Virus record (IMG/VR): IMGVR_UViG_3300026557_000002
Coordinates: 1 to 64,000 of that record
Reading direction: 5' to 3' (one strand)
Source of the DNA: a virus
DNA: 64,000 bases
Shown: positions 1 to 64,000 of the stretch, one piece after another
Numbering within the stretch: position 1 is the stretch's first letter
How the letters are laid out: each line of letters opens with the position of its first letter
The notes under the pieces: model-generated
What the model was told of the DNA's origin: nothing
What the model saw: only the letters and a program-made list of their open reading frames with translations
The model's database searches: none
Made by a program: the position numbers and the translations under genes

Positions 1-326
1 TCCCTGTTCGTACCGAGCAGGTTCCCACTGGCCAGGTACGCACTGGTCAGGTCCGCACCGCGCAGGTCCGCACCGTGCAGGTTCGCACTGGACAGGTTCG
101 CACTGCACAGGTCCGCACCGCGCAGGTCCGCACCGCGCAGGTCCGCACCGTGCAGGTTCGCACTGGACAGGTTCGCACTGGACAGGTCCGCACTGCACAG
201 GTTCGCACTGGACAGGTCCGCACATACTTTAATCGCGGCCTGAAGCAAGGCAGCAAAACTTTCTGCCTCAGCCTGATATATAATTTTACGGCTATCCCAA
301 TATGATACTATTTTCATGTTTTCCAT
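1..326 (-). CDS. Pentapeptide-repeat protein (3'-partial, runs off the window)
   Basis: Not in the ORF track. ATG at 326 after an AGGA-type RBS reads [70 protein letters not shown]..., the canonical A[DN]LXX repeat. The listed QVRTA/VRTC ORFs are shadows of this gene. Confidence 0.92.
18..224. repeat. 15-bp tandem repeat (CAGGTYCGCACYGNN, ~14 copies), the coding repeat of the pentapeptide protein
   Basis: Directly visible; the 15-nt period equals 5 codons. Confidence 0.9.
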
Positions 327-929
327 TTTTCCTTTTTCCTTTTTTTTTAGATTAAGTTTTTCGAGCGAAACAAACTACTGCCAAGATTTGAAACAAAACA
401 GATAGAGCATAATGCTTTAGGGTACGCATCGGATATTTTCAACCCTACGCGGGATTGACTACCTCGCCTGTCTCGACAGAGTACACGGGATACGGGGCTT
501 TGTTATCCTCAAACCAGTCGTGGCCTAGGCAATATGTCTTCGGACCATTCTCGCACGGCGTATCCAGATTGCCGGCGCCAGGCCGCACTGATTTAATTCT
601 GTACTAATTTGACAAAGATTCTTCAGCGCAATAGCAGTCTTCAATTTCTTTTAGACGCGCGATTAACTCATCACGGTCATTAACTGTTACTTCCGGCCGC
701 AATTCATGTTCGATGATATATAGAATGTCTTTCATTGTAATATTTAATTTTTTCACGATTGCACCTGTTCGCTTTCCGACAAGACTTCACCGTTCATTGC
801 GCGATACCTTGTCTCCCGGGGCCCGGTTCGTTGATTTTAATCTCCCTTGCAAGTACAGACTACCAGTTAGCAGGAATAGTGTCAAGGGAAAAGGGAGTAC
901 TAAGGAGAATTGTGCCTATGGTACTAGGA

Positions 930-1457
930 CTACCAATTGACTACCTCTAACGAGGCGCCTGTATTCCGACAGGTTAGCGTAAAGACCGTAGGTAGGCTGC
1001 CAGTACCTTTCAGGACCTCCCTGTGCTTCTTTGGACAGATAGAGCATTTGAAGATAGCAACGGCGCGCCAAAGGCCGTCATACTCAACGGCGTGTTTGAT
1101 TAATCCCGTAATTCGGGGTAGGACGGCCGGATCGCCCTTTTGTTCTTGCTCTATTCTTAATTGGATCGTAGGGGACCATGAAGGTTTATTCGGTTGCGTC
1201 CAGCCAGACCATTTAGACTTGGGAAGCGAGTTAATGTACTCGATCAATTCCGGCGCTGGCTTAAACCATTCGCCATGCAAGGATAAGCGAGCGAATCTTA
1301 CATGAATTATACCCTCCTCCTCTGAATGTCCTTCTATCGTTGTTAGGCATGTTAGAACATCCGAGCTTGCCCATTTGTTAAATCTCTCCGATACTGGCTT
1401 ATCGGTGCGACCTATCTTGATGTTCTTTGTTTCCGTGCCTTGCATGAAATAAATCAT
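930..1457 (-). CDS. T5orf172/GIY-YIG-like domain protein
   Basis: N-terminal IYFMQ...IKIGRT...E..IH.RF....HGEWF..PELIEYI pattern; has its own promoter. Confidence 0.75.
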   Translation of the reverse strand: MIYFMQGTETKNIKIGRTDKPVSERFNKWASSDVLTCLTTIEGHSEEEGIIHVRFARLSLHGEWFKPAPELIEYINSLPKSKWSGWTQPNKPSWSPTIQLRIEQEQKGDPAVLPRITGLIKHAVEYDGLWRAVAIFKCSICPKKHREVLKGTGSLPTVFTLTCRNTGASLEVVNW

Positions 1458-1474
1458 AGTTACCCTCAGGCTAA

Positions 1475-1503
1475 ATCATAGCATATTGCGTCGAGAATGT
1501 CAA
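1475..1503 (-). promoter_or_regulatory. sigma70-type promoter
   Basis: TTGACA-17 nt-TATGAT with extended -10 TG, upstream of the 930..1457 gene. Confidence 0.75.
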
Positions 1504-2610
1504 GACAAAAGGCCGTTTAGAAAAGTGCGACAGAATACTCGGCAATTATTCTGTGGGGATCCAAGCCTTTCAGTACCCCCCCCCCTTTGAGTATTTTGAG
1601 CATTTATAATAGTATTTATACTCACTTCGGAGTATTTATTATTTATAATGCTTCGCTTTATATTCGCTTTTAAAATACTAAGTCCTTTAGAATCAATCAA
1701 AAAAAGAGGTCATCCTAATAGAACAAGGAATTCTGAGAGTATTTAATAGGTTCCTCCCGTTACTATGAAGAGACCGAATACCCACACAATCATAGGCAAG
1801 TTATTGTGTTGCACTTTGCCTTTGACCGATTATAAACAAGGCAAATCAGAGTATTTATAGTCAGGCGCCGATTATATTTGCTCACGGGCCAGCAAATAGG
1901 TATTCGATCCTGCAGAGCAAAAATTACTCGCGCGCCGGATCATGCGCGCTATCCTGAGCGCGTCCAGAGGTATGTCGTGATACTATCCGTCTGGTCCAAT
2001 GGAAGACAAGTGACAGAGACAATTCGGCCAGAAGAGACAAGCTAGACGCGAACAGAAGCCTAACGGCGCATTATATCGCACAAAGCAAAACACTTAGAGC
2101 CAAACGTTAAGAGTCAATGACCATATATGGGCAAATCAGGCAAACGGATGGACGGCGAAGCAATTCCGGCCGCGAACTCGAAAAGTCAAGAGCCAAAACT
2201 GATAATCAATACAATATTGATTTTAAAACACTGAAAACAAAGCATTTATTGCAATCGGCGCATTAAAACGGCCGTGCATTAACTAGGCGTGACAGCCAAG
2301 CAAAGCATCGATCCGAAGCGAACGGAAAAACGAAACACTGATTCTAAAGCACTTATTTTTTGGAATTCGAATTGCGGCCAGCACGTAGAGTACCGAAGCC
2401 AAGGCCGGCGGGAGTGCCGAGTCGTACCCGCCCCAGGCGGTTTTTTCCACCCGCCGACGTTAACGTGATTTGCCCTCAATAACTTACGGGTGTCACCGTG
2501 ACCGGTAGGGGTACCAACCCGGGCACCCCGCCCATGTCGGAGGCCCAGTCTCCCCATACCGTACCCGATTAGGGTATAAACGACCCCTGTAGGTACAGAA
2601 AGGAAAGGCG

Positions 2611-2820
2611 ATGCGCCGTAGAAAATTTCTCGATTGGCTCGGAACCGCGGCAGCGATCCCCGCGTTCGCTCCGCTAGTCAAATTGTTTCCGGAAACGGAC
2701 GTTGACTATTACCGCCGCAAGCAACAAAATGTTCGATCCCATTATTGAGCAAGCCGCAGCAGAGATAGGATGGCGGGCAGCCAAGTTTGCAACACAAGGT
2801 TTGAAAGATGAGCAAGTCTA
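2611..2820 (+). pseudogene. Small protein with a twin-arginine-like N-terminus, apparently frameshifted near 2697
   Basis: RBS AGGAAAGG, then MRRRKFLDWLGTAAAIPAFAP. The frame stops at 2748, but the +1 frame continues TLTITAASNKMFDPIIEQAAAEIGWRAAK... to TAA at 2820, overlapping the next ATG. Confidence 0.45.
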
Positions 2821-2993
2821 ACATCACCAAGACCGAAAAGCTCCCAGGCGGCCGTCTCCGCCTTCATTTCGAAACCGACTCAGGCACCATGGTCTACGAA
2901 TACGGCAAGGTGAACGCAGCCGGCTATCACAAAGGTCAGGATCCGAGCGAACTCCACGGGCGGCTAGTAGAGCACAAGAAGAAAGAGAAATGA
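2808..2993 (+). CDS. Hypothetical protein
   Basis: Tightly packed ORF; ATGA overlap with the next gene. Confidence 0.65.
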   Translation: MSKSNITKTEKLPGGRLRLHFETDSGTMVYEYGKVNAAGYHKGQDPSELHGRLVEHKKKEK

Positions 2994-3178
2994 CAGCAAT
3001 TTGTTCTCGATGTTCCAAAGATACCGGCAGCCCGCTCCCTGATAGCGGGATAACCGCAGGCTATTACACGGCCAGAGGCTGGGAACAGTTCGCTAATCTC
3101 GGCGAAGAGTTTATTTGCGATTCGTGTATGTGGTCGGACCCGAGGTACATTGCCGTATACGGACGAACCGATGCCTAA
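2990..3178 (+). CDS. Small Cys-pair (Zn-finger-like) protein
   Basis: CxxC...CxxC; coupled to its neighbours. Confidence 0.65.
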   Translation: MTAICSRCSKDTGSPLPDSGITAGYYTARGWEQFANLGEEFICDSCMWSDPRYIAVYGRTDA

Positions 3179-3383
3179 CGATTACGAGATCGCGCGCCAA
3201 GCCAGAAAGCATTCCCCGACCTCCGACCAGGCTAGCGGGAAGTTGCCGCCCTCGAGAGGCGAATCGGTCAAGCCGGACTTTCTTTTGTCTCACGAGAACC
3301 ACTTCGATCGGAATGTCGTGACCCCGGAGAATCTAATCCAAGGCGGCATTCTCGAAGGTAAGCAACCGGTGAAAACAACATGA
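3171..3383 (+). CDS. Hypothetical protein with YEIARQARK motif
   Basis: ATG at 3171 overlaps the previous gene's end; motif shared with other small proteins. Confidence 0.6.
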   Translation: MPNDYEIARQARKHSPTSDQASGKLPPSRGESVKPDFLLSHENHFDRNVVTPENLIQGGILEGKQPVKTT

Positions 3384-3556
3384 GCCTATCCACAATTTTG
3401 AATCAAGTCGATCAGTACATCAAGGTCAAGCCGTGGCTGCAGTTCGTCGGCTACATGTTGGCATTTGGCGGTCTGGTTTCTCGACATCCCATGCTCGCCT
3501 ACGTAGGTCTAGGCGTCTCGATGGCTGGCTGGTTATATACAAAGATTTATCCATGA
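3380..3556 (+). CDS. Small membrane protein (58 aa)
   Basis: Below the ORF-track cut-off. MSLSTILNQVDQYIKVKPWLQFVGYMLAFGGLVSRHPMLAYVGLGVSMAGWLYTKIYP, two hydrophobic segments, ATGA overlap. Confidence 0.6.
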   Translation: MSLSTILNQVDQYIKVKPWLQFVGYMLAFGGLVSRHPMLAYVGLGVSMAGWLYTKIYP

Positions 3557-3677
3557 GGTCCCATGTACTGGAAGACCAAGGTCTCGCTCAAGTCTAAAAT
3601 CTATGAGCTGATAATATTCCGCGTCTTCCGGTTGTTCGGAATAGATTTTGGATTCATGAAGATCAAGAAGGTGGCAG

Positions 3678-4034
3678 ATGGCGATAACGCCCAGCGAGAA
3701 AAACCAAAAGAAATTTGACGGCGACGTTCCGCAGCTTTTAAATGTGGAACTCCAGCCAAACGCGCGCTCCAACAAAACCATCGTTGAACAAACGACCGTA
3801 GGCGTTACAGCCAAGTCCGGTGCTACCCGCCCAGAAGGCAAGTCCGATGAGGTGACCCAAACCCTCCGATCCGGCAGTTTGCCGACTAGCGAGGCAGTCC
3901 GCGAAGTTGATCTGAAGGCTAACCCCGGCGTCCGTGAAAGAGCCCAGCAACAGCAAGAAGGCCGCGGAGACGGGAATCCGAAGAAGCGAACTCGGGCCGT
4001 TTGGGGTCAGGGTACGGAGCACGCAAAGGAATAA
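3678..4034 (+). CDS. Hydrophilic hypothetical protein (shares a motif with 13583..13897)
   Basis: RBS GAAGG; LRSGSLPTSEAVREV motif. Confidence 0.7.
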   Translation: MAITPSEKNQKKFDGDVPQLLNVELQPNARSNKTIVEQTTVGVTAKSGATRPEGKSDEVTQTLRSGSLPTSEAVREVDLKANPGVRERAQQQQEGRGDGNPKKRTRAVWGQGTEHAKE

Positions 4035-4054
4035 TACTCCACTAGGAGAAATTC

Positions 4055-4717
4055 TTGATAAAAACACGAGAACAAGCATTAGAATATTTTACCAAGTATA
4101 ATTACGACCATCTTCCGGGTAAAGATCCGAATACTTTTAAGCCTTTTCTTGGCGCTAAGGTTCTTGATATTGGCGCAAATCTAGGAATGGTTACGGCTTT
4201 CTGGGCACTTAACGGTTCCGAAGTTACATCTTACGAGGCAGATCCCGAAACCTATAAGATCATGACCGACATGTTTGCTCGGATCAATATCGATGTGAGC
4301 GCCATCAACGCCGCAGTCTGGACATACACAGGTCAAGTTAGTTTCAAAGGTGTTGGGCATTTAGATGGAACTCGAGAGTGCCGCAACGGTAATATAGAAT
4401 CTGGACTGGATTCGATTTTTGTTCCTTGCGTTACCTTGTCGCAAGCCTTAGGTAATACTGTTTGGGATTGTGTAAAGATAGATATCGAGAGCGCAGAGTA
4501 CGCTGTTTTGATGAGCACCGACGTAGAATTTTTGAAGAATACTCGGTACATGCATTTAGAACTTCACGAAGACAGGCATTGCCCCAATGACGGGTGGTTG
4601 ACGGAGTCTCAGATATCACATCTACGAGAAAAATTAGAACCTGCATTTGATATTCAGGGCAGCGTTTACTCTTCTAGTTTTTGGCATTTGAAAAATAAAA
4701 AGCATTTCTCGCTATAG
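4055..4717 (+). CDS. FkbM-family SAM-dependent methyltransferase
   Basis: VLDIGANLG, YEAD, VKIDIESAE and HLELH motifs. Confidence 0.88.
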   Translation: MIKTREQALEYFTKYNYDHLPGKDPNTFKPFLGAKVLDIGANLGMVTAFWALNGSEVTSYEADPETYKIMTDMFARINIDVSAINAAVWTYTGQVSFKGVGHLDGTRECRNGNIESGLDSIFVPCVTLSQALGNTVWDCVKIDIESAEYAVLMSTDVEFLKNTRYMHLELHEDRHCPNDGWLTESQISHLREKLEPAFDIQGSVYSSSFWHLKNKKHFSL

Positions 4718-4744
4718 TTTTTCTTTATTCCCCAAGGAGGAAAT

Positions 4745-5041
4745 ATGGCAAATCTTCAAAAAGTAATTGTAGTAGGTTGTGCCATTTTAGCAGACGGCGT
4801 TAACTCAACTTATCAAATTGATTTATTGCGAGATCCGTACTTTATAAGTTTCCAAGGTAACGGATTCGGCGAACTTCCAGTAGATTGGTTTTCAGAGAAT
4901 TCGCTTAGAAATCAACCGGTAGGAGTGGTGCCAGTTAGTTCGCCGGATTCAATCTCTTTGTCGGATAATGTAGTTACGTATACATATGCAACTCCTCCCA
5001 GCGCCGGAGTAGTAGCGATATCTTTTGGTTTGCTGTTCTAA
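4745..5041 (+). CDS. Hypothetical (possibly virion) protein
   Basis: Strong RBS AAGGAGG; beta-rich composition. Confidence 0.7.
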   Translation: MANLQKVIVVGCAILADGVNSTYQIDLLRDPYFISFQGNGFGELPVDWFSENSLRNQPVGVVPVSSPDSISLSDNVVTYTYATPPSAGVVAISFGLLF

Positions 5042-5562
5042 TGATCGTAGATATACAAGACAATGGCCGTAGCGAGATTTGGCAAACGTTAATCGGTTTA
5101 CAAAAAGAATACAATTTGACTACGTTCGTTGAAACAGGAACGCAAGAGGGATCAACGTCAGAAGCTGTTTGTGATTCGTTTGAGTGCGCGTACTCTATTG
5201 AATCCGATTCGTATAATTATAATCTCGCGGTTAATCGACTTAAAGGAAGAAATGTCAATCTTATTCTAGGCTCAAGTGGAATAGAATTACCACGCTTGCT
5301 TATAACTAATAAGATTACGAAGGCGCTCTTTTGGTTAGATGCTCACGGTAATGAGCACGACGAAACGGCCGAAAATCAGATCCCTTTAGAATTAAAGGCT
5401 ATAAAAGATCATGCCCCTGAATCCCTCGTGGCCATAGATGACGTTATCCAGCACGAGGGCAAGTTTAAAATAAACGATACTTACTGGTTTGAAATACCGG
5501 AATTCTGGGACATCAAGCATTTTCCAAACATGCAGATTATGATTTTATGGAAAAAACCTTAA
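5041..5562 (+). CDS. SAM-dependent methyltransferase-like protein
   Basis: FVETGT..G, YSIE, LILGSS, LFWLDAH and VAIDD motifs. Confidence 0.75.
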   Translation: MIVDIQDNGRSEIWQTLIGLQKEYNLTTFVETGTQEGSTSEAVCDSFECAYSIESDSYNYNLAVNRLKGRNVNLILGSSGIELPRLLITNKITKALFWLDAHGNEHDETAENQIPLELKAIKDHAPESLVAIDDVIQHEGKFKINDTYWFEIPEFWDIKHFPNMQIMILWKKP

Positions 5563-6176
5563 TTGCCATCCTGAGTTGCCAGCGAGACCGCGGACACCAC
5601 CAAATGGTCCGAAACACCTGGCTGAAAGGCACCGAAATCGATTATGCTTTCTTCTTAGGGAACGGCACAAAGTCCGAATCCAAAGACGAAATAGTATTAG
5701 ACGCACCCGATGATTATCGTAGGCTATCCCGCAAGGTATGGTGTGTCTTTGAATATGCCGTCCAGAATGGATATGATTACGTTTTCAAATGCGATGTCGA
5801 TACTTACGTTCACATCCCCAGGCTGATGAAGTCTGGATTTGAGGAGCACGACTATCTTGGGCATTATGGCGGTAGCGGGTATTGGGTTAGCCAGAAGGCA
5901 ATGAGTTTGCTCCTGCCTCTTGAACTAGATTGGGCAGACGCAGAAGACGAATTGGTATTTAGAAACTTAGCACGACTAGGCGTCTCAGCCACCGAGGAAA
6001 GAAGGTTCAACTCTCGTACATCGGAAGGTCCGCAAGAGGATAATGACATCATTACGGCGCACTGGTATTCGGATCGAGATGTCAAGCCGAGAGAAAGAAT
6101 AATTAGAACCGCCGAAAGATTTAGTTTGATTCCGAAGTACTACGAAAAATCTAAAAGTATTAAGGGAGATAGATGA
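5547..6176 (+). CDS. Glycosyltransferase (GT31/galactosyltransferase-like, GT-A fold)
   Basis: R.TW, DDY..L..K, FKCDVDTYV (DxD), GGSGY..S and ED motifs. Confidence 0.82.
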   Translation: MEKTLIAILSCQRDRGHHQMVRNTWLKGTEIDYAFFLGNGTKSESKDEIVLDAPDDYRRLSRKVWCVFEYAVQNGYDYVFKCDVDTYVHIPRLMKSGFEEHDYLGHYGGSGYWVSQKAMSLLLPLELDWADAEDELVFRNLARLGVSATEERRFNSRTSEGPQEDNDIITAHWYSDRDVKPRERIIRTAERFSLIPKYYEKSKSIKGDR

Positions 6177-6823
6177 GCAATCCAGTAATTGACAGTGTAA
6201 TCGTAGATGCCGCAGTTACCCAAATTACCGTTTCTGGTAGCGGGTTCAAGCCGAGTTCTTCGGCACCCTCCGTCAGATTTAACGGCTCAACGTTAACCGT
6301 TTCGTCTTCTTCTGATACATTGTTCGTTGCTTCTTTGCCCGGCGGTCTTAGCACCGGTTCGTATCTTCTTGAGGTAGAGAACTCGGATACATTTTCAATT
6401 GTAGCCGTATTTGAAGTTTATGTAGCACAACAAAGCAGTTTCTTTATCGGCTGGTGTTCCCTATCCAATATGATCGGGGCCATAACCAACGTTACACTTA
6501 GTACCACGCCCGTCCAGATTCCCGCTTTTGGCGCGTCCATTAACAGTTCTGGAATTGCGTCAGGGAGCGGAAGACTCACAGACTTTTTGTTAAGTTCAGA
6601 TCAAGCGGTTCCTGGCGGAGCCACTCAACTCCAGGGCTCAATCAAAAACGTAACAACAAGCACTACGTTAGGTCCAGTCGGGGTTAATTCAGGTAACTAC
6701 AACGGACTTTTTAGTTCCAGCCTTAACTTCAGCGACGGCGATCAGATCGTCGTCATTCTAGAAGTAACAGGTAGTTCAACAATGTTCCCCGGTATTCGCT
6801 GGGTCGTAGGATTCGGAGAATAG
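6173..6823 (+). CDS. IPT/TIG (Ig-like) domain protein, probably virion-associated
   Basis: PVIDSV...ITVSGSGF...VRFNG..L.V.S.SDT.....LP..L..GSY.L.V pattern. Confidence 0.7.
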   Translation: MSNPVIDSVIVDAAVTQITVSGSGFKPSSSAPSVRFNGSTLTVSSSSDTLFVASLPGGLSTGSYLLEVENSDTFSIVAVFEVYVAQQSSFFIGWCSLSNMIGAITNVTLSTTPVQIPAFGASINSSGIASGSGRLTDFLLSSDQAVPGGATQLQGSIKNVTTSTTLGPVGVNSGNYNGLFSSSLNFSDGDQIVVILEVTGSSTMFPGIRWVVGFGE

Positions 6824-6831
6824 GAGATAAA

Positions 6832-7032
6832 ATGATTCTCGCACTAGGCGTCGGGGCCGCAGTCGCCCTCATAGGTTATCGCGAATACAAACATTATGGC
6901 ACCGCGGCCATCGTCGCGGCTGTCAAGGCAGAGGTCTCCAAGATCGAAGGCGAAGTTGTATCCGGAACGCTATTGGCCACAGTTAAGGCCGACGCACTAG
7001 CGGTAGTCGCCCGTCTGAAGGCTCTGCTGTAG
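6832..7032 (+). CDS. Small protein with N-terminal hydrophobic segment
   Basis: RBS AGGAG; hydrophobic N-terminus. Confidence 0.65.
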   Translation: MILALGVGAAVALIGYREYKHYGTAAIVAAVKAEVSKIEGEVVSGTLLATVKADALAVVARLKALL

Positions 7033-7068
7033 ACATCTCGACCCGGCCGTGGTATCCTGTTTGTTCTG

Positions 7069-7143
7069 GGTGCCAATAGTGTCAAAGTAGCACGTCGCCT
7101 TGTGACGGCGCAGGTTCTCGTGCAAGTCGAGATCGGCACCCCA
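7069..7143 (+). tRNA. tRNA-His(GTG)
   Basis: Cloverleaf with G-1/C73, anticodon loop TTGTGAC, encoded CCA, non-canonical T-loop TGCAAGT. Confidence 0.8.
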
Positions 7144-7176
7144 AAATTTTAAATCTATGACCAAAGGTCTGAGATT

Positions 7177-7629
7177 ATGAACTCCAGAAAAGAAAGAGTA
7201 ATTCAGCAGTTAGGTATGTCTCCGGGCGCCGCAGCCCACAGACTCAGGAAAATTATTCTTTTTAATTTTCTAAAAAGATTAGGCGAGGATTCTTGCTTTG
7301 TTTGCAAAAGGCGAATAGAAACCATAGATAGTCTGAGCATCGAGCATAAATTGCCTTGGGAGAACCGTTCCGCGGAGCTTTTCTGGGATTTAAACAATAT
7401 TGCCTTTTCTCATCTCGGATGTAATCGTCAGCATAAAAGTTCGTCTGGAAACCCTCAAACGTTAGCAGAACACCCCAGACATACGAAGACTAAGAATGCT
7501 CCAGAAGGTACTGCTTGGTGTTCCGGACACAATGATTATTTATTGATCGAAGCCTTCCATTCCAATGTTCGAAACGTCAACGGTGTGGCGTCATATTGCA
7601 AGGAATGCCGTAAAGTTCGACTAGATTAA
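7177..7629 (+). CDS. HNH endonuclease (free-standing, within the tRNA region)
   Basis: CFVC...LSIEHK...DLNNIAFSHLGCN; C-terminal C..H...FH........YCKEC Zn module. Confidence 0.8.
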   Translation: MNSRKERVIQQLGMSPGAAAHRLRKIILFNFLKRLGEDSCFVCKRRIETIDSLSIEHKLPWENRSAELFWDLNNIAFSHLGCNRQHKSSSGNPQTLAEHPRHTKTKNAPEGTAWCSGHNDYLLIEAFHSNVRNVNGVASYCKECRKVRLD

Positions 7630-7683
7630 AAATAGTCGAAAATAACCCTTGACAAGATCCCCGAAGTATGAGAGTATCTGTTC

Positions 7684-8001
7684 ATGGGACGAAACAAGCC
7701 GACCCTGATGGCGGTCTTCCGGAAGTACAACCGGTTATACTTCGGCTCTAAGTTGAAGGTATCCGATGTACGGTTTGGACGCATCCGCCCCAAAGGCGCA
7801 GGCGAGACATCGTTCTTCTCAGACTGTCCTCCGATCATAACGGTCGACAGGCAGTTGATGTCTTACGGCCGATTCGCTCGAATGGTTCTGCTTCACGAAA
7901 TGGTTCACGCAAGCGCGCACCACGACGTCGGCCACGGACCAAAATTTGTCAAAAGGATTAAACGGCTTGTCAGGCAAGGTGCTTATGACGATCTGCTATA
8001 A
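7684..8001 (+). CDS. SprT-like zinc metalloprotease
   Basis: YNRLYFG..L, LLHEMVH and HGPKF motifs. Confidence 0.8.
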   Translation: MGRNKPTLMAVFRKYNRLYFGSKLKVSDVRFGRIRPKGAGETSFFSDCPPIITVDRQLMSYGRFARMVLLHEMVHASAHHDVGHGPKFVKRIKRLVRQGAYDDLL

Positions 8002-8009
8002 AGTTTAAT

Positions 8010-8088
8010 CGGAGAGTAGAGGAGTTTGGCTTATCTCGTTCCCTTCGGAAGGGAAAGCACACTGGTTCGAATCCAGTTTCTCCGACCA
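8010..8088 (+). tRNA. tRNA-Pro(CGG)
   Basis: Anticodon arm TTCCC-TTCGGAA-GGGAA, T-loop TTCGAAT, ACCA end. Confidence 0.88.
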
Positions 8089-8095
8089 TTTTAAT

Positions 8096-8184
8096 CGAGG
8101 TGTAGGTCCGTAATCTGGCAGCGGTCTCGCTTTGGAAGCGAGTGCGGAAACGCCTTGGAGGTTCAATTCCTCCCATCTCGACCA
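8096..8184 (+). tRNA. tRNA-Pro(TGG) with long variable arm
   Basis: CTCGC-TTTGGAA-GCGAG; variable arm GCG-GAAA-CGC; T-loop TTCAATT; ACCA. Confidence 0.85.
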
Positions 8185-8190
8185 GTTTTC

Positions 8191-8478
8191 AGGTACACCG
8201 ACAAAGTCGCGTAATGGCCTGAAAAGTACGGCCCCAGCCCATGGCCTTAAACGGGACGCTAGCGATCGTAGACCGCTACTGGCAATCAAGTGATGGATTG
8301 CAAAAAGATTCAGTCCAACATGTGTTTCCGCGGAACACGAGTCGCGCGCTGGTTAGGCTCACCGGACTGATAGCGAGGACGTTAAACTACCGAGATGGCG
8401 TCTGTGAAACTCGGCTCGCACTGCCCCGGCGGTGGCCTCGTAACCGCCCGGATTTTAATCCGGCTGGCGCTCCACCAC
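8191..8478 (+). ncRNA. Unidentified structured RNA within the tRNA array, ending in CCACCA
   Basis: Dense hairpins and a possible pseudoknot; no convincing ORF; flanked by tRNA or tRNA-like genes. Confidence 0.45.
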
Positions 8479-8485
8479 TTTCTGT

Positions 8486-8571
8486 GGGATTTGAGTTCGA
8501 AAAGAAACGAATAGTCGCGCGAGGCTTAAGACGGACGCGAAAGGTCTCGGTTAAAATTCCGAGCGATCCCA
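8486..8571 (+). ncRNA. tRNA-like element with an enlarged anticodon loop
   Basis: GGGATT/GATCCC acceptor, GTTCG/CGAAT D-arm, TCGCG-(16 nt)-CGCGA, CTCGG-TTAAAATT-CCGAG T-arm, no CCA. Confidence 0.5.
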
Positions 8572-8579
8572 GATTTCTA

Positions 8580-8654
8580 TAGCGTGTAATTCAGTGGCAG
8601 AATGCGATTCTGATAAAATCGTCGTCGGTTGTCCGATTCAACCCATGCCTACCA
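8580..8654 (+). tRNA. tRNA-Ile(GAT), imperfect acceptor stem
   Basis: CGATT-CTGATAA-AATCG and ACCA. The 5' acceptor strand appears one G short; T-loop is TCCGATT. Confidence 0.7.
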
Positions 8655-8655
8655 T

Positions 8656-8729
8656 CGCAGCGGAGAATGGGTATTCAAGTCTGTCTCATAAGCAGACCTC
8701 CGTCAGATCGTCTCTGACCCCTGCGACCA
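8656..8729 (+). tRNA. tRNA-Met/Ile2(CAT), divergent
   Basis: TCTGT-CTCATAA-GCAGA and ACCA; atypical D-arm and T-loop (ATCGTCT). Confidence 0.6.
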
Positions 8730-8737
8730 TTTTCAAA

Positions 8738-8811
8738 GCGGGCTTGGCCGATTGGCTAGGCTCTGGTCTTCCAAACCAGCTAAGCGAATTCGATTTTCGC
8801 AGCCCGCTCCA
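8738..8811 (+). tRNA. tRNA-Gly(TCC)
   Basis: GCGGGCT/AGCCCGC acceptor, U73, CTGGT-CTTCCAA-ACCAG. Confidence 0.9.
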
Positions 8812-8816
8812 GTTTT

Positions 8817-8890
8817 GCTTGACTCGTACAAAGGTAATACGACGGTTTCGTAAACCGTTAATAAAAGTTCGAGTCTTTTGTCAAGCTCCA
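8817..8890 (+). tRNA. tRNA-Thr(CGT)
   Basis: ACGGT-TTCGTAA-ACCGT; GCTTGAC/GTCAAGC acceptor; TCCA. Confidence 0.88.
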
Positions 8891-8898
8891 AGTTCCAA

Positions 8899-8972
8899 GC
8901 TGCTATCGTTCAGTGGTAGGACATCGCTTTGGTAAAGCGGTAACTCACGTTCGATTCGTGGTAGTAGCTCCA
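8899..8972 (+). tRNA. tRNA-Thr(GGT)
   Basis: TCGCT-TTGGTAA-AGCGG; T-loop TTCGATT; TCCA. Confidence 0.88.
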
Positions 8973-8973
8973 A

Positions 8974-9056
8974 GCAGGGTTGGCTCAGCGGCGACAGCAG
9001 CAGTTTTGTAAACTGCCGGGAAACCCACGGAGGTTCGAGTCCTCCACTCTGCTCCA
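8974..9056 (+). tRNA. tRNA-Thr(TGT) with long variable arm
   Basis: GCAGT-TTTGTAA-ACTGC; variable arm GGG-AAA-CCC; T-loop TTCGAGT; TCCA. Confidence 0.85.
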
Positions 9057-9064
9057 AATTTTAC

Positions 9065-9154
9065 GGATGAGCGGCGCAGTGGGAGTGGCGCGGCAGGCTG
9101 TAACCCTGTTGGCCCTTGCGGCTATAGAGAGTTCGAATCCCTCGTCATCCACCA
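9065..9154 (+). tRNA. tRNA-Tyr(GTA)
   Basis: GCAGG-CTGTAAC-CCTGT, long V arm (normal for bacterial Tyr), ACCA. Confidence 0.85.
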
Positions 9155-9173
9155 TTTTATTTCTGCTCAGCGC

Positions 9174-9258
9174 TGGGGTGTGGCTCAACCGGCACAGCAT
9201 CTGGCTGTTACCCAGACAGTCCGCAAGGACATTACAGGTTCGAATCCTGTTGCCCCAG
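9174..9258 (+). tRNA. tRNA-Asn(GTT) with long variable arm, no encoded CCA
   Basis: TCTGG-CTGTTAC-CCAGA; V arm GTCC-GCAA-GGAC; G73; the flanks pair with each other. Confidence 0.82.
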
Positions 9259-9281
9259 CAGTGAGCAGAAAAGATTTTTAC

Positions 9282-9359
9282 GGAGTGGTCGCGTAGAGGC
9301 CAATCGCACTCCCCTGTCACGGGAGACCATCGTGGGTCCGAATCCCATCCATTCCGCCA
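9282..9359 (+). tRNA. tRNA-Asp(GTC)
   Basis: CTCCC-CTGTCAC-GGGAG; GCCA end. Confidence 0.88.
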
Positions 9360-9366
9360 TTTCAAT

Positions 9367-9441
9367 ATGAGAGTCGTTCAGCGGCTAGGACGTCGGACTC
9401 CAAACCCGACTACGGTGGTTCGAGTCCATCCTCTCATGCCA
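9367..9441 (+). tRNA. tRNA-Trp(CCA)
   Basis: ATGAGAG/CTCTCAT acceptor; loop CTCCAAA; GCCA. Confidence 0.88.
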
Positions 9442-9454
9442 TATTCGAGGGCCC

Positions 9455-9874
9455 ATGGATATCCTTCACAAGGTTCTGCTCGGCGCGGAGATTTATGTAG
9501 CCGCGGCATCAACGCTGATAGCGATATCCGCCGTTATGGGATTCATCCGCCACAAGGTCTTAGGACCTCCGGTGCCGTTTGTCCCGTTAGTTGATATCCC
9601 GAAGCAAGAGGATCGAGCCGCAGCCGAGGGTTGGTTGCATCGCGCACTCGTCGCGTTTGACATCTTTTTGAACGTCGTCGTTCTCCGCGGCAATCAAGGC
9701 GAGACCATCTCGGCGCACAGTTGGCGCGCCAGCAACGAAGGCCGCCTTTGGGGCCGGTTGATGAATCTTTGGCTTAACGGCTTCCAGGACAACCACGGGA
9801 TTAAAGCGGCTTGCGGCGATCTCGAGAGATCATCGGCCGAAGTTCAGGTACTTAAGAAAAGTTTAGGAATATAG
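9455..9874 (+). CDS. Phage membrane protein
   Basis: N-terminal hydrophobic helix; D..N....G...ETIS motif; RBS GAGG. Confidence 0.7.
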   Translation: MDILHKVLLGAEIYVAAASTLIAISAVMGFIRHKVLGPPVPFVPLVDIPKQEDRAAAEGWLHRALVAFDIFLNVVVLRGNQGETISAHSWRASNEGRLWGRLMNLWLNGFQDNHGIKAACGDLERSSAEVQVLKKSLGI

Positions 9875-9975
9875 AGTAGTATGAAGATACAAAAGTCAAG
9901 TCGATCCTCATCATCGGAATCTGCGAGTATGATGGAGGGTTGGCTGAGCGGCAAGAACGTTCACAAGACTTCAAT

Positions 9976-10051
9976 TGCCAAATGGCGCAATCGGTAGCGC
10001 AGGGGTTTCTGAAGCCCAAGGCTAAAGGTTCGAATCCTTTTTTGGCATCCA
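9976..10051 (+). tRNA. tRNA-Gln(CTG)
   Basis: TGCCAAA/TTTGGCA acceptor (U1-A72), loop TTCTGAA, T-loop TTCGAAT, CCA. Confidence 0.85.
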
Positions 10052-10073
10052 TTTTTATAATCACGAATAACTC

Positions 10074-10469
10074 ATGTCAGTTGCAACCCCGACAGCGATG
10101 TATACAATTAATTTCGCCATCAATCCGCTAACGATAGCGGGCGCTTGGCCCCAGGTGACTCCGAACGGCGTCGCCCCACAAAATTTAGATCTGATTCAGA
10201 TCGTCGGTTTCGGTGGACCCATCCTTCTCAACGTAGACTCCGCTGGTGTCGTACATAATCCCGCTGTTAATCCTACAACTTCGGCCGGCGGTATCGGCCA
10301 GACTCGCATTGGTCAGTTTCAATCCCGCTTGACATCCTCTGCAACAACCGCGCAACTCTTTGCAGACGCGTTCTCGAATCCCTCCAATCTGGACATCATC
10401 CAAGTAATCAATGAAGGCGGCAACGTTCATTACAACCTGAACTTTCAGGGAGTAGCTGCGGGTTCTTGA
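10074..10469 (+). CDS. Putative virion protein with an internal duplication
   Basis: NLDLIQIVGFGG..LNVDSAGV and NLDIIQVINEGG..YNLNFQGV. Confidence 0.7.
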   Translation: MSVATPTAMYTINFAINPLTIAGAWPQVTPNGVAPQNLDLIQIVGFGGPILLNVDSAGVVHNPAVNPTTSAGGIGQTRIGQFQSRLTSSATTAQLFADAFSNPSNLDIIQVINEGGNVHYNLNFQGVAAGS

Positions 10470-10593
10470 TAGTCTCTCGGAGGCTATACGTGGGAACGTC
10501 TTTGTGCAGTCTGTAAACTCCTACTTCGAAAGAATTCAGGAGAGATAAAAGTTTGCCCCGCGTGTGGTTGGCGCTGGCTGTAGGAGATTTAAA

Positions 10594-10977
10594 TTGGCTA
10601 TTTCGCAAGTAGAAGTCGCATCACCCGCCGGATTATTTGTCTTCACAGATACCGCGATGGGCAACACCGCAGATGGTATCAAGGCGTCTTCGGCTAAACT
10701 GTATTCGGTTCAGATCGACAACTCTGCCAACGGCGGAGCAGCGAGCTACGTCAAGATTTACAATTTGGCCAGCGGTTCTGTAGTCGTTGGAACCACGGCC
10801 CCCGACGAGATCATCTATGTTCCCGCCGGCGCAGTCATTACGCAATACTTTTTCACGGGTGCTGCAGCAGGTAAGACTTTCGGAACCGCGTTGAGTGCGA
10901 TCTGCGTAACCACGGGCGGCACGGCCGGCTCGACTTCACCGGTTAGCGCTGCGGTTGTGACCGTTTCGTATGTATAG
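10594..10977 (+). CDS. Putative virion/decoration protein
   Basis: TTG start after AGGAG; Ala/Gly/Thr-rich beta protein (YVKIYN...VGTTAPD...VPAG...F..ALS). Confidence 0.7.
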   Translation: MAISQVEVASPAGLFVFTDTAMGNTADGIKASSAKLYSVQIDNSANGGAASYVKIYNLASGSVVVGTTAPDEIIYVPAGAVITQYFFTGAAAGKTFGTALSAICVTTGGTAGSTSPVSAAVVTVSYV

Positions 10978-10984
10978 AAAAGAC

Positions 10985-11098
10985 TTGACAAACTAGCAGT
11001 ACTGTAGTACCATTGACTTATCCCTCGGGGTTGCTCCCGAGGTTTAGACTCGGGGGATGCCTAGTACATTCCCCTTGTCGTCTTACTAGGAGAATGGA
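10985..11098 (+). promoter_or_regulatory. sigma70 promoter plus kissing-loop leader (copy A)
   Basis: TTGACA-17-TACCAT; hairpin loop CCTAGTA (11060-11066) is complementary to TACTAGG (11084-11090), the loop of the SD hairpin. Confidence 0.75.
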
Positions 11099-11587
11099 AT
11101 GAGAACCAAAATCAAAGGTTTATGCGGCCATTGTAGAACAAAATTAACAGAACAGAACTGTGCGCCTGTTATATTTCAGAGCGGATATGGTTTTTGTCGG
11201 GATTGCAGAAATGAATCCAGCCGCCTAAGATATAGGCGTGATCCGGAGCCCCAAAAAAGTAGATCATCTCGATGGCTAGCAATTAAAGATAATCGAAATA
11301 GTCGAACTAAGTCTGTTGTTGCTTGGCGTCGTAAGAAAGATTTCGGTATAACTCAAGAACAATTTGATGCTAAGTTTAAAGCACAAAATGGTCTTTGTGC
11401 TATCTGTAAGCAGCCTATGTTAGGGCAAGCAAGAACAAAAGTCCCGTGCCAAGACCACGACCATAAATCTGGAAAATTAAGAGACTTAATATGTATCAGC
11501 TGTAATCTTCTTTTAGGGCACAGCTATGAGAACAAAGAAATTCTTGCCAACGCTGTTTTATATTTAGAAAAACACGTCGGCATTTAA
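11099..11587 (+). CDS. Endonuclease VII-family (His-Me) free-standing endonuclease
   Basis: FGITQEQF...Q.G.CAIC...DHDH.SG..R.LIC..CN..LG motif. Confidence 0.88.
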   Translation: MRTKIKGLCGHCRTKLTEQNCAPVIFQSGYGFCRDCRNESSRLRYRRDPEPQKSRSSRWLAIKDNRNSRTKSVVAWRRKKDFGITQEQFDAKFKAQNGLCAICKQPMLGQARTKVPCQDHDHKSGKLRDLICISCNLLLGHSYENKEILANAVLYLEKHVGI

Positions 11588-11693
11588 AAATTTTGGTTAA
11601 AGCGCTAGCACGTTCAAAGCGCTCTTCCCATAAAAAGCGCCCCGCCGACGGTGATCCTGCCGACTGGACGTACACATAAAGGAAAATTGAATC

Positions 11694-12374
11694 ATGAGTA
11701 ACACACTGGATTTTTCAGTAAATGGACAGCTCGCGTCGAAGGTTGGCGGAACTGGAACCACAATTAAGTATTTCCCGCGTCTGGTTGGCATCAGCGGAAC
11801 CACGATTGGGTCTGCGGGTCTCGGCGGAGTCAGCGGCAGCTCTGTTGTTGGTCCCCTGTACGGCAACTCGCCGTCCACGCCTTCGTCCACGAGCGCTGTC
11901 GGAGCACTGTTTATCCCAGCCGCGAACGTCTATAACGGGCAGCAGATGAATATCGTTATCAGCGGAAACGTTGGTTCGGATACCGGTGATCCATCTGGAA
12001 CAGTAAATGTCCAAGTGCAAGCCGTTACTGGAGCTTTGTTGGCTCCGACGTACACCACGATTGCGTCCACTAGCGCTCTGGCTTTGACCTTTGCTTCGGC
12101 TGAACCTTGGCTTTTCGATATCACTATGATCGGTGATACCTCATCCGGCATCCTGGTTGGCAACTATACGTCGATGCTCGGCAATACCCTTCACACGACA
12201 TCGGGCACCGTGGCCGCCGCAGCCCTTGACAACGTCATCGCTAAGCTAGATTTCGCGAACGGAAACCCCGCTCTTCAACAAGGCGCAGTATTTGGCTTGG
12301 TCGTCGGTGTGACTTTCGGAACCTCGGACGCAAGCAACAAGGCGACCTTGTCCCAGTTCACAGTCGAAGGATAA
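11694..12374 (+). CDS. Putative virion structural protein (Gly/Ser/Thr-rich)
   Basis: RBS AAGGA; composition; followed by a terminator. Confidence 0.7.
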   Translation: MSNTLDFSVNGQLASKVGGTGTTIKYFPRLVGISGTTIGSAGLGGVSGSSVVGPLYGNSPSTPSSTSAVGALFIPAANVYNGQQMNIVISGNVGSDTGDPSGTVNVQVQAVTGALLAPTYTTIASTSALALTFASAEPWLFDITMIGDTSSGILVGNYTSMLGNTLHTTSGTVAAAALDNVIAKLDFANGNPALQQGAVFGLVVGVTFGTSDASNKATLSQFTVEG

Positions 12375-12390
12375 TTACCCGTTAACCATG

Positions 12391-12415
12391 GGGCTCTTCG
12401 GAGCCCTTAATTTTT
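12391..12415 (+). terminator. Intrinsic terminator
   Basis: GGGCTC-TTCG-GAGCCC followed by TTAATTTTT. Confidence 0.75.
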
Positions 12416-12496
12416 CCGTGGCGGTACGCCAGACATTGCTGGCGACCCTCGGCGTGCGAAAACCACAGCAAGGGTAGTAATAGCCTATCCAACTCT

Positions 12497-12727
12497 ATGA
12501 CGGATGATAACAAAGAAGTCTTAAAAGCGATAACAGAATTAACCAAAATTGTTGAACTATATCATGGCGACTTCCGAGAATTCCGCGGCGAGATTAAAAC
12601 GAAAGTTGAAAGTCTCGAGGGCAGCGCTAAGTCTGATAGGATGTGGTCGAGAATCCAAGCCGTCGCGGTAGTCCCTGTAGTTGGTACACTCCATCAGATT
12701 GCGCAGTATCTTCACTGGATTAAATAA
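12497..12727 (+). CDS. Small coiled-coil protein with hydrophobic C-terminus
   Basis: ORF packing and composition. Confidence 0.6.
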   Translation: MTDDNKEVLKAITELTKIVELYHGDFREFRGEIKTKVESLEGSAKSDRMWSRIQAVAVVPVVGTLHQIAQYLHWIK

Positions 12728-12910
12728 ATGCCGTTCGTATCGTCAGCACAACAAGGTTACCTTCACGCCCATCCCGAAGTTTTGGGAAAGGAGAAGTTAG
12801 CGGAGTTCGATGCTGCGACAAAGGGCAAGCACGATCTTCCGGAACATGTCCATAACGGGAAGCCGTCTTATAAAATAGCCCGCGAGGCCAGAAAAGAATC
12901 AGGGAGTTAG
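12728..12910 (+). CDS. Small phage protein (MPF.S.AQ type) with YKIAREARK motif
   Basis: Abuts its neighbours; shared motif. Confidence 0.7.
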   Translation: MPFVSSAQQGYLHAHPEVLGKEKLAEFDAATKGKHDLPEHVHNGKPSYKIAREARKESGS

Positions 12911-12911
12911 C

Positions 12912-13580
12912 GTGGCCGATAAGCTAGTACAAATAGAACCGGCTTCCGGCGTACAGAGATGGGCGCTAGCGTTCGTCGGCGGCAAAGATACAGGCGACCA
13001 GCCGAAGTCTTGTTTTAACTGCCCCTTCCTGTATATCAATCAGAAGCGATGCCAGATTCACGGGCCGGACATCATCATTGACCGAGTTACGAAAAACGGT
13101 CAGGTTTATACGCCTGTTTGTTGTTATCAAAAAGGCGGAACTCCTCTCGCGGTAGGAGATGACGTAGTCGTCTATAACGTCAACACGACCGGTGATAAGG
13201 CAGCGGACCAAACGGGTTTGGAGTGGGCAAAATCCCCGACTGGAACGAACTGTGGCGGATTCAAGCAGGGTGCAGATTGCGAGCACTTTGTTCCCGCTGA
13301 CGATAAGGGAATCGACGGGCTCTGTAAGCTGATGTCCAAAGAGCAGGACGAAGCCTCCGACGCAATGTCTGAGCACAAAGGTCAAAGCGTCGATTGGGAC
13401 GACTGTTGTGACGGGCACGAAGGCGAGAATATATCTTGGCGAGAAGCACAGAAGCTAATGCCAAACAAGGCCGAGTTGGGACTAGAACATTTTTTGAGTC
13501 CAGGACAAAATAACCCGGTTAAAAAAGAAGATTCCGAGTATGTACGCGCTCGAGCGATACGCAGAGCAAAACAGGAGTAG
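12912..13580 (+). CDS. Cys-rich protein with two putative metal/Fe-S-binding modules
   Basis: CFNCPF...C...CC and C......C..F...GLC...CC. Confidence 0.7.
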   Translation: MADKLVQIEPASGVQRWALAFVGGKDTGDQPKSCFNCPFLYINQKRCQIHGPDIIIDRVTKNGQVYTPVCCYQKGGTPLAVGDDVVVYNVNTTGDKAADQTGLEWAKSPTGTNCGGFKQGADCEHFVPADDKGIDGLCKLMSKEQDEASDAMSEHKGQSVDWDDCCDGHEGENISWREAQKLMPNKAELGLEHFLSPGQNNPVKKEDSEYVRARAIRRAKQE

Positions 13581-13582
13581 TC

Positions 13583-13897
13583 ATGAAAGAAGTCCAAAAA
13601 GTAGATCATAAGTCGGTCGAGCCTGAAGCAGCTTTGGGTAATCCTGGGCGCTTTTCCGGTAACGGCGGTCTTAAGGCATCCGGCTTAAAGCAAGCCGAGA
13701 CAGAGAATACCACATCCGACGGAGGTTCCGATTTGGAGTCTCTAAGGCAGGGTTCGAAGCCTAAGCCTGAAGCCGTACGAGAAGTTAAGGAAGACACTTC
13801 CTGTGGACCTCGCGCCCGCAAGGCGTGGCAGGCGGCAAATGGCGATGAGGGAGTTTCTCGTCACAGTAACATCGCGAAAGAAGACGCAGCGATTTAA
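13583..13897 (+). CDS. Hydrophilic hypothetical protein
   Basis: RBS AGGAG; shares a motif with 3678..4034. Confidence 0.7.
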   Translation: MKEVQKVDHKSVEPEAALGNPGRFSGNGGLKASGLKQAETENTTSDGGSDLESLRQGSKPKPEAVREVKEDTSCGPRARKAWQAANGDEGVSRHSNIAKEDAAI

Positions 13898-13900
13898 GGA

Positions 13901-14170
13901 ATGAACATGGAAGGCAAATCTCCAGTAGCGCACCACGGATTCACGCATACCACCGTCCACCACCATGCGGACGGGTCGCACACAATCCAGCACCACCACC
14001 ACGAAGGTCCACACAAGGACATTCATCACGCAGTCGCGGACCACGACGGAATGATTGACTCGATGATGGATCACACCTCCGCTCCTAATCTCGGTGAAAC
14101 ACAGGCCAATGCTGGGCCGCAGGCCGCTCCCGCGGGTATCCCCGGCGCCGCACCAGCCGCAGGAGCCTAA
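13901..14170 (+). CDS. His-rich small protein
   Basis: HHGFTHTTVHHHADGSHTIQHHHHEGPHKDIHH. Confidence 0.72.
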   Translation: MNMEGKSPVAHHGFTHTTVHHHADGSHTIQHHHHEGPHKDIHHAVADHDGMIDSMMDHTSAPNLGETQANAGPQAAPAGIPGAAPAAGA

Positions 14171-14171
14171 G

Positions 14172-14360
14172 ATGGCAAAGCACAACGTAAGTCTTTATCG
14201 TGCTATGCACCACCTCCGAAAAGGAGGCCTTCATCGCGCGCTGGGAATTTCAGAGGACAAATCAATTCCATCAGAAAAATTAGAGATTCATCCAGACGAT
14301 AGTGCGCATTTGAAGCACATGAAGTCCTTCGCAAAAACAATGGGCGGGTTCAAGCACTAA
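14172..14360 (+). CDS. Small basic phage protein
   Basis: ATG at 14172 after AGGAG; KGGLHRALG.....IP..KL motif. Confidence 0.7.
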   Translation: MAKHNVSLYRAMHHLRKGGLHRALGISEDKSIPSEKLEIHPDDSAHLKHMKSFAKTMGGFKH

Positions 14361-14629
14361 TGATTCTGAAGGACAAAGTAGCCAAGGTTCTCGAGAGCGG
14401 AATATTTACCCCAGTTTATCACGCGTTCGGTGGGCTGAGCGAATTTTGGGCCGTTGTTTTTGGCTCCGCCGCTATTATCCTAGCCTTCAGAGGCAAACTT
14501 GATCCTAACTTTGCTCTGGCAATTACTGCGATTCAGGGGTTGCTTTGCGCTCATGACGCGCTAGATGATTACCACGCTCGTCAGACGCAAAACACGACCA
14601 TCGTAAACGATATAAGTATTCAGAAGTAG
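14360..14629 (+). CDS. Small membrane protein (holin-like candidate)
   Basis: Two hydrophobic segments. Confidence 0.55.
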   Translation: MILKDKVAKVLESGIFTPVYHAFGGLSEFWAVVFGSAAIILAFRGKLDPNFALAITAIQGLLCAHDALDDYHARQTQNTTIVNDISIQK

Positions 14630-14683
14630 GCAACTCGCTCCGAACACGGCATCACGCGCGACGCCAGACCCAAGGTAAGCAGC

Positions 14684-15400
14684 ATGAAAATAATTCGCGG
14701 ATTGCTACTAGTAGCACTCTTGGTTTTTGGAAGCGTGCCTACTTATGCAAATAAGAAGCATCAAACAGCGATGCTGTCGACTTTCGTTCTGTACGGTAAT
14801 TCCGCACAAGCCCAAGTTGTTGGTAAGCCTCTGTGTACAGCCTTCGTTTATAAGAAGGCGCCAGACGGCTATTACCTGATGACGGCCGGACATTGCTTCG
14901 TCGGAAACGGCGCGCCCCCGGATGTGACTTACTCAGTCGTCAGCGGTCAGATTACAGACAAGCCAGACTATCAGCCCGTCGAACTTCTAAATGCTGTTGA
15001 CGACGGCAAGATGGATGTTGCAGAAGTTCACTTGAAGACTTTGAAGCAGTATCCGATCTTGGAGTTGCAAGACGCCCCAGTAGCGATCGATGACAAAGTT
15101 TTCTATGTCGGCTATCCGGAGATGATTACTCAGGCGGTTTACACCGGACGAGTGGGTAGTCAAATAATCCCGAAATCATGTGACGACGTAGACGGCGATC
15201 TTTGCACCGGACGATTTTTGGTGCAAACAGGCGGTGGCCCAGGAGCCAGCGGCTCCCCGGTTATGAGCGAGAGAACTGGAAAGGTAGTCGGAATTTTAGA
15301 AGGGCATGTTTTTGAAAATGGCGTAGTCGTAGTTCCTTCTCCCGCAATCGACGGGTATTATGCGCGAGTCGGACACGCAGTAAAACCAAAAAACGAATAA
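14684..15400 (+). CDS. Trypsin-like serine protease with signal peptide
   Basis: TAGHC (His), DVA (Asp) and GASGSP (Ser) catalytic motifs; N-terminal signal sequence. Confidence 0.88.
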   Translation: MKIIRGLLLVALLVFGSVPTYANKKHQTAMLSTFVLYGNSAQAQVVGKPLCTAFVYKKAPDGYYLMTAGHCFVGNGAPPDVTYSVVSGQITDKPDYQPVELLNAVDDGKMDVAEVHLKTLKQYPILELQDAPVAIDDKVFYVGYPEMITQAVYTGRVGSQIIPKSCDDVDGDLCTGRFLVQTGGGPGASGSPVMSERTGKVVGILEGHVFENGVVVVPSPAIDGYYARVGHAVKPKNE

Positions 15401-15521
15401 AGCGAGGAGATAACCCGATGCTACTTGTCGCCGGCTGTTTTGTATCCATGTTTGCTTTTGGATTTTTGTTCGGCCTGGGTTTTCAACTCGCAAAGAAAGT
15501 CATTAAAGCATAAGAGGACGT

Positions 15522-15770
15522 ATGGCAACCAACTCAGTCGAAGCCACGCTAGCCGGCGCCAAGAGCGCCTTGGCTAATGCAAACAAGTTCACGCAGAGCG
15601 TAACCGGTAACGCCACAGACGCTTTCGCTCCAAAGAAGCCAACGGCCCCCAAGATTCCTCAGACTCACAGAGAGGCGCCGTATTCTCTAGCCCGCCAGGC
15701 TCGCGAGACCGGCGAAGGCGTCAAGAATAGGATGGAGAACGAGAACGCAGGTCTCAAGACTCTAGAATAA
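15522..15770 (+). CDS. Small protein with YSLARQARE motif
   Basis: RBS GAGG; directly upstream of TerL. Confidence 0.7.
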   Translation: MATNSVEATLAGAKSALANANKFTQSVTGNATDAFAPKKPTAPKIPQTHREAPYSLARQARETGEGVKNRMENENAGLKTLE

Positions 15771-15791
15771 GTTCAATAGAATGGGATTTCA

Positions 15792-17999
15792 ATGCCCTTT
15801 ACCGACCGAGAGAAGAAAGCAAATCAGCGAGCCCGACAAAAAGGTTTGCCAGAACCGTATCAAACAGGATCTATTCCGTCCGCCGCGAGTATAGAAGAAC
15901 GTCTCGGTCAACATGAGCAGGATCTAGCTTTCGCTTTACAGCAGGATGCGCAGCCCGCCTTTTATAAAAGTGAGTGCCGTCCTTGCGTCAAGCTTCTAGC
16001 AATCTACGAAGGCCTAGCTCTCCAAGAAGAGGAAGAAGACGAGAGCGAAGATGACACCGAAGTCAAGAAGAGAAAGAGAGTAGCCAAGAATACCAAGGGT
16101 CCGAATCCGTCCATTACTAAAATCACGATTCCGGAAATCGAACGCTTGAACGATGCGATTGATCCCAGCGTTGACGAAATTGTTTCATTTCGCCGTTGGC
16201 TTGATCTCCGAGACAAAGCCCGCAAGGATCTTTACTGGCTTTGTAAGATGCTTGGCAAAGATTTATTTCCTGACGTTCATCAAGTGATCTGCGATCAATT
16301 CGTTTCAAAGAGTTTTGACGGGATGTATCATAAGAATTATACGCTGGGGCAATTCCACCGTATGATTGATGCTCAGATCCGCATAGATGCATCAGGTAAT
16401 CCGACAAAAGAAATGATGTTGTTGGACTCCCGTGGCTTCTATAAGTCAACGATCAACGGTATCGATTGCGTCAGCTGGCACATTAATTGCCCCGACGCAC
16501 ACATTTTTATTCTGACGGGCGAGTACAAACTTGCGGTTCAGTTCTTGCAAGAAATCAAGGATTACTATTATTTCGCCAAGGGCTCTGAACCCAGCCCCTT
16601 TCATCTTTTGTTTCCTGAGTACGTACTAACAGGCGTCAAAGGCACGTCTAAGCAGCCTATGAAGTGTCCTGCTCGAGTCCTAAAACAGAAGGGCAACAGC
16701 CTCTGGGTTAACGCTATTGTGGCGAACCTGTCTGGTTGGCACTGCGATATCAAGAAAGGCGATGATATCGTCACCGACGAGAACTCGAATAATGATGACG
16801 CTCGTGCGTCCATCAAATCTAAGTACGACGGAACCGACGACCTTCTAGACCCGCACGGATTCTCGGATCACATCGGCACCAGATACTTTTCATCGGACTG
16901 GTACGGCACGCGCCTCCAGCCTGACGAGGATACGAAAGAATTAGCCTCTATCAAGTATTTCAAGCGTGGGTGCTGGACCGTAAAGCCGGAGTACCGCGAC
17001 ACCTCGTTAAAGATGCTGACGTTCGAGATGGTCAATCTGACCTTCCCGCAACTTGGCAAGACGCCCAGAGAAGCGTTTAATAAACTCCGTCAGAAGCTAT
17101 TGAAGAAGGCGGATAAGAAGAATAAGAACCCATATCGCGCGTTCTGCAACCAGCAGTTGAATGAGCCTACGGATGACAACGAGGATTCGGGTTTCGTCAT
17201 TCACTTCAGTAAAGAAGTGATTAACGCGCACACCCATCCAGCCCAAGCGGTTCCTGTAGACGGAGAGGTTTTCATTCTGTGGGACTGGGCTTTGTCTGAC
17301 AAGAAGACATCGGATTATTCGGTCGGGATAGCGGTCAAAATTTATAAAAAAACGAACGGGCAGTACGCCGTTTATGTTCTGGAAATAATTTACGATAAGT
17401 GGAAAGACTCTGAACTAGTTCGCCAGATGATTGCTTTCTATAAAAAGTACAAAGGCTTGGGCCAGTTCAAGCGTATGTATGTCGAGAATTCTAACGGCGG
17501 CGAGTTACTCAAGACCGCTCTTCAGAACGCAGCCTACAAGTTGAACGCTTTAGATATGATGGGCGAGAATGTGATCTGCTGGATTCCGGTAGATACGCGA
17601 GCTAACGCCAAGCGTAACCGCATCAAGTCGATCGAAACCCTCCTAGACGATGACCGTCTAGATTTTGTAGACAGCTCGTTATACATGGAAGAGGTTATCA
17701 AGCAATTGACGCAATACACAGGCGAGAAGAGTACCGCGTTCCGCAAGGATGATATCCCGGACGCTTTATCGTTCCTCGTTTATCCTTTGCCAGCGATCGC
17801 ACTTCAGATTGACGTCAGTACTGAAGAAGTAGAAAAAGAAATGGAGACTCGTCGCCGGGAAGAGCAGAGCAAGGCGGCATATAAGCAGATGTTCGGCGGG
17901 CATAATCCTTTGCCAGCTAAGCCGACCTCAGCCGAGCCAGCACAAAAACCCAGAGACCCTCGTCTAGCCTTATTCGGCGGCAGCGGCTGGCGCATGTAG
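15792..17999 (+). CDS. terL: Terminase large subunit
   Basis: SRGFYKST Walker A, KGDDIV Walker B, IGTRY coupling motif, WDWA...DYS and DDIPDALS nuclease motifs. Confidence 0.93.
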   Translation: MPFTDREKKANQRARQKGLPEPYQTGSIPSAASIEERLGQHEQDLAFALQQDAQPAFYKSECRPCVKLLAIYEGLALQEEEEDESEDDTEVKKRKRVAKNTKGPNPSITKITIPEIERLNDAIDPSVDEIVSFRRWLDLRDKARKDLYWLCKMLGKDLFPDVHQVICDQFVSKSFDGMYHKNYTLGQFHRMIDAQIRIDASGNPTKEMMLLDSRGFYKSTINGIDCVSWHINCPDAHIFILTGEYKLAVQFLQEIKDYYYFAKGSEPSPFHLLFPEYVLTGVKGTSKQPMKCPARVLKQKGNSLWVNAIVANLSGWHCDIKKGDDIVTDENSNNDDARASIKSKYDGTDDLLDPHGFSDHIGTRYFSSDWYGTRLQPDEDTKELASIKYFKRGCWTVKPEYRDTSLKMLTFEMVNLTFPQLGKTPREAFNKLRQKLLKKADKKNKNPYRAFCNQQLNEPTDDNEDSGFVIHFSKEVINAHTHPAQAVPVDGEVFILWDWALSDKKTSDYSVGIAVKIYKKTNGQYAVYVLEIIYDKWKDSELVRQMIAFYKKYKGLGQFKRMYVENSNGGELLKTALQNAAYKLNALDMMGENVICWIPVDTRANAKRNRIKSIETLLDDDRLDFVDSSLYMEEVIKQLTQYTGEKSTAFRKDDIPDALSFLVYPLPAIALQIDVSTEEVEKEMETRRREEQSKAAYKQMFGGHNPLPAKPTSAEPAQKPRDPRLALFGGSGWRM

Positions 18000-18038
18000 T
18001 TTCGCCTTCTGTTCGCCTAAAATAGTTTAAAATAAAGC

Positions 18039-18144
18039 TTGACAAATCGATAAAGTCGTGGTATACTGGTTAAAGATGTTGTAGCTACAATTTGGTTGGG
18101 GCGGCCTTTACCCGCCCCGATCACCCCTGTAAAGGAGGGGAGAG
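18039..18144 (+). promoter_or_regulatory. sigma70 promoter plus kissing-loop leader (copy B)
   Basis: TTGACA-17-TATACT; loop CCTTTAC (18105-18111) is complementary to GTAAAGG (18129-18135) in hairpin CCCCT/AGGGG. Confidence 0.8.
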
Positions 18145-18798
18145 ATGTTCGTATATTTAATCACAAATAAAATTAACGACAAGAAGTACGTTGGTCAACA
18201 TTCTGGAGATGACCTTCAGAAGTACTGGCGTCGTAATGTTGTGTGGGCTCTTCATAACCAAGGGCAGAAGCGTTGTCTTTATTCAGCTATTAGAAAATAC
18301 GGTCCAGAAAATTTTGAGATCAAGCCTCTTGTTATTGTTGGGACAAAACAAGAGATGGATTATTACGAGCGCTATTTAATAGTAGACTTTGGCACGCGAG
18401 CACCGAACGGTTACAATTTGACGGATGGCGGAGAAGGAACCCCCGGTCACGCAGTTTCCGAAGAGGGTCGCCGAAAGATGTCGGTTAAAAGTAAAGGACG
18501 GGTTAGTAAATTAAAAGGCATTCCCAAGTCTAAAGAATCTAATCAGAAAAATTCAGAATCTCATAAAGGAAAGGTTCTTTCAGATAAACACCGAAGAAAT
18601 ATATCTTTAGGGCGGATTGGTAGCAAGCATTCTGAAGAAACTAAAAAGAAAATGGCGGAATCCGCCAAACGAGATTGGGAACGAAGAAGAGCGTCTGGCT
18701 ATATAGTATCAGAAGAAACTAAAAATAAAATGTCCGTCGCGCATTTAGCACGAAGACAAAAAGAGATTAATGCCGGAGAATCTGGAGCAACGAGTTAA
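18145..18798 (+). CDS. GIY-YIG homing endonuclease with NUMOD3 repeats
   Basis: FVYLITN.IN.K.YVGQ, GYNLTDGGEG, repeated HSEETKKKM-type motifs. Confidence 0.92.
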   Translation: MFVYLITNKINDKKYVGQHSGDDLQKYWRRNVVWALHNQGQKRCLYSAIRKYGPENFEIKPLVIVGTKQEMDYYERYLIVDFGTRAPNGYNLTDGGEGTPGHAVSEEGRRKMSVKSKGRVSKLKGIPKSKESNQKNSESHKGKVLSDKHRRNISLGRIGSKHSEETKKKMAESAKRDWERRRASGYIVSEETKNKMSVAHLARRQKEINAGESGATS

Positions 18799-20878
18799 TG
18801 AACTCTTTATCACTCCTGCGGCAGAAATCACAGAAGAAAATACCCAAGTAGACCCAGATACAAATACCATACAACTGAATGACGAAGCTTCTGTTTTGCT
18901 CGTATTGCAAAATACCGAGAAAGCAGATGAGTATATTAATGTCCAGCAGTGGGCGAGCGGGTGGACAATGGCTGATCTGTTGTATCAATCGCCAGCGTCT
19001 CAGTCCGCTTTCGACGGCGGAAACGTCGGGCAGGCTTCCGTCCCGAAATTTATGGTAAGTAGTATCGTTTCTGCTATTGTTCCAAAAGTTATGGGCGGAA
19101 TTTTTTATGAAGATCCGCCGTTCTTGCTGCGTCCTCGTCCGTCCGTAGAAGCGGATGTTATCCGCGCCAAGACCGCGATATTCTCTTCTCAACTAGGCGC
19201 GATGCGTTTCGAAGAGCAGGTAGAGCGCACTCTTGATCAAGCCGCTTTGCTTGGCACCGGTATCATGAAGTGGGGGTATACCGAGCGTGTCAAGAAGATG
19301 AAGAAGTATAAGCGCAAGGGAGACAAGGTCTCCGTTGGCCAGCCGGAAGGCGGCGTCGCTAAGTTTGATTCTCCAGATTCTGACGACTTTGAAATAGAGT
19401 TTTACGACAAGATTATTTCGCATCCCTGGATCCGCTTTACGGATATTAGAACGGTTCTGGTCAATCCAGGCTGTCGCGTCGGCGACATTAGAGAAGCGGG
19501 CTGGGTAGTCTATAGAGATTATGCAACCTATTCTGACCTAGACAAGCTGCGCGGGTACGAAGGCTACGTCATCCCCGCAGAAGATGTTCTTAGACACGTC
19601 TTCGCTGAAGGCATTACTTCCGGCCCAGATAACATTACTATGACGTTGCCAGAAGGTATGCTTGGATATCTCCAGCACGCCCTACCTCGCAGCTATAAGA
19701 CGTCGGCAGATCCGAACTCGGCACCGATGGAGATGCTCGAGTACTGGGATGACGAGAAAGTCATTGTCGTGCTCTGCTTCAATGGGCATAACGTCCTGAT
19801 TCGTAATGAAGCGAATCCGTACGGAAAGATTCCCTTCTATAGCTTTAACTGGCGCAATATCCCCGATTGCTTTTATGGTCAAGGCCTAGGCCTATTGATC
19901 GGCTCAGAACAGATCGTTGAGCAAGGCGTCACGAACTTAGCGCTTGACTTACTAGCGTACGGGCTACAGCCGACCGCTGTACGCAAGAAGGGATTTAATA
20001 CTTTGACGCAGGACGTTCGTTGGCGCCAAGGCGGGATTATCGACGTTGAAGAAGACGTCGACAAGGCTTTCAAGTTCCTGCAGATGCCCCCTGTTCCAGG
20101 AGAGGCGTGGCAGTTTATCCAGCAGGCGCAGAGTGCTGGCGCATCCACGTCAGGCGCAAACGAACAGGTTGTCCAAGGCGCAGGAGCTATGGGCGTTCGT
20201 TCAACTGGTATGCGATCAGGAACCGGAGCGGCCGCGGTCATCCAGGCTAATGCATCTAGGCTCGATGGTCCGGACGGGCGATTTGTCCGTCAGGTATTCG
20301 AACCGTGGTTGTACCAGATGGATGATTTGAATAACGACCTTCTGCCAACGTCGGTTATTCGCGACGTTTTAGGTGAGGAACTTGGTCCGGCCTATATGGT
20401 TGATCATATCAAGTTCCGTGAAGCCAAGATTGAATACGAAGTTCTCGCGGGCGCGAAGCTCGGGGCAAAGAAAGAAATGTCCCAGGCTCTGCCTATCATT
20501 ATTCAGTTGCTGAATAACCCGACCTTCGTGGCTAATGCTAACGACGCGGGATATCAGTTCGACGCTCCAGCCATTTTCAAAGCGTTTACTGACGCCGCAG
20601 GTTGGAAGTTTAGCCAGAGCTTCTTGCGTAAGATGACTCCTGAAGAGAAACAGAAGCACGACGCTAATTCGCCGGCTGCTTTGCAGCAAGCCCAGATCGC
20701 GAACAATAATAAGCAGATGCAAGCCAAGTTTGAACAAGAACAGACTCTAGAAAATCAGAAGCAGCTCGGCAAGGCCGCTAACCAAGGCTATCGTACAGCC
20801 ATCGAGCACGCGACCCAGTCCGAGTTGCAAGAGGGCCAAGCTGGTAATACGGGCGAGTTCTCAGAAACGGCTTTATAG
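18770..20878 (+). CDS. Portal protein
   Basis: 702 aa after TerL; GTGIMKWG, NPYGKIPF, FYGQG motifs and a Gln-rich C-terminal tail, as in P22/N4-like portals. Confidence 0.88.
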   Translation: MPENLEQRVNELFITPAAEITEENTQVDPDTNTIQLNDEASVLLVLQNTEKADEYINVQQWASGWTMADLLYQSPASQSAFDGGNVGQASVPKFMVSSIVSAIVPKVMGGIFYEDPPFLLRPRPSVEADVIRAKTAIFSSQLGAMRFEEQVERTLDQAALLGTGIMKWGYTERVKKMKKYKRKGDKVSVGQPEGGVAKFDSPDSDDFEIEFYDKIISHPWIRFTDIRTVLVNPGCRVGDIREAGWVVYRDYATYSDLDKLRGYEGYVIPAEDVLRHVFAEGITSGPDNITMTLPEGMLGYLQHALPRSYKTSADPNSAPMEMLEYWDDEKVIVVLCFNGHNVLIRNEANPYGKIPFYSFNWRNIPDCFYGQGLGLLIGSEQIVEQGVTNLALDLLAYGLQPTAVRKKGFNTLTQDVRWRQGGIIDVEEDVDKAFKFLQMPPVPGEAWQFIQQAQSAGASTSGANEQVVQGAGAMGVRSTGMRSGTGAAAVIQANASRLDGPDGRFVRQVFEPWLYQMDDLNNDLLPTSVIRDVLGEELGPAYMVDHIKFREAKIEYEVLAGAKLGAKKEMSQALPIIIQLLNNPTFVANANDAGYQFDAPAIFKAFTDAAGWKFSQSFLRKMTPEEKQKHDANSPAALQQAQIANNNKQMQAKFEQEQTLENQKQLGKAANQGYRTAIEHATQSELQEGQAGNTGEFSETAL

Positions 20879-20900
20879 AATAGAAGTCTAAGGATAACCA

Positions 20901-21332
20901 ATGCCAGAAACAACAGAAAGAAAACCGCTTCTGCAAGACAGTTTGACGCAAGTCCAACGAATCGTTTTGGGGCAAACATACCATAGCCCCGGGTTCAATG
21001 TCGTCATCAAGTTGATTGAGGCCATGTGTGATGACGCCCTGGCGTATACCACAAAGCTGGATCCAGAAGAAGAGGGTTATGAACGCAAGCTAGCGGTTCG
21101 AACCCAGAGAGCCCGAAACATTAATGAAGCGGCTGCCATCCTTCGGGATTCTATCAAGTACCATCTTGACATGATCGTGAAACAGGATGCTGAAGAGAAT
21201 CAAGCGGCTGAAGCAGCGGTCGGCAGGGTAATCGGAATTCATTCAGCCGTAGGTGGTCAACCGATTGACGCCATTCAGAAAACGTTTGGTATTCATCCGG
21301 CAAAACCTGTTAAAAAGAAAGAAGTGAAGTAA
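20901..21332 (+). CDS. Hypothetical head-module protein
   Basis: Between portal and scaffold; RBS AAGGA. Confidence 0.7.
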   Translation: MPETTERKPLLQDSLTQVQRIVLGQTYHSPGFNVVIKLIEAMCDDALAYTTKLDPEEEGYERKLAVRTQRARNINEAAAILRDSIKYHLDMIVKQDAEENQAAEAAVGRVIGIHSAVGGQPIDAIQKTFGIHPAKPVKKKEVK

Positions 21333-21376
21333 TCCCGTAAGGGCGTAGCAGAATCAATACTAATACAGAGGACACA

Positions 21377-22708
21377 ATGAACGTCGATACAGTACTTGAC
21401 CTAGAGTGGCTGAGGTCCGCCACATTTGACGATTTGCAAGCGGCAGCGCGCTTATCTTCGCAAGACAAATCTAAGTTGACAGAACTTAATGCCACACTGG
21501 CTAGTCCCGAAGGCAAGGTTATTGCTCAGGACATGAGCCAATGTATTCGAGCCGGAAAGGCTTATGTTCCGCCAGCCATCCCACCAGAAGCGGTAGACGA
21601 AGAGGAAGCAGCCCAGATCGCCGCGGATACCGCGCGAGCAGACGCTGAAGCCGCAGAAGCCGAGCGTATTGCCGAAGAGCAGCGAGCAGTACTGGCGCCG
21701 GTTGTAGCGACCGCAGATCAAGAGGCCGAGTCAACCGAATTGGCCAAGCTCGGGATCGCGCTTCATAAAGATTCCGCTGGCAATATCACCAAGATTGTCC
21801 AAGACTACCAAGTCAAAGATGACGCGGGTCGCCCGATTGGCCGTCCGACACATCTTGAGGCAAAGTCCTGGCCCGAACTGGTTTCAAAGCAGAAGGCCGC
21901 TCACGAGAACGCCGTGCGATATGCCGAGAGAACAAAGCAGAATCAATTAAAGAGCAGAGACATTTTGGCACAGACAGAGCAGGTGACCCAACAGGCCACC
22001 AAGGCTCGAGCGGAAGCCGATGAAGCCGTCGCTGAAGCAGCCAAAGAACCCGCCAAATTAGGCGAGGCACTTCGTAAGGTCACACACGCGGAAAGCAAAT
22101 CTGTCGAGGCATCGCGCACAGCCGCAGAAAACCAGATGACAATTGTCAATGACTGGTTAGCTGACCACGAACACAACTATTTGAATTGTCAAGCGAACAC
22201 CGACATCATTGGGGCCTGGCTGAAGGAAAATAACCGGAAGCTGTCTTATGAAAATCTCGACGTCGCTTTCAAGGCAAACGAACATCGACTAGCAAAGCCA
22301 ATAGCTGATCTAGTCGCAGAACCCGCCGTAGTAGCGCCTAATGCGCCCACTCCGGCACCCGCAGCTCCTGTTCCAGTCCCGTCGGCAATACCGGCACCTG
22401 TTATAGTGAGCACGGTTCCAGCATCTACGCCAGCCCCCTCGGCATCTCAGCCGGTGGTGGCAGCGCCAGTAGTCACGCCTGCAGCGGCGACAAATACGCC
22501 AGCTGCCCGTAGACCTGGGGTCAACGGTTCACTCCCTCCCGGAACGCTAACTGCAGCGCGTCCTAGCGTGGAACAGAAACCGCAAACGACCACAAGAGCC
22601 GCATTACTGAAGGCTATTAACAAAATGTCCTCAACTGAATACCGCCAAAAGCTGAAAACCTCGGCCGAATTCCGAGCCCAGCATGACGCGGTGGGCATAG
22701 CCTATTAA
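21377..22708 (+). CDS. Putative capsid scaffolding protein
   Basis: Ala/Glu coiled coils, Pro/Ala linker, C-terminal MS..EY.. helix, immediately before the MCP gene. Confidence 0.7.
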   Translation: MNVDTVLDLEWLRSATFDDLQAAARLSSQDKSKLTELNATLASPEGKVIAQDMSQCIRAGKAYVPPAIPPEAVDEEEAAQIAADTARADAEAAEAERIAEEQRAVLAPVVATADQEAESTELAKLGIALHKDSAGNITKIVQDYQVKDDAGRPIGRPTHLEAKSWPELVSKQKAAHENAVRYAERTKQNQLKSRDILAQTEQVTQQATKARAEADEAVAEAAKEPAKLGEALRKVTHAESKSVEASRTAAENQMTIVNDWLADHEHNYLNCQANTDIIGAWLKENNRKLSYENLDVAFKANEHRLAKPIADLVAEPAVVAPNAPTPAPAAPVPVPSAIPAPVIVSTVPASTPAPSASQPVVAAPVVTPAAATNTPAARRPGVNGSLPPGTLTAARPSVEQKPQTTTRAALLKAINKMSSTEYRQKLKTSAEFRAQHDAVGIAY

Positions 22709-22752
22709 TCGGACGGGTCCGTAAAGGATCACATTAGAGACTAGAGGTCCAT

Positions 22753-24368
22753 ATGTCTGGACCAAATCCAAGCGGCAATAACGTTTCAAACGTTTTGACC
22801 GCACAGGCCATTTTGTTCGATAAGGAGCTCATCCCGAACCTTTTTAATGGGGTCACTTTAATATAAAAGTGAGAATTTTCTCTAATTGACTTGAACGCTG
22901 TGAAGCCAACAAGGGGCAAGCGAAAGCAGCCTGAGAGACTAAACGAGAAAACGCCGTAAGGCGATGCGATAGTCCGTTCTAACGAGAAAAAGAATCGTTA
23001 GCTAACACATAAGCAAAGGTGAGACCGATGCGTTCGTAGCAGTCGCCGAACGCCGTGTGCAAGGCCTGCACATGGGCATTAACCGCCAGTTCTTCCAGTA
23101 TAACACCATCGCTGGTGACATTATACAGAACGCTGACGGCGTAGTTGGTTCGCCAGAAGTTATTTCGCAGATTTCCGCTCCGGCCCAGGTCGGTGAATGG
23201 AACAACTACGGTAACTTCTCGGCATTCAGCATCGCTTCTTCCATCGACGAACTCGTTGGGAACAGCGCGGTTGAACTCGGGTATCAGGCTGGACAGAGCA
23301 TTTCCGAACTGTACAGCGCCGTGGCAGACAGCGCAGCCTCGGTTGACGGTAACGTTAACCAGTCCGCTCTGTTGAGTTCGCCCTTCACTCTCGACTTGGC
23401 AACAATTCGTGAATTGAAGCAGCAACTTGTTAGCGCATCTGTTCTTCCTTGCAAGCGCGGGAAGTACATGGGCGTTATCAGCCCCAACGTCCTAGGAGAC
23501 ATTTACAACGCAACGACAGTGAACAACTCGATCGTCGATTTGTGGAAGTACTCCAACGGCGAGAAGTTTGACGCAATAGCTGGTGCAGATCAGACCATGG
23601 AAATCGAACTTCCCGGAACGAACATCGTGTTCCGTCAGACCCCATTCGTAACCAAGACCGCGAACTTCAGCGCAGGTAAGACCGCATACAGAACATACGT
23701 ATTCGGCAACTACGCGATGATCGGTGTGTGGCTCCAAGTTCAAAATGGACTCCTAGCAGCGTAATCTGCTAGTAGAAAATTCTCTCTGATTGACTTGAAC
23801 CCTGAAATGGGAACAAGGCGCAAGCGAAAGCAGCGTGAACGACTAAGCGAGAGAACACCCTTCGGGGTGATGCGATAGTCTGCTCTGTATCAAAAAGAAA
23901 GATACAGAGGTTGGCAGAAATGACCAACCCCGCGAAAGCGGTAACAAACGGCCCGGAGACACAGATATGGATGAGGGAGACTGGCGTACAATCGACTGTA
24001 GAGTCGTGACCGATGCTCCTCCGTCTTCGTATGATCCTGTCGCCACAATCGGCGGTTGGGCATCGTATAGATTCCATTAAAAGTCCGGTGGAATTAAAAT
24101 TTTCTCTAATTGACTCGAACGGTGAGAATCCCAACGAGGCGCAAGCGAAAGCAGCGTGAGAGACTAAGCGAGAAAACAGCGAAAGCTGATGCAATAGTCC
24201 GAGCACCCAGAAAAATGAACTGAGTGAGGTTGACAGAAATGATCAACTCCGCCGCAAGGTGAGTAACAAAAATAAGGGAGTGCGTCGCAGACAGTGACAC
24301 TTCCTCCGGCAACTGGAACGAATACCCAGCGTACTCGTTTCATTGACTCGGTTCCCGCAATTCAATAA
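22753..24368 (+). CDS. Major capsid protein (N4-gp56-like), spliced from 4 exons: 22753-22841, 23014-23740, 23952-24077, 24288-24368 (340 aa)
   Basis: RBS GAGG then MSGPNPSG...DKELIPN|L KGETDAF...ELGYQAGQSI...IGVWLQV|PGDTD...YDPVATIGGWASYRFH|QTVTLPP...IQ*. The joined exons total 1023 nt and are in frame. Confidence 0.88.
22842..23013 (+). mobile_element. Group I intron 1 in MCP (172 nt, no ORF)
   Basis: 5' exon ends in U paired to IGS GGGGT; P3 TTTTCTC/GAGAAAA; P7 GACTA/TAGTC; terminal G. Confidence 0.85.
23741..23951 (+). mobile_element. Group I intron 2 in MCP (211 nt, no ORF)
   Basis: P1 AGTT|C with GGACT (U.G at the splice site); P3 TTCTCTC/GAGAGAA; P7 GACTA/TAGTC; terminal G. Confidence 0.85.
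24078..24287 (+). mobile_element. Group I intron 3 in MCP (210 nt, no ORF)
   Basis: P1 ATTCCAT/GTGGAAT and the same core. The 3' splice site at G24287 is favoured by partial P10 pairing; alternative in-frame Gs lie at 24278 and 24284. Confidence 0.82.
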
Positions 24369-24373
24369 ACCTC

Positions 24374-24466
24374 TTGACATAAGCAACCGCTTATGCTAGA
24401 GTTGCATCAAAGTAGGTTGGGGATGTGCCAGTAACACATCCCTGACCGACTCTTACTGGAGAGTAG
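24374..24466 (+). promoter_or_regulatory. sigma70 promoter plus kissing-loop leader (copy C)
   Basis: TTGACA-17-TAGAGT; loop CCAGTAA (24428-24434) is complementary to TTACTGG (24453-24459) in hairpin ACTCT/AGAGT. Confidence 0.8.
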
Positions 24467-25045
24467 ATGACGAAGTTAATTGATTTACAAGGTCGAAGAT
24501 TCGGTCGTTTAAAAGTAGAGCACCGATATTTAGACCACATTACTAGCGGCGGAAATATCGTTGTAATGTGGGAGTGTTTTTGTGATTGTGGAAAGATAGT
24601 AGAAGTCTCCTCAAACTCCCTATTACAAGAAAAAACAAAATCTTGCGGTTGTCTATCCTTAGAATTGACGAAGGCGGTCGGCCTCGCTAACAGAAAGCAC
24701 GGTGGATATTCTGATGCGTCGCCTTACGCAGATCGAGTTAAGTATCAGGCGCTAGTCAATATTAAAGAGCGGTCCCGCCGTCGCGGGTACGAGTCCGATT
24801 TAGATTTACAAGATTTGCCAGAACTTACAGATGTTTGCCATGTGCTAGGGCTGAAGTATAACAAAGGTTCTTTGAAGGACAAGAACGCATCTCCTTCTGT
24901 TGATCGAAAGAATTCAAACCTGCCGTATTTGAAGAAATACAAGGACAACTTAGTCTTTATATCCCATCGGGCAAATCGCATTAAATCTGATGCTAGTATA
25001 GAAGAGATTAGGAGGGTCCTAGAATACCTAGAAACAAAAGGATAA
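24467..25045 (+). CDS. HNH-type free-standing endonuclease
   Basis: DL.G.RFGRL.V...W.C.CDCG...KSCGC N-terminal module; SPSVDR....Y..DN...IS..AN..K nuclease motif. Confidence 0.85.
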   Translation: MTKLIDLQGRRFGRLKVEHRYLDHITSGGNIVVMWECFCDCGKIVEVSSNSLLQEKTKSCGCLSLELTKAVGLANRKHGGYSDASPYADRVKYQALVNIKERSRRRGYESDLDLQDLPELTDVCHVLGLKYNKGSLKDKNASPSVDRKNSNLPYLKKYKDNLVFISHRANRIKSDASIEEIRRVLEYLETKG

Positions 25046-25047
25046 TA

Positions 25048-25719
25048 ATGGCCGTAGATAATCGTATTCAGACAAGAGACGGACTCAAAGATGTAGACCA
25101 ACCGTGGAAAGAATTTCACGATGTCAGCACGACCGAAGAGTCGGTCGCCAAGATGCTGGCGGACGGTACGCCAAATTGGGTCAAGTGGCCGGCCGATTAT
25201 AAGGAATACGCTCGAGAAGAGTTTCAGAAGCACCGCGAAGACAGTGAGTTTGGTGCTCAAGATTACAAGATTGAAGACCAGGCCGAGTTAACCAACAAAG
25301 TCGCCCGAATGGTCAACCCGATGAGCACGCGAGATTTCATCGCAAAACTCCGCCGGAATGGCGTCAAGTGCTTCACCGTAGATAACGGCTTCCCGCCGAA
25401 TACCGTGGCTCTATGGTGTTTGCCCCCGAACCTTATGTCAAGAGCGAGGTACATTTGTTACGCTCAGGTCCCAGCCATGTATGAGTGGTCCGTCTTGAAG
25501 ACTGACCGTTATGGTAAGCCGATGGGCGAAGACTTTCGCGGATGGCGAACAGTGGCAGTCCAGCTGATTGAGAAAGAGATTCTGACCGAGGCACAAGTCA
25601 ATAAGATTTTCGGCAACGCAAGCCACAATAAGATGTTCCGTCGTTATCATCGAAGCCTATGGGAGATCAGGAACCGCAAAAAGTTCTCTGAAGTCCCGAT
25701 AGCCAATAACGACATCTAA
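25048..25719 (+). CDS. Hypothetical protein
   Basis: 223 aa, coupled to the upstream gene. Confidence 0.75.
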   Translation: MAVDNRIQTRDGLKDVDQPWKEFHDVSTTEESVAKMLADGTPNWVKWPADYKEYAREEFQKHREDSEFGAQDYKIEDQAELTNKVARMVNPMSTRDFIAKLRRNGVKCFTVDNGFPPNTVALWCLPPNLMSRARYICYAQVPAMYEWSVLKTDRYGKPMGEDFRGWRTVAVQLIEKEILTEAQVNKIFGNASHNKMFRRYHRSLWEIRNRKKFSEVPIANNDI

Positions 25720-25790
25720 TAGCAAATCCGCCCTCCGCCTTCAGAGCAGTATATCCAAGTTAGGCACAATCTGAAGTAAAGAAGTCAAAA

Positions 25791-26498
25791 ATGGCACACG
25801 AAGTAAACAAACCGAAGTCCGTATTTGAAGATTTGGATAAAGGCATTAACCCAGGAACCGGTCAACCGACTCCCCCAGCTACTGGGGGTTTGGCAACGAT
25901 GGATGCCCGTCCCGCACCGGCCAACGCGCCCGCTCTAGATTTGTTAGGTCTGATCACCCTCTTGACCCAGCAGAACGCTTTGCTGGCGTCTCAGGCGGCC
26001 TTGCAGGCAAAGAAAGAGGCCCGAGAAGAGGCGAAGTACCAAGAAGAGCAAGAACGTATCTCAAACCGCGAAAAGCAGAGAAGCCGAACAGCCAAGGGCC
26101 AAGAAAAAGGTTCCTTGCTTAAGCAGGCAAAGTGCCGCCATATGAAAGGCGGTAAGCACGCCAACCGCGTGGATTACGCATTAGCTAAGCATCTTTTCAT
26201 TTCTCGCAAGGTATACATTGTCTGCTTGATTTGCAAGATGAAGTGGTTTCCCGGAGATACGAAAGAGTTCCTCATCCGCGGAACCAAGAAGCAGAAGGTT
26301 TCAAATTATACTCACCTGGGCTGGGCCGAGGTTAGCAATCTGTTCGCGCAAAGCTCGAATACGCAGACTATGTCCGAGGTCCCGCTAGGCAGCATCGATA
26401 CCGAAGGCATCAATATCTCGACAGACGCATCTGGTCTCGAGGTTGACTTGAGTCTTCGCGACGAAGCCGGCAACATAGTCGAAGGCATCCAGTACTAA
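25791..26498 (+). CDS. Hypothetical protein (coiled coil plus C.H...H...C..C Zn motif)
   Basis: ORF followed by a terminator. Confidence 0.75.
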   Translation: MAHEVNKPKSVFEDLDKGINPGTGQPTPPATGGLATMDARPAPANAPALDLLGLITLLTQQNALLASQAALQAKKEAREEAKYQEEQERISNREKQRSRTAKGQEKGSLLKQAKCRHMKGGKHANRVDYALAKHLFISRKVYIVCLICKMKWFPGDTKEFLIRGTKKQKVSNYTHLGWAEVSNLFAQSSNTQTMSEVPLGSIDTEGINISTDASGLEVDLSLRDEAGNIVEGIQY

Positions 26499-26519
26499 AA
26501 CTCGTAAACACTAACCCGA

Positions 26520-26550
26520 GGGGCGGCGGCTAATCCGCCCCATTTTTCTT
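26520..26550 (+). terminator. Intrinsic terminator
   Basis: GGGGCGG-loop-CCGCCCC followed by ATTTTTCTT. Confidence 0.65.
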
Positions 26551-26618
26551 CAGGAAAAAGATGACCGCAGTATACCAAATCTCTCGGCCGATAGCTCCTG
26601 GCTGCATCTCAACTCGTT

Positions 26619-26810
26619 ATGATACAAACACAGCAACTCCGTAACTGCGATGTTTGTCGTCTATTAGATTACGATTGTTCTTTGAAGATGTGTTTTTATT
26701 GTTCCACATGCGATGCATGGATATGTCAAGAAGACGCCAACAGGTGGGACAGAAGATTATTGGCGGCCGCGAAACGAAAACTAGAATTCGGATATAAAGG
26801 AGTCTCATGA
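26619..26810 (+). CDS. Small Cys-rich (B-box-like) protein
   Basis: CDVC...C..C..C...IC. Confidence 0.6.
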   Translation: MIQTQQLRNCDVCRLLDYDCSLKMCFYCSTCDAWICQEDANRWDRRLLAAAKRKLEFGYKGVS

Positions 26811-26950
26811 GCGAGAGGGAGCAGATCATCACTTTTTTGCTTCAAGCGTGCGACGGCAAAGATCAAGCCATAGCTAAGTTACAAGCACGGGTGGCAGAAT
26901 TAGAGAAGCAAAATGCGGCACAAGTTGTAGCACAACCAGTATCAACTTAA
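26807..26950 (+). CDS. Small coiled-coil protein (47 aa)
   Basis: RBS AAGGAG; MSEREQIITFLLQACDGKDQAIAKLQARVAELEKQ...; below the track cut-off. Confidence 0.55.
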   Translation: MSEREQIITFLLQACDGKDQAIAKLQARVAELEKQNAAQVVAQPVST

Positions 26951-26960
26951 AAAGGAAGTC

Positions 26961-29761
26961 ATGAGTCCGACAAAAAGAGCGTATCTGAAGTGGGAAAATA
27001 ATGCTTCTAACGACTTTTTGCAAATGTCGGATTCCACGGGCAACGTATTGGGTTGGATTGATTCTTCCGGTAGCCTAAACGGTAATTTGCTTCCTCCCGC
27101 TCTCCCGCCCCCTGTTAATGTCACAGTTCCTTTTTTGGGCGCGCCAACGGGATTGTGTTTGCCTGCGCAGACTGGGGTAAATACTCTGAACGGAAATTTT
27201 TATTCTTGCCAGAACGGTGCGTGGACACTGATTGGTCCGACAGCAGGATCTCTGGTTAGCCCAGTGACCTCTCCGAATCCCTTGGCATTTGATGTCAATG
27301 TAGCCTTTAAAGGTCCGAATCCTTACTTCGATGTCACGAGATACGGGGTTCGCGCGGTCTCTACCGTTCCATCAGCTAGTGCGACAATGACTTCCGGATC
27401 GTCTTCGGTTGTTCTTTCTGCCGCGAGCACGTTTCAGAATGGCGACGGAGTAGTTGTTTATGGCGCAGGCGCTGCTCATAGCATGACAACGCCCGGAGCG
27501 CCGACCGTAACCCCTAGTATTGCCCAAGTACTGACGGCCACCGGAGCGGTGGTTAATGGCTTGACAGGTGGTACTACATACAATTACAAGATTATTGCGC
27601 GCGACGCAAAGGGCGGCTTGACGGCCGAAGTTCGGCAGGAACTACGACAACCGGAGCGGCGTCTCTCGGTTCACAATCTGTCAGCATTTCAGCGATGTCT
27701 CGTTCGAATGCTACTGTTACAGTGACCACGTCCTCTCCGCACGGACTAACAATCGGGTCGATGGTTTATATTCAGATGTCTTCCGGCGATTCCAGTTTTG
27801 CTGGTTGGTATCAAGTTTTGGGTTCAGCAGATAACACACATTTCACTTTTGTCAGCGGGCAGGATACTCGTAACGGCGCGACTACAACTTGGTCCGGAAC
27901 AGGCGTAGTCTTTTGGTTTAATTGTAACCACTTGACGTGGAGTCCAGTAACCGGAGCTTTTCAATATTATATCTATAGTGATCGCACGTCTTCTGGGACC
28001 TTTGCTTTGATAGGCGTAAGCAAGCCAGTTAATGGGTCGTTCACTGATGGTGCCTTTTATTGGGACGACTTTGGTTCCCCGATGATGGACGGCATGACCG
28101 CAACCCCCGGCTATGTGCCGAGCACCGCACCCGCATCGGCGACCAGCGACAATTTGGTTACAACGATTCTATCGGGAGCGGGAACCACCACTCTTACGCT
28201 GGCCACGACCGCAGGAACGTCTATATCCGGAGTCAGCATTTTATTTGATAACGCTCCGAATATTCTAACAGCGGCAACGGCGGCTAATACATCAACACTT
28301 TATTTTCCTATTCCAACATCAGGGTCTTTTGTAATTAATTCAGTTTTGGATTTGAGCTCTCTTTTCTTAAACATACTCGGTGCTGGATTAACTCTCAGCG
28401 ACACTTTAATTCTAGGAGCCGCTAATTGGTACGGGACTAACCTGCCGCGAAGTGGGACCGCCACATCTTTCCAATTTGAAAGCCTGCCTTCTATAAGTGT
28501 CAAGGCTATCCCCGGGATATTGATAGCCAACGGAGCCAGCGGGCACTATGAGGGTTTTCAGCTTACTGGTTCGGGAACAAATAACATCTTGATGATGCAA
28601 GATGGCGGCGGCGGAGCAGGCGCTCCGATATACGACCGCGTAAATTTTGTCTTAGGTGCTAATGATGCCGTCGGAATTGGGTGGTTAGGCCGAGGTATGG
28701 CTGACGGTGAAGCAAATGTTACATGTAGAATGCGGCGAATAGGAGCTTTTGGTAATCAGGCATCTGTTGGGTCGACTGCAACTCCGATACTTTATTTTAA
28801 CGCAGGTGGAGGAGTAATCGAATCCATTATCATGAGCGGAAAAGGTATTTATGCCCGTCCTGGGGCTACGCCTTCGTTTGAATTTACAATTCAATGGGGA
28901 TACTGCCAAGGTGGGACGATCCCGTTTCTAACTGTGTCCGGTTCCGGATCAGGGGGAAATCTCGGGGGAAATATTGATTTGAATCATATCACTCCTGATA
29001 CGGGTGCTCAACCTATATTAACTTATTTACTCGGCCCCGGAAGTTTTACTGGAGCGGTACGAATAAATTTGATTGATGAGGCTCCTAGTTCCGGCGTCCC
29101 CGTAATAAGTGGAAGCGCCCTTAGTACGGTTCAAACTTACGGCGTATTTTCAGGACAGAATACTGGAGTCACGTCTGAATCGAATTTTACTGACAAGTTT
29201 GTCAGTATCTTTGGCCCCTCGGGGACGGTGGGTTATGCACTAGGAACTCCGCTTCCCCCAGCATCGGCGGTAGTTGGTGCAGGAGGTTCTGTCCCAGTAG
29301 GTACTATTAATTATCGCCTTGCGTGGGTGGATGTTTTGGGGCGTTTTACACTTACAGGACAAACCATATCGGCAACTACCACTAATGGTAACCAGACAGT
29401 TGTTGTAACTCCTCCAACACCCCCTGTCGGTGCTATTGGATGGGCGTTATATAGAAACGGGGCTTTAGCCGCTATCCCGGGATGCACTTTCTTGACTGGA
29501 TTCGCCCCATACTCAGATTCATCTGGGTCAGTTTGTGGTCAGAGCGTTCCTACTACTACTAACGCAATCGTGAGCGGGATAGTTTCTCAAGGACTCGTGA
29601 CCCCTCAGATTCAAATGTCGAGTACGTTGTTCGCTAATCTGGGATCGTCCGCTAACGGAATTCTTTTGTATTGTTCGGATTGTACTATCGCAAATCCGTG
29701 TGCTGGAAATGGCACAGGCGCTCTGGCAAAAAGACTTAATGGTGTGTGGGTGTGCAATTAA
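26961..29761 (+). CDS. Tail fibre/tailspike-like protein, single gene broken by a frameshift near 27627
   Basis: Restoring one base in GCC G^A AGT TCG joins both ORFs (...KGGLTAASSAGTTTTGAASLGSQSVSISAMSRS...); Ser/Thr/Gly-rich beta protein. Confidence 0.72.
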
Positions 29762-29807
29762 GACAAGCTCGGCATTAGCGGTATAAAATTTTTAAGGAAA
29801 AAGAACT

Positions 29808-30122
29808 ATGTCAAACAACAGTCAGACTAAAAACGCCCCTATAAATTTCTCTGCATCCGGAGACAACACCGTTGTTGCTGCGGTAGCCGGTAAATGGATA
29901 AAAGTGGTTCGTTTGTATTTAGTTGTCGGAGGGGCTACTAATATCACATTTAAGGATGGCTCTGCGATTTCATTTTCCGGAGCTATGCCGATGGCGGCAA
30001 ACGGGGCTATCGTTCTAGATGTAGCCGATACCCTTCTGTGGTTTAACGCTACGGGAAATTTTGTCATCAACAGTTCTAACGCCGTCCAAGTCAGCGGCGA
30101 AGTTTATTATATCCAGGAGTAA
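29808..30122 (+). CDS. Putative virion protein
   Basis: RBS AAGGA; beta-rich. Confidence 0.7.
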   Translation: MSNNSQTKNAPINFSASGDNTVVAAVAGKWIKVVRLYLVVGGATNITFKDGSAISFSGAMPMAANGAIVLDVADTLLWFNATGNFVINSSNAVQVSGEVYYIQE

Positions 30123-30131
30123 GGAAAAATC

Positions 30132-31172
30132 ATGAGCGCAATCACTAATCCAGGCAGTGGCTCAGGCGGGCCCGCGTCGTTCGCTACGCTTACGGGTGGT
30201 ACGAATACTGGGCAATCTCTTGTCGTCGGGGCGGGGTCATCTATCTCAACCACGGGCGGAGGAACGATTGCAGCCACAAGCGTAACTCTTCCGGGTACAA
30301 CGGGGCAAATTCTATTCAACAACGGCGGAGCGCTGGGCGTCTCCGCAACTACACTTGGACTTAACTACAACAGCGGTACGCTAACCCTTACCTTAAATGG
30401 CTCGGGGAGTAATCAACTTAACATCGGACAAACTGGCTCAGCCAGTCAATCTCTTCTTATCGGATCTAATACTACGGCGGCGACGTTTAATAACATCAAC
30501 GGACTTTTATCTCTTACCGGAGTCCCGCTTTCTGTTCTCGGTCTCCTAGAACCCGAGGGGGCGGGAATTGCAGGAGTCGCGTCAAGCGATATTCTATACG
30601 GCGATTCCACGACTCACACCTTTACGCATAACTCCAATAATAACGGAGTAAGTTCGTTTAGCGGCGCTTGGCAGAATACAAACGTAACGCCAGTTACGGT
30701 TGCAGCTAACGTAGCGACAGATCAAAATCTTATGTCTGCGTCAGTTCCAGCAGGTACACTAAATCGACTTGGACGATCTCTAAGAGTTTGGTGTGCAGGA
30801 GTTTTTACTACTCCAGCGGCTGAGACGACGACGATCACCTTTAAGGTGAAATTCGGGGCACTAACTCTTCTGAGTATCGCTGTTCCGTCACAATCCTTTA
30901 CGGCCACGAACAACCAATTTAACATAAGCGGCGTGTTGTCGATTCAGACCGCAGGCGCGACGGGAGTTTTCGAAACCCATGGAAATTTAGTGGTGGATTT
31001 AGGTATTGGGAATCTTGTTCCTGATTCAATCTTTGCGGATACAAACACCGCAGTTTCTAGCACGGTGGACCTAACGGCCGCCCAAACTCTTCAAGTTACG
31101 GTTGCTTACGGAACAGCCAGTACCAGTAATTCGACTACTCAACGCCAGATGGTTCTAGAGACAATAGGATAA
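30132..31172 (+). CDS. Putative tail fibre protein
   Basis: Gly/Thr/Ser-rich; G..GQILFNNGG motif typical of fibres. Confidence 0.65.
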   Translation: MSAITNPGSGSGGPASFATLTGGTNTGQSLVVGAGSSISTTGGGTIAATSVTLPGTTGQILFNNGGALGVSATTLGLNYNSGTLTLTLNGSGSNQLNIGQTGSASQSLLIGSNTTAATFNNINGLLSLTGVPLSVLGLLEPEGAGIAGVASSDILYGDSTTHTFTHNSNNNGVSSFSGAWQNTNVTPVTVAANVATDQNLMSASVPAGTLNRLGRSLRVWCAGVFTTPAAETTTITFKVKFGALTLLSIAVPSQSFTATNNQFNISGVLSIQTAGATGVFETHGNLVVDLGIGNLVPDSIFADTNTAVSSTVDLTAAQTLQVTVAYGTASTSNSTTQRQMVLETIG

Positions 31173-31173
31173 A

Positions 31174-32502
31174 ATGCCGTACAGCGCAGCCTCAACATTC
31201 ACGGTTCAAAATCTTATCGACAGGGTGCGCGGATTCGGCGAGATCGAGCCTATCTTCAATATCCCAGACAAGGTTGACCAGCCCGCACTGACTATCGCGA
31301 CGGATGTCATGACCGCGATCTGCGCGGTAAATTTTCCCCACAAGTGGAATGAAGTCGCTTTGCCTCAGTTTTACACCAACTCGTTCCAGCAAGACTACGC
31401 TTTGGTGAATCCAAACGGGACCTCGGTAACAAATGTCGAATGGTTGGAGCGCGGAGTAGCTTTTGATATCAACAATTCCGCCATTCCTAAGCCGTGGGTC
31501 AGTGTTGAATGCGGGCGCAGTCTCCCGCAAAGAACAGGTACGTATATCAATTCGGGAACCCAGATAGGCAATCCCGGCTTCATCATTAGCTCGTATCCGA
31601 ATTATTCACTTTATTACGGTGTCTGGGGCGCGCCAAACGTTGGCAATCCGACACTGGGTAACAATCCTGTCCCTGGGTCCGTTTACACTAGTCCGCTTTC
31701 GTCGGCCGTCATAACAGCCACGTGGGCCGGAGGCCAGGCGACATTTACACTGACGTATATTCCGTCAACCGTAACAGTCGGCTCCGTCCTGAACGTTCAA
31801 GGCGTTGCTCCGAACGGATATAACGGGAATTGGATCGTGGTTAGCATTAACGATTCTCAGCCGAACCCGACTCCGCAGGTCGTGGTTACGATGGTTAGCA
31901 ATCCCGGCGTATTCCAAGCTGGAGGAGTCATCAATAATTCCGCGGCCCAGAGTCAGCCCGCGAACCCGATTACCCAAATTGTGGACGCGAATGGCAACCT
32001 GCTTTTGCTTACGACATACGGAATTGAAGGTACTACGGCACCACTGGCCGCAGTCAACGCTACTCCTGGAACGACATGCTTCGGACAAGGCGCTTCAACA
32101 ATCTGGACCGTTGTGGATCCTAACGGACTCGGAATCAGAATTCTAGAGATCCCGTCCCAGACAGGCGTCACCTGGCAGTTTAACATCGTCGGCCAGAAGC
32201 CCCCAGTTCAGTTCGTGAAGTTGGGTCAAACGCTGTTCCCGCTTCCGGATAAGTACGAGCCATTTTTCAGAGCCGGTTTCATCGCACAGTGCTATCGTTA
32301 TTCAACTCTGCCCAAGACGCGCGCCAAGTTCCAAGACGAATGGAGAATGTGGCTCAAGAGCCTCGACAGTCTGCGTGAGACACAGGATCGAGAATTAGAG
32401 GAATATTCGTTTGTTCCAGAAAGAACTGTTATGGGCGCGTCCAGATCTAGAAATTTGTGGCGCGGAGCAGCTTGGCCGTTTAATGGGCCAGCAGGAAGTT
32501 AA
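31174..32502 (+). CDS. Putative head-tail adaptor with an inserted beta domain
   Basis: Helical N-terminus (TVQNLID...WN), QQDY motif, C-terminal LPDKY..F helices; paralog-like to the next gene. Confidence 0.55.
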   Translation: MPYSAASTFTVQNLIDRVRGFGEIEPIFNIPDKVDQPALTIATDVMTAICAVNFPHKWNEVALPQFYTNSFQQDYALVNPNGTSVTNVEWLERGVAFDINNSAIPKPWVSVECGRSLPQRTGTYINSGTQIGNPGFIISSYPNYSLYYGVWGAPNVGNPTLGNNPVPGSVYTSPLSSAVITATWAGGQATFTLTYIPSTVTVGSVLNVQGVAPNGYNGNWIVVSINDSQPNPTPQVVVTMVSNPGVFQAGGVINNSAAQSQPANPITQIVDANGNLLLLTTYGIEGTTAPLAAVNATPGTTCFGQGASTIWTVVDPNGLGIRILEIPSQTGVTWQFNIVGQKPPVQFVKLGQTLFPLPDKYEPFFRAGFIAQCYRYSTLPKTRAKFQDEWRMWLKSLDSLRETQDRELEEYSFVPERTVMGASRSRNLWRGAAWPFNGPAGS

Positions 32503-32504
32503 CG

Positions 32505-33236
32505 ATGGCGACTACAGTACAGAACCTGATTGATTTTGCACAGACCTTCACGCAATATTCTCCGCTCTCGGTCGGAACCGGAAACCAGCCTGCGCTGGGT
32601 ATCGCAAACGAGATTCAAAATCTCATGATGAATCCGCCCTTTACGTGGGGTTGGAATAGAGCTGAAAATAATCAAGTAAGTACCGTCGCCGGAATACAAG
32701 ATTACGTTACGCCGGTCCCGGACTTCGGGTTTCTCGAAAAGGTAACCTTGACAGACCCGAGCGGAAATACATGGAACGTCTCGGATGTCTATAATACTGC
32801 GGCCCTAGGTTTGGGCGACGCTACCCCGAATAAGCGTAATCGCCCGAACTCTGCGTCGGTTCATACGATTAATTTCGGCACAAGTTTCAAATTGAGATTT
32901 TTAGCCGTTCCTGACCAGGTTTATCTTATCACGCTGGATTACCAGAAACTCGTGGCGCCTTTGACTGCTTTGACTGGCAACGCCGGTACTCTGGTTGTTC
33001 CAGATCAGTACATTGACATTTTTGATAATCTATTTGTCGGCGAAGCCTTGGCCAACGTGGACGACGGTCGCGCGAACACTTATCGTCAACGCGGGGTCAC
33101 CGCACTCCTGGCTAAATCAGAAGGTCTGTCGGACATGGATAAGAATTTGTTTTTGGAGCAGTACTGGATGCGAGATCGCCAGATGTTGGCGGGTACACTT
33201 CGTACGCAACAGGCGGCCCAGAGTCGCGGAGTTTAA
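32505..33236 (+). CDS. Putative adaptor/tail tubular protein A-like
   Basis: TVQNLID...W.WN...TVAG.QDY..P.DF...P...PDQ.Y....Y pattern. Confidence 0.6.
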   Translation: MATTVQNLIDFAQTFTQYSPLSVGTGNQPALGIANEIQNLMMNPPFTWGWNRAENNQVSTVAGIQDYVTPVPDFGFLEKVTLTDPSGNTWNVSDVYNTAALGLGDATPNKRNRPNSASVHTINFGTSFKLRFLAVPDQVYLITLDYQKLVAPLTALTGNAGTLVVPDQYIDIFDNLFVGEALANVDDGRANTYRQRGVTALLAKSEGLSDMDKNLFLEQYWMRDRQMLAGTLRTQQAAQSRGV

Positions 33237-33284
33237 GTTTCGCTATTTGTAACCTGAAGTAAATCATAAAAATTTCGGAGCATC

Positions 33285-36200
33285 ATGCCAGGTTTGTTGC
33301 AACAAGCTGGAGCTCAACCCCAGAAACAACCCAAGTGGATTCCATTATTCATCGACAGATCGATGACTGGGATTTACACGCAACGCAACCCGCTGCATGA
33401 CCCTTCCGATACCGTTACTGCTAAGTACTACGGAGGCAGACCAGACGCGCTTTGGATGGGTTCGAATATTGAACTCACGAATCGCTTGACCCTTCAGCGC
33501 CGCCCAGGATTGATTCCATTCTCCACCGATTTGTATCCGACTGCACCGAACAGAACTTTCGCTTTTGAATTGACGGATGGAACGATTCGCGTAGTCGTGG
33601 ATTCGGGTTCAACTGGCGTGCTGGCAATTACATCCGTGGGAACCGCTAGCGGAACCACAACGTACACTGGCGTGTTTCCTGCGGCCGCTCTCAACGCGTA
33701 TGCAAACCTGATTGTTCAGATCACTGGGTTCGTTACTAATCCGTCTAACAACGGGACCTATACAGTTGTCTCGTCTACCGCGACAACTCTGACCGTAAAC
33801 AACCCGAACGGTATTGCCGAGACCCATGCTGCGACCGCGATATCTGCGGGTGCTGTCTATTGGGATATACAAAATGGTCAGACGACTTTACTTTTTGCAA
33901 AGTCCCCAGGTGCGGGCCAAACTTATTTTGTCGCAGTCAATGGCATCCTGTATATGGGCGACGGCGTTGATACTAAAGTTTGGGTACCGTTGAATACTGG
34001 TCCGAACGGGACCATTTTCGGATTCGGTCTACCTACGCCTACGGTAGCTCCGACTGTTGTGATTACAGAAAGCGGATCCGCCTCGGTTGCATGGATCGCA
34101 TCTACTGTATTCTCAACGATGGGTTTGGTATTTGATTCCGGAACCGGAGATATGTTCCAGCTTCAATCTGTCAACGCGTCCACAACGAACACTACGCAAG
34201 TCGGCACTAGCGGCTCGGGACAACCACCGTGGAATCAGGTCCCGGGTGGAACGACCGCAGACACAACTGGCGGCGGAAACATCACTTGGACAAACAAAGG
34301 CCCTATCGTCGCGTGGACCGCGAACACCGTTTACAACAACGGCACCGTGGGCGGAACGCTTGTAAATCCCTGCGTCATATTTGATCCGGTCACGAAGGCC
34401 GTCTATATTCAATCTTCCGCCGCAGCCAACGGCACCAGCGGACACACAGTTCCGACATTCAAGAAGGCTCTAGGCCAGCACACGAACGACGGAAGCTGTG
34501 TATGGATTTGGATCGGGCCCGGAATCGCAAACGCTGGTTTGGCTCCGTGGCTTCCTAGCACGGCATATCCTAAGGTCGGAACAGTTTCAAACAACGACGC
34601 CGCTACAGGCATCGTAGAACCTAGCGGCTTGACTGCGGGCCTTCCAGCCGCACCAACGATTTTATACTTTCAAGCCTCCGGCGGAGGCACTTCCGGTTCA
34701 GGTTATACGCCATTTGGAACATCGGCATTGGCTGCGGGTACGTTGGTTACGGATAACGATTTAGTCTGGATGAGTCTGGGATCATTTACTTGGACGGGTA
34801 CGACGGCATTTAGTGCTTGGTCAGCCAATGGTACGCCGTTCTCCGCTATCGTGGATTCAAATAACAATTATCAGATCTGCATTCAGACTGGCGTTTCAGC
34901 CGGAAGTCAACCAACCTGGGGGATAGGTTACGGTGTTACTACAAATGACGGAACCGTAGTCTGGGTCAACGCCGGGGACGCGATGACTTGGGCCACGAAT
35001 ACGAAGTGGTTTCTGCCTACGCAAGGATTTTTTCCTCCGACTGGAGCAACACCATTTGGTGGCGCGAGCATTATTGATACCAATGTTCCCCCAGACGTGG
35101 AATTCGTTGTCAACAGCGGTAAAAGCGGTGCCGTTCAGCCGACGTGGGGCGCGATAGGAACCTATCTGGATGATAACGGTACTAGCTTCACGCTAAGTCA
35201 GGTAACTGTTAGCGGGACTACTACAACTTACACAGGAGTAGGTTTAGCTGGCCTCAGTGGTCAACAGTTGATTATTTCTGGATTCACAAACGCTGGAAAT
35301 AATGGCTACGTGGTCGCACAAGCGGGCGCTACATCGACAACATTTACTGTTACGACCACGAGCCAAGTTAACGAAACGCATGCAGGCGTCGCGAAGAATG
35401 GATTGATTTGGTTTAACGAAGAAGCGTTTAGCGCGCAGTCTTTGGCTTTTACGAAAGGTTACTCGTACGCGTATTCGTATAAGTCCAGATCACTGACAGA
35501 CTTTTATTCGGTTAATGTCCCGGGAACATCTCAGCCGCCGATTCCTCCTGGGTTATCTGCACCGCTTCCGGCTCCGACTGGCAGTTTGACGGGCGATGTC
35601 TCAAGTGCGTCCCCGGCTACCGTGACTCCGGCAGGGCCAAATCCTGGTGCAGTCCTGACAATCTCCGGACCTGTTTCAAGTAATCCTGCGGTCGATACGA
35701 TTGTTATCTGGCGCTCAGCCGATGGCGGCGGTACTCCTAATATGTTTGAGTTGACTGAGATTCCTAACAGCCCAAATGCTGGAAACGGCCAATGGTCGTT
35801 TAGAGACTTTCTTCCGGATACTCCAACCACAATAGGCGGAGTTAGCTATCCTGGTTTGAATGAGTTGATAGATGCACCGATTAACGGTGTCAATAACCCG
35901 CCACTATCGGGTTTTTTGCCGATGGCTTACAACTTTACCCGAATTTGGGGATCGGTTGGCAGCACCGTTTATTTTAGTGGCGGCCCAGACACGATAGCTC
36001 TAGGAGCAGGTAATCCTAACTCGTCATTTAATATTGCAGACAATCTGCCGTTTTTGGCAACCGTAGTTCGGTTAGTCAAGACCCCGCAAGGTCTTGTGAC
36101 CTTTTTGACAGACAGCATTGAAATTATCGCCGGTGGACCTGCTACGGGATCGTTTTATTCTGTCACCTTGGCACCCGGAATCGGTCTTGGAAATTACAAC

Positions 36201-37001
36201 GGTCTGGATGTCTACATGGGAGAGATGTTCTTCTTTTCCGCAGACAACCAATTGATGCTCTTGAGCCCGAGTTTGAACGCGTCTACATTCGGATTCGCTT
36301 TAGGAGATCAGTTCGCAAATCAGCCCTCCTCAGGTGTATCAGACACGACTTGGAATCCAGCAACCGCATATGTCGCTGTTCTGCAATCCGGCGTTGATAA
36401 TGCGTTATTCGTTGGAGATGGTGCGACAGGATGGTATCGTTGCAATCCTCACCAAGTTCCGGGAGCAGGACAAGGCCCGCAACCGGTTTGGAGCCCGTTC
36501 GCCAATATCACGGGCGGCGCGAAGATGCTGTACACGACCGAGGTTCTGCCGGGCATTAAGAAATTGCTCGTAGGATCTCCGAGTCCGAACAAACAGATTC
36601 TTGAGCGCAGCTTGACCACGTTTACGGATAACGGTACGCCGTACGGCGCGTTCTTCATTATGGGTAGCATTATGTTGTGCCATCCAGGCGAGCTCGCTTT
36701 GCTTAAGTTTATAGAATTGGATATGAGCGGAGTCAATTATCAGCCGACGGTTTCTTATTTACTGAACGAGATCAGTGGAGTTTTTACGCCATTTACACGC
36801 GCGCCACAAATGGATCCTCCCTCCATCTATGGGACAACGACAGTGGCAGCATCGTATTCTCCGAGCCGATACTATTTTCTAGGAAATGCTAGTCTGGCGA
36901 GAGCCCGCCATATGCAGATACGCGTAGATTTAGGAACCACAACGACTGGAAACGAGGTTTTTAACCTTACTTTGTGCGGTAGAATTATGGTGGAGACGTA
37001 A
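33285..37001 (+). CDS. Large tail (nozzle/tubular protein B-like) protein with internal Trp-containing repeats
   Basis: N-terminal N......L.RRPG; ~5 W.A.T...G.SG..P.W...G..T.DG..W repeats; beta-propeller-like C-terminal region. Confidence 0.65.
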   Translation: MPGLLQQAGAQPQKQPKWIPLFIDRSMTGIYTQRNPLHDPSDTVTAKYYGGRPDALWMGSNIELTNRLTLQRRPGLIPFSTDLYPTAPNRTFAFELTDGTIRVVVDSGSTGVLAITSVGTASGTTTYTGVFPAAALNAYANLIVQITGFVTNPSNNGTYTVVSSTATTLTVNNPNGIAETHAATAISAGAVYWDIQNGQTTLLFAKSPGAGQTYFVAVNGILYMGDGVDTKVWVPLNTGPNGTIFGFGLPTPTVAPTVVITESGSASVAWIASTVFSTMGLVFDSGTGDMFQLQSVNASTTNTTQVGTSGSGQPPWNQVPGGTTADTTGGGNITWTNKGPIVAWTANTVYNNGTVGGTLVNPCVIFDPVTKAVYIQSSAAANGTSGHTVPTFKKALGQHTNDGSCVWIWIGPGIANAGLAPWLPSTAYPKVGTVSNNDAATGIVEPSGLTAGLPAAPTILYFQASGGGTSGSGYTPFGTSALAAGTLVTDNDLVWMSLGSFTWTGTTAFSAWSANGTPFSAIVDSNNNYQICIQTGVSAGSQPTWGIGYGVTTNDGTVVWVNAGDAMTWATNTKWFLPTQGFFPPTGATPFGGASIIDTNVPPDVEFVVNSGKSGAVQPTWGAIGTYLDDNGTSFTLSQVTVSGTTTTYTGVGLAGLSGQQLIISGFTNAGNNGYVVAQAGATSTTFTVTTTSQVNETHAGVAKNGLIWFNEEAFSAQSLAFTKGYSYAYSYKSRSLTDFYSVNVPGTSQPPIPPGLSAPLPAPTGSLTGDVSSASPATVTPAGPNPGAVLTISGPVSSNPAVDTIVIWRSADGGGTPNMFELTEIPNSPNAGNGQWSFRDFLPDTPTTIGGVSYPGLNELIDAPINGVNNPPLSGFLPMAYNFTRIWGSVGSTVYFSGGPDTIALGAGNPNSSFNIADNLPFLATVVRLVKTPQGLVTFLTDSIEIIAGGPATGSFYSVTLAPGIGLGNYNGLDVYMGEMFFFSADNQLMLLSPSLNASTFGFALGDQFANQPSSGVSDTTWNPATAYVAVLQSGVDNALFVGDGATGWYRCNPHQVPGAGQGPQPVWSPFANITGGAKMLYTTEVLPGIKKLLVGSPSPNKQILERSLTTFTDNGTPYGAFFIMGSIMLCHPGELALLKFIELDMSGVNYQPTVSYLLNEISGVFTPFTRAPQMDPPSIYGTTTVAASYSPSRYYFLGNASLARARHMQIRVDLGTTTTGNEVFNLTLCGRIMVET

Positions 37002-37009
37002 AAATCGTC

Positions 37010-37396
37010 TTGACAAAGCGATTAGTTTTGGGATACAATATTACTAAGGGCGGAGACGGCGGTCCCGGCTGGCAAAAAGGTAGAAAACTGTCTGTTGAGA
37101 CTAAAAAAAAGTTAAGTGACATAAATCTCGGAGAAAATCATCCGAAATGGGGCACGAAAGACTCTTTAGAAACAAGAAAGAAAAAGAGATTCGCTTCTTT
37201 AGGTAATAAATCAAATACGGGTAAGAAATTTTCAACTAGCCACAAAAGTAAAATAGGCTCGGCACAACAAGCCGCTTGGGATGGTTATAGCGCCAAACAA
37301 AAACTAGAAAGAGGAAAAGCCATGTCTCTCGGTTGGGCGCGCCGTCGCGAGAGATTAAAGAAAGGAAAATGCAAGAAGATAAGCCAAAGACAATAG
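37010..37396 (+). pseudogene. Truncated GIY-YIG endonuclease remnant (NUMOD3 only)
   Basis: Begins at GYNITKGGDG directly after a TTGACA box; the catalytic GIY-YIG part and the RBS are absent. Confidence 0.65.
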
Positions 37397-38481
37397 CAGA
37401 GGAAGCCGGCCTACCCGAAAACTGGGTTCCCAAGGACTCTGCACCTATCATCCCCGGCGCGCCCTCATCGGATCAGCAACAAGGCCCGGGTTCGTATTTT
37501 GCCGGTCCCTTATCTTCTAACTTGCAACACGATGCTGCTTTTTATAAAACAAGATACGGCGGCTCAGGTGCTCCAGAATTTCCTTTGATGCCTTTGGCGC
37601 CATCCGGAAATCCGTCAGTCAATGCCGGTACGACTAGCATCATTAAGAATACACAAGTCGTTGAAGGTCCAGGCGTCCTTTTTGAGACAAACGGGATCAA
37701 GGATCCGACTCAAAATCTTAAGAACTTTATTGCTGGTACAGGCATAACTATTAACGAAGATAACGTCGGGAATAAAACGTTCGCGGCTACCGCTCAAGTG
37801 TCTACTCCGTCTATTCCTCTTCCGAATAGTGGCCTTTATTTCGAAGCTAGAGCGATTGTCGGTCAGACTGGGCTTCAAACTATTGGAGACGCTTCTACTG
37901 CTGTTACCAGCGGAGGAACGGTTGCTATAAGTAACGGAGCTTTTCCTGTTTCTAACTTGGGCGTGGCTATTCCTGTAGCCGTAGCCAGTGGAGCAGGTTC
38001 GGCTTATGCCGGTTGGACACCTATAAATATTGCCAACAACGCCAACGGCATATTTAGAGCCGGGCGTAATTGCCGGTACCAAGCACGTATTGCGACTCAA
38101 TCTCTGGCATCCGTCATAACTTTTTTGGGATTCTCAACAGGCGACCCGTCAACTCTCCGGACTTTCCCTTTTGTTGGCTCGAATCATTATTTAGGGCTGT
38201 ATACTCCCGGATTAGGTATCACGGACAATTGGCATGCCACCATCAATGGGTCATCCGTTGATACCGGGGTACCGATTACGACCGGAAGTACGTTCGTGGA
38301 AATCGTGATGAATGACATCGCCAACACTACATCATTTTCTGTGAATGGCGGCGCTCCCACAGTCATATCCGGGTCAAATCCAAGCGGGTTTAATTGGTCT
38401 CCAACGATAACCTTTGCGGTGAATGGCAGCTGCACAATAAATTTTGATATACAGTATTTCTATGCCCAGCAGGATTTTTAA
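37369..38481 (+). CDS. Putative tail fibre/virion protein
   Basis: ATG at 37369 after AAGGA; NF.AG.GITI linker; lectin-like C-terminus. Confidence 0.65.
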   Translation: MQEDKPKTIAEEAGLPENWVPKDSAPIIPGAPSSDQQQGPGSYFAGPLSSNLQHDAAFYKTRYGGSGAPEFPLMPLAPSGNPSVNAGTTSIIKNTQVVEGPGVLFETNGIKDPTQNLKNFIAGTGITINEDNVGNKTFAATAQVSTPSIPLPNSGLYFEARAIVGQTGLQTIGDASTAVTSGGTVAISNGAFPVSNLGVAIPVAVASGAGSAYAGWTPINIANNANGIFRAGRNCRYQARIATQSLASVITFLGFSTGDPSTLRTFPFVGSNHYLGLYTPGLGITDNWHATINGSSVDTGVPITTGSTFVEIVMNDIANTTSFSVNGGAPTVISGSNPSGFNWSPTITFAVNGSCTINFDIQYFYAQQDF

Positions 38482-38912
38482 TGACTAGACTCGAAGCGAT
38501 AACAGTAAACTATCTGGATAAAATTCAAACATGGATTCAGGCGGACCCGTTTCATCGAGACAGTCCCAAGAATCAAGCCGAGGCACTTCTGACCGGTAAA
38601 GGGTTGTTGACGTTCCGCATCGTCGATGAAATTGGGGATGTGATGTTCGTTCGTCTGGATGCCGAACAAAATATGGTTCGGTGGTCGGCGCAATTCGGAC
38701 CGCAAGAAGAAGTCAGTAAGCGGCGAGTCATAGGCGCGCTTCTGAAGGCGGCTATTCCAGCGGTCTTGAAATTTAGTCAAGATAAGGGATATAAAGGCGT
38801 TGTGTACGAGTCCGTGAATCCTCCTCTGATACAGTTCATGAATAAGCAAGGATTTAAATCGGTAGGCGGCGATGATTACGCGCTTATCTTCGAGGGCACA
38901 TGTGCAGCATAA
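38481..38912 (+). CDS. Hypothetical protein (GNAT-like, precedes the ejection genes)
   Basis: Position; N......F..K.GF motif. Confidence 0.5.
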   Translation: MTRLEAITVNYLDKIQTWIQADPFHRDSPKNQAEALLTGKGLLTFRIVDEIGDVMFVRLDAEQNMVRWSAQFGPQEEVSKRRVIGALLKAAIPAVLKFSQDKGYKGVVYESVNPPLIQFMNKQGFKSVGGDDYALIFEGTCAA

Positions 38913-39592
38913 CTGATCTGTTCGGCGGACCGAGCAAACAAGAAGAAGGTTTGGCTAATCAGGCAGACTCGTTTTCCAATGTCCTGCGCGCGAACTACGG
39001 AACTGCCTTCGGCGAACAGCAAGATACGCTTAAAAATTTGAATAGCGAAATCATGAAGATCGAGACCGGTCAAACAGGTACTGGATTTTCAGCTCAAGAA
39101 TTAGCCGCCAAGAATACCGCTGCGATTAACTCTGCTGGAGCGGCATCCAGAAATGCTCAACAAGCGATTGGAAACTTCACTGCCGGTGAAGGTGGCGGCG
39201 GGAGTTCTGGCATTGTATCTGGTGTTCAAGAGCAGTTAAGAGCTGGGGCAGCATCATCCGCAGCCAATGAGTTAGCTTCCGCACAGAACAGCATAACCCA
39301 ACAAAATTACCAGCAAGGTCGAGTTAATGCCGCACAAACAGTAGGTGGCCTCGAGAATCTAGCTCAGGAATACGGCGGAACAGCCGCTAGTGCTCAAGGC
39401 GGAGCCATTCAAGAGAATCAAGCGGCATTCGGTGACGCCGCAAAGATCCAAGAACAGAAGAGTCAAATGCTGTCTCAAATTGGCGGTCTAGTGAAGAGCG
39501 GAGTCGGAATAGCATCTGGCGGTCTGTCGTCTTTGATTTCGCAGGTCAGTCCAAACGCGGATACAAGTTTTCTTGACGCGTTTTCGGGATAA
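38900..39592 (+). CDS. Putative internal virion/ejection protein
   Basis: MC start; Ala/Gln/Gly-rich helical composition. Confidence 0.6.
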   Translation: MCSITDLFGGPSKQEEGLANQADSFSNVLRANYGTAFGEQQDTLKNLNSEIMKIETGQTGTGFSAQELAAKNTAAINSAGAASRNAQQAIGNFTAGEGGGGSSGIVSGVQEQLRAGAASSAANELASAQNSITQQNYQQGRVNAAQTVGGLENLAQEYGGTAASAQGGAIQENQAAFGDAAKIQEQKSQMLSQIGGLVKSGVGIASGGLSSLISQVSPNADTSFLDAFSG

Positions 39593-39600
39593 GAGGGGAT

Positions 39601-42042
39601 ATGGATTTTGATCAAAATAGTTTAGCGCAATTAGCGGAAGCGCCGCCTAATCTACCGACGGCTGATGACATAGATTCGACGAAGTCTGCGACCGCAGCAA
39701 ATATTGCACACGCTCTATCTCAATCAAGTCAAGCGCCTCCTCCGACCCCAAACAACGTCGCACTGCCGACAGACGGCTCCGGTAGTTTTCAAGACAAGCT
39801 GGCTGCGTCTTTGAATAAAGCCAAGCAAGCTGCCGCGCAATCCGGACGAACGCCTAGTTGGGCTCAACTCTGGATGGGCGCCACGACAGACGCCCTTGCT
39901 ACACCGCCGGCTGGTACAGCGCCCGCTTCCGGTGAGTGGGAAAGTGCTTTGGCAAATAGAGATGCAAGTCAGCCTACTCGCGGCTTGCCGCAACCTAAAC
40001 CACGAGGACTCGGAGGTTTGGTTACGGACCAACTCGCTGATGCGGGTGCCGCAGAAGGCGGACACGGTCTTGTGGGCGGCTTTTTGAAAGCTGCAGCAGC
40101 AGGAAAGAAGAGAACGCAGGAAGAACAACAGAACGCTGTTGCTATGGCCTCCGCGAATGCCCAGTTGATTCACCAACAAGCCTTGGTTCATAAGATGGGC
40201 GAGGACGCGGTAGCCGAGCACGTCAAGGACGGGCAGGCGGGAGTAGACGCAATCACAACGCCTCCTCCCGGCGGAGCTTCTGGAACCGTAGACTACAAAG
40301 ACAAGACGTCTGACGAATTGAAGAAAATGATTACGCCGGATCCGACAACCGGTAAATCCGAAGTAGATATGTCCAAGCAGACCGTTTTTGCCACGGGCCG
40401 CAGACTAGTTGGCAAGGACGCGAACGGACTACCCCTGTATCAGACTACCTATACCGTGGTGACTCCTGCGCACGAGGCGGTCGTACAGCCAGATACCGCG
40501 AAACTTCTTAACAAGTATGCGGGTACGAATTATCCTACCGAAGAGAAAGAGGGCGCCGCGAATAAAGGCCTCCAGGTTCTCCCAGGCGCGCAACTAAACC
40601 TCCAACTGCAGCAAGCCTATAACTCCCAAGCTAATGAGCAAAAGCGCGATACGGACTTGAAGAAGCACCAACTCGAGGTCGCAGACGTTAACTCGAATAT
40701 CGCGGCCAAGACGATCGGGCAGAGTAAATTGGTGACGAACGCCCTTCAAGCAGCAACAGCTAGCCCGACTGACCCGTACGCTGTAGTCAAGGCGTACAAC
40801 GCACTCAAGCTGAGCGGAAAATTTGACGACCCGTCCAGTGGTCTAGACGAAGATGCGTACAAGATTTGGGCTGGTGGTGGCGGTAAGGACTCTGAGAAGA
40901 ACTTTGAGAAGATGCAAGACAGCTTCGCCTCCCAGCAACAAAAGAACGCAGATAGTATTCACAGCATCATCGACGAGGTTCGCAAGGACCCGACAAAGAT
41001 CGAGGGACACGTCCCATCAGTCAAGGCTGCGGCTCAAAGCATTATGAGCGACCCGACTAAGTCGGCGCAAGATAAAGCGGCTGCGGCGCAGGTATTCGCG
41101 CAAGCGAAGTCTGTTGAATCTTTTGAACTCGAAATGGATGGAGCTAAGGAAATTGCTAAAGACGAAGCTAAGCAGAAGGCCGCTCAGAGACAAGCGGCTT
41201 CCTCGAACCCGCAAGGACTGACCGGCGAGGCGTTCATCAAGACCTTACCTCCGGCCCGAGCTAATACGTTGCGCGCATTCGCGAACGGCTTGATGGTCTT
41301 GAACCCATCAGCTCTTGAGCGTACAGATAAAGGCCAAGCGTATTTGGATGACGTCTACGCAGCCTATCCTGACCTTGATTCGTCCAAGGCTCCGGCGTAT
41401 GCTAAACTGCGCTCTAACTTCACATCCGGTAAAGAAGCCCAAGGTATTAATGCGGCTAACACATCGATTCACCACTTGAATCTAATGAGTCAGAATCTAG
41501 ATACCGCCACTGCGGGTTGGACAGGTTCCGTTGAGCAATTCTTTGGAGGTAATGCCGCAGGCCGAAAGGTTGCGGATGATGCAGCCGCAGTAGCTGGTGA
41601 ATTAGGTAAATTGTATCAAGGCGGCGTTGTCGGAGAAGCTGAGGCAAAGAAGTGGCAAGAGAAGCTTAACCCGAACGCAGCGGGCATGACCATTAACAAG
41701 TTGAGAACTAACGTCCAGGAATTTACAGAACTTTTGGGCGGAAAACTTGAAGCCTTCCAAGAGCAGTGGGATGACGGCGTCCCGTCTAGATTCATCTCGG
41801 CTCCCAAGGCTATCGCGAGCCCAGAAAGCATCTCAGCTTATAAGCGCATGACGGGTAAAGATCTGAATGTCCATCCGACACAGACTCCCGCAGGCGGAAA
41901 GCCGGGCGATCTCCAAGTCCCCGCCGACCTCGCGGGCAAAGCTTCCGGATTGGCTCCGGGAAGCGACGGCAAGATGTATTTCCACGACGCTTCCGGAAAA
42001 ATCTTGAGAGCGGCAAAGCCAGAGGAACTTCCTAAGGAATAA
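39601..42042 (+). CDS. Putative ejection protein
   Basis: 813 aa, Ala/Gln/Lys-rich helical; position typical of podoviruses. Confidence 0.6.
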   Translation: MDFDQNSLAQLAEAPPNLPTADDIDSTKSATAANIAHALSQSSQAPPPTPNNVALPTDGSGSFQDKLAASLNKAKQAAAQSGRTPSWAQLWMGATTDALATPPAGTAPASGEWESALANRDASQPTRGLPQPKPRGLGGLVTDQLADAGAAEGGHGLVGGFLKAAAAGKKRTQEEQQNAVAMASANAQLIHQQALVHKMGEDAVAEHVKDGQAGVDAITTPPPGGASGTVDYKDKTSDELKKMITPDPTTGKSEVDMSKQTVFATGRRLVGKDANGLPLYQTTYTVVTPAHEAVVQPDTAKLLNKYAGTNYPTEEKEGAANKGLQVLPGAQLNLQLQQAYNSQANEQKRDTDLKKHQLEVADVNSNIAAKTIGQSKLVTNALQAATASPTDPYAVVKAYNALKLSGKFDDPSSGLDEDAYKIWAGGGGKDSEKNFEKMQDSFASQQQKNADSIHSIIDEVRKDPTKIEGHVPSVKAAAQSIMSDPTKSAQDKAAAAQVFAQAKSVESFELEMDGAKEIAKDEAKQKAAQRQAASSNPQGLTGEAFIKTLPPARANTLRAFANGLMVLNPSALERTDKGQAYLDDVYAAYPDLDSSKAPAYAKLRSNFTSGKEAQGINAANTSIHHLNLMSQNLDTATAGWTGSVEQFFGGNAAGRKVADDAAAVAGELGKLYQGGVVGEAEAKKWQEKLNPNAAGMTINKLRTNVQEFTELLGGKLEAFQEQWDDGVPSRFISAPKAIASPESISAYKRMTGKDLNVHPTQTPAGGKPGDLQVPADLAGKASGLAPGSDGKMYFHDASGKILRAAKPEELPKE

Positions 42043-42043
42043 G

Positions 42044-45000
42044 ATGGCTGACCCTCAGACACCTACGCAACAAGAGTACGACCAAGACCAAGGGACGCAG
42101 GGCGTCACCCTTGATATGAGTAAGTCGACTCCGCTTGCCCCTTCCCAGACTGCGCCTCCTGATTCGACAACTGGTGTGACTCTTGATATGAGTAAGTCAA
42201 AGCCTCTAGTCGCGGCATCAGCGGCACCTCCCCAAACTGCACCGGCGCCCTCCAGTCAAGGAGATGCTCACGGCGGAGCAGGTTACGCTGCTATTTACAA
42301 GTCATTGACAGATTTTGCCAAAGCCCGCAACGTTACGATGACGGGTTCCGAAAATCTTCAAGAATTGTATGACAAGGTTAAAAATTTCTCCGGAGCCCCT
42401 GTTCCTCCTGGTTTAGGTCCTTACGAAGGCGAGTATAGAATTGGGCGCGAAGCAATAGATTTCGGAAAAGGCGCGTTAGCTGCTCAACAGCACGAAGTTG
42501 ACACCGGCGTCGCTCAGTACGCTCAGCCGGGATTCATGAACAAGGCTGGCGGAATTATTCGATACGTTCAAGGCGGGATTCCACTTTTAGGACCTCTACT
42601 AGGCGCTATTGAGGACCACCTTTCAAATCGAGAGTATGCGCAAGCGGCTGGCGTCGCATCATCGCTGGCTACGCCCGAGGTAGTTGACAAAGTCGGAACA
42701 AAGATTGTCAACACCTTTAAGACCGCTGTAGACGATACTGCGGCTTTGACTAGAACGCACGACGCCAGGCTGAAAGAACTGGACGTAGCTAGGCAGCAAG
42801 CAGCAGACGCACAGTTAGCTGCGGACAAAGCTAAATTGGCGGAAGGCTCAGCTAGAACACCGCAAGAGATTGAAACAGCCGCTCAGAATACTTCCCAAGC
42901 CCAAACAGTAGCCAGCCAGCAACAAGCTAACTTGTCTAGAGCTGAAGCCGCGGTCAAGGCAGCAGCAGAAGCCAAGGCACAAGCTGCACTCAAGGTGGCA
43001 CAATCCGGAAGACAGATCGCCAATCAAGCGGCTAAGAAAGCCAAAGCAGGGCCAAGTCCCGAAGAAATCGCCAAGTCCAACGCGGACTTCCAGAAGGCTA
43101 TTCCTGCAGGTCCTGGTAAATCCGCTTATACACCAGAAGATTTGAAAGCTGTTAACCCTATTCTTGAACGCCATCACGCGAACACGGCACCCGTTGATAG
43201 CCCTCAGGCCGTCGTAGATGCTCTGGAATCAGATCGCGTTTCCAGAGACAACAAGGTCAAGGCTGCGGTTCAGAAATATTCAGACGAGCCTTTGAAATTA
43301 GCCGATGCGGACGAAAACGCGGTTAGCGTCAAGCAGAAATTGGTCGAAGCGTTAGCGGACGACGAAAAGGTTCGCCCGGGCTTCACCGAAGCCGCTCTGA
43401 AGGAACTCGACAAGTTCAATACCACGGATCCATCGGTTGGCGAGGCAGACGAGCTGCGCAAGACCTTGAACACCGAAAACCGAGACAAGTTAAATGCTTC
43501 GGGGGGTGCTCGAAGTATCGCAGATGCACGCGAGACCGATCCAGAGTTCGCTGCCAGATATGAGTTAGCGGATATCCTGCGCGACGGTGTCTATGGCAAA
43601 TTAGAAGAGAAAGGCGTCAAGGGCGCCCGCGAGAGCCGCCAGCTAGATGCCAGTGCTATCCGAGTACGTAATGCCGCGGAACGCCAAGTCAAGAGAGCGG
43701 ACGTCCAGGCCCGCGGAACCGGTGAGGCTGGCCCAGTGGCCAAGATCGCGTCTAAGGTCGCCAAGACGGTAGGAATCGGTGGTGGCGCCGCTTTGGGCGC
43801 CGCTACAGGAATCCCTTTCGCCACCGAAGCTGGCGCCATCATAGGCGGTTCTGCCGGACAAGCTGCCGCCGATTTCTTGGCTCCGGGCGACTTGACACGT
43901 TCTGAACTGATTCAACGTAGGATGAAGACCATGCACGGCGGGGACGTTCCTACGCTAGATACGAGTGGTGCTCAGCCGAGCGTTTTGCCCGCAGAACCTT
44001 TACCTCCCACAGTTGAGGCTCCTATCAACCCGCGAGAGAATACTGGCCTGCACGCCGCCTTGGCTACACATTTTGATGAGCCTATCGGCGAGACCCCGTA
44101 CAACGAGTTAGAGCAAAGACTGCTTCAGGACATCGCAGACAAGAAGAAATACAATGTTCCTGTCGATCCCGCAGAGCGAAAGCTGAATCTAGAGATTAAC
44201 AAAGCCAAGGTTCAAGAACTCCAAAGAGCCCGCGGACTAGCCGAAGAGCAGGTCAAGGCTCGCGAGAAAGCCAAGGCAGACGTCGAGGCTGAACGAGCCG
44301 AGAAAGAGAAGCTAGGTCTGAAGACTAATCTGGCTACGCCGTTTGAGTCCGAATCGCACATTTCACCAGAAGACGAATTCACCCTACACCATGAATTAGG
44401 CCATCATTTCCAGATCGCTAAAGCAGGATACCCGACGCAGGACATAATCGGTCGCTTGCACGCAGACATCGACAGCGGCGCCCAAGCCCAGGCTCGTTGG
44501 GATGTCAGCGACTTCTTGGACGATAAAGGCAAGATTGACCTCGGCAAGGTAAAAGACAACATTGAAGCCTTGTTGGACATCTTCCATGGCGGTGCCGTAG
44601 CAGACGAGGTTATGCGCGATGTCCCCGTGCATAGAAACAGTGGGGCCAGAACCGATCTGCGCAGAATGAGAACCTTGTTGATCGACGCTGGTTTTGCTCC
44701 AACAGAGGCCGGTCAGCTAATGGGCGCATCCGAAGGCCGCGTCAGACAAGACTTTACAAAGTCCGGAATTCGTGATATATTCCAGAGATATTCGCAGGCC
44801 CGAGAGGCCGGATTGAATCTAGGCCTTTTGATGAGCGAAGAAACATCTGGGCGCGCGATACAGGACTTTAAAAACGCTTTAGAAGCTAAGGAGAACACAG
44901 GTGAGGGCGAAAACAAATCGGCAACTCCTGGAAAAAATCAGCGAGGGGATCGAGAAAGCAACCCCGGAAGAACTGGCGGAGTTCAGGCAAGAGGTAAGGA

Positions 45001-45412
45001 AGCAAACAAATCTGCCCGCTCGACGGGAGAGAGTTCTGGAAGCGGAGCCGGACGAGAAGAACCAAGACTAAAGGCCGCCAAAGCAGAACCGGAAGAGCGT
45101 TTACCCAAGGTCGAGAACCTTAGAGTACCCCAGGAGCGAACAACGGGCGAACATGACGCCGCTATCAAGGAAGGCGGCGGGATTCCCGGCGGGGTTCAAG
45201 AAGGCGACGAAGAGATAGGGTTGAAGGATTTGGTTCTTTTCCACGATCCCACGACGGGCAGCACACTAGCCTTGCCTGTGGACAAGGTCTCGGCGGAGAA
45301 TGTCAAGGCTCAATTGCGCAAGTCTAGAGACATGTATATCGCTGCCGAGGATAAGAAGGCCAAGGTAGCACATCCAGACGACCACGCCAAGAATCATGAA
45401 GGTGAACAATGA
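42044..45412 (+). CDS. Large ejection-type protein containing an M41-like metallopeptidase domain
   Basis: HHELGH...GGAVADE...GARTDL motif series; duplicated GVTLDMSKS.PL at the N-terminus. Confidence 0.6.
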   Translation: MADPQTPTQQEYDQDQGTQGVTLDMSKSTPLAPSQTAPPDSTTGVTLDMSKSKPLVAASAAPPQTAPAPSSQGDAHGGAGYAAIYKSLTDFAKARNVTMTGSENLQELYDKVKNFSGAPVPPGLGPYEGEYRIGREAIDFGKGALAAQQHEVDTGVAQYAQPGFMNKAGGIIRYVQGGIPLLGPLLGAIEDHLSNREYAQAAGVASSLATPEVVDKVGTKIVNTFKTAVDDTAALTRTHDARLKELDVARQQAADAQLAADKAKLAEGSARTPQEIETAAQNTSQAQTVASQQQANLSRAEAAVKAAAEAKAQAALKVAQSGRQIANQAAKKAKAGPSPEEIAKSNADFQKAIPAGPGKSAYTPEDLKAVNPILERHHANTAPVDSPQAVVDALESDRVSRDNKVKAAVQKYSDEPLKLADADENAVSVKQKLVEALADDEKVRPGFTEAALKELDKFNTTDPSVGEADELRKTLNTENRDKLNASGGARSIADARETDPEFAARYELADILRDGVYGKLEEKGVKGARESRQLDASAIRVRNAAERQVKRADVQARGTGEAGPVAKIASKVAKTVGIGGGAALGAATGIPFATEAGAIIGGSAGQAAADFLAPGDLTRSELIQRRMKTMHGGDVPTLDTSGAQPSVLPAEPLPPTVEAPINPRENTGLHAALATHFDEPIGETPYNELEQRLLQDIADKKKYNVPVDPAERKLNLEINKAKVQELQRARGLAEEQVKAREKAKADVEAERAEKEKLGLKTNLATPFESESHISPEDEFTLHHELGHHFQIAKAGYPTQDIIGRLHADIDSGAQAQARWDVSDFLDDKGKIDLGKVKDNIEALLDIFHGGAVADEVMRDVPVHRNSGARTDLRRMRTLLIDAGFAPTEAGQLMGASEGRVRQDFTKSGIRDIFQRYSQAREAGLNLGLLMSEETSGRAIQDFKNALEAKENTGEGENKSATPGKNQRGDRESNPGRTGGVQARGKEANKSARSTGESSGSGAGREEPRLKAAKAEPEERLPKVENLRVPQERTTGEHDAAIKEGGGIPGGVQEGDEEIGLKDLVLFHDPTTGSTLALPVDKVSAENVKAQLRKSRDMYIAAEDKKAKVAHPDDHAKNHEGEQ

Positions 45413-45444
45413 TTTGGACACAAGAAACATCGTATATTTATTGG

Positions 45445-45473
45445 TTGACAAAGCAAGAAATACGTGCTATCTT
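45445..45473 (+). promoter_or_regulatory. sigma70-type promoter
   Basis: TTGACA-17-TATCTT with extended -10 TG. Confidence 0.7.
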
Positions 45474-45520
45474 GATTGAAGCCCTAGAACGTTGGCTAAT
45501 TAGCAATTAAAGGAGACACA

Positions 45521-45712
45521 ATGGCAAAGGGAGCAGGAAGCGGTGATAAGCTGGCTCGAGGTGCGATTCGTGCAACATATACAACCACCGAAGGCGGCGT
45601 TTCGAACAAGAAGTGGGATGATATGTTCGCCGATTATGATCCGGAAAGATTCAAGAAAAACGGGCTGCCCAAAGTCGAGGGCGGCGAGAAAGAGTTGATG
45701 AAGAGCCGGTAA
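45521..45712 (+). CDS. Hypothetical protein
   Basis: RBS AAGGAG. Confidence 0.7.
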   Translation: MAKGAGSGDKLARGAIRATYTTTEGGVSNKKWDDMFADYDPERFKKNGLPKVEGGEKELMKSR

Positions 45713-46482
45713 TGAAATCTGTAGTCGTAATGCCGGTTTGCCGGAGACCGGAGTTCTTGGCTCTCAGCTTAGAGAAATTAGAACTCGCTGGCGGCCTTGA
45801 TCTAGATGTAAGAATTTATGCGGACACGGGGACAGACCTCGAATCTGTCTCCTTTGTTCGTGACCAGTATTTCCCTTCAGCAATGATCTTCCAAGCTAAA
45901 CCCCATCCTAAAGCACCCTCCGGAACATTTAACATACTCAATTCCATAGCTGCGGGGTATCATGCTGGCGGTGATTTGATTTACCACGTCGAAGAAGATG
46001 TAATGGTACGCTCTGGGTTTTTTGCTTTCCACGAGGCCCAGCATTCGCTATTCGCGAATCGCGAATCCAGAATACTGGCGACTTGCGGCCGTCAGGTTAA
46101 ATATTTCATGGACAACTTCGGGGACTTGTACAGTAACCCGGGATCCTGTTTATCTCGCCGGCTAGTCGAAGCCTTGATCCCGCATCTCTGCTCAGCGTAT
46201 TACGCCGACCAAGAAGGCTACCTGAACGCAAACTTCGAGCCCTGGCCAGAAATGAGTAAGCTCGATGACGGCCTGATTCGGAGAGTGATCCGCCAGCTAG
46301 ACGGCCGAGTCGTGTCGGCTAACCCGGGAGTTTGCGCGCACCAAGGGTTCAGGTACTACGATAAGTTGTCGATATACAGGAATGAAGAGACCGTGATCGA
46401 GGCCAGGATTTCTCGTTTAAGGCGGATCTTAGCCGATGTCAGGCCGGGAGATCGGTACGCGAGGGATTTTGAACCGTTTTGA
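45712..46482 (+). CDS. Glycosyltransferase (GT-A fold, GT2-like)
   Basis: VVMPVCRRPEFL, YHVEEDV (DxD-like), DDG and H.G motifs. Confidence 0.72.
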   Translation: MKSVVVMPVCRRPEFLALSLEKLELAGGLDLDVRIYADTGTDLESVSFVRDQYFPSAMIFQAKPHPKAPSGTFNILNSIAAGYHAGGDLIYHVEEDVMVRSGFFAFHEAQHSLFANRESRILATCGRQVKYFMDNFGDLYSNPGSCLSRRLVEALIPHLCSAYYADQEGYLNANFEPWPEMSKLDDGLIRRVIRQLDGRVVSANPGVCAHQGFRYYDKLSIYRNEETVIEARISRLRRILADVRPGDRYARDFEPF

Positions 46483-46500
46483 TAATCACCTCTTCGGTGA

Positions 46501-46692
46501 TTATCGCTTTGGCTCAACGAATCCATTCACTTCCATGAAGTTCCGTCCCGCTTGCTCAAACGCTAATGCTACACATTGTTCAGCAAACTGTGGATCGAGG
46601 CCGATGGCTATAGCTTTATCCATCAGTTCTTTCCTGATCTTCATCAATTCCGCCTCGATAGATTCCATCGAGAATGCACTGTAGTCTTCCAT
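46501..46692 (-). CDS. Hypothetical protein
   Basis: RBS GGAGG. Confidence 0.65.
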   Translation of the reverse strand: MEDYSAFSMESIEAELMKIRKELMDKAIAIGLDPQFAEQCVALAFEQAGRNFMEVNGFVEPKR

Positions 46693-46724
46693 CCTGCCTC
46701 CTGATAATCAATCGCCCTTGTTTT

Positions 46725-47069
46725 TCATTCTTGCTTCGTCATTAATCTAGGCCACCAAGCGTTGGGGTTTACCATCGTGACTGTCTGCCACTCGGCTCCC
46801 GTAGCCTTAGCCCTGGCACCACCGCCGCCACCGCTTAGTGGTTTGTTCCCTGGGACGTGTGTCGGATCATAATCCTTCTTCGGCTGTGGTTTGTCGTCGG
46901 CATCAGCCGGAACCAACCTGCTTAAGAATTCGTCCCCGACTTCAATCTTCTTTCCGTTCTCTAGCTCTAACCGGTGTACGATCCCGGAAGAAGAAAGAAT
47001 TCGTCCCAAGTACAAAAAATACATCGGCTTTGTCCCGATTACATGTTTGAGCCAATCTCCTGGTTTCAT
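46725..47069 (-). CDS. Hypothetical protein
   Basis: Operon packing. Confidence 0.6.
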   Translation of the reverse strand: MKPGDWLKHVIGTKPMYFLYLGRILSSSGIVHRLELENGKKIEVGDEFLSRLVPADADDKPQPKKDYDPTHVPGNKPLSGGGGGARAKATGAEWQTVTMVNPNAWWPRLMTKQE

Positions 47070-47071
47070 GG

Positions 47072-47263
47072 CTAGGGCTGCTCCGTCTCCTGCTGTGCCC
47101 GCTCTGGCAACTCTTCACTCCAAGCAATTGGGTCGATTGCGTTGTGCGTCCGTGCAAATAATTCTTTGCCAACCGTTTCGCGCACTTGTTCTAAAGTCTC
47201 GCCAGACACATCGAAATGGTCTTCTGTGCCGTCATTGTGTTCAAAGTGGATTCGGAATCTCAT
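47072..47263 (-). CDS. Hypothetical protein
   Basis: ATGA overlap with the upstream gene. Confidence 0.6.
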   Translation of the reverse strand: MRFRIHFEHNDGTEDHFDVSGETLEQVRETVGKELFARTHNAIDPIAWSEELPERAQQETEQP

Positions 47264-48162
47264 GCGCCCGGCCCCTTACGCGCCAGTTCCGCTCGCAGGG
47301 CGACAGCGAATTCATTCAGTGCCAATCGGCGATTGGCAAAGTTCAACGCATCGGCGATCAAAGCTAAGCTTTGTGGATGTGCTGCGTGGTCTCGAATCAG
47401 AGGCGCTTTACCTGAAACATGGACAACGGCCTTACCGTCCACAAACCAGTTGTTCACAGGCGAAGTAAGTATACCGTGCAGCTTCTCGCTAAGCTCCCGC
47501 AACCCTTCGAACGCGGGGGCAGCTGGCTGGCGTGTCGCTAGGGCGGACTCCAGCCCACGAATATCTCTTTTCTGCTGGCGGCAAGAAGGGCAGTCGGTAT
47601 CAAGCATTTCTTTGCCGCCGCAACATTCATCAACTTCTGCTTGCCACATTCCCACTAGCCCCACCACGCTGTCCGGCTGGGCACTCGCTGGCGCTTTTAC
47701 GCACGTCCCTAGCAAGTGTCTGATTCCGTCTTGCACTTCAGCCATTGGCACTCGGCAGTACGGGCAGTGCGTGCTCTCCCAAGTGTTACGCCAGCCAATC
47801 GGTGGCGTCGGGGTGGCGGTTGCGGGGGCGGAAGTGTTGGTTAGGGTCTCGACGGCGAAGCGAAATATCCACTGCATTCCACCAGTATCGCCTTCCAAAA
47901 GATACTGCCCGTGCCAACTATCGACTTGCTCCTCACCACACGCTACTGCACGGATTCTCACCAGTGCCGCTCGCAGCGTCTCTTCCCTCGGCGGCTGCCC
48001 CAGCGCATCCTGTGGTTCGCGGAGGTCAGCAACGAATCGTTCAGCCAATTCAATCATGTCCTGCACAGCAGCCTTCGTCTCTGGATAGACAAATTTCACA
48101 CTACCCGTTCGCATCTTCTCGATGTAGGATTCCCACTTGTTAATCAGCTTCGTCGTGTCCAT
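47260..48162 (-). CDS. Hypothetical mosaic accessory protein
   Basis: ATG at 48162 after GGAGGAG; Cys pairs. Confidence 0.55.
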   Translation of the reverse strand: MDTTKLINKWESYIEKMRTGSVKFVYPETKAAVQDMIELAERFVADLREPQDALGQPPREETLRAALVRIRAVACGEEQVDSWHGQYLLEGDTGGMQWIFRFAVETLTNTSAPATATPTPPIGWRNTWESTHCPYCRVPMAEVQDGIRHLLGTCVKAPASAQPDSVVGLVGMWQAEVDECCGGKEMLDTDCPSCRQQKRDIRGLESALATRQPAAPAFEGLRELSEKLHGILTSPVNNWFVDGKAVVHVSGKAPLIRDHAAHPQSLALIADALNFANRRLALNEFAVALRAELARKGPGA

Positions 48163-48251
48163 TCGCTCCTCCGCCTTCACTTGGCCCGCCATCCCTGGCT
48201 TCTCTTTCACATAAGTATGAACCGCTGGATTATCGAACTCGTTTCGCTCAC

Positions 48252-48473
48252 TCACTTTGCGGACCTCTTGCGCTTGCGGGGCACTGAGCGTCCAGCTACC
48301 GCTTCGCATCCGGCCATGAACGCTCGCCACAAGCGATTCTCTAGAAATTGCCCCGATGCGTTTGCCCAAGTACAGCGTCTGCCTTCATCCGATTCAAGCC
48401 AGCGAGTCCACGCGATTGCATCCTCGTGACGCGAAACTTCCCGCACCGCCCCTGCTCTCTTCTGTTTGCTCAT
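48252..48473 (-). CDS. Hypothetical protein
   Basis: ATG at 48473 after GGAG; ATGA coupling. Confidence 0.5.
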   Translation of the reverse strand: MSKQKRAGAVREVSRHEDAIAWTRWLESDEGRRCTWANASGQFLENRLWRAFMAGCEAVAGRSVPRKRKRSAK

Positions 48474-48799
48474 GGCTTCTCCAGCTTCTCTAGGGCGGCG
48501 TTCCACTTCGCTTTTAGCGCGTCCCAATCCTCGGCGTATCCGCTCGCATCGCTCCAGTCATGCATCGCCTGCCCAGAGTTCAACAATGCCGATATCCCTG
48601 ATTTTTTCTCGCTCAACCCACAATCGCAATTCCGCCTAACCTGCTCTTCCGAAGTCGCTGGGAACGCGTGACATCTACCACGGTGTTGCATGTAAGGAGC
48701 CAGCTTGCGCACCACCGCCTCCATGCGCTTCATGGCAGCCACCACGATGCAATAGCCGCTATCGTTAGAACTACAAGTAGCGTCCAAATTTTCCATCCC
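48470..48799 (-). CDS. Hypothetical protein (start uncertain)
   Basis: H..RC......CDCGL motif; coupled to the downstream gene. Confidence 0.45.
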   Translation of the reverse strand, partial: GMENLDATCSSNDSGYCIVVAAMKRMEAVVRKLAPYMQHRGRCHAFPATSEEQVRRNCDCGLSEKKSGISALLNSGQAMHDWSDASGYAEDWDALKAKWNAALEKLEKP

Positions 48800-48976
48800 G
48801 GCTTGCTCATTTCTTGCGCTCCTCAATGGCCTGGTCCAGCGCGGCGAACCGCTCATTTTCCATTCTTCTGATCGCCTCGAATGCGGTATCACACGCGTTC
48901 TTGAAAGCTCCAGGAGTGCGTACCCGAGACCTGCGGTCCGGCGTCGGTCGAGTCATTTGCCTTCGGTCTCCGCGGA

Positions 48977-49189
48977 TCATGCTGCCCCCAATCTGAAACC
49001 TAAATTTCTTTTAATCTGTTCTTCCAAAGAGATTGATAGAAATTTTCCCGCAGCTTCTTCTGGTGTCAATGCTCTAACTTCAAAATCCGTACCTGCCAGA
49101 AACCAAATGACGGGATAAGGATAAAGACCTGTTAGCCCTAACCTTTTTCTCGCTTCCCCGTTCTGTTGTTGAAATTCCTTATACGTCAC
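48977..49189 (-). CDS. Hypothetical protein
   Basis: GTG start overlapping the integrase stop (GTGA). Confidence 0.45.
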   Translation of the reverse strand: MTYKEFQQQNGEARKRLGLTGLYPYPVIWFLAGTDFEVRALTPEEAAGKFLSISLEEQIKRNLGFRLGAA

Positions 49190-50067
49190 GTTGCACCCAG
49201 CCTGAACCCGAGTCCTGCCCGCTGTGCCCATTCGCGGCGTGTAACCAAATCGCTGGAGGTTTTGTCATAGCGATCCGTTATATCCCCGTTTTTAGAGTGT
49301 CCGGCCCAAAACTTAACCAGACCTTCTGGGGCGCCAGCCTTCCTGAGCTGGGTAATTCGGAACCGGCGGAAAGCGTGGAACCCGACGCCGACGCCGTCAG
49401 AAGCCATCTGTCTCCGGTTCTTTTGGTAATCCCCTCGAAACATCCGGCCAGTCTTGTCTCCAAGAAGATCGATCAAGAGGCCATTCAGGTCCGCAGAAAT
49501 GTCCACTTCGCGGGTACCCGCATCTGTCTTAGTCTCCCGGATGACTACCGTAGAGGTCTCAGGGTTCCAGAAGTTGCCGTTCCCGGCGTCCTGGACGGTC
49601 AGGGAGAGGGCTTCGGCTATCCTTAGCCCTGAGCCAGCCAGAAGAGCGTAAAGTGCCTTATTCTCGCCCTGCGAGGCTTTCAGGACATTCTCTACGTCCT
49701 CTGAAGTAACCACTGGCGCCGCCTGCTCTTTAGGATTGATGATCGGAAGGTCCACGAAGTCGTTATTCCAGGTACGTGGGAAGATCTGGTTACCGGTATT
49801 CGGATCTACTGCGGAAGCCACGACCGCTTTGATGACCGATGCGATCCCGGTAATACTCGAGGCGGACAAGCCGTCTTCGGTCAGGCCGGCGACCAGAGTC
49901 TTTAGAACCCCGTTGTCGATCTCCCCAAGGTCCTTTTCACCGATCTTTGGCAGGATATGGTTCACCAGATAAGACTGGTAGATGACCGCGGTCCTAGGCT
50001 TGATAGGCTCCCGACGACGGTTCTGGCTCTCGGTCATGAACATCTCGGCTCTGGTTTTAAAGTTCAT
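49186..50067 (-). CDS. Tyrosine recombinase/integrase
   Basis: SGLRIAEALSL (R), TKT (K), FHAFRR (HxxR), WAGH and TDRY (Y) motifs. Confidence 0.9.
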   Translation of the reverse strand: MNFKTRAEMFMTESQNRRREPIKPRTAVIYQSYLVNHILPKIGEKDLGEIDNGVLKTLVAGLTEDGLSASSITGIASVIKAVVASAVDPNTGNQIFPRTWNNDFVDLPIINPKEQAAPVVTSEDVENVLKASQGENKALYALLAGSGLRIAEALSLTVQDAGNGNFWNPETSTVVIRETKTDAGTREVDISADLNGLLIDLLGDKTGRMFRGDYQKNRRQMASDGVGVGFHAFRRFRITQLRKAGAPEGLVKFWAGHSKNGDITDRYDKTSSDLVTRREWAQRAGLGFRLGAT

Positions 50068-50076
50068 AATGAAATC

Positions 50077-50104
50077 AGTCTACCACAAGCTCTTTGATTG
50101 TCAA
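50077..50104 (-). promoter_or_regulatory. sigma70-type promoter of the integrase (near-leaderless)
   Basis: TTGACA-16-TAGACT with TG; ATG 10 nt downstream; no SD. Confidence 0.6.
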
Positions 50105-50126
50105 GAAGTATTTTCAAAAAAAAGTA

Positions 50127-51098
50127 CTAGTCATTTTTAGTACTCTCATTCAGTGTAAAGCCGAGCGTGTATCCTACAGTTGATTTCTGTCCCATTTTAG
50201 GCATCTTAATAACGTCTTTAATGTTGCCTCGGAGTCGCTTCAGGGTCAAATCGTAATCAATTTTTAAACATAGAGTTGCGACTACGAGTTCTCGAAGATG
50301 AGCCAACCCCATGCCGTCTGTATCATCAACCATACGTTGGACCTGCGACGCCGGGATCGCGCCTTTGATTAAATACTCTAAGTACGTCTTGCGGGCGTCG
50401 GCTATCGGCGGATTCAAGCCAACAATAAGATCGAATCGCCCGGGCCGTTTAATCAGACGATCTTCCAAAACGTCAGGCTTGTTAGTCGTAGCCAAATGGA
50501 TGATGTTATCGACTTGTTTTTCCCCATCGAGAAAACTCAAAACATCGGATTCTTGTTCTTTATCATCCATCATTTTCTCGATATCTTCAAAAATAGTCAT
50601 GACGGGGCGTCTGGGTTCGATTTCGCGTAAGTGCTGGATGATTTGTGATGTCGTTTCTATCTTCGTGACCGATATCACGACGCCGTCGCGTCTAATGACT
50701 TCATCGCATAACAGGCGAATAATGCTAGTTTTGCCGCAGCCTGCCGGACCATAAAACATAATACCGCGCTTGAATAACAGACCCGTTTGTTTAAACACGT
50801 CTTCTTGGCCCCAGAAATTTTTGATTTGGCCAAGAATGAAATCCGTAGGCATCCCAGGCAAAATAAATAGACTATCAGCAGGAAATTTAATTTCGCGAGC
50901 GTAGATGTTATCGTCATTATCCATCCGAGCCTCATAAACCCCGTTCGGCAATCTCGTATGAGTAGCATTCGTGGGATAGAAGCGGCTTTTCCGCTTAGAC
51001 CAATGCGTATGATCTTTTGGCTTATTTACATATTCCCAGTCTAGATCTATGTCTTCAGGCATGAGTTTTTTATCTCCACTGTAATATTGCTCGGACAT
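50127..51098 (-). CDS. AAA+ ATPase
   Basis: RGIMFYGPAGCGKT, IFEDIE, TTN and RPGRFD motifs. Confidence 0.9.
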   Translation of the reverse strand: MSEQYYSGDKKLMPEDIDLDWEYVNKPKDHTHWSKRKSRFYPTNATHTRLPNGVYEARMDNDDNIYAREIKFPADSLFILPGMPTDFILGQIKNFWGQEDVFKQTGLLFKRGIMFYGPAGCGKTSIIRLLCDEVIRRDGVVISVTKIETTSQIIQHLREIEPRRPVMTIFEDIEKMMDDKEQESDVLSFLDGEKQVDNIIHLATTNKPDVLEDRLIKRPGRFDLIVGLNPPIADARKTYLEYLIKGAIPASQVQRMVDDTDGMGLAHLRELVVATLCLKIDYDLTLKRLRGNIKDVIKMPKMGQKSTVGYTLGFTLNESTKND

Positions 51099-51100
51099 AT

Positions 51101-51511
51101 TTACCACAAATCGTGAAATGCGCCGTGCTCCGACAAATCCACCATACAAGCCTGCCATCGGATCCCGTGAGAGTCAAGTTCTTTCCCGTCCGTCTTGATA
51201 TGGCATTGTTCATGAAGCAAGGTCAATCGTGCCTGGCGAGGAACCGGATTCGTCTTCCGGTCGATTCTGATCTGGCGAACACCGTTTGTGTCTACCCAAG
51301 TGGCGCCCATGTCGCCTTTGCTCTCCCCATCCGTCATGTCTGACCAGAGAACATTAACTTTCTTTGGCAACTGGCCCAGGAAGTAATCCCGGTTGAAGTC
51401 TGCGTAGTCCTGCTCTAGGGCGCAAATCTCTCCGGCCTTGGCCGCTTGGGTGATCAGAAACCAGATTACGGCTAAGAGGATGGTTATGATGACCTTGGTT
51501 CTAATTTTCAT
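51101..51511 (-). CDS. SprT-like metalloprotease with signal peptide
   Basis: FNRDYF.G.L, LLHEQCH and HG..W motifs; paralog-like to 7684..8001. Confidence 0.75.
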   Translation of the reverse strand: MKIRTKVIITILLAVIWFLITQAAKAGEICALEQDYADFNRDYFLGQLPKKVNVLWSDMTDGESKGDMGATWVDTNGVRQIRIDRKTNPVPRQARLTLLHEQCHIKTDGKELDSHGIRWQACMVDLSEHGAFHDLW

Positions 51512-51998
51512 TCTCGATCCTCTTTAATTCTTGTTCTGAAATCATTGCGCCGCCATAAGGGTCGTCTACCAAATGCCCATCTATGACCGAAACGAACTCG
51601 AAAACTCCGTGCGGGTCATGATCGCCTTTAAAGATGATTTCTACGATATCCCGAGTCCAGTTGGTCGGGCAAGTGTGCTCATCATAGAAATATCGCTGAT
51701 GGCTTTCGTAGTCTTCAGATGTCATGCCTTGGCTATGCGCGTATTTCCAAGCATTTAATTTCAAGATAATCTTAGGTTCTGTTACGGATTGTAAAGTTAC
51801 GGTTACAGGAGTATTCTTTTTCCCTGTAGAAATTGTCCTGAAGTCAGTCTCGGATACCCTTTCAATATCGACGTTCTCTTGGCACTCATTGCATGACCAA
51901 TTCGTCTTAAATCCTACGCTGATTTGATCAGCACGCCAACTACCTTTGGAGCAACTAGGACATGGGATGTACAGTCGAATCTTCGCTTGAACTATCAT
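51501..51998 (-). CDS. Hypothetical protein with Zn ribbon
   Basis: CPSC...CNEC; FYDEHTCPTN. Confidence 0.7.
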   Translation of the reverse strand: MIVQAKIRLYIPCPSCSKGSWRADQISVGFKTNWSCNECQENVDIERVSETDFRTISTGKKNTPVTVTLQSVTEPKIILKLNAWKYAHSQGMTSEDYESHQRYFYDEHTCPTNWTRDIVEIIFKGDHDPHGVFEFVSVIDGHLVDDPYGGAMISEQELKRIENEN

Positions 51999-52434
51999 TA
52001 ACCACCTCCAGATTCAAATCCGTTGCCAACTTTTCTAACATGACCAGAGTATTCTCTTCCTCTGATTTGGCTTCCTGAAAATTGACGCAGTACGCGGATA
52101 AGGCGTCGAAAGCAGTCTCGTAGGTCGCGTAAGGCCCATTCTCCAGATTCCAGCTTTGCTCGTAAAACCAGAAAGTTCCGTCTGTGTGCTCATGAAGCGG
52201 ATCGCCGTCCGCCTTATCGTAGTTGCAGACAGGTTCAGTCGGCGGCCGAAGGATCGCGAGGTCTGCGGCCTTGCCGAGTTCTTTGACCAGTTTAAGCTGC
52301 CGGCCAGTGGACTCGCCCTGTCGGAAGGCTACGACCTTGGCGTAATTCAGGTTGTCTGGCAAAAACTCTCCGTCCGCCAGGATCACGACGATGACCTGGA
52401 TTCCATTCTCGACTTTTTTGCCTATGACCATCAA
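51955..52434 (-). CDS. Hypothetical protein
   Basis: Abuts the methylase stop. Confidence 0.65.
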   Translation of the reverse strand: MMVIGKKVENGIQVIVVILADGEFLPDNLNYAKVVAFRQGESTGRQLKLVKELGKAADLAILRPPTEPVCNYDKADGDPLHEHTDGTFWFYEQSWNLENGPYATYETAFDALSAYCVNFQEAKSEEENTLVMLEKLATDLNLEVVNDSSSEDSTVHPMS

Positions 52435-53670
52435 TCATCCCTTGATTATCATTTCTACTTCCTGAATCCTTCTGCCTATCCAAGCCATTACAGGGACGGC
52501 CATACTGTTCCCGAGGGCTTTGTACCGAGGGCCGTCCGCCGCTTTCTTGCCTATCGGGATCAGCGTATAATCGTCTGGAAATCCCTGAAGCCGCTCGCAC
52601 TCCTTTGGGGTCAAGCGACGAACCAAGGACTTGGTGCAGTCTGCACCAAGTCGGCCGCTTCTATGGCAAGAGCCTGAGGCTCTATCCGCATTTGAACCGA
52701 TTGTACCCGAAATCTCCCCGATATCAATATTTGATCCTTTGGTCTGAAAAGCTATAATCGGCTGTCCTCGTCCTGTACCATCTTCGCTACCGTCAAAGCC
52801 ATCGGCTTTCAAGGCGTGGGTTTTTGTTCCTGTAACGCAAACTAGATCTGATGCACTCTTATAGTCTCTCGCGGACACCGTGGATGCCACCGTGTCGGTT
52901 CCGTATTTTCCGGTAGATTGACGATCAAATGTTTGAATCACCCCCGTCGTGTAATTAAGACTATACCCGCCTGTTTTCTTAGCTTGAATAGTTCCTGACA
53001 ATTCTTCATCACCTAACTGTAGATTTCGGAAATCTACAGTTTTGATTCCACCCCTTCTCTCAGTGCTTTGTCTAATTGGGGGGGAAGAGATTCGCCTCTT
53101 TTTTCTGCCCTTCTCAGGATTCCCTGACAGGCTTTCGCGCTCAAAAAGTACCGCTGCAGCAGGACGCCAGTCTCCAAGATATCCGACAACAAAGACTCGG
53201 CGACGTCTTTGGGGAACTCCGAAGTACCGAGCGTCCAGGATTCGGTAAGCGAACCCATACCCGAGTTCTTGAATCGCCCCGAGGAAGGAGCCAAAATCCC
53301 GTCCTTTTGAACTGCTAAGAACTCCGGGGACGTTTTCCCAAACGAACCACCTAGGCCGTTTAATGTCAACAAGTCTGAGAAATTCAAGGCATAAGTTGCC
53401 ACGAGGATCAGCCAGTCCTTTTCGGAGACCGGCGACGGAGAAAGACTGGCAGGGGGTGCCTCCAACAAGAAGGTTGATTTCGCTTTCTTGGAAGATTTTG
53501 TTCTCATATAGCTTCGTCATATCTCCTAAATCGGGAATCTGAGGATAGTGGTGTGCCAAGACGGCTTTAGGAAACTTCTCTATCTCAGATAACCACTGTG
53601 GCTGCCAGCCTAGAGGGTGCCAGGCTACCGAAGCCGCCTCGATTCCTGAACAAACCGATCCGTATTTCAT
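52435..53670 (-). CDS. dcm: DNA (cytosine-5) methyltransferase
   Basis: SVCSGIE (I), GGTPCQSFS (IV), WENV (VI), QRRRRVF (VIII), RRLTP.ECERLQGF (IX), LGNS (X). Confidence 0.95.
   Translation of the reverse strand: MKYGSVCSGIEAASVAWHPLGWQPQWLSEIEKFPKAVLAHHYPQIPDLGDMTKLYENKIFQESEINLLVGGTPCQSFSVAGLRKGLADPRGNLCLEFLRLVDIKRPRWFVWENVPGVLSSSKGRDFGSFLGAIQELGYGFAYRILDARYFGVPQRRRRVFVVGYLGDWRPAAAVLFERESLSGNPEKGRKKRRISSPPIRQSTERRGGIKTVDFRNLQLGDEELSGTIQAKKTGGYSLNYTTGVIQTFDRQSTGKYGTDTVASTVSARDYKSASDLVCVTGTKTHALKADGFDGSEDGTGRGQPIIAFQTKGSNIDIGEISGTIGSNADRASGSCHRSGRLGADCTKSLVRRLTPKECERLQGFPDDYTLIPIGKKAADGPRYKALGNSMAVPVMAWIGRRIQEVEMIIKG
53034..53507 (-). CDS. Overprinted alternative-frame ORF inside the C5 methylase (beta-polypeptide-like)
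   Basis: 157 aa open frame ending LSDILE....RYFLSAKACQGILRRAEKRG..LP..L..AL. Confidence 0.5.
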   Translation of the reverse strand: MRTKSSKKAKSTFLLEAPPASLSPSPVSEKDWLILVATYALNFSDLLTLNGLGGSFGKTSPEFLAVQKDGILAPSSGRFKNSGMGSLTESWTLGTSEFPKDVAESLLSDILETGVLLQRYFLSAKACQGILRRAEKRGESLPPQLDKALREGVESKL

Positions 53671-53718
53671 TCCCTTGATTTCCTTTTAAAACAGGTACGA
53701 TTCAATGACAACTATTGC

Positions 53719-54051
53719 TTACTGATTTGGCCTTCTCTGCGTCAATGCTTCCCGCTTTTCAACATGAAGCATCTGCATGCGCTCAATCGTCCTTTTCATC
53801 CTGATCTCTTCGTCATTCAACTCGTCTAGTAAAACACGGAATTCTTCGTATGTCAAGACCTTTTTATCTTTTTCTTCTACGGCGACCTTATCGAAGGATC
53901 TCTTCAAAACGGTGAACTCTTCGCCGCTGGGCCCGATTACCTGATAGAAGCCTCCGCCCGCCGTCAGCTTGGCCTTGACTTGGGTCCCTTGTACCAAATA
54001 CGTCTTGTACCCGTCGATCTCCATCAAACCCTCCCTAGGTGGCATTTGCAA
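53719..54051 (-). CDS. Hypothetical protein
   Basis: ORF in the leftward operon; start uncertain. Confidence 0.6.
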   Translation of the reverse strand: MQMPPREGLMEIDGYKTYLVQGTQVKAKLTAGGGFYQVIGPSGEEFTVLKRSFDKVAVEEKDKKVLTYEEFRVLLDELNDEEIRMKRTIERMQMLHVEKREALTQRRPNQ

Positions 54052-54193
54052 TCACACGGCTCGCCGGCCCCGCCGATCTTGCCGTCAAACTTATGCCCGC
54101 ACTTTGGGCAAACCGTCGCCATACAGACGTTCGTGCTAGACTTTGCCGCTGGCTTAATGGCGAACGGAAAGGGCTCCAGATCTTTGTATTCGG

Positions 54194-54379
54194 TCATTCT
54201 GTCTCCAAGTAACCGATGAACTCTTTCCAGGCTTTAGACTTCGTATCAATCAGACTCGTCACGCCCGACTCTGGCCAGATGATGTGAACTGTCGATCCGG
54301 ACTGTATCACTTCTCCTAGCTCGTTGTCAAGCAGGACTATCGTGCCGACAGGAAGCGCTTGGAGTAATTCCGGAGCCAT
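54194..54379 (-). CDS. Hypothetical protein
   Basis: RBS AAGGA. Confidence 0.55.
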   Translation of the reverse strand: MAPELLQALPVGTIVLLDNELGEVIQSGSTVHIIWPESGVTSLIDTKSKAWKEFIGYLETE

Positions 54380-54649
54380 CTAAATCCGTCCTTTATCTGC
54401 AGCCAACCGTGCGAGTCGATAAACGTCATCCAAATCTGGAGATTCTGTGCCCCAAACACCCCATGCTGAGGGCACAGAAAAAACTCAAAAACTTCTCTCA
54501 CTTCGGTCTCGATTCAATTAATTTTTCGACGTACGCGTTTACAATCAAAATCTCCTCACGAGTCAATTTTTGACGGATATCGTCAAACCTGTTTCTAGCT
54601 TCTTGATCCTCGGTAATCATAACCCATCGACGATAGCCTTCGGGGAACA

Positions 54650-54994
54650 TTAAAATTTCTTTCCTCCGTGTTTATACGGCCTGGATTCATTGAACGCCAT
54701 TTTAGCAATAACGGCCTCGGCGACCCTAAGATTGAAATGGTAGGCGCTATCCATTATTCGGATGATCACGTCGGCGAACTCTTCTTCGGCTCCCGTAAAT
54801 TCTGGAATGTGATCGCTAGGAGGGTCTCCGTGCCGATAGGACTCCAAGGCTTCGGACAATTCTGAGTGCATCAAGGCTATCACTTCGCCAAAATTCTTCG
54901 GCTCTTCATGAAATCCATGATCTTTGCTGATGTTATAGGCGGTGTACTGTTTGCTTGTGAATGCCTGAACGAAAGCGTTGTCTTGTAATCCCAT
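54650..54994 (-). CDS. MazG-like NTP pyrophosphohydrolase
   Basis: IALMHSELSEALE...EEEFADVIIRIMD...KM..N..R..KHGGK. Confidence 0.85.
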   Translation of the reverse strand: MGLQDNAFVQAFTSKQYTAYNISKDHGFHEEPKNFGEVIALMHSELSEALESYRHGDPPSDHIPEFTGAEEEFADVIIRIMDSAYHFNLRVAEAVIAKMAFNESRPYKHGGKKF

Positions 54995-55148
54995 TACATT
55001 ATCCTCACTGCGACCATAATACCGGTGGCCGAGACCCAATAAAGAACTCGCTTCCAATCGCCTTGGAGAGCGTAACCGATAGCTGCACAAACGTCAAGAA
55101 CTATGCCGACGGAGACGAAGAAATTGCCCCAGTTGATATTATGTAAAA

Positions 55149-55403
55149 TCATGATTTCGGATACGCCACCGAGAACGTACTCCTGAATTCCGGTCGGAAC
55201 TGGTTAACGCCATGATTCACGATGCCACCTTTGCCGAGCGCGGTGTATTGGATAAAATGGCTCTTTCCGGTAACTTCATTCGAGCTAAACCTGATGACCT
55301 TGCGCTCGTTCTCGTCTCCGTCTCGGAGTTCTTGAAACAAACGGTCGCGCTGGTCTTTGTCCGCCATCGTCAGGACTTCAAATTCTGTGAATGGTTTTTT
55401 CAT
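55149..55403 (-). CDS. Hypothetical protein
   Basis: ORF packing. Confidence 0.6.
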   Translation of the reverse strand: MKKPFTEFEVLTMADKDQRDRLFQELRDGDENERKVIRFSSNEVTGKSHFIQYTALGKGGIVNHGVNQFRPEFRSTFSVAYPKS

Positions 55404-55422
55404 GGAATTACGTTTAGTCCCC

Positions 55423-55740
55423 TTATCCGTTGCTGATTTCCGCCGCTATGCCAATTGAGATTTTCTCAAAATCTTGCCAAGAACCGTCACTAACAAACAT
55501 AAGAATAGGCTGTAGTGGTTCGCCAAACGTTAGTAGTTGGAGATAAATATCCGCCCCCTTCGCTATCGCTTCCCGCTGTTCCGGGGTAGGCTCCCAATGG
55601 CTTAATACACGGCGATCTTTGTCGTTTCCTACCAGCGTTCGCAAGGCGATGTACTGCGGTTGATCTTTTGCGTAGACAATCTCTTTATGCTCAAGCCCGT
55701 CAATTACTGGGCCGTCTTTAGGTTTTAGATATGAAATCAT
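55423..55740 (-). CDS. Hypothetical phage protein
   Basis: RBS AGGAG; AKDQPQY..L and W.P..E.R..I..G motifs. Confidence 0.7.
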   Translation of the reverse strand: MISYLKPKDGPVIDGLEHKEIVYAKDQPQYIALRTLVGNDKDRRVLSHWEPTPEQREAIAKGADIYLQLLTFGEPLQPILMFVSDGSWQDFEKISIGIAAEISNG

Positions 55741-55937
55741 GTTTGTATCTCCTAAAAGAACAAAAGTCCCGCCAGAACCAGAATCCCGATCTCCAAAACA
55801 ACTCTTAAAACTATCCTCATGTGTCCTCAGGACGAGGTCGGCCTCTTGCTACCTTGAAGCCGACCTCCGCGGTTGTGGTCGCTATCCTTCGGGGCACTTT
55901 CGGTTTCCCTATCCTCCCCGATCGAGCCTTGACTGTA

Positions 55938-56138
55938 TCAGTTATTCGGCGGGTTGTCAAGATAATTCTTCATGGCCTGTACAGATGGTTCTGGTAACGG
56001 GATATACGGACGGTTATACTCGTTGATCCAACTAACGATGTGCGCGGAGTGCTCCAACGCCTCGATATAATGCTCCGTGCATTTCCGTACCCCGCGGATT
56101 TCATAGCGGGCTGTTTGGGCACAATCTGCGCAGATCAT
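55938..56138 (-). CDS. Small Zn-finger-like protein
   Basis: CxxC...C..H; ATGA coupling. Confidence 0.55.
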   Translation of the reverse strand: MICADCAQTARYEIRGVRKCTEHYIEALEHSAHIVSWINEYNRPYIPLPEPSVQAMKNYLDNPPNN

Positions 56139-57010
56139 TGTGCGCCCGACGTGAAGGACTTGACCGCTCCAGTTGCTTTGAACAAGACAATCGAGAAATT
56201 GGCTTGACTAACCTTTGGCATCAAGGTCAGAACTAATCCGCCATCGTAGAAGGTTTGCCCGACTTGACTCCCCATCGCAACCAACGTGACTTGGTACGTC
56301 TCCGTACTAGCCAGGGTAAAAACTCCTATCGCGGCACCAGTCACAGAATCGGGAGTCAGATTTAGTTGACCGATTGTATTTTTAGGATCGGTAATATCGT
56401 TGACATTCACAGTCAAAATCGTAGGAATTGAGCCATCGTCGTATGTTGCTGAAATCGAGACGGTCACGATGTTCTGAAGCGGTGGTGGAGGAGGAACATT
56501 AGGAGTAGCGGTCAAGGTTACGTTGTCGAAAATTGCCTGGCCGTTAGTGGATGCTAAGGAGATGATAAGTTCACCTGTTGGCGTAGGGCACGGCAAAGTA
56601 ATGGGTACAAGCGATCCTGACTGGGCATAACTTGCAGTTCCACTAACAGAGCATCCCGCATACGACACAGTATACGCGCCGCCATAACCAGATTGGCTGC
56701 CTACCGATACTGTGAGAGAATAATTTTTAGTGGGATCTGCTGGCCCAGAATCTTGCGTACAAAATGCCCCGCCGTTAATCCAGACCACGGTATTGCCCTT
56801 GATCCCGCTGCTGAGTTGCGCAGGCGTCGGATTTTGCATCCCATGACCGCCGCCGACGTTAGGACAAGTCCATCCTGTGGGTGTTCCGTAATTGTAGTTT
56901 CCGGTTGGTGGATTTGCTTCGAACGACGGATTGATAATCGGAACCTGTTGTCCATATCCAAGTGGAACCAATATTGATAACGCGAGTAGAAGAAACAGAG
57001 CCTTTTTCAT
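56135..57010 (-). CDS. Secreted protein with a carbohydrate-binding-like (jelly-roll) domain
   Basis: Signal peptide; INPSFE...PTGW...FDNV.L motif; Pro linker. Confidence 0.7.
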   Translation of the reverse strand: MKKALFLLLALSILVPLGYGQQVPIINPSFEANPPTGNYNYGTPTGWTCPNVGGGHGMQNPTPAQLSSGIKGNTVVWINGGAFCTQDSGPADPTKNYSLTVSVGSQSGYGGAYTVSYAGCSVSGTASYAQSGSLVPITLPCPTPTGELIISLASTNGQAIFDNVTLTATPNVPPPPPLQNIVTVSISATYDDGSIPTILTVNVNDITDPKNTIGQLNLTPDSVTGAAIGVFTLASTETYQVTLVAMGSQVGQTFYDGGLVLTLMPKVSQANFSIVLFKATGAVKSFTSGAQ

Positions 57011-57134
57011 ATATCCCCCGATATATTGTACCCCGGGACTTGGTCTTCTTGCATGGGGTGCAGCCGCCGCCCGAGGCTAGATTTAACTCCGAGACCAATA
57101 TGCTCTCGGGAAGAAACCTTGTCAAGCCTTATTT

Positions 57135-57659
57135 TCACTTTTTATCTAGTACTTTTTCGCACCAAAGGCATACGGGGAAGGGCTCGGTCAGCATGTACTC
57201 TTCATAAACAAAAGTCTGGCAGACATAGCATTTGAGGTCAGGCGGGATTGATTTTGGATACGGAGAAACATACGGGGGTTCTGGCGGCAAATCTTTCGGC
57301 CCAATCCAGCAATGCTCTCCGCAATCATGATCTGGAGCATCCGGAGTTTTATCTGGAGTCTTCTTCGCCTCCGCCTGAGCCTTCTTCATCAACTTCTTGA
57401 CTTCGTCGTTCTTGGCCTTAATATCGGCTAGCCGCTGGTAGACTAGATAAGCTGCGTCCGTTATAGTCAGGCCCGATGCGGGTTTGTTTTTGCGGATTCG
57501 TTCGAGTGCCGGGAGTCCGGGAGGAGGCGCGTACCAGGTCCAGTCAGGCGGGCCGGATGTCATGAACTTGGCGGCTTTACAGGCGTCGAGATCGCCCTGG
57601 AAGTCCTGGCTAAACTGAGCCACGAAGAGATGACTGACGGGATTGTAGTCAATCAACAT
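57135..57659 (-). CDS. Hypothetical protein with C-terminal CxxC pairs
   Basis: ATG at 57659 overlapping the upstream stop. Confidence 0.6.
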   Translation of the reverse strand: MLIDYNPVSHLFVAQFSQDFQGDLDACKAAKFMTSGPPDWTWYAPPPGLPALERIRKNKPASGLTITDAAYLVYQRLADIKAKNDEVKKLMKKAQAEAKKTPDKTPDAPDHDCGEHCWIGPKDLPPEPPYVSPYPKSIPPDLKCYVCQTFVYEEYMLTEPFPVCLWCEKVLDKK

Positions 57660-58246
57660 CAGATCGGAGGTTCTCCGCCGTTGCTTTCGCCGGCGGCCGC
57701 GACCATCCACTTAATGTTGTGCTGCTTGATCCTGCCCGCTATGATATGCGGCCTCAAGGCGTCTCCGACCATCCGGTCCTCGAACTGATATCCCGAAACG
57801 TCAAAGTCCGCGACTATCTGCATCGCTTTCCTGGATAAAAAATATCCGAAGCCTGAACAGTGAACTGGCGGATAGTGGTCGCGAGGAAAACAAGAGCCTG
57901 CGTAATCGTACTTCGTGTAATCAAATGCTCGGAAGCGTTTCTCATCGGGGACGGTGTCGCAATCTATTTTAAACAGATATGAGTAATTATGTTCTAATGC
58001 CCAAAAGCAAATTGCTTGAACTTTTAAAGGTAGATCAAAATATTCGTCTGGCGTATCAAGACAAATCCTATCATTAAATGTGTGAACAACTTTGTGTGAG
58101 TAAGCCGCTTTCGTGCGGCTATGCGTGTAGCCTGTAAAAAATCGCGTATCCGCGACATCCGAAAAAGGCACCCACTTAATTCGGATACTATCGTGAAGAC
58201 CTTGATCCCTGCGACAACTGGCGACGGCGATGAGGAGTTTTGTCAT
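57659..58246 (-). CDS. Glycosyltransferase (GT31-like), paralog of 5547..6176
   Basis: LIAVASC.RD, D.Y..LP.K, FKIDCDT, SG.GYFLSRKAM and EDRMVG motifs. Confidence 0.82.
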   Translation of the reverse strand: MTKLLIAVASCRRDQGLHDSIRIKWVPFSDVADTRFFTGYTHSRTKAAYSHKVVHTFNDRICLDTPDEYFDLPLKVQAICFWALEHNYSYLFKIDCDTVPDEKRFRAFDYTKYDYAGSCFPRDHYPPVHCSGFGYFLSRKAMQIVADFDVSGYQFEDRMVGDALRPHIIAGRIKQHNIKWMVAAAGESNGGEPPI

Positions 58247-58630
58247 GCTTTTCGGTCAGGGAACTCGAAACCGCTATCATATCGAAAATTAGAAAATGTT
58301 GTTCCGAGAAATATGATGCCGCAACGCGAACATCATAAGTTTACCAGCATTTTCGGGAAGCCCTAGTTAATTTATTTCTCTCTTTTTCGTATAATTTTTG
58401 GCGCAGTCTATGAGCTACCGATCCAATTTGACAATTGTTTTCTCGGACTGCCAAAAGAAATTCTTTAGCCTCTTTTGCGTACCCGTTTATAGCTGCTATA
58501 AAATAAGCCCCAAGTCATCGGTGCACCATCTCTAAAATCTTGTAAAGCACAATCGCGGACGCCAATCCGCTCAGGAGTGCGCAAGCCGTCCGGACTAGAG
58601 ACATCGCGAACAAAATCTTTTCTCGCCGAG

Positions 58631-58813
58631 TCACGATTTCGGCTCTAAGGATATCGTTTGAACCGCTTTTTTCTCGGCTTGTTTTCTCTTCGCTTGCCGC
58701 CATTCGGCCCTCTCTTCAAAACGATGCTTGTTCATTGCCCATACAGACCACTCAAAGTACATGACGAAGAAACCCTGTATCGTAATCAAAACTAGCAGGA
58801 TGGTATCTACCAT
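58631..58813 (-). CDS. Holin-like membrane protein
   Basis: N-terminal TM segment, basic tail, directly downstream of the endolysin. Confidence 0.5.
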   Translation of the reverse strand: MVDTILLVLITIQGFFVMYFEWSVWAMNKHRFEERAEWRQAKRKQAEKKAVQTISLEPKS

Positions 58814-58818
58814 AGGTC

Positions 58819-59286
58819 CTAAGAGTTGATGCGGTTAAGCCAGCCTTGAATAAAAATTCTCTCTTGTGGCTTAGCGGTTACTACATTGAAAGCATGGGTT
58901 GCCAAGTTGCCTTTGAAACTCTTGAGCAAAGTCATTTCCTCAGCCTGGTTGACGGCCGTCAGCGTCCCAGATCCGAACATTCCGTCTTGCACAACACCCA
59001 AAGTAAGTTGGAGGATTGTGATTGCGGTTCCGACTCCAAAAAGCACCCCAAGATCGAAAAGTTTTTCAGCTACTGCTTGGCTCTCGATTTGGGAATAGAG
59101 ATTTTTCCAATATCCCTCTTTATAAATTTCGATGGCTTGGGCCTGAGTCAAGTTCTTAATATCTAGGTTCGGGTATTCTCTTTTGGAGATTCCGAAATTC
59201 GTTTCTCCTCCGGGGTCCGAAGACGAGTTTGTATATCCGCCTTCATGAACTAGAGTTTTGGATATCGCTATCGTGCTATCAGACAT
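58819..59286 (-). CDS. Endolysin, glycosyl hydrolase family 108
   Basis: HEGGY.N...DPGGETNFGIS; DG..G..T peptidoglycan-binding motif; GWLNR; RBS GAGGAG. Confidence 0.9.
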   Translation of the reverse strand: MSDSTIAISKTLVHEGGYTNSSSDPGGETNFGISKREYPNLDIKNLTQAQAIEIYKEGYWKNLYSQIESQAVAEKLFDLGVLFGVGTAITILQLTLGVVQDGMFGSGTLTAVNQAEEMTLLKSFKGNLATHAFNVVTAKPQERIFIQGWLNRINS

Positions 59287-59497
59287 TAGAAATCTCCTCA
59301 CTAGTCCACCGACGCCATCTTTGTTTGCAAAACGGGCACATCCACTCGCTCGTGCCATCGTATTCGGCGGTCTCGATGCCAATCAAATGGCTGAAAAACT
59401 CGCCTGCGAACAAATGCTTGTCTTTTTCAGGGATCTCGCCAGCGACCCAACTCTTATGACACTTAGGGCACTCTCGAGCCTGACTTGAAAATTTCAT
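59279..59497 (-). CDS. Small Zn-ribbon protein
   Basis: CPKC...YDG...W.CP.C. Confidence 0.7.
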
Positions 59498-60450
59498 CTC
59501 TTCTCTCCGTAAAATTCGGCGTTTACCATCAGATTCACTAGACCTCTAAATTTAGTCTTGGCTTCCCAGCCAAGATTTTTCTTGGCTTTCGATGGATCCC
59601 CTAAAAGAAGATCTACCTCGGCGGGTCGAAAGTTCCCTGAATCTATCACGACGTATTTAGTCCAGTCAAGTCCCAAATAATTGAACGCCTCGCACAAAAA
59701 CTCTCGTACCGAATGCGTCTCTCCTGTCGCCAATACGTAGTCATCCGGTTTGGACTGTTGTAGCATTCTCCACATTCCTTCCACGTACTCGGGAGCATAA
59801 CCCCAGTCCCGTTGGGCATCAAGATTTCCTAAAGAGAGAGTTTTTTGTTCGCCTTTAAGAATCTGAACTGCGGCCTTAACGATTTTCTTAGTTACGAAAT
59901 TCTCTCCTCGACGAAAACTTTCGTGATTCATCAAAATTCCATTACAGGCGAATATCCCGTATGTCTCTCGATAGTTCAAGACCGTTTGATGTCCGAAATG
60001 TTTTGCTATAGCGTAAGGGCTTTGTGGATTAAACGGGGTGTTCTCGTTTTGTGGCGTTTCTTTAACCTTGCCGAACAACTCGCTTGTTCCGGCTTGATAA
60101 AATTTGCATTCTGGGACAACTTTACGGACTATTTCCAACAGGCGAAGAACTCCTAATCCGTCAATGTTGGCCGCATACTCAGGAGTATGAAAGCTGACTC
60201 CGACGTGCGACATAGCCGCAAGGTTGTAGATTTCGTCGGGTTCAACTTCTTTTATAACGTTGTGTAGGCTGCTTGTATCCGCTAGGTCCCCGTCATAAAT
60301 CTTGATTCGGTCTAAGATATGACTAATTCGTCCGAGGTTGGCACTGCTTGAACGACGAACCATGCCGTGAACCTCGTATCCTTTTTCTAGAAGAAGCTCA
60401 GATAAATACGATCCATCTTGGCCGCCGCAACCAGTCACGAGTGCTTTCAT
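59494..60450 (-). CDS. gmd: GDP-mannose 4,6-dehydratase
   Basis: [38 protein letters not shown] and RDWG motifs. Confidence 0.96.
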
Positions 60451-61667
60451 ACTACCTCCAATTTAGGCAAAGGAAAAACCAATCTTTGGCCCGCGTACTT
60501 CGGATTCTCTACAAAGAACTTCCTGAAGTGCCAAGGCAATACGATCAAGTAATCTGGCTTCATAGCAAGTGCCCTACTTTCAGGGATGATTGGTATCCCG
60601 CTTCCCGGCGTGTAAGATCCGAACTTATCTGGGTTCACCTCGCCTATATACGAGATATTCTTTTCTGTCAGGCCGCAGTACTGCAACAAAACGTTTCCTT
60701 TGGTGGAGGCACCGAGCGCAGCCACGCTACATCCTTGAGATCGAACTAATTTGATAAACTCAAGCAAGTCCTGCTTTGACTGAGCCGCCTGCAACCCGAA
60801 GTCGAAATAAGGCCGGATTGTATCTAAGCCTAGTTCTCGCTCTTTGTCAAGGACTTTCTGGACATCAGGTGACTCGGGTCCGGTCTTGGACATCGTGACC
60901 GAGATACTACCCCCGTTGACGTCGTTGAACTCGATGCATCGAATAATGAAGCCGACGCGGTCAGCCATGAACTTGATCTGTTTCAGGGCATAAAATTCTA
61001 GGTGTTCGTGACAGACTGTGTCGTAAGAATTTGTCTCTAACATGCTAGGCATGTAACTTTGCTCAAAGACCCAGATACCATCTTCGTGAAGGACTTCGTG
61101 TATTTCGGCCATGAAGCCTGTCGGATCTTCGAGATCATAAAACATAGAAAATGATGTGACGACTTTTGCCTTTTTTGAAAAGCATCTTCGAAGCAACGAG
61201 GCAGAAAAGAACTCGCAAATTAGCATGGTGTACTTAGAATAACAATCTTCAAACTTGACTCCAGCCGGATCAAATCCTATTAAAGTTAAATCTGAAGGAT
61301 AAGCACGTAGAGTAGTGCCGTCATTGCTGCCGATATCCACGACAAGGTCGCCCGCGTCTAGTTTGATCTGGGACAAGATTCTTCTAACCTTGTCTTGAAG
61401 GTGCCGAACCATACTAGGATTCAAACCGGAACGGTATCCGTAATTCTCGCCGTACATCTCACCTGAGTTGTAAGAGTGTGCTAGCTGGAGCAATCCGCAC
61501 ACATCCTGACCTTGGCATTTGACTAGACGCAGCGGACCTCGGGTTATCTTCCCATCCTTGATCTTGGGGAAGACGCCTGTCAGCATTTGCTCGCCCAAAT
61601 CCAAGACTTGGACAAGGTTAGCATTTCCGCATATCCGGCATCTGTCGATCTTCTTAAACTTTCCCAT
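60447..61667 (-). CDS. NDP-hexose C-methyltransferase
   Basis: CRICG Zn motif, DIGSNDG, HEHLE, GASTKGN and LPWHF motifs. Confidence 0.9.
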
Positions 61668-61887
61668 AAAGTTTGGAACTTCCTTGTCCATAAGACTTCT
61701 GACCTAGCTCTTCGTCGACGGCTTGGATCAAATCGTTTCTGTGCTGGTTCGCGGTATTCGTGACGCGAGTCGCGTCCGCTATCTGCTTGTCTGTAGCCTT
61801 CGGGTCTCGCTTCCTGTCTTCGGCCATCCAGATACGGATATTCGCAATCGTTAGGGCGTCTATTAAATTTCCGATACTGACTTTCAT
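61654..61887 (-). CDS. Small helical protein of sugar clusters
   Basis: IG.LID.L.I.NI.IW..ED...N..R..LI..D pattern. Confidence 0.7.
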   Translation of the reverse strand: MKVSIGNLIDALTIANIRIWMAEDRKRDPKATDKQIADATRVTNTANQHRNDLIQAVDEELGQKSYGQGSSKLYGKV

Positions 61888-62870
61888 AGTTTGTCCAACA
61901 TGTTGACTAACCGATTCTTGTATTCTTGCCTGTGATTTAGGCTCGGCGGGAAGCGCTTTTCGTGTTCTGGTGGGTTACTTCTGGGCGGATCGGCAACAAC
62001 GAGATCCATCGGGCCATTAGCGAGGCTATACGTACTCATGATAAAAGAACCACAGTACTGCAATTTAGGCGTCGGCTTGTTACCCCAACAACTCGTCACG
62101 ACCGAGATACCCGAAGAGATACCAATAAACAAATCGGAATAATTGTTCACGAGCGCAGTCTGCCGGACTGTAAATTGCGAGCAAGATACGACGCCTAGGT
62201 CATCATAAAACCTGGAATTATCACCGGCGCAACAAAAAATAAAATTAGTCGGGCCAAAGCGATTCCGGCAGATTGTCATGGTCTCGCGAGTCAACTCGTC
62301 GTCCCATTGAGACTTGCCAGAGGTGAAATCTGTCTCTAGCATGACGGTTTTGGGATGAGGTAGAGTAGAACAGAAATCCCTGACAGCCTCGCGTTCAGAG
62401 TCCAAAAAGCCTAGATACGGATGCCACTCCCAACTAGGATCGGCGCCGAATACCTTTCGAGAGATATTAGGATAATCGATACCGTGCCTCTGAGCCAAGG
62501 ACATCATCCACGGCGTCGGGAAATAACCTAATTCAAGGTCTTTCGTCATCTCAAATTGGTGCTTGAAATCCTGTCTGAGATGGTTGTTAGCGTCCATTAA
62601 AACGCTAAGATCCGCCCAAGGAAGGTCTCTGGATTCTCCTCGGGCTATCCTGGCGTTCTCCAAAACACAACGCTCCGGTAGTTTCCAACCCTCTGGCCAA
62701 GGCCTGATTTCAGCGATGGCATCGTTGTGCTTCAAGACTTCGGTATACCTTGAGCAAAACCAGATGACGTCCTTGTTGGGCCAAAGCCGGTCTTTGTACT
62801 TCAGGACGCTCATCGCGCTAGCGATGTCGCCATTCAATCCAGGAAGAAAAATCCCTACTTTGCCTCTCAT
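61884..62870 (-). CDS. Glycosyltransferase (GT9-like, GT-B fold)
   Basis: G..GDI....VLK, L.HN..I and DLFIGISSG motifs. Confidence 0.7.
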   Translation of the reverse strand: MRGKVGIFLPGLNGDIASAMSVLKYKDRLWPNKDVIWFCSRYTEVLKHNDAIAEIRPWPEGWKLPERCVLENARIARGESRDLPWADLSVLMDANNHLRQDFKHQFEMTKDLELGYFPTPWMMSLAQRHGIDYPNISRKVFGADPSWEWHPYLGFLDSEREAVRDFCSTLPHPKTVMLETDFTSGKSQWDDELTRETMTICRNRFGPTNFIFCCAGDNSRFYDDLGVVSCSQFTVRQTALVNNYSDLFIGISSGISVVTSCWGNKPTPKLQYCGSFIMSTYSLANGPMDLVVADPPRSNPPEHEKRFPPSLNHRQEYKNRLVNMLDKL

Positions 62871-63403
62871 CGTATCCACCAATCCTCGAATGGCTTACTG
62901 CCGACTTCTACATCATTTATTACACAAGACGGAGAAGGCACGTCAGAAACCGCAAGTTTGTAGCCTTGTGAAAGCATGAACTCCCGGATGGCATTCCGAT
63001 GCTCTAGCTTGATGCCCATGCTGTCGTGTTCGATCGTGGCACAACGAAATGAAACGCCAGCCGCGACCAAATTACGGAGCACATCTAGCTCTTCGCCGTA
63101 CAAATCCAAGGACAGGTAACCGATTTCAAGTGACAAACCACGCGATGTTAGCGCTTGGCGCCAATCGATGTTTAAAGCATTTGCACATATAGCCGGACAT
63201 TTTCGGTACTGATTCCAAGAAGATATAAACAAGTCTTCAAAATCAACCGCTAGGCCTTCCCAGCCGGCGAGTTCCAAGATAAAGGTGTTATTGTCGCTGA
63301 AGGGTTCCATGCACCCGATATCCAAGAATGTCTGGTTTCCGCCTGAGTTCTCGAGCGCGAACAAATCTTGACCAACTTGACTCCACGACTTTTTAGCGGC
63401 CAT
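62867..63403 (-). CDS. FkbM-like methyltransferase
   Basis: SQVGQD, FLDIG, NNT..LE..GW.G, YLSLD and TIEHD motifs. Confidence 0.85.
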   Translation of the reverse strand: MAAKKSWSQVGQDLFALENSGGNQTFLDIGCMEPFSDNNTFILELAGWEGLAVDFEDLFISSWNQYRKCPAICANALNIDWRQALTSRGLSLEIGYLSLDLYGEELDVLRNLVAAGVSFRCATIEHDSMGIKLEHRNAIREFMLSQGYKLAVSDVPSPSCVINDVEVGSKPFEDWWIR

Positions 63404-64000
63404 ACTGCTCCAGCTTTGCTATCACATCTTCCGGATAGCACGATTGACTTTTAACTTTTTCAATAGTCGCAGGATTGAAATATCCTAGGTCGAGATACCA
63501 ATCCTCGAATGGAGAATCCACAATATCAGGATGGCGAACAAAGATGTCCGCACACGCCAGAACGTATCCTTGGCTTAAAAAGAGTTCTCTTTGAGGCGCT
63601 CTGTACGTATCGCCATATTGATAGGCGTCATGCTCGATACCAATGACCCTAAACCGATAGTTGGCGTTAAGCACGAGCTTGGCAACATCCAAGTCCAGAA
63701 CATCCACGTCGAGAGATAGGAAGTCTATAGAATAAGGCATATGCGCTTTCGCGAACTCTTTGTTGTAATCGATTTTTGTCGCATCTTGGTTGAGATAAGT
63801 ACAATGCTTCCTATCCGCATAGCTGTCGTTATATCGGCTTTCTAATTCGACACAGATGCCTCTCCAGTCCAATTTCGAATCTAAGTAATGCGAGTTATTA
63901 TGAAACTTAGAATCCGCCGATCCGATGTCAACGTACGTGCCGACTACTTTAAAATGAAACAAACGGGCACAGAACTCGTCGAGCCTAGAGCCGCTATGGC
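63393..64000 (-). CDS. FkbM-like methyltransferase (5'-partial), paralog of the neighbour
   Basis: The frame is open to the window edge (HSGSRLDEFCARLF...); YVDIG, FLSLDVD, IEHD and PFEDWY motifs. Confidence 0.85.
   Translation of the reverse strand, partial: HSGSRLDEFCARLFHFKVVGTYVDIGSADSKFHNNSHYLDSKLDWRGICVELESRYNDSYADRKHCTYLNQDATKIDYNKEFAKAHMPYSIDFLSLDVDVLDLDVAKLVLNANYRFRVIGIEHDAYQYGDTYRAPQRELFLSQGYVLACADIFVRHPDIVDSPFEDWYLDLGYFNPATIEKVKSQSCYPEDVIAKLEQYGR

Follow-up and report, generated by a model that had tools for sequence, protein, structure and literature searches.

Three putative selfish nuclease genes in the genome of an uncultured soil phage (97,153 bp, ~97 kb) each carry the same folded RNA leader at their 5' start, and this leader belongs to a real, large and widespread RNA family which is absent from Rfam. 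The leader travels with mobile genes of different predicted nuclease families, and judging from its anatomy, it most likely keeps nuclease translation low by occluding the Shine-Dalgarno (SD) sequence.

Three copies of the leader in the phage genome

The three copies, named A, B, and C, are located in the window, i.e., the whole 64,000-nt stretch of DNA analyzed (positions 1-64,000). An earlier note had described three sites combining TTGACA-17-TAnnnT with two hairpins, and these sequences were all found at the positions listed here.

10985-11013, + strand: copy A promoter-like site (TTGACA 10985-10990, 17 nt, TACCAT 11008-11013)
11023-11042, + strand: copy A additional 5' hairpin (CCTCGGGG/TCCCGAGG, then TTTAGACT)
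11052-11074, + strand: copy A hairpin 1; 8-bp stem with one G-U pair, 7-nt loop CCTAGTA at 11060-11066; R1 53.2 bits
11081-11093, + strand: copy A hairpin 2; TCT/AGA stem of only 3 bp, loop TACTAGG at 11084-11090, reverse complement of loop 1
11089-11092, + strand: copy A SD, GGAG
11099-11587, + strand: copy A Endonuclease VII-domain gene; 162 aa, ATG at 11099; PF02945, E 6e-18
18039-18067, + strand: copy B promoter-like site (TTGACA, 17 nt, TATACT)
18079-18090, + strand: copy B palindrome TTGTAGCTACAA, immediately 5' of hairpin 1
18093-18123, + strand: copy B hairpin 1; 12-bp stem with two G-U pairs, loop CCTTTAC at 18105-18111
18124-18140, + strand: copy B hairpin 2; CCCCT/AGGGG stem, 0-nt linker to hairpin 1, loop GTAAAGG at 18129-18135
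18134-18137, + strand: copy B SD, GGAG
18145-18798, + strand: copy B GIY-YIG + NUMOD3 nuclease gene; 217 aa, ATG at 18145
24374-24402, + strand: copy C promoter-like site (TTGACA, 17 nt, TAGAGT)
24415-24447, + strand: copy C hairpin 1; 13-bp stem with two G-U pairs, loop CCAGTAA at 24428-24434; R1 46.2 bits
24449-24464, + strand: copy C hairpin 2; ACTCT/AGAGT stem, loop-1 complement TTACTGG at 24453-24459
24458-24461, + strand: copy C SD, GGAG
24467-25045, + strand: copy C HNH-type nuclease gene; 192 aa, ATG at 24467; phrog_374 E 6e-20, phrog_3322 E 4e-17

In copies A, B, and C, every base of loop 1 has its Watson-Crick partner in the loop-2 segment, an exact reverse complement, as the note had claimed, and GGAG straddles loop 2 and stem 2; the burial of the SD it had described holds true of these copies and of the whole family. 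In copy C, the maximal stem 2 (ACTCT/AGAGT) absorbs the first T of the complement, which leaves a 6-nt loop. The additional hairpin module of copy A is also present 5' of the leader in the relative G002 (L100/L106) and in others, the palindrome TTGTAGCTACAA of copy B was found again in 11/74 related cassettes, and the promoter spacer of copy C contains the inverted repeat ATAAGC..GCTTAT. The copy B gene is inserted between the terminase (15792-17999) and portal (18770-20878) genes. The HNH-type protein of copy C gave no Pfam match, its matches being PHROG HNH/endonuclease families.

When the whole 97,153-bp genome was searched for stems of 8 bp or more that close a 7-nt loop and have the exact Watson-Crick complement of this loop within 30 nt, only copies A, B, and C were obtained. 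The same search with G-U pairs allowed gave ~2.2 sites per shuffled genome, none of these chance sites being located at a start codon. The pattern TTGACA-N16-18-TAnnnT occurs 11 times in the window, vs. 1.1 expected. Each of the three copies has G-U pairs in stem 1, which assigns the structure to the + strand RNA.

Size, consensus, and covariation of the family

The covariance-model search proposed in the earlier note, together with pattern scans, yielded ~100 distinct copies of the leader in soil and peat phage contigs, almost always upstream of predicted nuclease genes; each phage (80-120 kb) carries 1-6 copies. The consensus is GGGGnGUG[CCnnnAA]CACnCCCC, a linker of 0-10 nt, CUCU[UUnnnGG]AGAG, 4-8 nt, and AUG, the leader amounting to ~50 nt. 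Stem 1 measures 6-17 bp, and all 7 nt (sometimes 6) of loop 2 are paired with loop 1. Every copy has GGAG where loop 2 meets stem 2, 4-8 nt 5' of the start codon, with GG in the loop and AG in the stem. The family includes at least 37 different complementary loop pairs, and two orphan copies of hairpin 1 (L129 and L131) without hairpin 2.

With a pattern in which the flanks alone were fixed and the central loop triplets were left free, the triplets were complementary in 41/41 matches in IMG/VR. Free-triplet scans of IMG/VR, metagenomes, and genomes gave 75 distinct matches, 74 of them complementary, with 18 different triplets, the chance of a complementary central triplet being 1/64 per copy; the sole non-complementary match (1/75) has neither stem 1 nor an ORF. 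Complementarity is likewise exact in L014, L033, L003b, and L080, which were matched by the covariance model, where complementarity was no selection criterion. Among the 74 distinct copies, 98.5% of the pairing cells pair, vs. 78.9% in shuffles, and none of the 500 shuffles attains any of the measures; in slid controls, 47-60% of the cells pair. The covariation test which had also been suggested gave a clear answer: stem 1, stem 2, and the loop-loop helix each covary (0/500 shuffles at the observed values), with two-sided changes in 8/8, 3/4, and 5/7 pairs, respectively. G-U pairs are present in stems 1 and 2 of the 74-copy alignment, whereas there are none among the ~215 variable cells of the loop-loop helix. 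The loop lengths covary as well (7+7 nt in 69 copies, 6+6 nt in 4), and a stem 2 of at least 4 bp encloses the complement in 69/73 copies.

A gathering-threshold Rfam scan of the whole window detected only tRNAs, and a permissive E-value scan of 10900-24600 with Rfam 15 gave no match at the three leaders. No paper describing the leader was found in the literature searched.

Downstream genes and upstream modules

The 72 distinct downstream proteins are nearly all free-standing nucleases by homology (24 GIY-YIG, 18-29 EndoVII, several HNH families, and one VRR-NUC), which bears out the proposal that a portable loop-loop leader travels with different nuclease families. Two nuclease-domain genes of the 97,153-bp genome which have no cassette of their own also lack the leader. 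The terminase-portal junction is empty in three relatives (G001, G002, and G005), and it is occupied by the leader and a GIY-YIG gene in the 97,153-bp genome (G000) and by the leader and an HNH-type gene in G003. As in free-standing homing endonuclease cassettes, a putative nuclease ORF with signals of its own is present or absent between conserved genes. One loop, e.g., CCAGTAA, precedes different nuclease families. The nucleases of copies A, B, and C had been called unrelated: they do belong to different families, but EndoVII and HNH share the His-Me finger fold, and the truly unrelated folds across the leader family come from GIY-YIG and the one VRR-NUC.

The promoter said to be shared is present at all three sites, but a sigma70-type promoter occurs in only 34/74 copies of the family, the remaining copies having other upstream modules; it is not obligatory to the leader-nuclease unit. 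The promoter-like sites are all located upstream of hairpin 1, and the stretch from hairpin 1 to the SD contained no promoter consensus. Where a sigma70-type promoter occurs, its -10 element ends ~10 nt before the core stem, and hairpin 1 would therefore sit at the very 5' end of the transcript.

Steric and energetic constraints

The steric test was based on a simple A-form helix model, which provides a rough lower bound and not a 3D prediction. According to this model, a kissing complex formed within a single molecule with both stems intact is closable in 4/73 copies and impossible in 69/73. Since the linker measures 2 nt or less in 28/73 copies, a true kissing complex with both stems could not be closed in one molecule in most copies, which leaves an H-type pseudoknot alternating with hairpin 2, or intermolecular pairing. 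What had been described as kissing loops are indeed complementary and closed by stems, but the kiss in cis with both stems intact is confined to those few copies. A cis H-type pseudoknot is feasible in 59/73 copies with stem 1 intact and in 73/73 if stem 1 frays to 10 bp, the linker of the other 14/73 being too short, by the same lower-bound model, unless the base of stem 1 frays. The loop-to-loop distance is 16-21 nt in most copies. Hairpin 1 is predicted to be stable (-11 to -21 kcal/mol) and hairpin 2 to be weak (-0.2 to -7.5 kcal/mol, ~-2.5 in a consensus copy), while the loop-loop helix has a predicted energy of ~-7 kcal/mol; the predictions for copies B and C give hairpin 2 about the same energy as the loop-loop duplex.

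Proposed mechanism and alternative explanations

We consider it somewhat more probable than otherwise that the leader is a two-layer lock on the ribosome-binding site, acting via hairpin 2 and then via a pseudoknot in cis. Each of the three genes belongs to a mobile cassette composed of its own promoter, a structured 5' leader of ~50 nt, and a free-standing nuclease ORF. Hairpin 2 would be the first to form, and would do so rapidly; the loop-loop helix would then capture the SD as stem 2 opens, and the resulting H-type pseudoknot would stack on hairpin 1. Ribosomes would seldom enter, and little potentially harmful nuclease would thus be made from a strong promoter. The sequences establish the three helices with their covariation, the link to nuclease genes, and the mobility of the cassette, whereas translational repression, the folding order, and the pairing in cis are what we infer. 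The T-even homing endonuclease genes, which are kept down by RNA structures sequestering the ribosome-binding site (PMC2988022), provide a precedent for such a lock. The absence of G-U pairs from the loop-loop helix, though unusual, is consistent with a strained kissing helix. Against a lock in cis, stem 2 covaries and closes exactly the complementary 7 nt although it would have to open for the loop-loop helix to form, and a plain pseudoknot would have no use for it.

This last point, along with the complementary 7 or 6 nt being enclosed as if stem 2 coexisted with the loop-loop helix, speaks for pairing between molecules, a tentative possibility in which the leader is a dumbbell with complementary loops unable to meet in cis. 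Either two copies of the same mRNA would give a symmetric double-kissing dimer or longer chains, or hairpin 1, on a short RNA or one released by processing, would kiss hairpin 2 of the full-length mRNA; in both forms, the three helices would coexist, and the SD lock would tighten as the mRNA accumulates, constituting a cassette-specific dosage brake. That each cassette has a private 7-nt address, by which its mRNAs would self-associate or bind free hairpin-1 RNA and silence themselves, is doubtful. The kissing and linker counts (4/73 and 28/73) and the orphan hairpin-1 copies L129 and L131 favor pairing in trans, as does the lack of loop duplicates within genomes (0 vs. 3.6 expected, P ~0.02), although this loop-diversity test is weak because of uneven sampling and seven loop pairs only one base apart. 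In phi29 prohead RNA and bicoid mRNA, two mutually complementary loops pair only in trans (PMC7357161), which is a precedent. The cis pseudoknot being sterically feasible in most copies, however, trans pairing is not forced, and the narrow loop-to-loop distance is more like a cis constraint or shared ancestry. A regulator based on mRNA-mRNA kissing is not known in bacteria or phages.

It is improbable that the leader serves chiefly to stabilize or process the mRNA, the overlap with the SD being secondary: the 5'-terminal hairpin might counter 5'-end-dependent decay, or the stacked helix of ~15-25 bp might be a substrate for RNase III, as at phage T7 processing sites. The position of hairpin 1 at the very 5' end of sigma70-type transcripts and the 14-24 stacked base pairs of stem 1 and the loop-loop helix would suit this role, but hairpin 2 and a covarying 7-bp loop-loop helix always spanning the GG of the SD would be needless for a stabilizer, and a stem 1 of 6-17 bp is ill-suited to a length-measuring RNase III site. 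A sensor, in which a small ligand, the temperature, or a phage or host protein (e.g., a Rop-like binder of kissing complexes) would shift the balance between hairpin 2 and the pseudoknot and time nuclease synthesis in the course of infection, is likewise improbable. The two mutually exclusive cis conformers, both apparently under selection, their near-equal predicted energies in copies B and C, and the guanidine-II riboswitch, which has two small tandem hairpins with kissing loops (PMC7357161), argue for it; against it, the loop letters are free except for CC..AA/UU..GG, which leaves no conserved ligand pocket, and no conserved protein gene was noticed beside the cassettes in an unsystematic look. 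It is scarcely credible that the leader acts at the DNA level, as an inverted repeat bound by a protein or as a site of recombination, or that the resemblance is due to chance. The strictly Watson-Crick loop-loop complementarity would fit a DNA element, but the G-U pairs of stems 1 and 2 work only on + strand RNA, the variable loop triplets rule out a common protein site, and the occurrence of the same loop before different nuclease families counts against it; chance is excluded by the 74/75 complementary triplets.

Comparison with known RNA elements

The proposed lock resembles those of the T-even genes I-TevI, I-TevII, I-TevIII, and segB and of Aeh1 mobE, where a cis RNA structure occludes the SD of a homing endonuclease gene and limits its translation (PMC2988022). 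The T-even leaders are single nested hairpins with a late promoter inside, giving late transcripts which lack the 5' arm. Unlike these, the three phage leaders have no such internal late promoter, the promoter being upstream of the entire structure; the SD lies in a weak hairpin and in a covarying, non-nested 7-bp loop-loop helix, which would be the main hold; and a single leader family is common to many nuclease families and ~100 cassettes.

In ColE1 RNA I/RNA II and TAR/TAR*, the 7-nt (or 6-nt) loops are fully complementary and every loop base is paired. The leader shares with them two stem-closed loops of equal length, complementary over their full length (7+7 in 69, 6+6 in 4), but the coexistence of both stems with the loop-loop helix in one molecule is feasible in 4/73 copies only. 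The ColE1 and TAR pairings are intermolecular, that of ColE1 serving antisense control of replication, whereas here both loops are on one mRNA and one of them includes the SD. Nanorings based on RNAI/II have been cited (PMC7357161). Like the leader, phi29 prohead RNA and the bicoid mRNA 3'UTR have two mutually complementary loops on one RNA, and they give dimers or rings (PMC7357161); their pairings involve 4-6 bp, serve packaging or localization, and include no ribosome-binding site, and trans pairing in the phage leader is only conjectured. Guanidine-II (mini-ykkC) also has two small tandem hairpins upstream of the start codon, the loops of which kiss to control translation (PMC7357161), but its loops are conserved, ligand-binding ACGR forming two C-G pairs, whereas those of the leader are CCnnnAA/UUnnnGG with seven pairs and covarying centers, and the guanidine-II model of Rfam gave no match to the leaders in the scans of the window and of 10900-24600.

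As in preQ1-II, preQ1-III, SAM-II, and IncI-alpha repZ/IncB repA, the pairing partner of a hairpin loop is located downstream, at or beside the SD. Like those H-type pseudoknots, the leader shows covarying loop pairing which overlaps the SD (5/7 pairs two-sided, 74/75 triplets), and its connecting loops are long enough in 59/73 copies with stem 1 intact and 73/73 when frayed to 10 bp, on the rough lower-bound model. The riboswitch pseudoknots depend on a ligand, whereas the phage leader shows no sign of a ligand, leader peptide, or antisense partner. The repZ pseudoknot, which adjoins the SD, has an activating effect on translation, countered by an antisense RNA; this effect counts against assuming repression.

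Implications

This RNA family is new with respect to Rfam and the literature searched, and all the helices covary in its ~100 distinct copies. It extends the T4 idea of a hairpin sequestering the ribosome-binding site to a loop-loop architecture in soil phages, and it poses a structural puzzle, since selection maintains both stem 2 and the loop-loop helix, although the two exclude each other in cis. The natural loop pairs, at least 37 in number, might be put to use as orthogonal connectors between RNAs or as tunable locks on translation, and searching phage metagenomes for the leader is a practical way to find mobile nuclease cassettes. The sequences suggest that one portable module for expression control is common to selfish nuclease genes whose folds differ widely. 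If the loops pair in trans, this module would act on selfish genes as a dosage brake that senses concentration and is made of RNA alone, nature providing dozens of orthogonal loop pairs.

Leaders and nuclease genes in the window

Re-reading the window bore out exactly the sequences quoted in the earlier note for all three sites (copies A, B, and C). At each site, a promoter-like sequence (TTGACA-17-TAnnnT) is followed by hairpin 1, which is rich in G and has a 7-nt loop, and by a second small hairpin (hairpin 2), the end of which lies 2-5 nt 5' of the ATG. As had been claimed, a 7-nt segment in loop 2 is the exact reverse complement of loop 1 in all three copies and overlaps the GGAG of the Shine-Dalgarno (SD) sequence. 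The genes located behind these leaders, and the tRNA genes present in the same region, are as follows:

8010-10048 (+), cluster of ten tRNA genes, directly upstream of copy A
11099-11587, gene of an EndoVII-domain protein, behind copy A
18145-18798, gene of a GIY-YIG/NUMOD3 protein, behind copy B
24467-25045, HNH-type gene (192 aa) behind copy C, matching PHROG HNH/endonuclease families and giving no Pfam hits

Both hairpins were recovered by RNAfold, and since stem 1 includes G-U pairs in the three copies, the leader structure was assigned to the RNA of the + strand. Upon scanning the whole 97,153-bp phage genome for 7-nt loops that are closed by a stem of 8 bp or more and have an exact Watson-Crick complement nearby, only the three window sites were detected; in shuffled controls with G-U pairs allowed, about two sites of this kind were found per genome, never at a start codon. 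The TTGACA/TAnnnT promoter pattern was found 11 times in the window versus 1.1 expected, and a search for the word GGTTGGGG was uninformative, the count being at chance level. Since hairpin 1 is not followed by a U-run at its 3' side, the possibility that it is an intrinsic terminator was ruled out. A DNA-level feature and a chance resemblance were both rejected as readings of the leader.

Distribution and covariation of the leader

IMG/VR was searched with the three window proteins and the flanks of the matches were then scanned for the leader, which yielded about 20 further copies. The consensus is GGGGnGTG[CCnnnAA]CACnCCCC, a linker, CTCT[TTnnnGG]AGAG, 4-8 nt, and the ATG. The covariance model R1, built on 15 of these copies, brought to light more copies. 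The loops are exactly complementary in all of these additional copies, which were not selected for this property. Each of five related 82-119 kb phage records carries 5-6 matches, and four other records carry 1-3. R1 detected no leader copies in Tunturiibacter phage Tunturi_3, the closest cultured phage, which also has the closest terminase (24% identity), and no cultured phage matched positions 10000-26000 of the window in a megablast search. Scanning genome collections for the leader gave no pointer to the host: the match in a WOR-3 MAG is probably a chance hit. A genuine leader followed by an HNH-type gene occurs at L277:4209-4248 (CABMCB010000038.1), on a 36.7-kb contig of an 'uncultured archaeon' MAG, into which this contig, probably belonging to a phage, was probably mis-binned.

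With an unbiased pattern, in which the conserved flanks were fixed and the three central positions were left free in both loops, reverse-complementary triplets were present in all 41 distinct IMG/VR matches. When metagenome and genome collections were included, loop complementarity was found to be kept in 74 of the 75 distinct matches, involving 18 different triplets, the chance expectation being 1 in 64 per copy. The sole non-complementary match, which lacks both stem 1 and an ORF, fits the pattern by chance. Covariation was measured on A5, a model-based alignment of the 74 distinct copies, since several copies were out of register in the MAFFT alignments A1 and A2. Pairing cells amounted to 98.5% in this alignment, versus 79% in shuffles and 47-60% in slid controls, and none of the 500 shuffles reached any of the observed pairing measures. 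The covariation expected in the earlier note was thus detected in all three helices, with pairs changed on both sides in stem 1 (8/8), the loop-loop helix (5/7), and stem 2 (3/4). Wobble pairs are present in both stems and absent from the loop-loop helix.

Promoters and upstream modules

The association between promoter and leader holds at the three window sites, but not as a fixed unit throughout the family: since a consensus sigma70-type promoter is present in only 34 of the 74 copies, it often accompanies the RNA element without being an obligatory part of it. The -10 box of these promoters ends approximately 10 nt before the core stem; judging from the sequence, the mRNA would then begin with hairpin 1. 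Upstream of the remaining copies lies another module, which is the palindrome TTGTAGCTACAA or a hairpin accompanied by either TATACTAATCA or TAGACTT. In 11 of the 74 cassettes (leader plus nuclease ORF), the palindrome TTGTAGCTACAA or its variant TTGTACGTACAA lies 3-10 nt 5' of hairpin 1; these sites include window positions 18079-18090, the single occurrence in this genome, and the leader-carrying sequences L123, L126, L125, L141, and L165, among others. This palindrome may serve as part of the promoter or as a site bound by a protein. Another palindrome, GGTTGCAACC (core GTTGCAAC), is located between the -35 and -10 of the sigma70-type promoter in 20 of the 74 cassettes (L010:2900-2950, L081, and L153, for example) and may be the operator of a shared repressor. 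The promoter spacer of copy C (window 24380-24396) contains an inverted repeat differing from GGTTGCAACC.

Downstream nucleases and insertion sites

The 72 distinct proteins encoded downstream of the leader copies are almost all free-standing nucleases: 24 are GIY-YIG proteins, mostly with NUMOD3, the EndoVII proteins number 18 according to Pfam and as many as 29 according to PHROG, and the others include several HNH families, AP2-HNH among them, and one VRR-NUC. The leader is therefore common to different nuclease families, as the three window sites had suggested, and a single loop word (e.g., CCAGTAA) or a single leader subtype can be found before differing families. In this genome, the leader is absent from the EndoVII-domain gene belonging to a minus-strand operon and from the HNH gene at 7177-7629, which makes it a mark of self-promoted cassettes.

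The terminase and portal genes abut in the related phages G001, G002, and G005, whereas their junction is occupied by a leader and a GIY-YIG gene in this genome and by a leader and an HNH-type gene in the related phage G003. As this junction is empty in some phages and filled with different nucleases in others, the cassette is a mobile insertion whose leader travels with more than one kind of nuclease. In addition, 19 of the 74 cassettes, including copy C, lie directly 3' of one conserved gene end (...ATTCA(G/A)TAA; window 24340-24366 and the upstream flanks of L001, L010, L081, L137, L168, and others), so that the position behind that gene is a hot spot of insertion; it is occupied by a GIY-YIG, EndoVII, or HNH-type gene, depending on the phage. 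Incomplete or leaderless relatives were also observed:

930-1457 (-), T5orf172/MUG113 (GIY-YIG-like) gene with a consensus promoter at 1475-1503 (-) and no double-hairpin leader
37010-37396 (+), ORF with a NUMOD3 motif only (PF07460, E 4e-10), lacking both catalytic domain and leader
L129:1501-1567 (G003:3640-3706), orphan hairpin 1
L131:1501-1539 (G004:13831-13869, G004 being another related phage), orphan hairpin 1

A consensus promoter (TTGACA-18-TACAAT) leads straight into the ORF at 37010-37396, which, in view of this promoter and the missing catalytic domain and leader, appears to be what remains of a nuclease cassette. The two orphans, in which hairpin 1 is intact and there is no complementary second hairpin or ORF, represent either degenerate cassettes or free-standing genes for hairpin 1.

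Geometry and predicted energies

Of 73 copies, 69 have two 7-nt loops and 4 have two 6-nt loops. The length of stem 1 ranges from 6 to 17 bp and that of stem 2 from 4 to 6 bp; in 69 of the 73, the segment closed by stem 2 is exactly the complement. The linker (0-10 nt; 2 nt or less in 28/73 copies) is shorter when stem 1 is longer (r = -0.63). According to a lower-bound A-form helix model, the linker is long enough in only 4 of the 73 copies for a cis kissing complex in which neither stem opens, and an H-type pseudoknot, composed of hairpin 1 and the loop-loop helix with stem 2 open, is possible in 59, or in all 73 if stem 1 is frayed to 10 bp. The kissing-loop proposal is therefore upheld as regards the complementary, covarying loops, but not, for most copies, as a kiss closing in cis between two intact hairpins. 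The predicted energies are -11 to -21 kcal/mol for hairpin 1, -0.2 to -7.5 kcal/mol for hairpin 2 (about -2.5 for a consensus copy), and about -7 kcal/mol for the loop-loop duplex. Whatever the state, a closed 7-nt loop or the loop-loop helix contains the GG of the SD, and the AG lies in stem 2 or adjoins the loop-loop helix.

Novelty and possible mode of action

Rfam 15 gave no match to the leader, even at permissive thresholds, in line with the novelty suggested in the earlier note, and no description of the motif was found in the publications searched; it may figure as an unnamed entry in the IMG/VR catalogue of structured RNAs (PMC10690425). That the SD can be sequestered on the mRNAs of homing endonucleases is a known principle; the architecture, portability, and breadth of the leader are new.

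Selection acts on stem 2 as well as on the loop-loop helix, yet the two are mutually exclusive in cis; the RNA must therefore switch between two forms, unless the kissing takes place between molecules. If the pairing occurred between molecules, in a symmetric dimer or with a free hairpin 1 acting in trans, every helix could coexist, whatever the length of the linker. The fact that loops are not repeated inside one genome (0 versus 3.6 expected, P about 0.02; a weak test) is consistent with pairing in trans, and mutually complementary loops which pair only in trans are known in nature in the phi29 prohead RNA and bicoid mRNA (PMC7357161). We nevertheless regard the intermolecular kiss as rather unlikely.

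By analogy with T-even phages, whose homing endonuclease genes have RBS-sequestering hairpins (PMC2988022), the best reading is that the leader may constitute a two-layer translational lock on the SD. The T-even hairpins have a late promoter inside them, contrary to the soil-phage leader. The weak hairpin 2 would form fast, providing the first layer, and would then be replaced by the strong pseudoknot as the second layer; a lock of this kind would keep the nuclease output low despite the strong promoters.

Follow-up and report, generated by a model that had tools for sequence, protein, structure and literature searches.

The major capsid gene of an uncultivated soil phage is interrupted by three inserts which very probably are mini group I introns of a single family, devoid of ORFs, spliced from the capsid mRNA of a podophage-like virus of about 97 kb, carried as selfish and polymorphic passengers, and spread by endonuclease-driven homing. 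The DNA analysed here (the window) comprises the first 64 kb of a 97,153-bp IMG/VR record. The interrupted gene (nt 22753–24368, plus strand) consists of four exons of 89, 727, 126 and 81 nt, with inserts of 172, 211 and 210 nt between them.

All four exons lie on the plus strand and can be followed by comparison with P0001, the best homologue, an uninterrupted protein of 340 aa. Exon 1 (nt 22753–22841, 89 nt) begins with the ATG at nt 22753, specifies aa 1–29 and two nucleotides of codon 30, and has the same length and register as the N-terminus of P0001. Exon 2 (nt 23014–23740, 727 nt, aa 30–272) is 97% identical to this homologue, and both exon 3 (nt 23952–24077, 126 nt, aa 273–314) and exon 4 (nt 24288–24368, 78 nt plus TAA, aa 315–340) are colinear with it, the latter to the last residue. 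Joined together, the exons amount to 1,023 nt, i.e. 1,020 coding nt for 340 aa plus the stop codon, and the predicted junctions (marked by slashes) are CCGAACCT/CAAAGGT, CAAGTT/CCCGGA and TTCCAT/CAGACA. An earlier note on this DNA had proposed that removal of the inserts gives an in-frame capsid of 340 aa, and that the ORF track holds only a fragment of it. Both statements are borne out, as excision restores a continuous frame when compared with uninterrupted homologues, and the ORF list contains pieces of 37, 235 and 37 aa instead of the 340-aa protein. Colinearity had been named beforehand as a refutation test, and was found against P0001 at all three junctions (ELIPNL/KGETD, VWLQV/PGDTD and SYRFH/QTVTL).

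A search with exon 2 recovered 291 homologues, many of which are uninterrupted and 340–343 aa in length. Shorter database homologues (280–328 aa) start or stop at the same positions as the intron sites, or close to them, and their read-through tails (e.g. QNGLLAA) are translated intron starts, which indicates that intron-split genes are common in this capsid family and have been called as fragments. Since the length of exon 3 is a multiple of three, the frame would stay intact if this exon were skipped, giving a product of 298 aa; skipping of exon 2 (727 nt) shifts the frame.

Structural modelling supports the assignment of the gene product as a major capsid protein with the HK97 fold. The AlphaFold2 model of the spliced protein, for which 62 diverse homologues from a full-library profile search served as input, has a pLDDT of 79.4 and a pTM of 0.78, and agrees with the HK97 fold (spine helix, A and P domains); it supersedes a run on 26 close homologues that was unusable (pLDDT 32). 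Foldseek matched the model to the coats of the podophages Pan3, GP4 and N4 (9e99) and of Shigella phage Moo19 (E 1e-12 to 4e-12, TM 0.58–0.70). The protein had been described in the earlier note as N4-gp56-like, and this is true only in a loose structural sense: the predicted fold is that of HK97 and the N4 coat is among the top structural matches, but Pan3, GP4 and Moo19 match equally well, all at 12–14% identity. When the family profile was compared with the N4 coat, the match was weak and limited to residues 12–76 (E 1.2e-4; structural identity 12–13%). Pfam PF25209 (Phage_capsid_4) was matched by 22 of the 62 family members, these being distant ones, and neither the window protein (exon translations, against Pfam and PHROGs) nor full-length homologues (against Pfam) gave a match. 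A profile of close homologues returned only kinesins from the PDB, which were rejected as spurious. The sole phage match in GenBank was the 'major head protein' of Tunturiibacter phage Tunturi_3 (36.6% identity), a 97.6-kb podovirus from tundra soil (PMC11924767).

Gene order (terminase, portal, small ORF, scaffold, capsid) provides context for this assignment. The large terminase (nt 15792–17999) is followed by a GIY-YIG endonuclease (nt 18145–18798), the portal (nt 18770–20878), a small ORF, and a scaffold-like gene rich in Ala and Glu (nt 21377–22708, plus strand, 443 aa), which lies directly upstream of the capsid gene and keeps this position in relatives. On the other side, 98 nt 3' of the capsid stop codon, is a free-standing HNH endonuclease gene (nt 24467–25045, plus strand, 192 aa).

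The three inserts are plainly related to each other. Three families of direct repeats link them, of which those of 85 nt and 36 nt are present in three copies apiece, and exactly three matches to a composite pattern of their R- and S-like elements (R...S) were found in the 64 kb compared to none in 100 shuffles, so that the three related cores first noticed in the capsid gene are confirmed. With P3, P4, P5, P6/6a, P7 and P8 drawn by hand on the three cores, 98.8% of cells were paired and seven pairs were compensatory. A covariance model built from the three window cores (R1) found 40 copies in the window and 81 related loci, all of them on the coding strand and all inside the capsid gene, and in the whole 97-kb genome it recovered just these three. 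Among the 33 distinct copies, 97.1% of cells were paired, relative to about 40–53% when the partners were slid, and 22 of 28 pairs had changed on both sides, with support for P3, P4, P5, P6, P7 and P8; for P7, which forms half of the P3/P7 pseudoknot, this amounts to one A-U to G-C swap among the 33 copies. The figures lean toward the structure, because the alignment was fitted to its own model and the sequences are related, which inflates the shuffle control; even so, an effect of this magnitude, with such varied pair types, would be difficult to account for in another way.

Unconstrained minimum free energy (MFE) folds, taking the three introns together, yield P1, P2, P3–P6, P8, P9, P9.1 and P9.2. 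Loops L5, L6a and L8 are mostly GNRA tetraloops, and P5abc and P7.1/7.2 are absent. A search with the curated group I model, RF00028, gave a divided result: R (GACUAA), S (AUAGUC), P3 and P8 were all placed correctly in the sub-threshold alignments, but the scores of introns 1 and 2 (14.5 bits; and 20.5 bits, E 0.018) were under the gathering score of 50, and intron 3 gave no match at E ≤ 10. The model has 253 positions, and many peripheral parts are missing from these introns. At the gathering threshold, Rfam reported only tRNAs in the whole window, and introns that score below this level are overlooked by standard annotation.

Intron 1 (nt 22842–23013, plus strand, 172 nt) is inserted at nt 89 of the CDS in phase 2. 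Its predicted P1 pairs ACCU/U of the splice site with the internal guide sequence (IGS) GGGGU (nt 22849–22853), and is followed by P2 (CACUUU/AAAGUG), a core at nt 22872–22980, a single P9, and the last G at nt 23013. The MFE fold of this intron shows P1, P2, P4–P6, P7, P8 and P9, and its R1 score is 136 bits. Site 89 is also occupied in five other loci (L048–50, L054 and L072).

Introns 2 and 3 are larger and both are in phase 0. Intron 2 (nt 23741–23951, plus strand, 211 nt, CDS site 816) pairs AGUU/C with the IGS GGACU (nt 23747–23751), and has P2 (CUAGCAG/CUGCUAG), a core at nt 23776–23886, and P9, P9.1 and P9.2 before the last G (nt 23951); it scored 124.9 bits with R1, and its MFE z value is -5.35. 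The same site is occupied in L089, where this was confirmed in the DNA, and in the truncated proteins P0005, P0007 and P0026. Intron 3 (nt 24078–24287, plus strand, 210 nt, CDS site 942) has a P1 of 8 bp, formed by GAUUCCAU with the IGS GUGGAAUU (nt 24088–24095), and is without P2; the core (nt 24096–24205) is followed by P9 and P9.1, the last G is at nt 24287, and the R1 score is 130.6 bits. Eight other loci carry an intron at this position (L038–40, L046 and L055–58). As the earlier note had stated, each of the three introns has its own P1 with a U.G pair at the 5' splice site and a terminal G, and each is ORF-less: the ORF list shows no homing-endonuclease-like ORF inside them, and the small and antisense ORFs that are present have no Pfam match.

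The boundaries follow the same rule in relatives, where all 30 introns with mapped ends have a terminal G and a U at position -1 that pairs with G, the guide lying immediately 5' of P2/P3; these ends were set by protein colinearity together with the U/G rule, with a possible error of 1–2 nt where the sequences slide. In orthologous introns at sites 914 (GCTACCAT with GTGG in one case, GCGACGAT with GTCGTCG in another) and 1008 (GCGTT with GGACT, GCATT with GGATT), the exon and the IGS have changed in concert. P1 helices are short, averaging 4.8 bp at their own sites relative to 3.0 bp in cross-site controls, one of four of which reaches the own-site median, and as this test of helix length discriminates only modestly, the case for P1 is based on the individual compensatory changes. 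Other explanations, namely inteins, frameshifting and group II introns, were rejected, as the capsid frame runs into stop codons a few codons into the inserts, which carry no ORF, and as the R/S elements and the U/omega-G boundaries are those of group I. The covarying P3–P8 core, the U.G pair of P1 and the omega-G thus support the earlier identification of the inserts as group I introns, predicted to be self-splicing, the removal of which would restore a colinear capsid.

These data also bear on whether the gene might be dead or wrongly assembled, with the inserts staying in the transcript of a pseudogene or in an assembly chimera. The record is a metagenome assembly, with a CheckV completeness estimate of 92%, which leaves some room for such an artefact. 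However, an intact homologue shares 97% identity with the exons, the frame is perfectly restored at three sites, inserts of this kind with conserved, covarying helices are present on more than 40 independent contigs, and the 64-kb window showed no second capsid gene, so that this explanation is exceedingly improbable.

The distribution of the introns is patchy. Of the best 80 IMG/VR loci, which were taken as the relatives, 48 are uninterrupted, 29 have one or two introns, and 3 are cut by contig ends. At least 12 R1-positive insertion sites are known within the 1,023-nt CDS (nt 62, 84, 89, 816, 914, 922, 931, 938, 942, 951, 998 and 1008), and all 12 fall within invariant blocks of the protein. 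Among the loci listed, the window gene with its three copies has the most R1 introns per gene; L158 has two, as well as an insert of 920 nt at aa 94 that is shared with L102 and has no R1 match. The presence, number and site of the introns are variable among relatives, a pattern expected of selfish elements and not of a conserved regulator.

This variability weighs against the proposal, made in the earlier note, that three obligatory splicing steps could act as a timing device or GTP sensor gating capsid production. Guanosine is a cofactor of group I splicing, and a dependence of capsid synthesis on three splicing events would follow from the predicted anatomy, so the idea has a logical basis. 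Against it, more than half of the best relatives (48 of 80) encode the same protein without any intron and the others have one or two at different sites, the closer kin of each intron are found in other phages and not in the window gene, and the same intron family occurs in unrelated genes. A regulatory role of this kind is therefore very improbable.

Among the loci listed, the core of intron 1 is closest to those at the same site in L049/50 (90.8% identity), that of intron 2 to one at site 1008 (L078b, 92.8%), and that of intron 3 to those at the same site in L039/40 (87.2%). Identity between the cores of the window introns themselves is only 77–83.5%. Each intron is thus nearer to a copy elsewhere (87–93%) than to its neighbours, and a recent triplication within the gene was rejected on these values. 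The tree of the 109-nt core is weakly resolved and was not used for finer points. The guides match their targets, GGGGU facing ACCU (site 89), GUCCAC facing GUGGAU (site 922), and GUGGAAUU facing AAUUCCAU (site 942). Guides of the GGACU class are found at four sites, all ending in GUU (816, 938, 951 and 1008), and those of the GGUGCC class at two sites ending in CAU (942 and 998). Such a pattern would be the expected trace of reverse splicing with a short guide, or of integration at look-alike sites. The picture of one lineage that re-targeted three sites in the same mRNA by changing its IGS can be kept in part, as a single family does occupy many sites with an IGS matched to each, but the core identities given above speak against any recent re-targeting within the mRNA of the window.

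A free-standing gene of the HNH family adjoins the capsid gene and its ORF-less introns. Its product matches phrog_374 (HNH endonuclease, 6e-20) and phrog_3322 (4e-17), and has no match in Pfam at E 0.1. Free-standing homologues (69% identity) occupy the corresponding position in L049/L050, and others (42–58%) reside inside capsid introns at sites 62 (L037), 84 (L060/L071) and 89 (L054, 58%), where they sit in the P1 loop. In seven of seven loci, a full-length HNH copy is accompanied by an intron at sites 62–89, and the intronless L008 has only a partial copy. In two loci (L048 and L072) the intron at site 89 is present, and the DNA examined contained no HNH gene. The occurrence of homologues inside introns at sites 62–89 suggests homing in trans, and the HNH gene is likely to be a trans-acting mobiliser of intron 1, an arrangement resembling that set out in PMC3984707 both for collaborative (trans) homing and for introns that have captured a free-standing endonuclease. 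The relevance of the enzyme is most likely confined to intron 1; introns 2 and 3 have no evident endonuclease.

The HNH enzyme could alternatively serve in competition, by cutting the intronless capsid alleles of co-infecting relatives, with the resident intron splitting the target, protecting its own genome, and giving an advantage in mixed infections. A free-standing HNH gene next to an intron-bearing, highly conserved and essential gene would suit such a role, intronless and intron-bearing alleles occur together in the same sample types, and there is a published precedent (PMC11620839) for an intron endonuclease acting in interference between phages. On the other hand, the sequence bears no sign of cleavage specificity or of a fitness effect, and L048 and L072 retain an intron at site 89 where the DNA examined lacked an HNH gene. 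This role is possible but rather unlikely, and it would supplement the interpretation of the introns as mobile passengers, and not replace it.

On the preferred reading, that of selfish introns spread by homing, each intron would fold after transcription into a P1–P9 ribozyme, with the IGS pairing to the last 4–8 nt of the exon and a U.G pair at the splice site. Exogenous guanosine would attack the 5' splice site, and the freed exon would then attack after the terminal G, so that three splicing events would join the four exons into an mRNA for the 340-aa coat protein. The introns would spread between co-infecting relatives by endonuclease-driven homing, with the free-standing HNH enzyme encoded downstream as the likely endonuclease for intron 1, and would persist since, once spliced out, they do almost no harm. 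Colonisation of new sites probably happens from time to time, by reverse splicing or illegitimate integration, at places where 3–4 nt match the guide.

The same family extends well beyond this gene. A scan of IMG/VR with the R...S pattern returned at least 120 stretches, and R1 matched at least 111 places in 80 of the loci from that scan, with scores of up to 125 bits. Among the matches listed, a homologue of the present capsid occurs in 15 of these 80 loci, and the 82 flanking frames include 17 of phrog_1357 (a major-head family that covers a distant branch of the present capsid family), 16 of phrog_283 (P22-type coat) and 5 of phrog_267 (major head), at least one of the last also matching phrog_283. 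One locus that was tested singly (L127) matches phrog_14242, another major-head family. Major-head genes make up roughly 40% of these flanking frames. Many homing endonucleases are among the matches of other frames, along with ribonucleotide reductases and proteins of the portal, terminase, tape measure and tail. In GenBank, the P22 coat gene of an uncultured podovirus (MW202674.1) is split by an intron of the same family, which is annotated there as a 'hypothetical protein'. Given these flanking-frame and GenBank results, the family is widespread in uncultivated phages, frequent in coat genes, and essentially unannotated.

A broader proposition, which is plausible but has somewhat less than an even chance of being right, is that all of these belong to one widespread and unmodelled mini group I family (165–250 nt, under the Rfam threshold) that has specialised on phage major-capsid genes, with at least 12 sites in the present gene across a clade of soil phages and others in the phrog_283 and phrog_14242 coats. 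Any site ending in GTT or CAT might be within its reach through reverse splicing with a short guide, combined with HNH-assisted homing, with the HNH gene situated both outside the intron and in its P1 loop.

Since neither gene callers nor Rfam detect these introns, fragments are annotated in place of the most abundant protein of the virion; the R1 covariance model recovers the introns cleanly. Together with its relatives, the locus offers a natural series in which to study how group I introns gain new sites, with 12 sites in 1 kb, guides that track their targets, and the same endonuclease either free-standing or within an intron. Copies of 165–172 nt are candidates for very small natural ribozymes.

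The earlier note had implied that phage group I introns are seldom found outside genes of DNA metabolism, which does not hold, as introns in structural and capsid genes, including a capsid gene with three, have been published (PMC10136315, PMC3706429, PMC11878797). The closest parallel by description is the crAss-like phage OHFV01000001 of the Zeta group, which has an MCP gene with three group I introns according to the review PMC10136315. That phage belongs to the gut Crassvirales, whereas the present virus is from soil and distantly related to Tunturi_3, and its three introns are of one family with at least 12 mapped sites across relatives. The introns of orf142 in Staphylococcus phage Twort (Landthaler & Shub 1999, cited in PMC10136302 and PMC11878797) interrupt a gene for the tail tube instead of the capsid. 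They belong to subgroup IA2, measure at least about 250 nt, and were demonstrated to self-splice, whereas splicing of the introns described here is predicted from sequence; exon skipping occurs in Twort, and exon 3 of the present gene is of a length that preserves the frame.

Mycobacteriophage LittleE and lactococcal phage Tuc2009 (PMC3706429) are like the window in having a group I-type intron in the major capsid gene, and in LittleE splicing was shown by RT-PCR and by N-terminal sequencing across the junction (PMC3706429). Each of these is a single intron, that of LittleE being 819 bp in length with an HNH gene, while there are three in the present gene, ORF-less and about a quarter of the size of the LittleE intron. 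Collaborative homing has been described (reviewed in PMC3984707) for the psbA intron of cyanophage S-PM2 with the free-standing F-CphI, and for the T3/phiI system. A feature in common is that in some relatives the same endonuclease lies inside the intron. The present case differs in that the host gene is a capsid gene and the HNH enzyme is only a candidate for the homing function.

Small introns are also a feature of the Jug jumbo phages of the gut, with a length of about 206 nt, 18.5 per genome, and stand-alone HNH genes (PMC12880540). In these phages, and in the Bastillevirinae (PMC11878797), short ORF-less group I introns split essential genes into two or three pieces and stand-alone HNH genes are abundant, but the genes concerned are mainly terL, nrdD and DNA polymerase, unlike the family found in the window, which is mostly beside major-head genes. 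Capsid genes with several introns, and small phage introns, are thus already published, and the present locus is a clear and well-supported new example.

The motif UAACA, conserved in nearly all members of this family of miniature group I introns, precedes the 3' splice site by 7–21 nt and may represent a docking element of the P9.0/P10 type. In the window it falls within nt 23000–23013, 23940–23951 and 24262–24287, before the 3' splice sites of introns 1, 2 and 3, respectively. At position 89 of the capsid coding sequence, the relative L072 carries an intron of 165 nt (L072:3090–3254), compared to 172 nt for window intron 1 at the same site; it is devoid of P2 and has a P1 of 7 bp.

The capsid gene of another relative, L158, harbors an insertion of about 920 nt near codon 94 (L158:4577–5496), also present in L102, that gave no match to model R1, the covariance model built from the three window cores. 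The insertion may be a different type of intron, or a divergent copy bearing an endonuclease. If it is an intron of either kind, the capsid gene of L158 would likewise have three interruptions.

Directly 3' of the capsid stop codon, and preceding the free-standing HNH endonuclease gene, lie a promoter-like box (TTGACA-17-TAGAGT) and a GC-rich hairpin (nt 24369–24466). Both recur downstream of the capsid gene in three relatives without the HNH gene (L046, L053 and L078), indicating that this element is part of the capsid-distal junction and not of the endonuclease. Elsewhere, the window carries two other free-standing endonuclease genes, one of the GIY-YIG/NUMOD3 type in the terminase-portal interval (nt 18145–18798) and one with an endonuclease VII domain according to Pfam (nt 11099–11587), as well as a cluster of 11 tRNA genes (nt 8010–10048) upstream of the structural module.

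In a deposited genome of an uncultured podovirus (GenBank MW202674.1), a split P22-type coat gene (nt 16569–18084; L205:2193–3708) is annotated as two CDS, and the intron core separating them is labelled as a 39-aa 'hypothetical protein'.

Two introns of the family occur as a pair in L060 (L060:1928–3000), and likewise in L071, separated by a mini-exon of only 22 nt (CDS 63–84). The second intron has an HNH ORF within its P1 loop, with the 5' splice site on one side and the guide sequence on the other. The mini-exon is reminiscent of Twort orf142, which has an exon of 23 nt and undergoes exon skipping.
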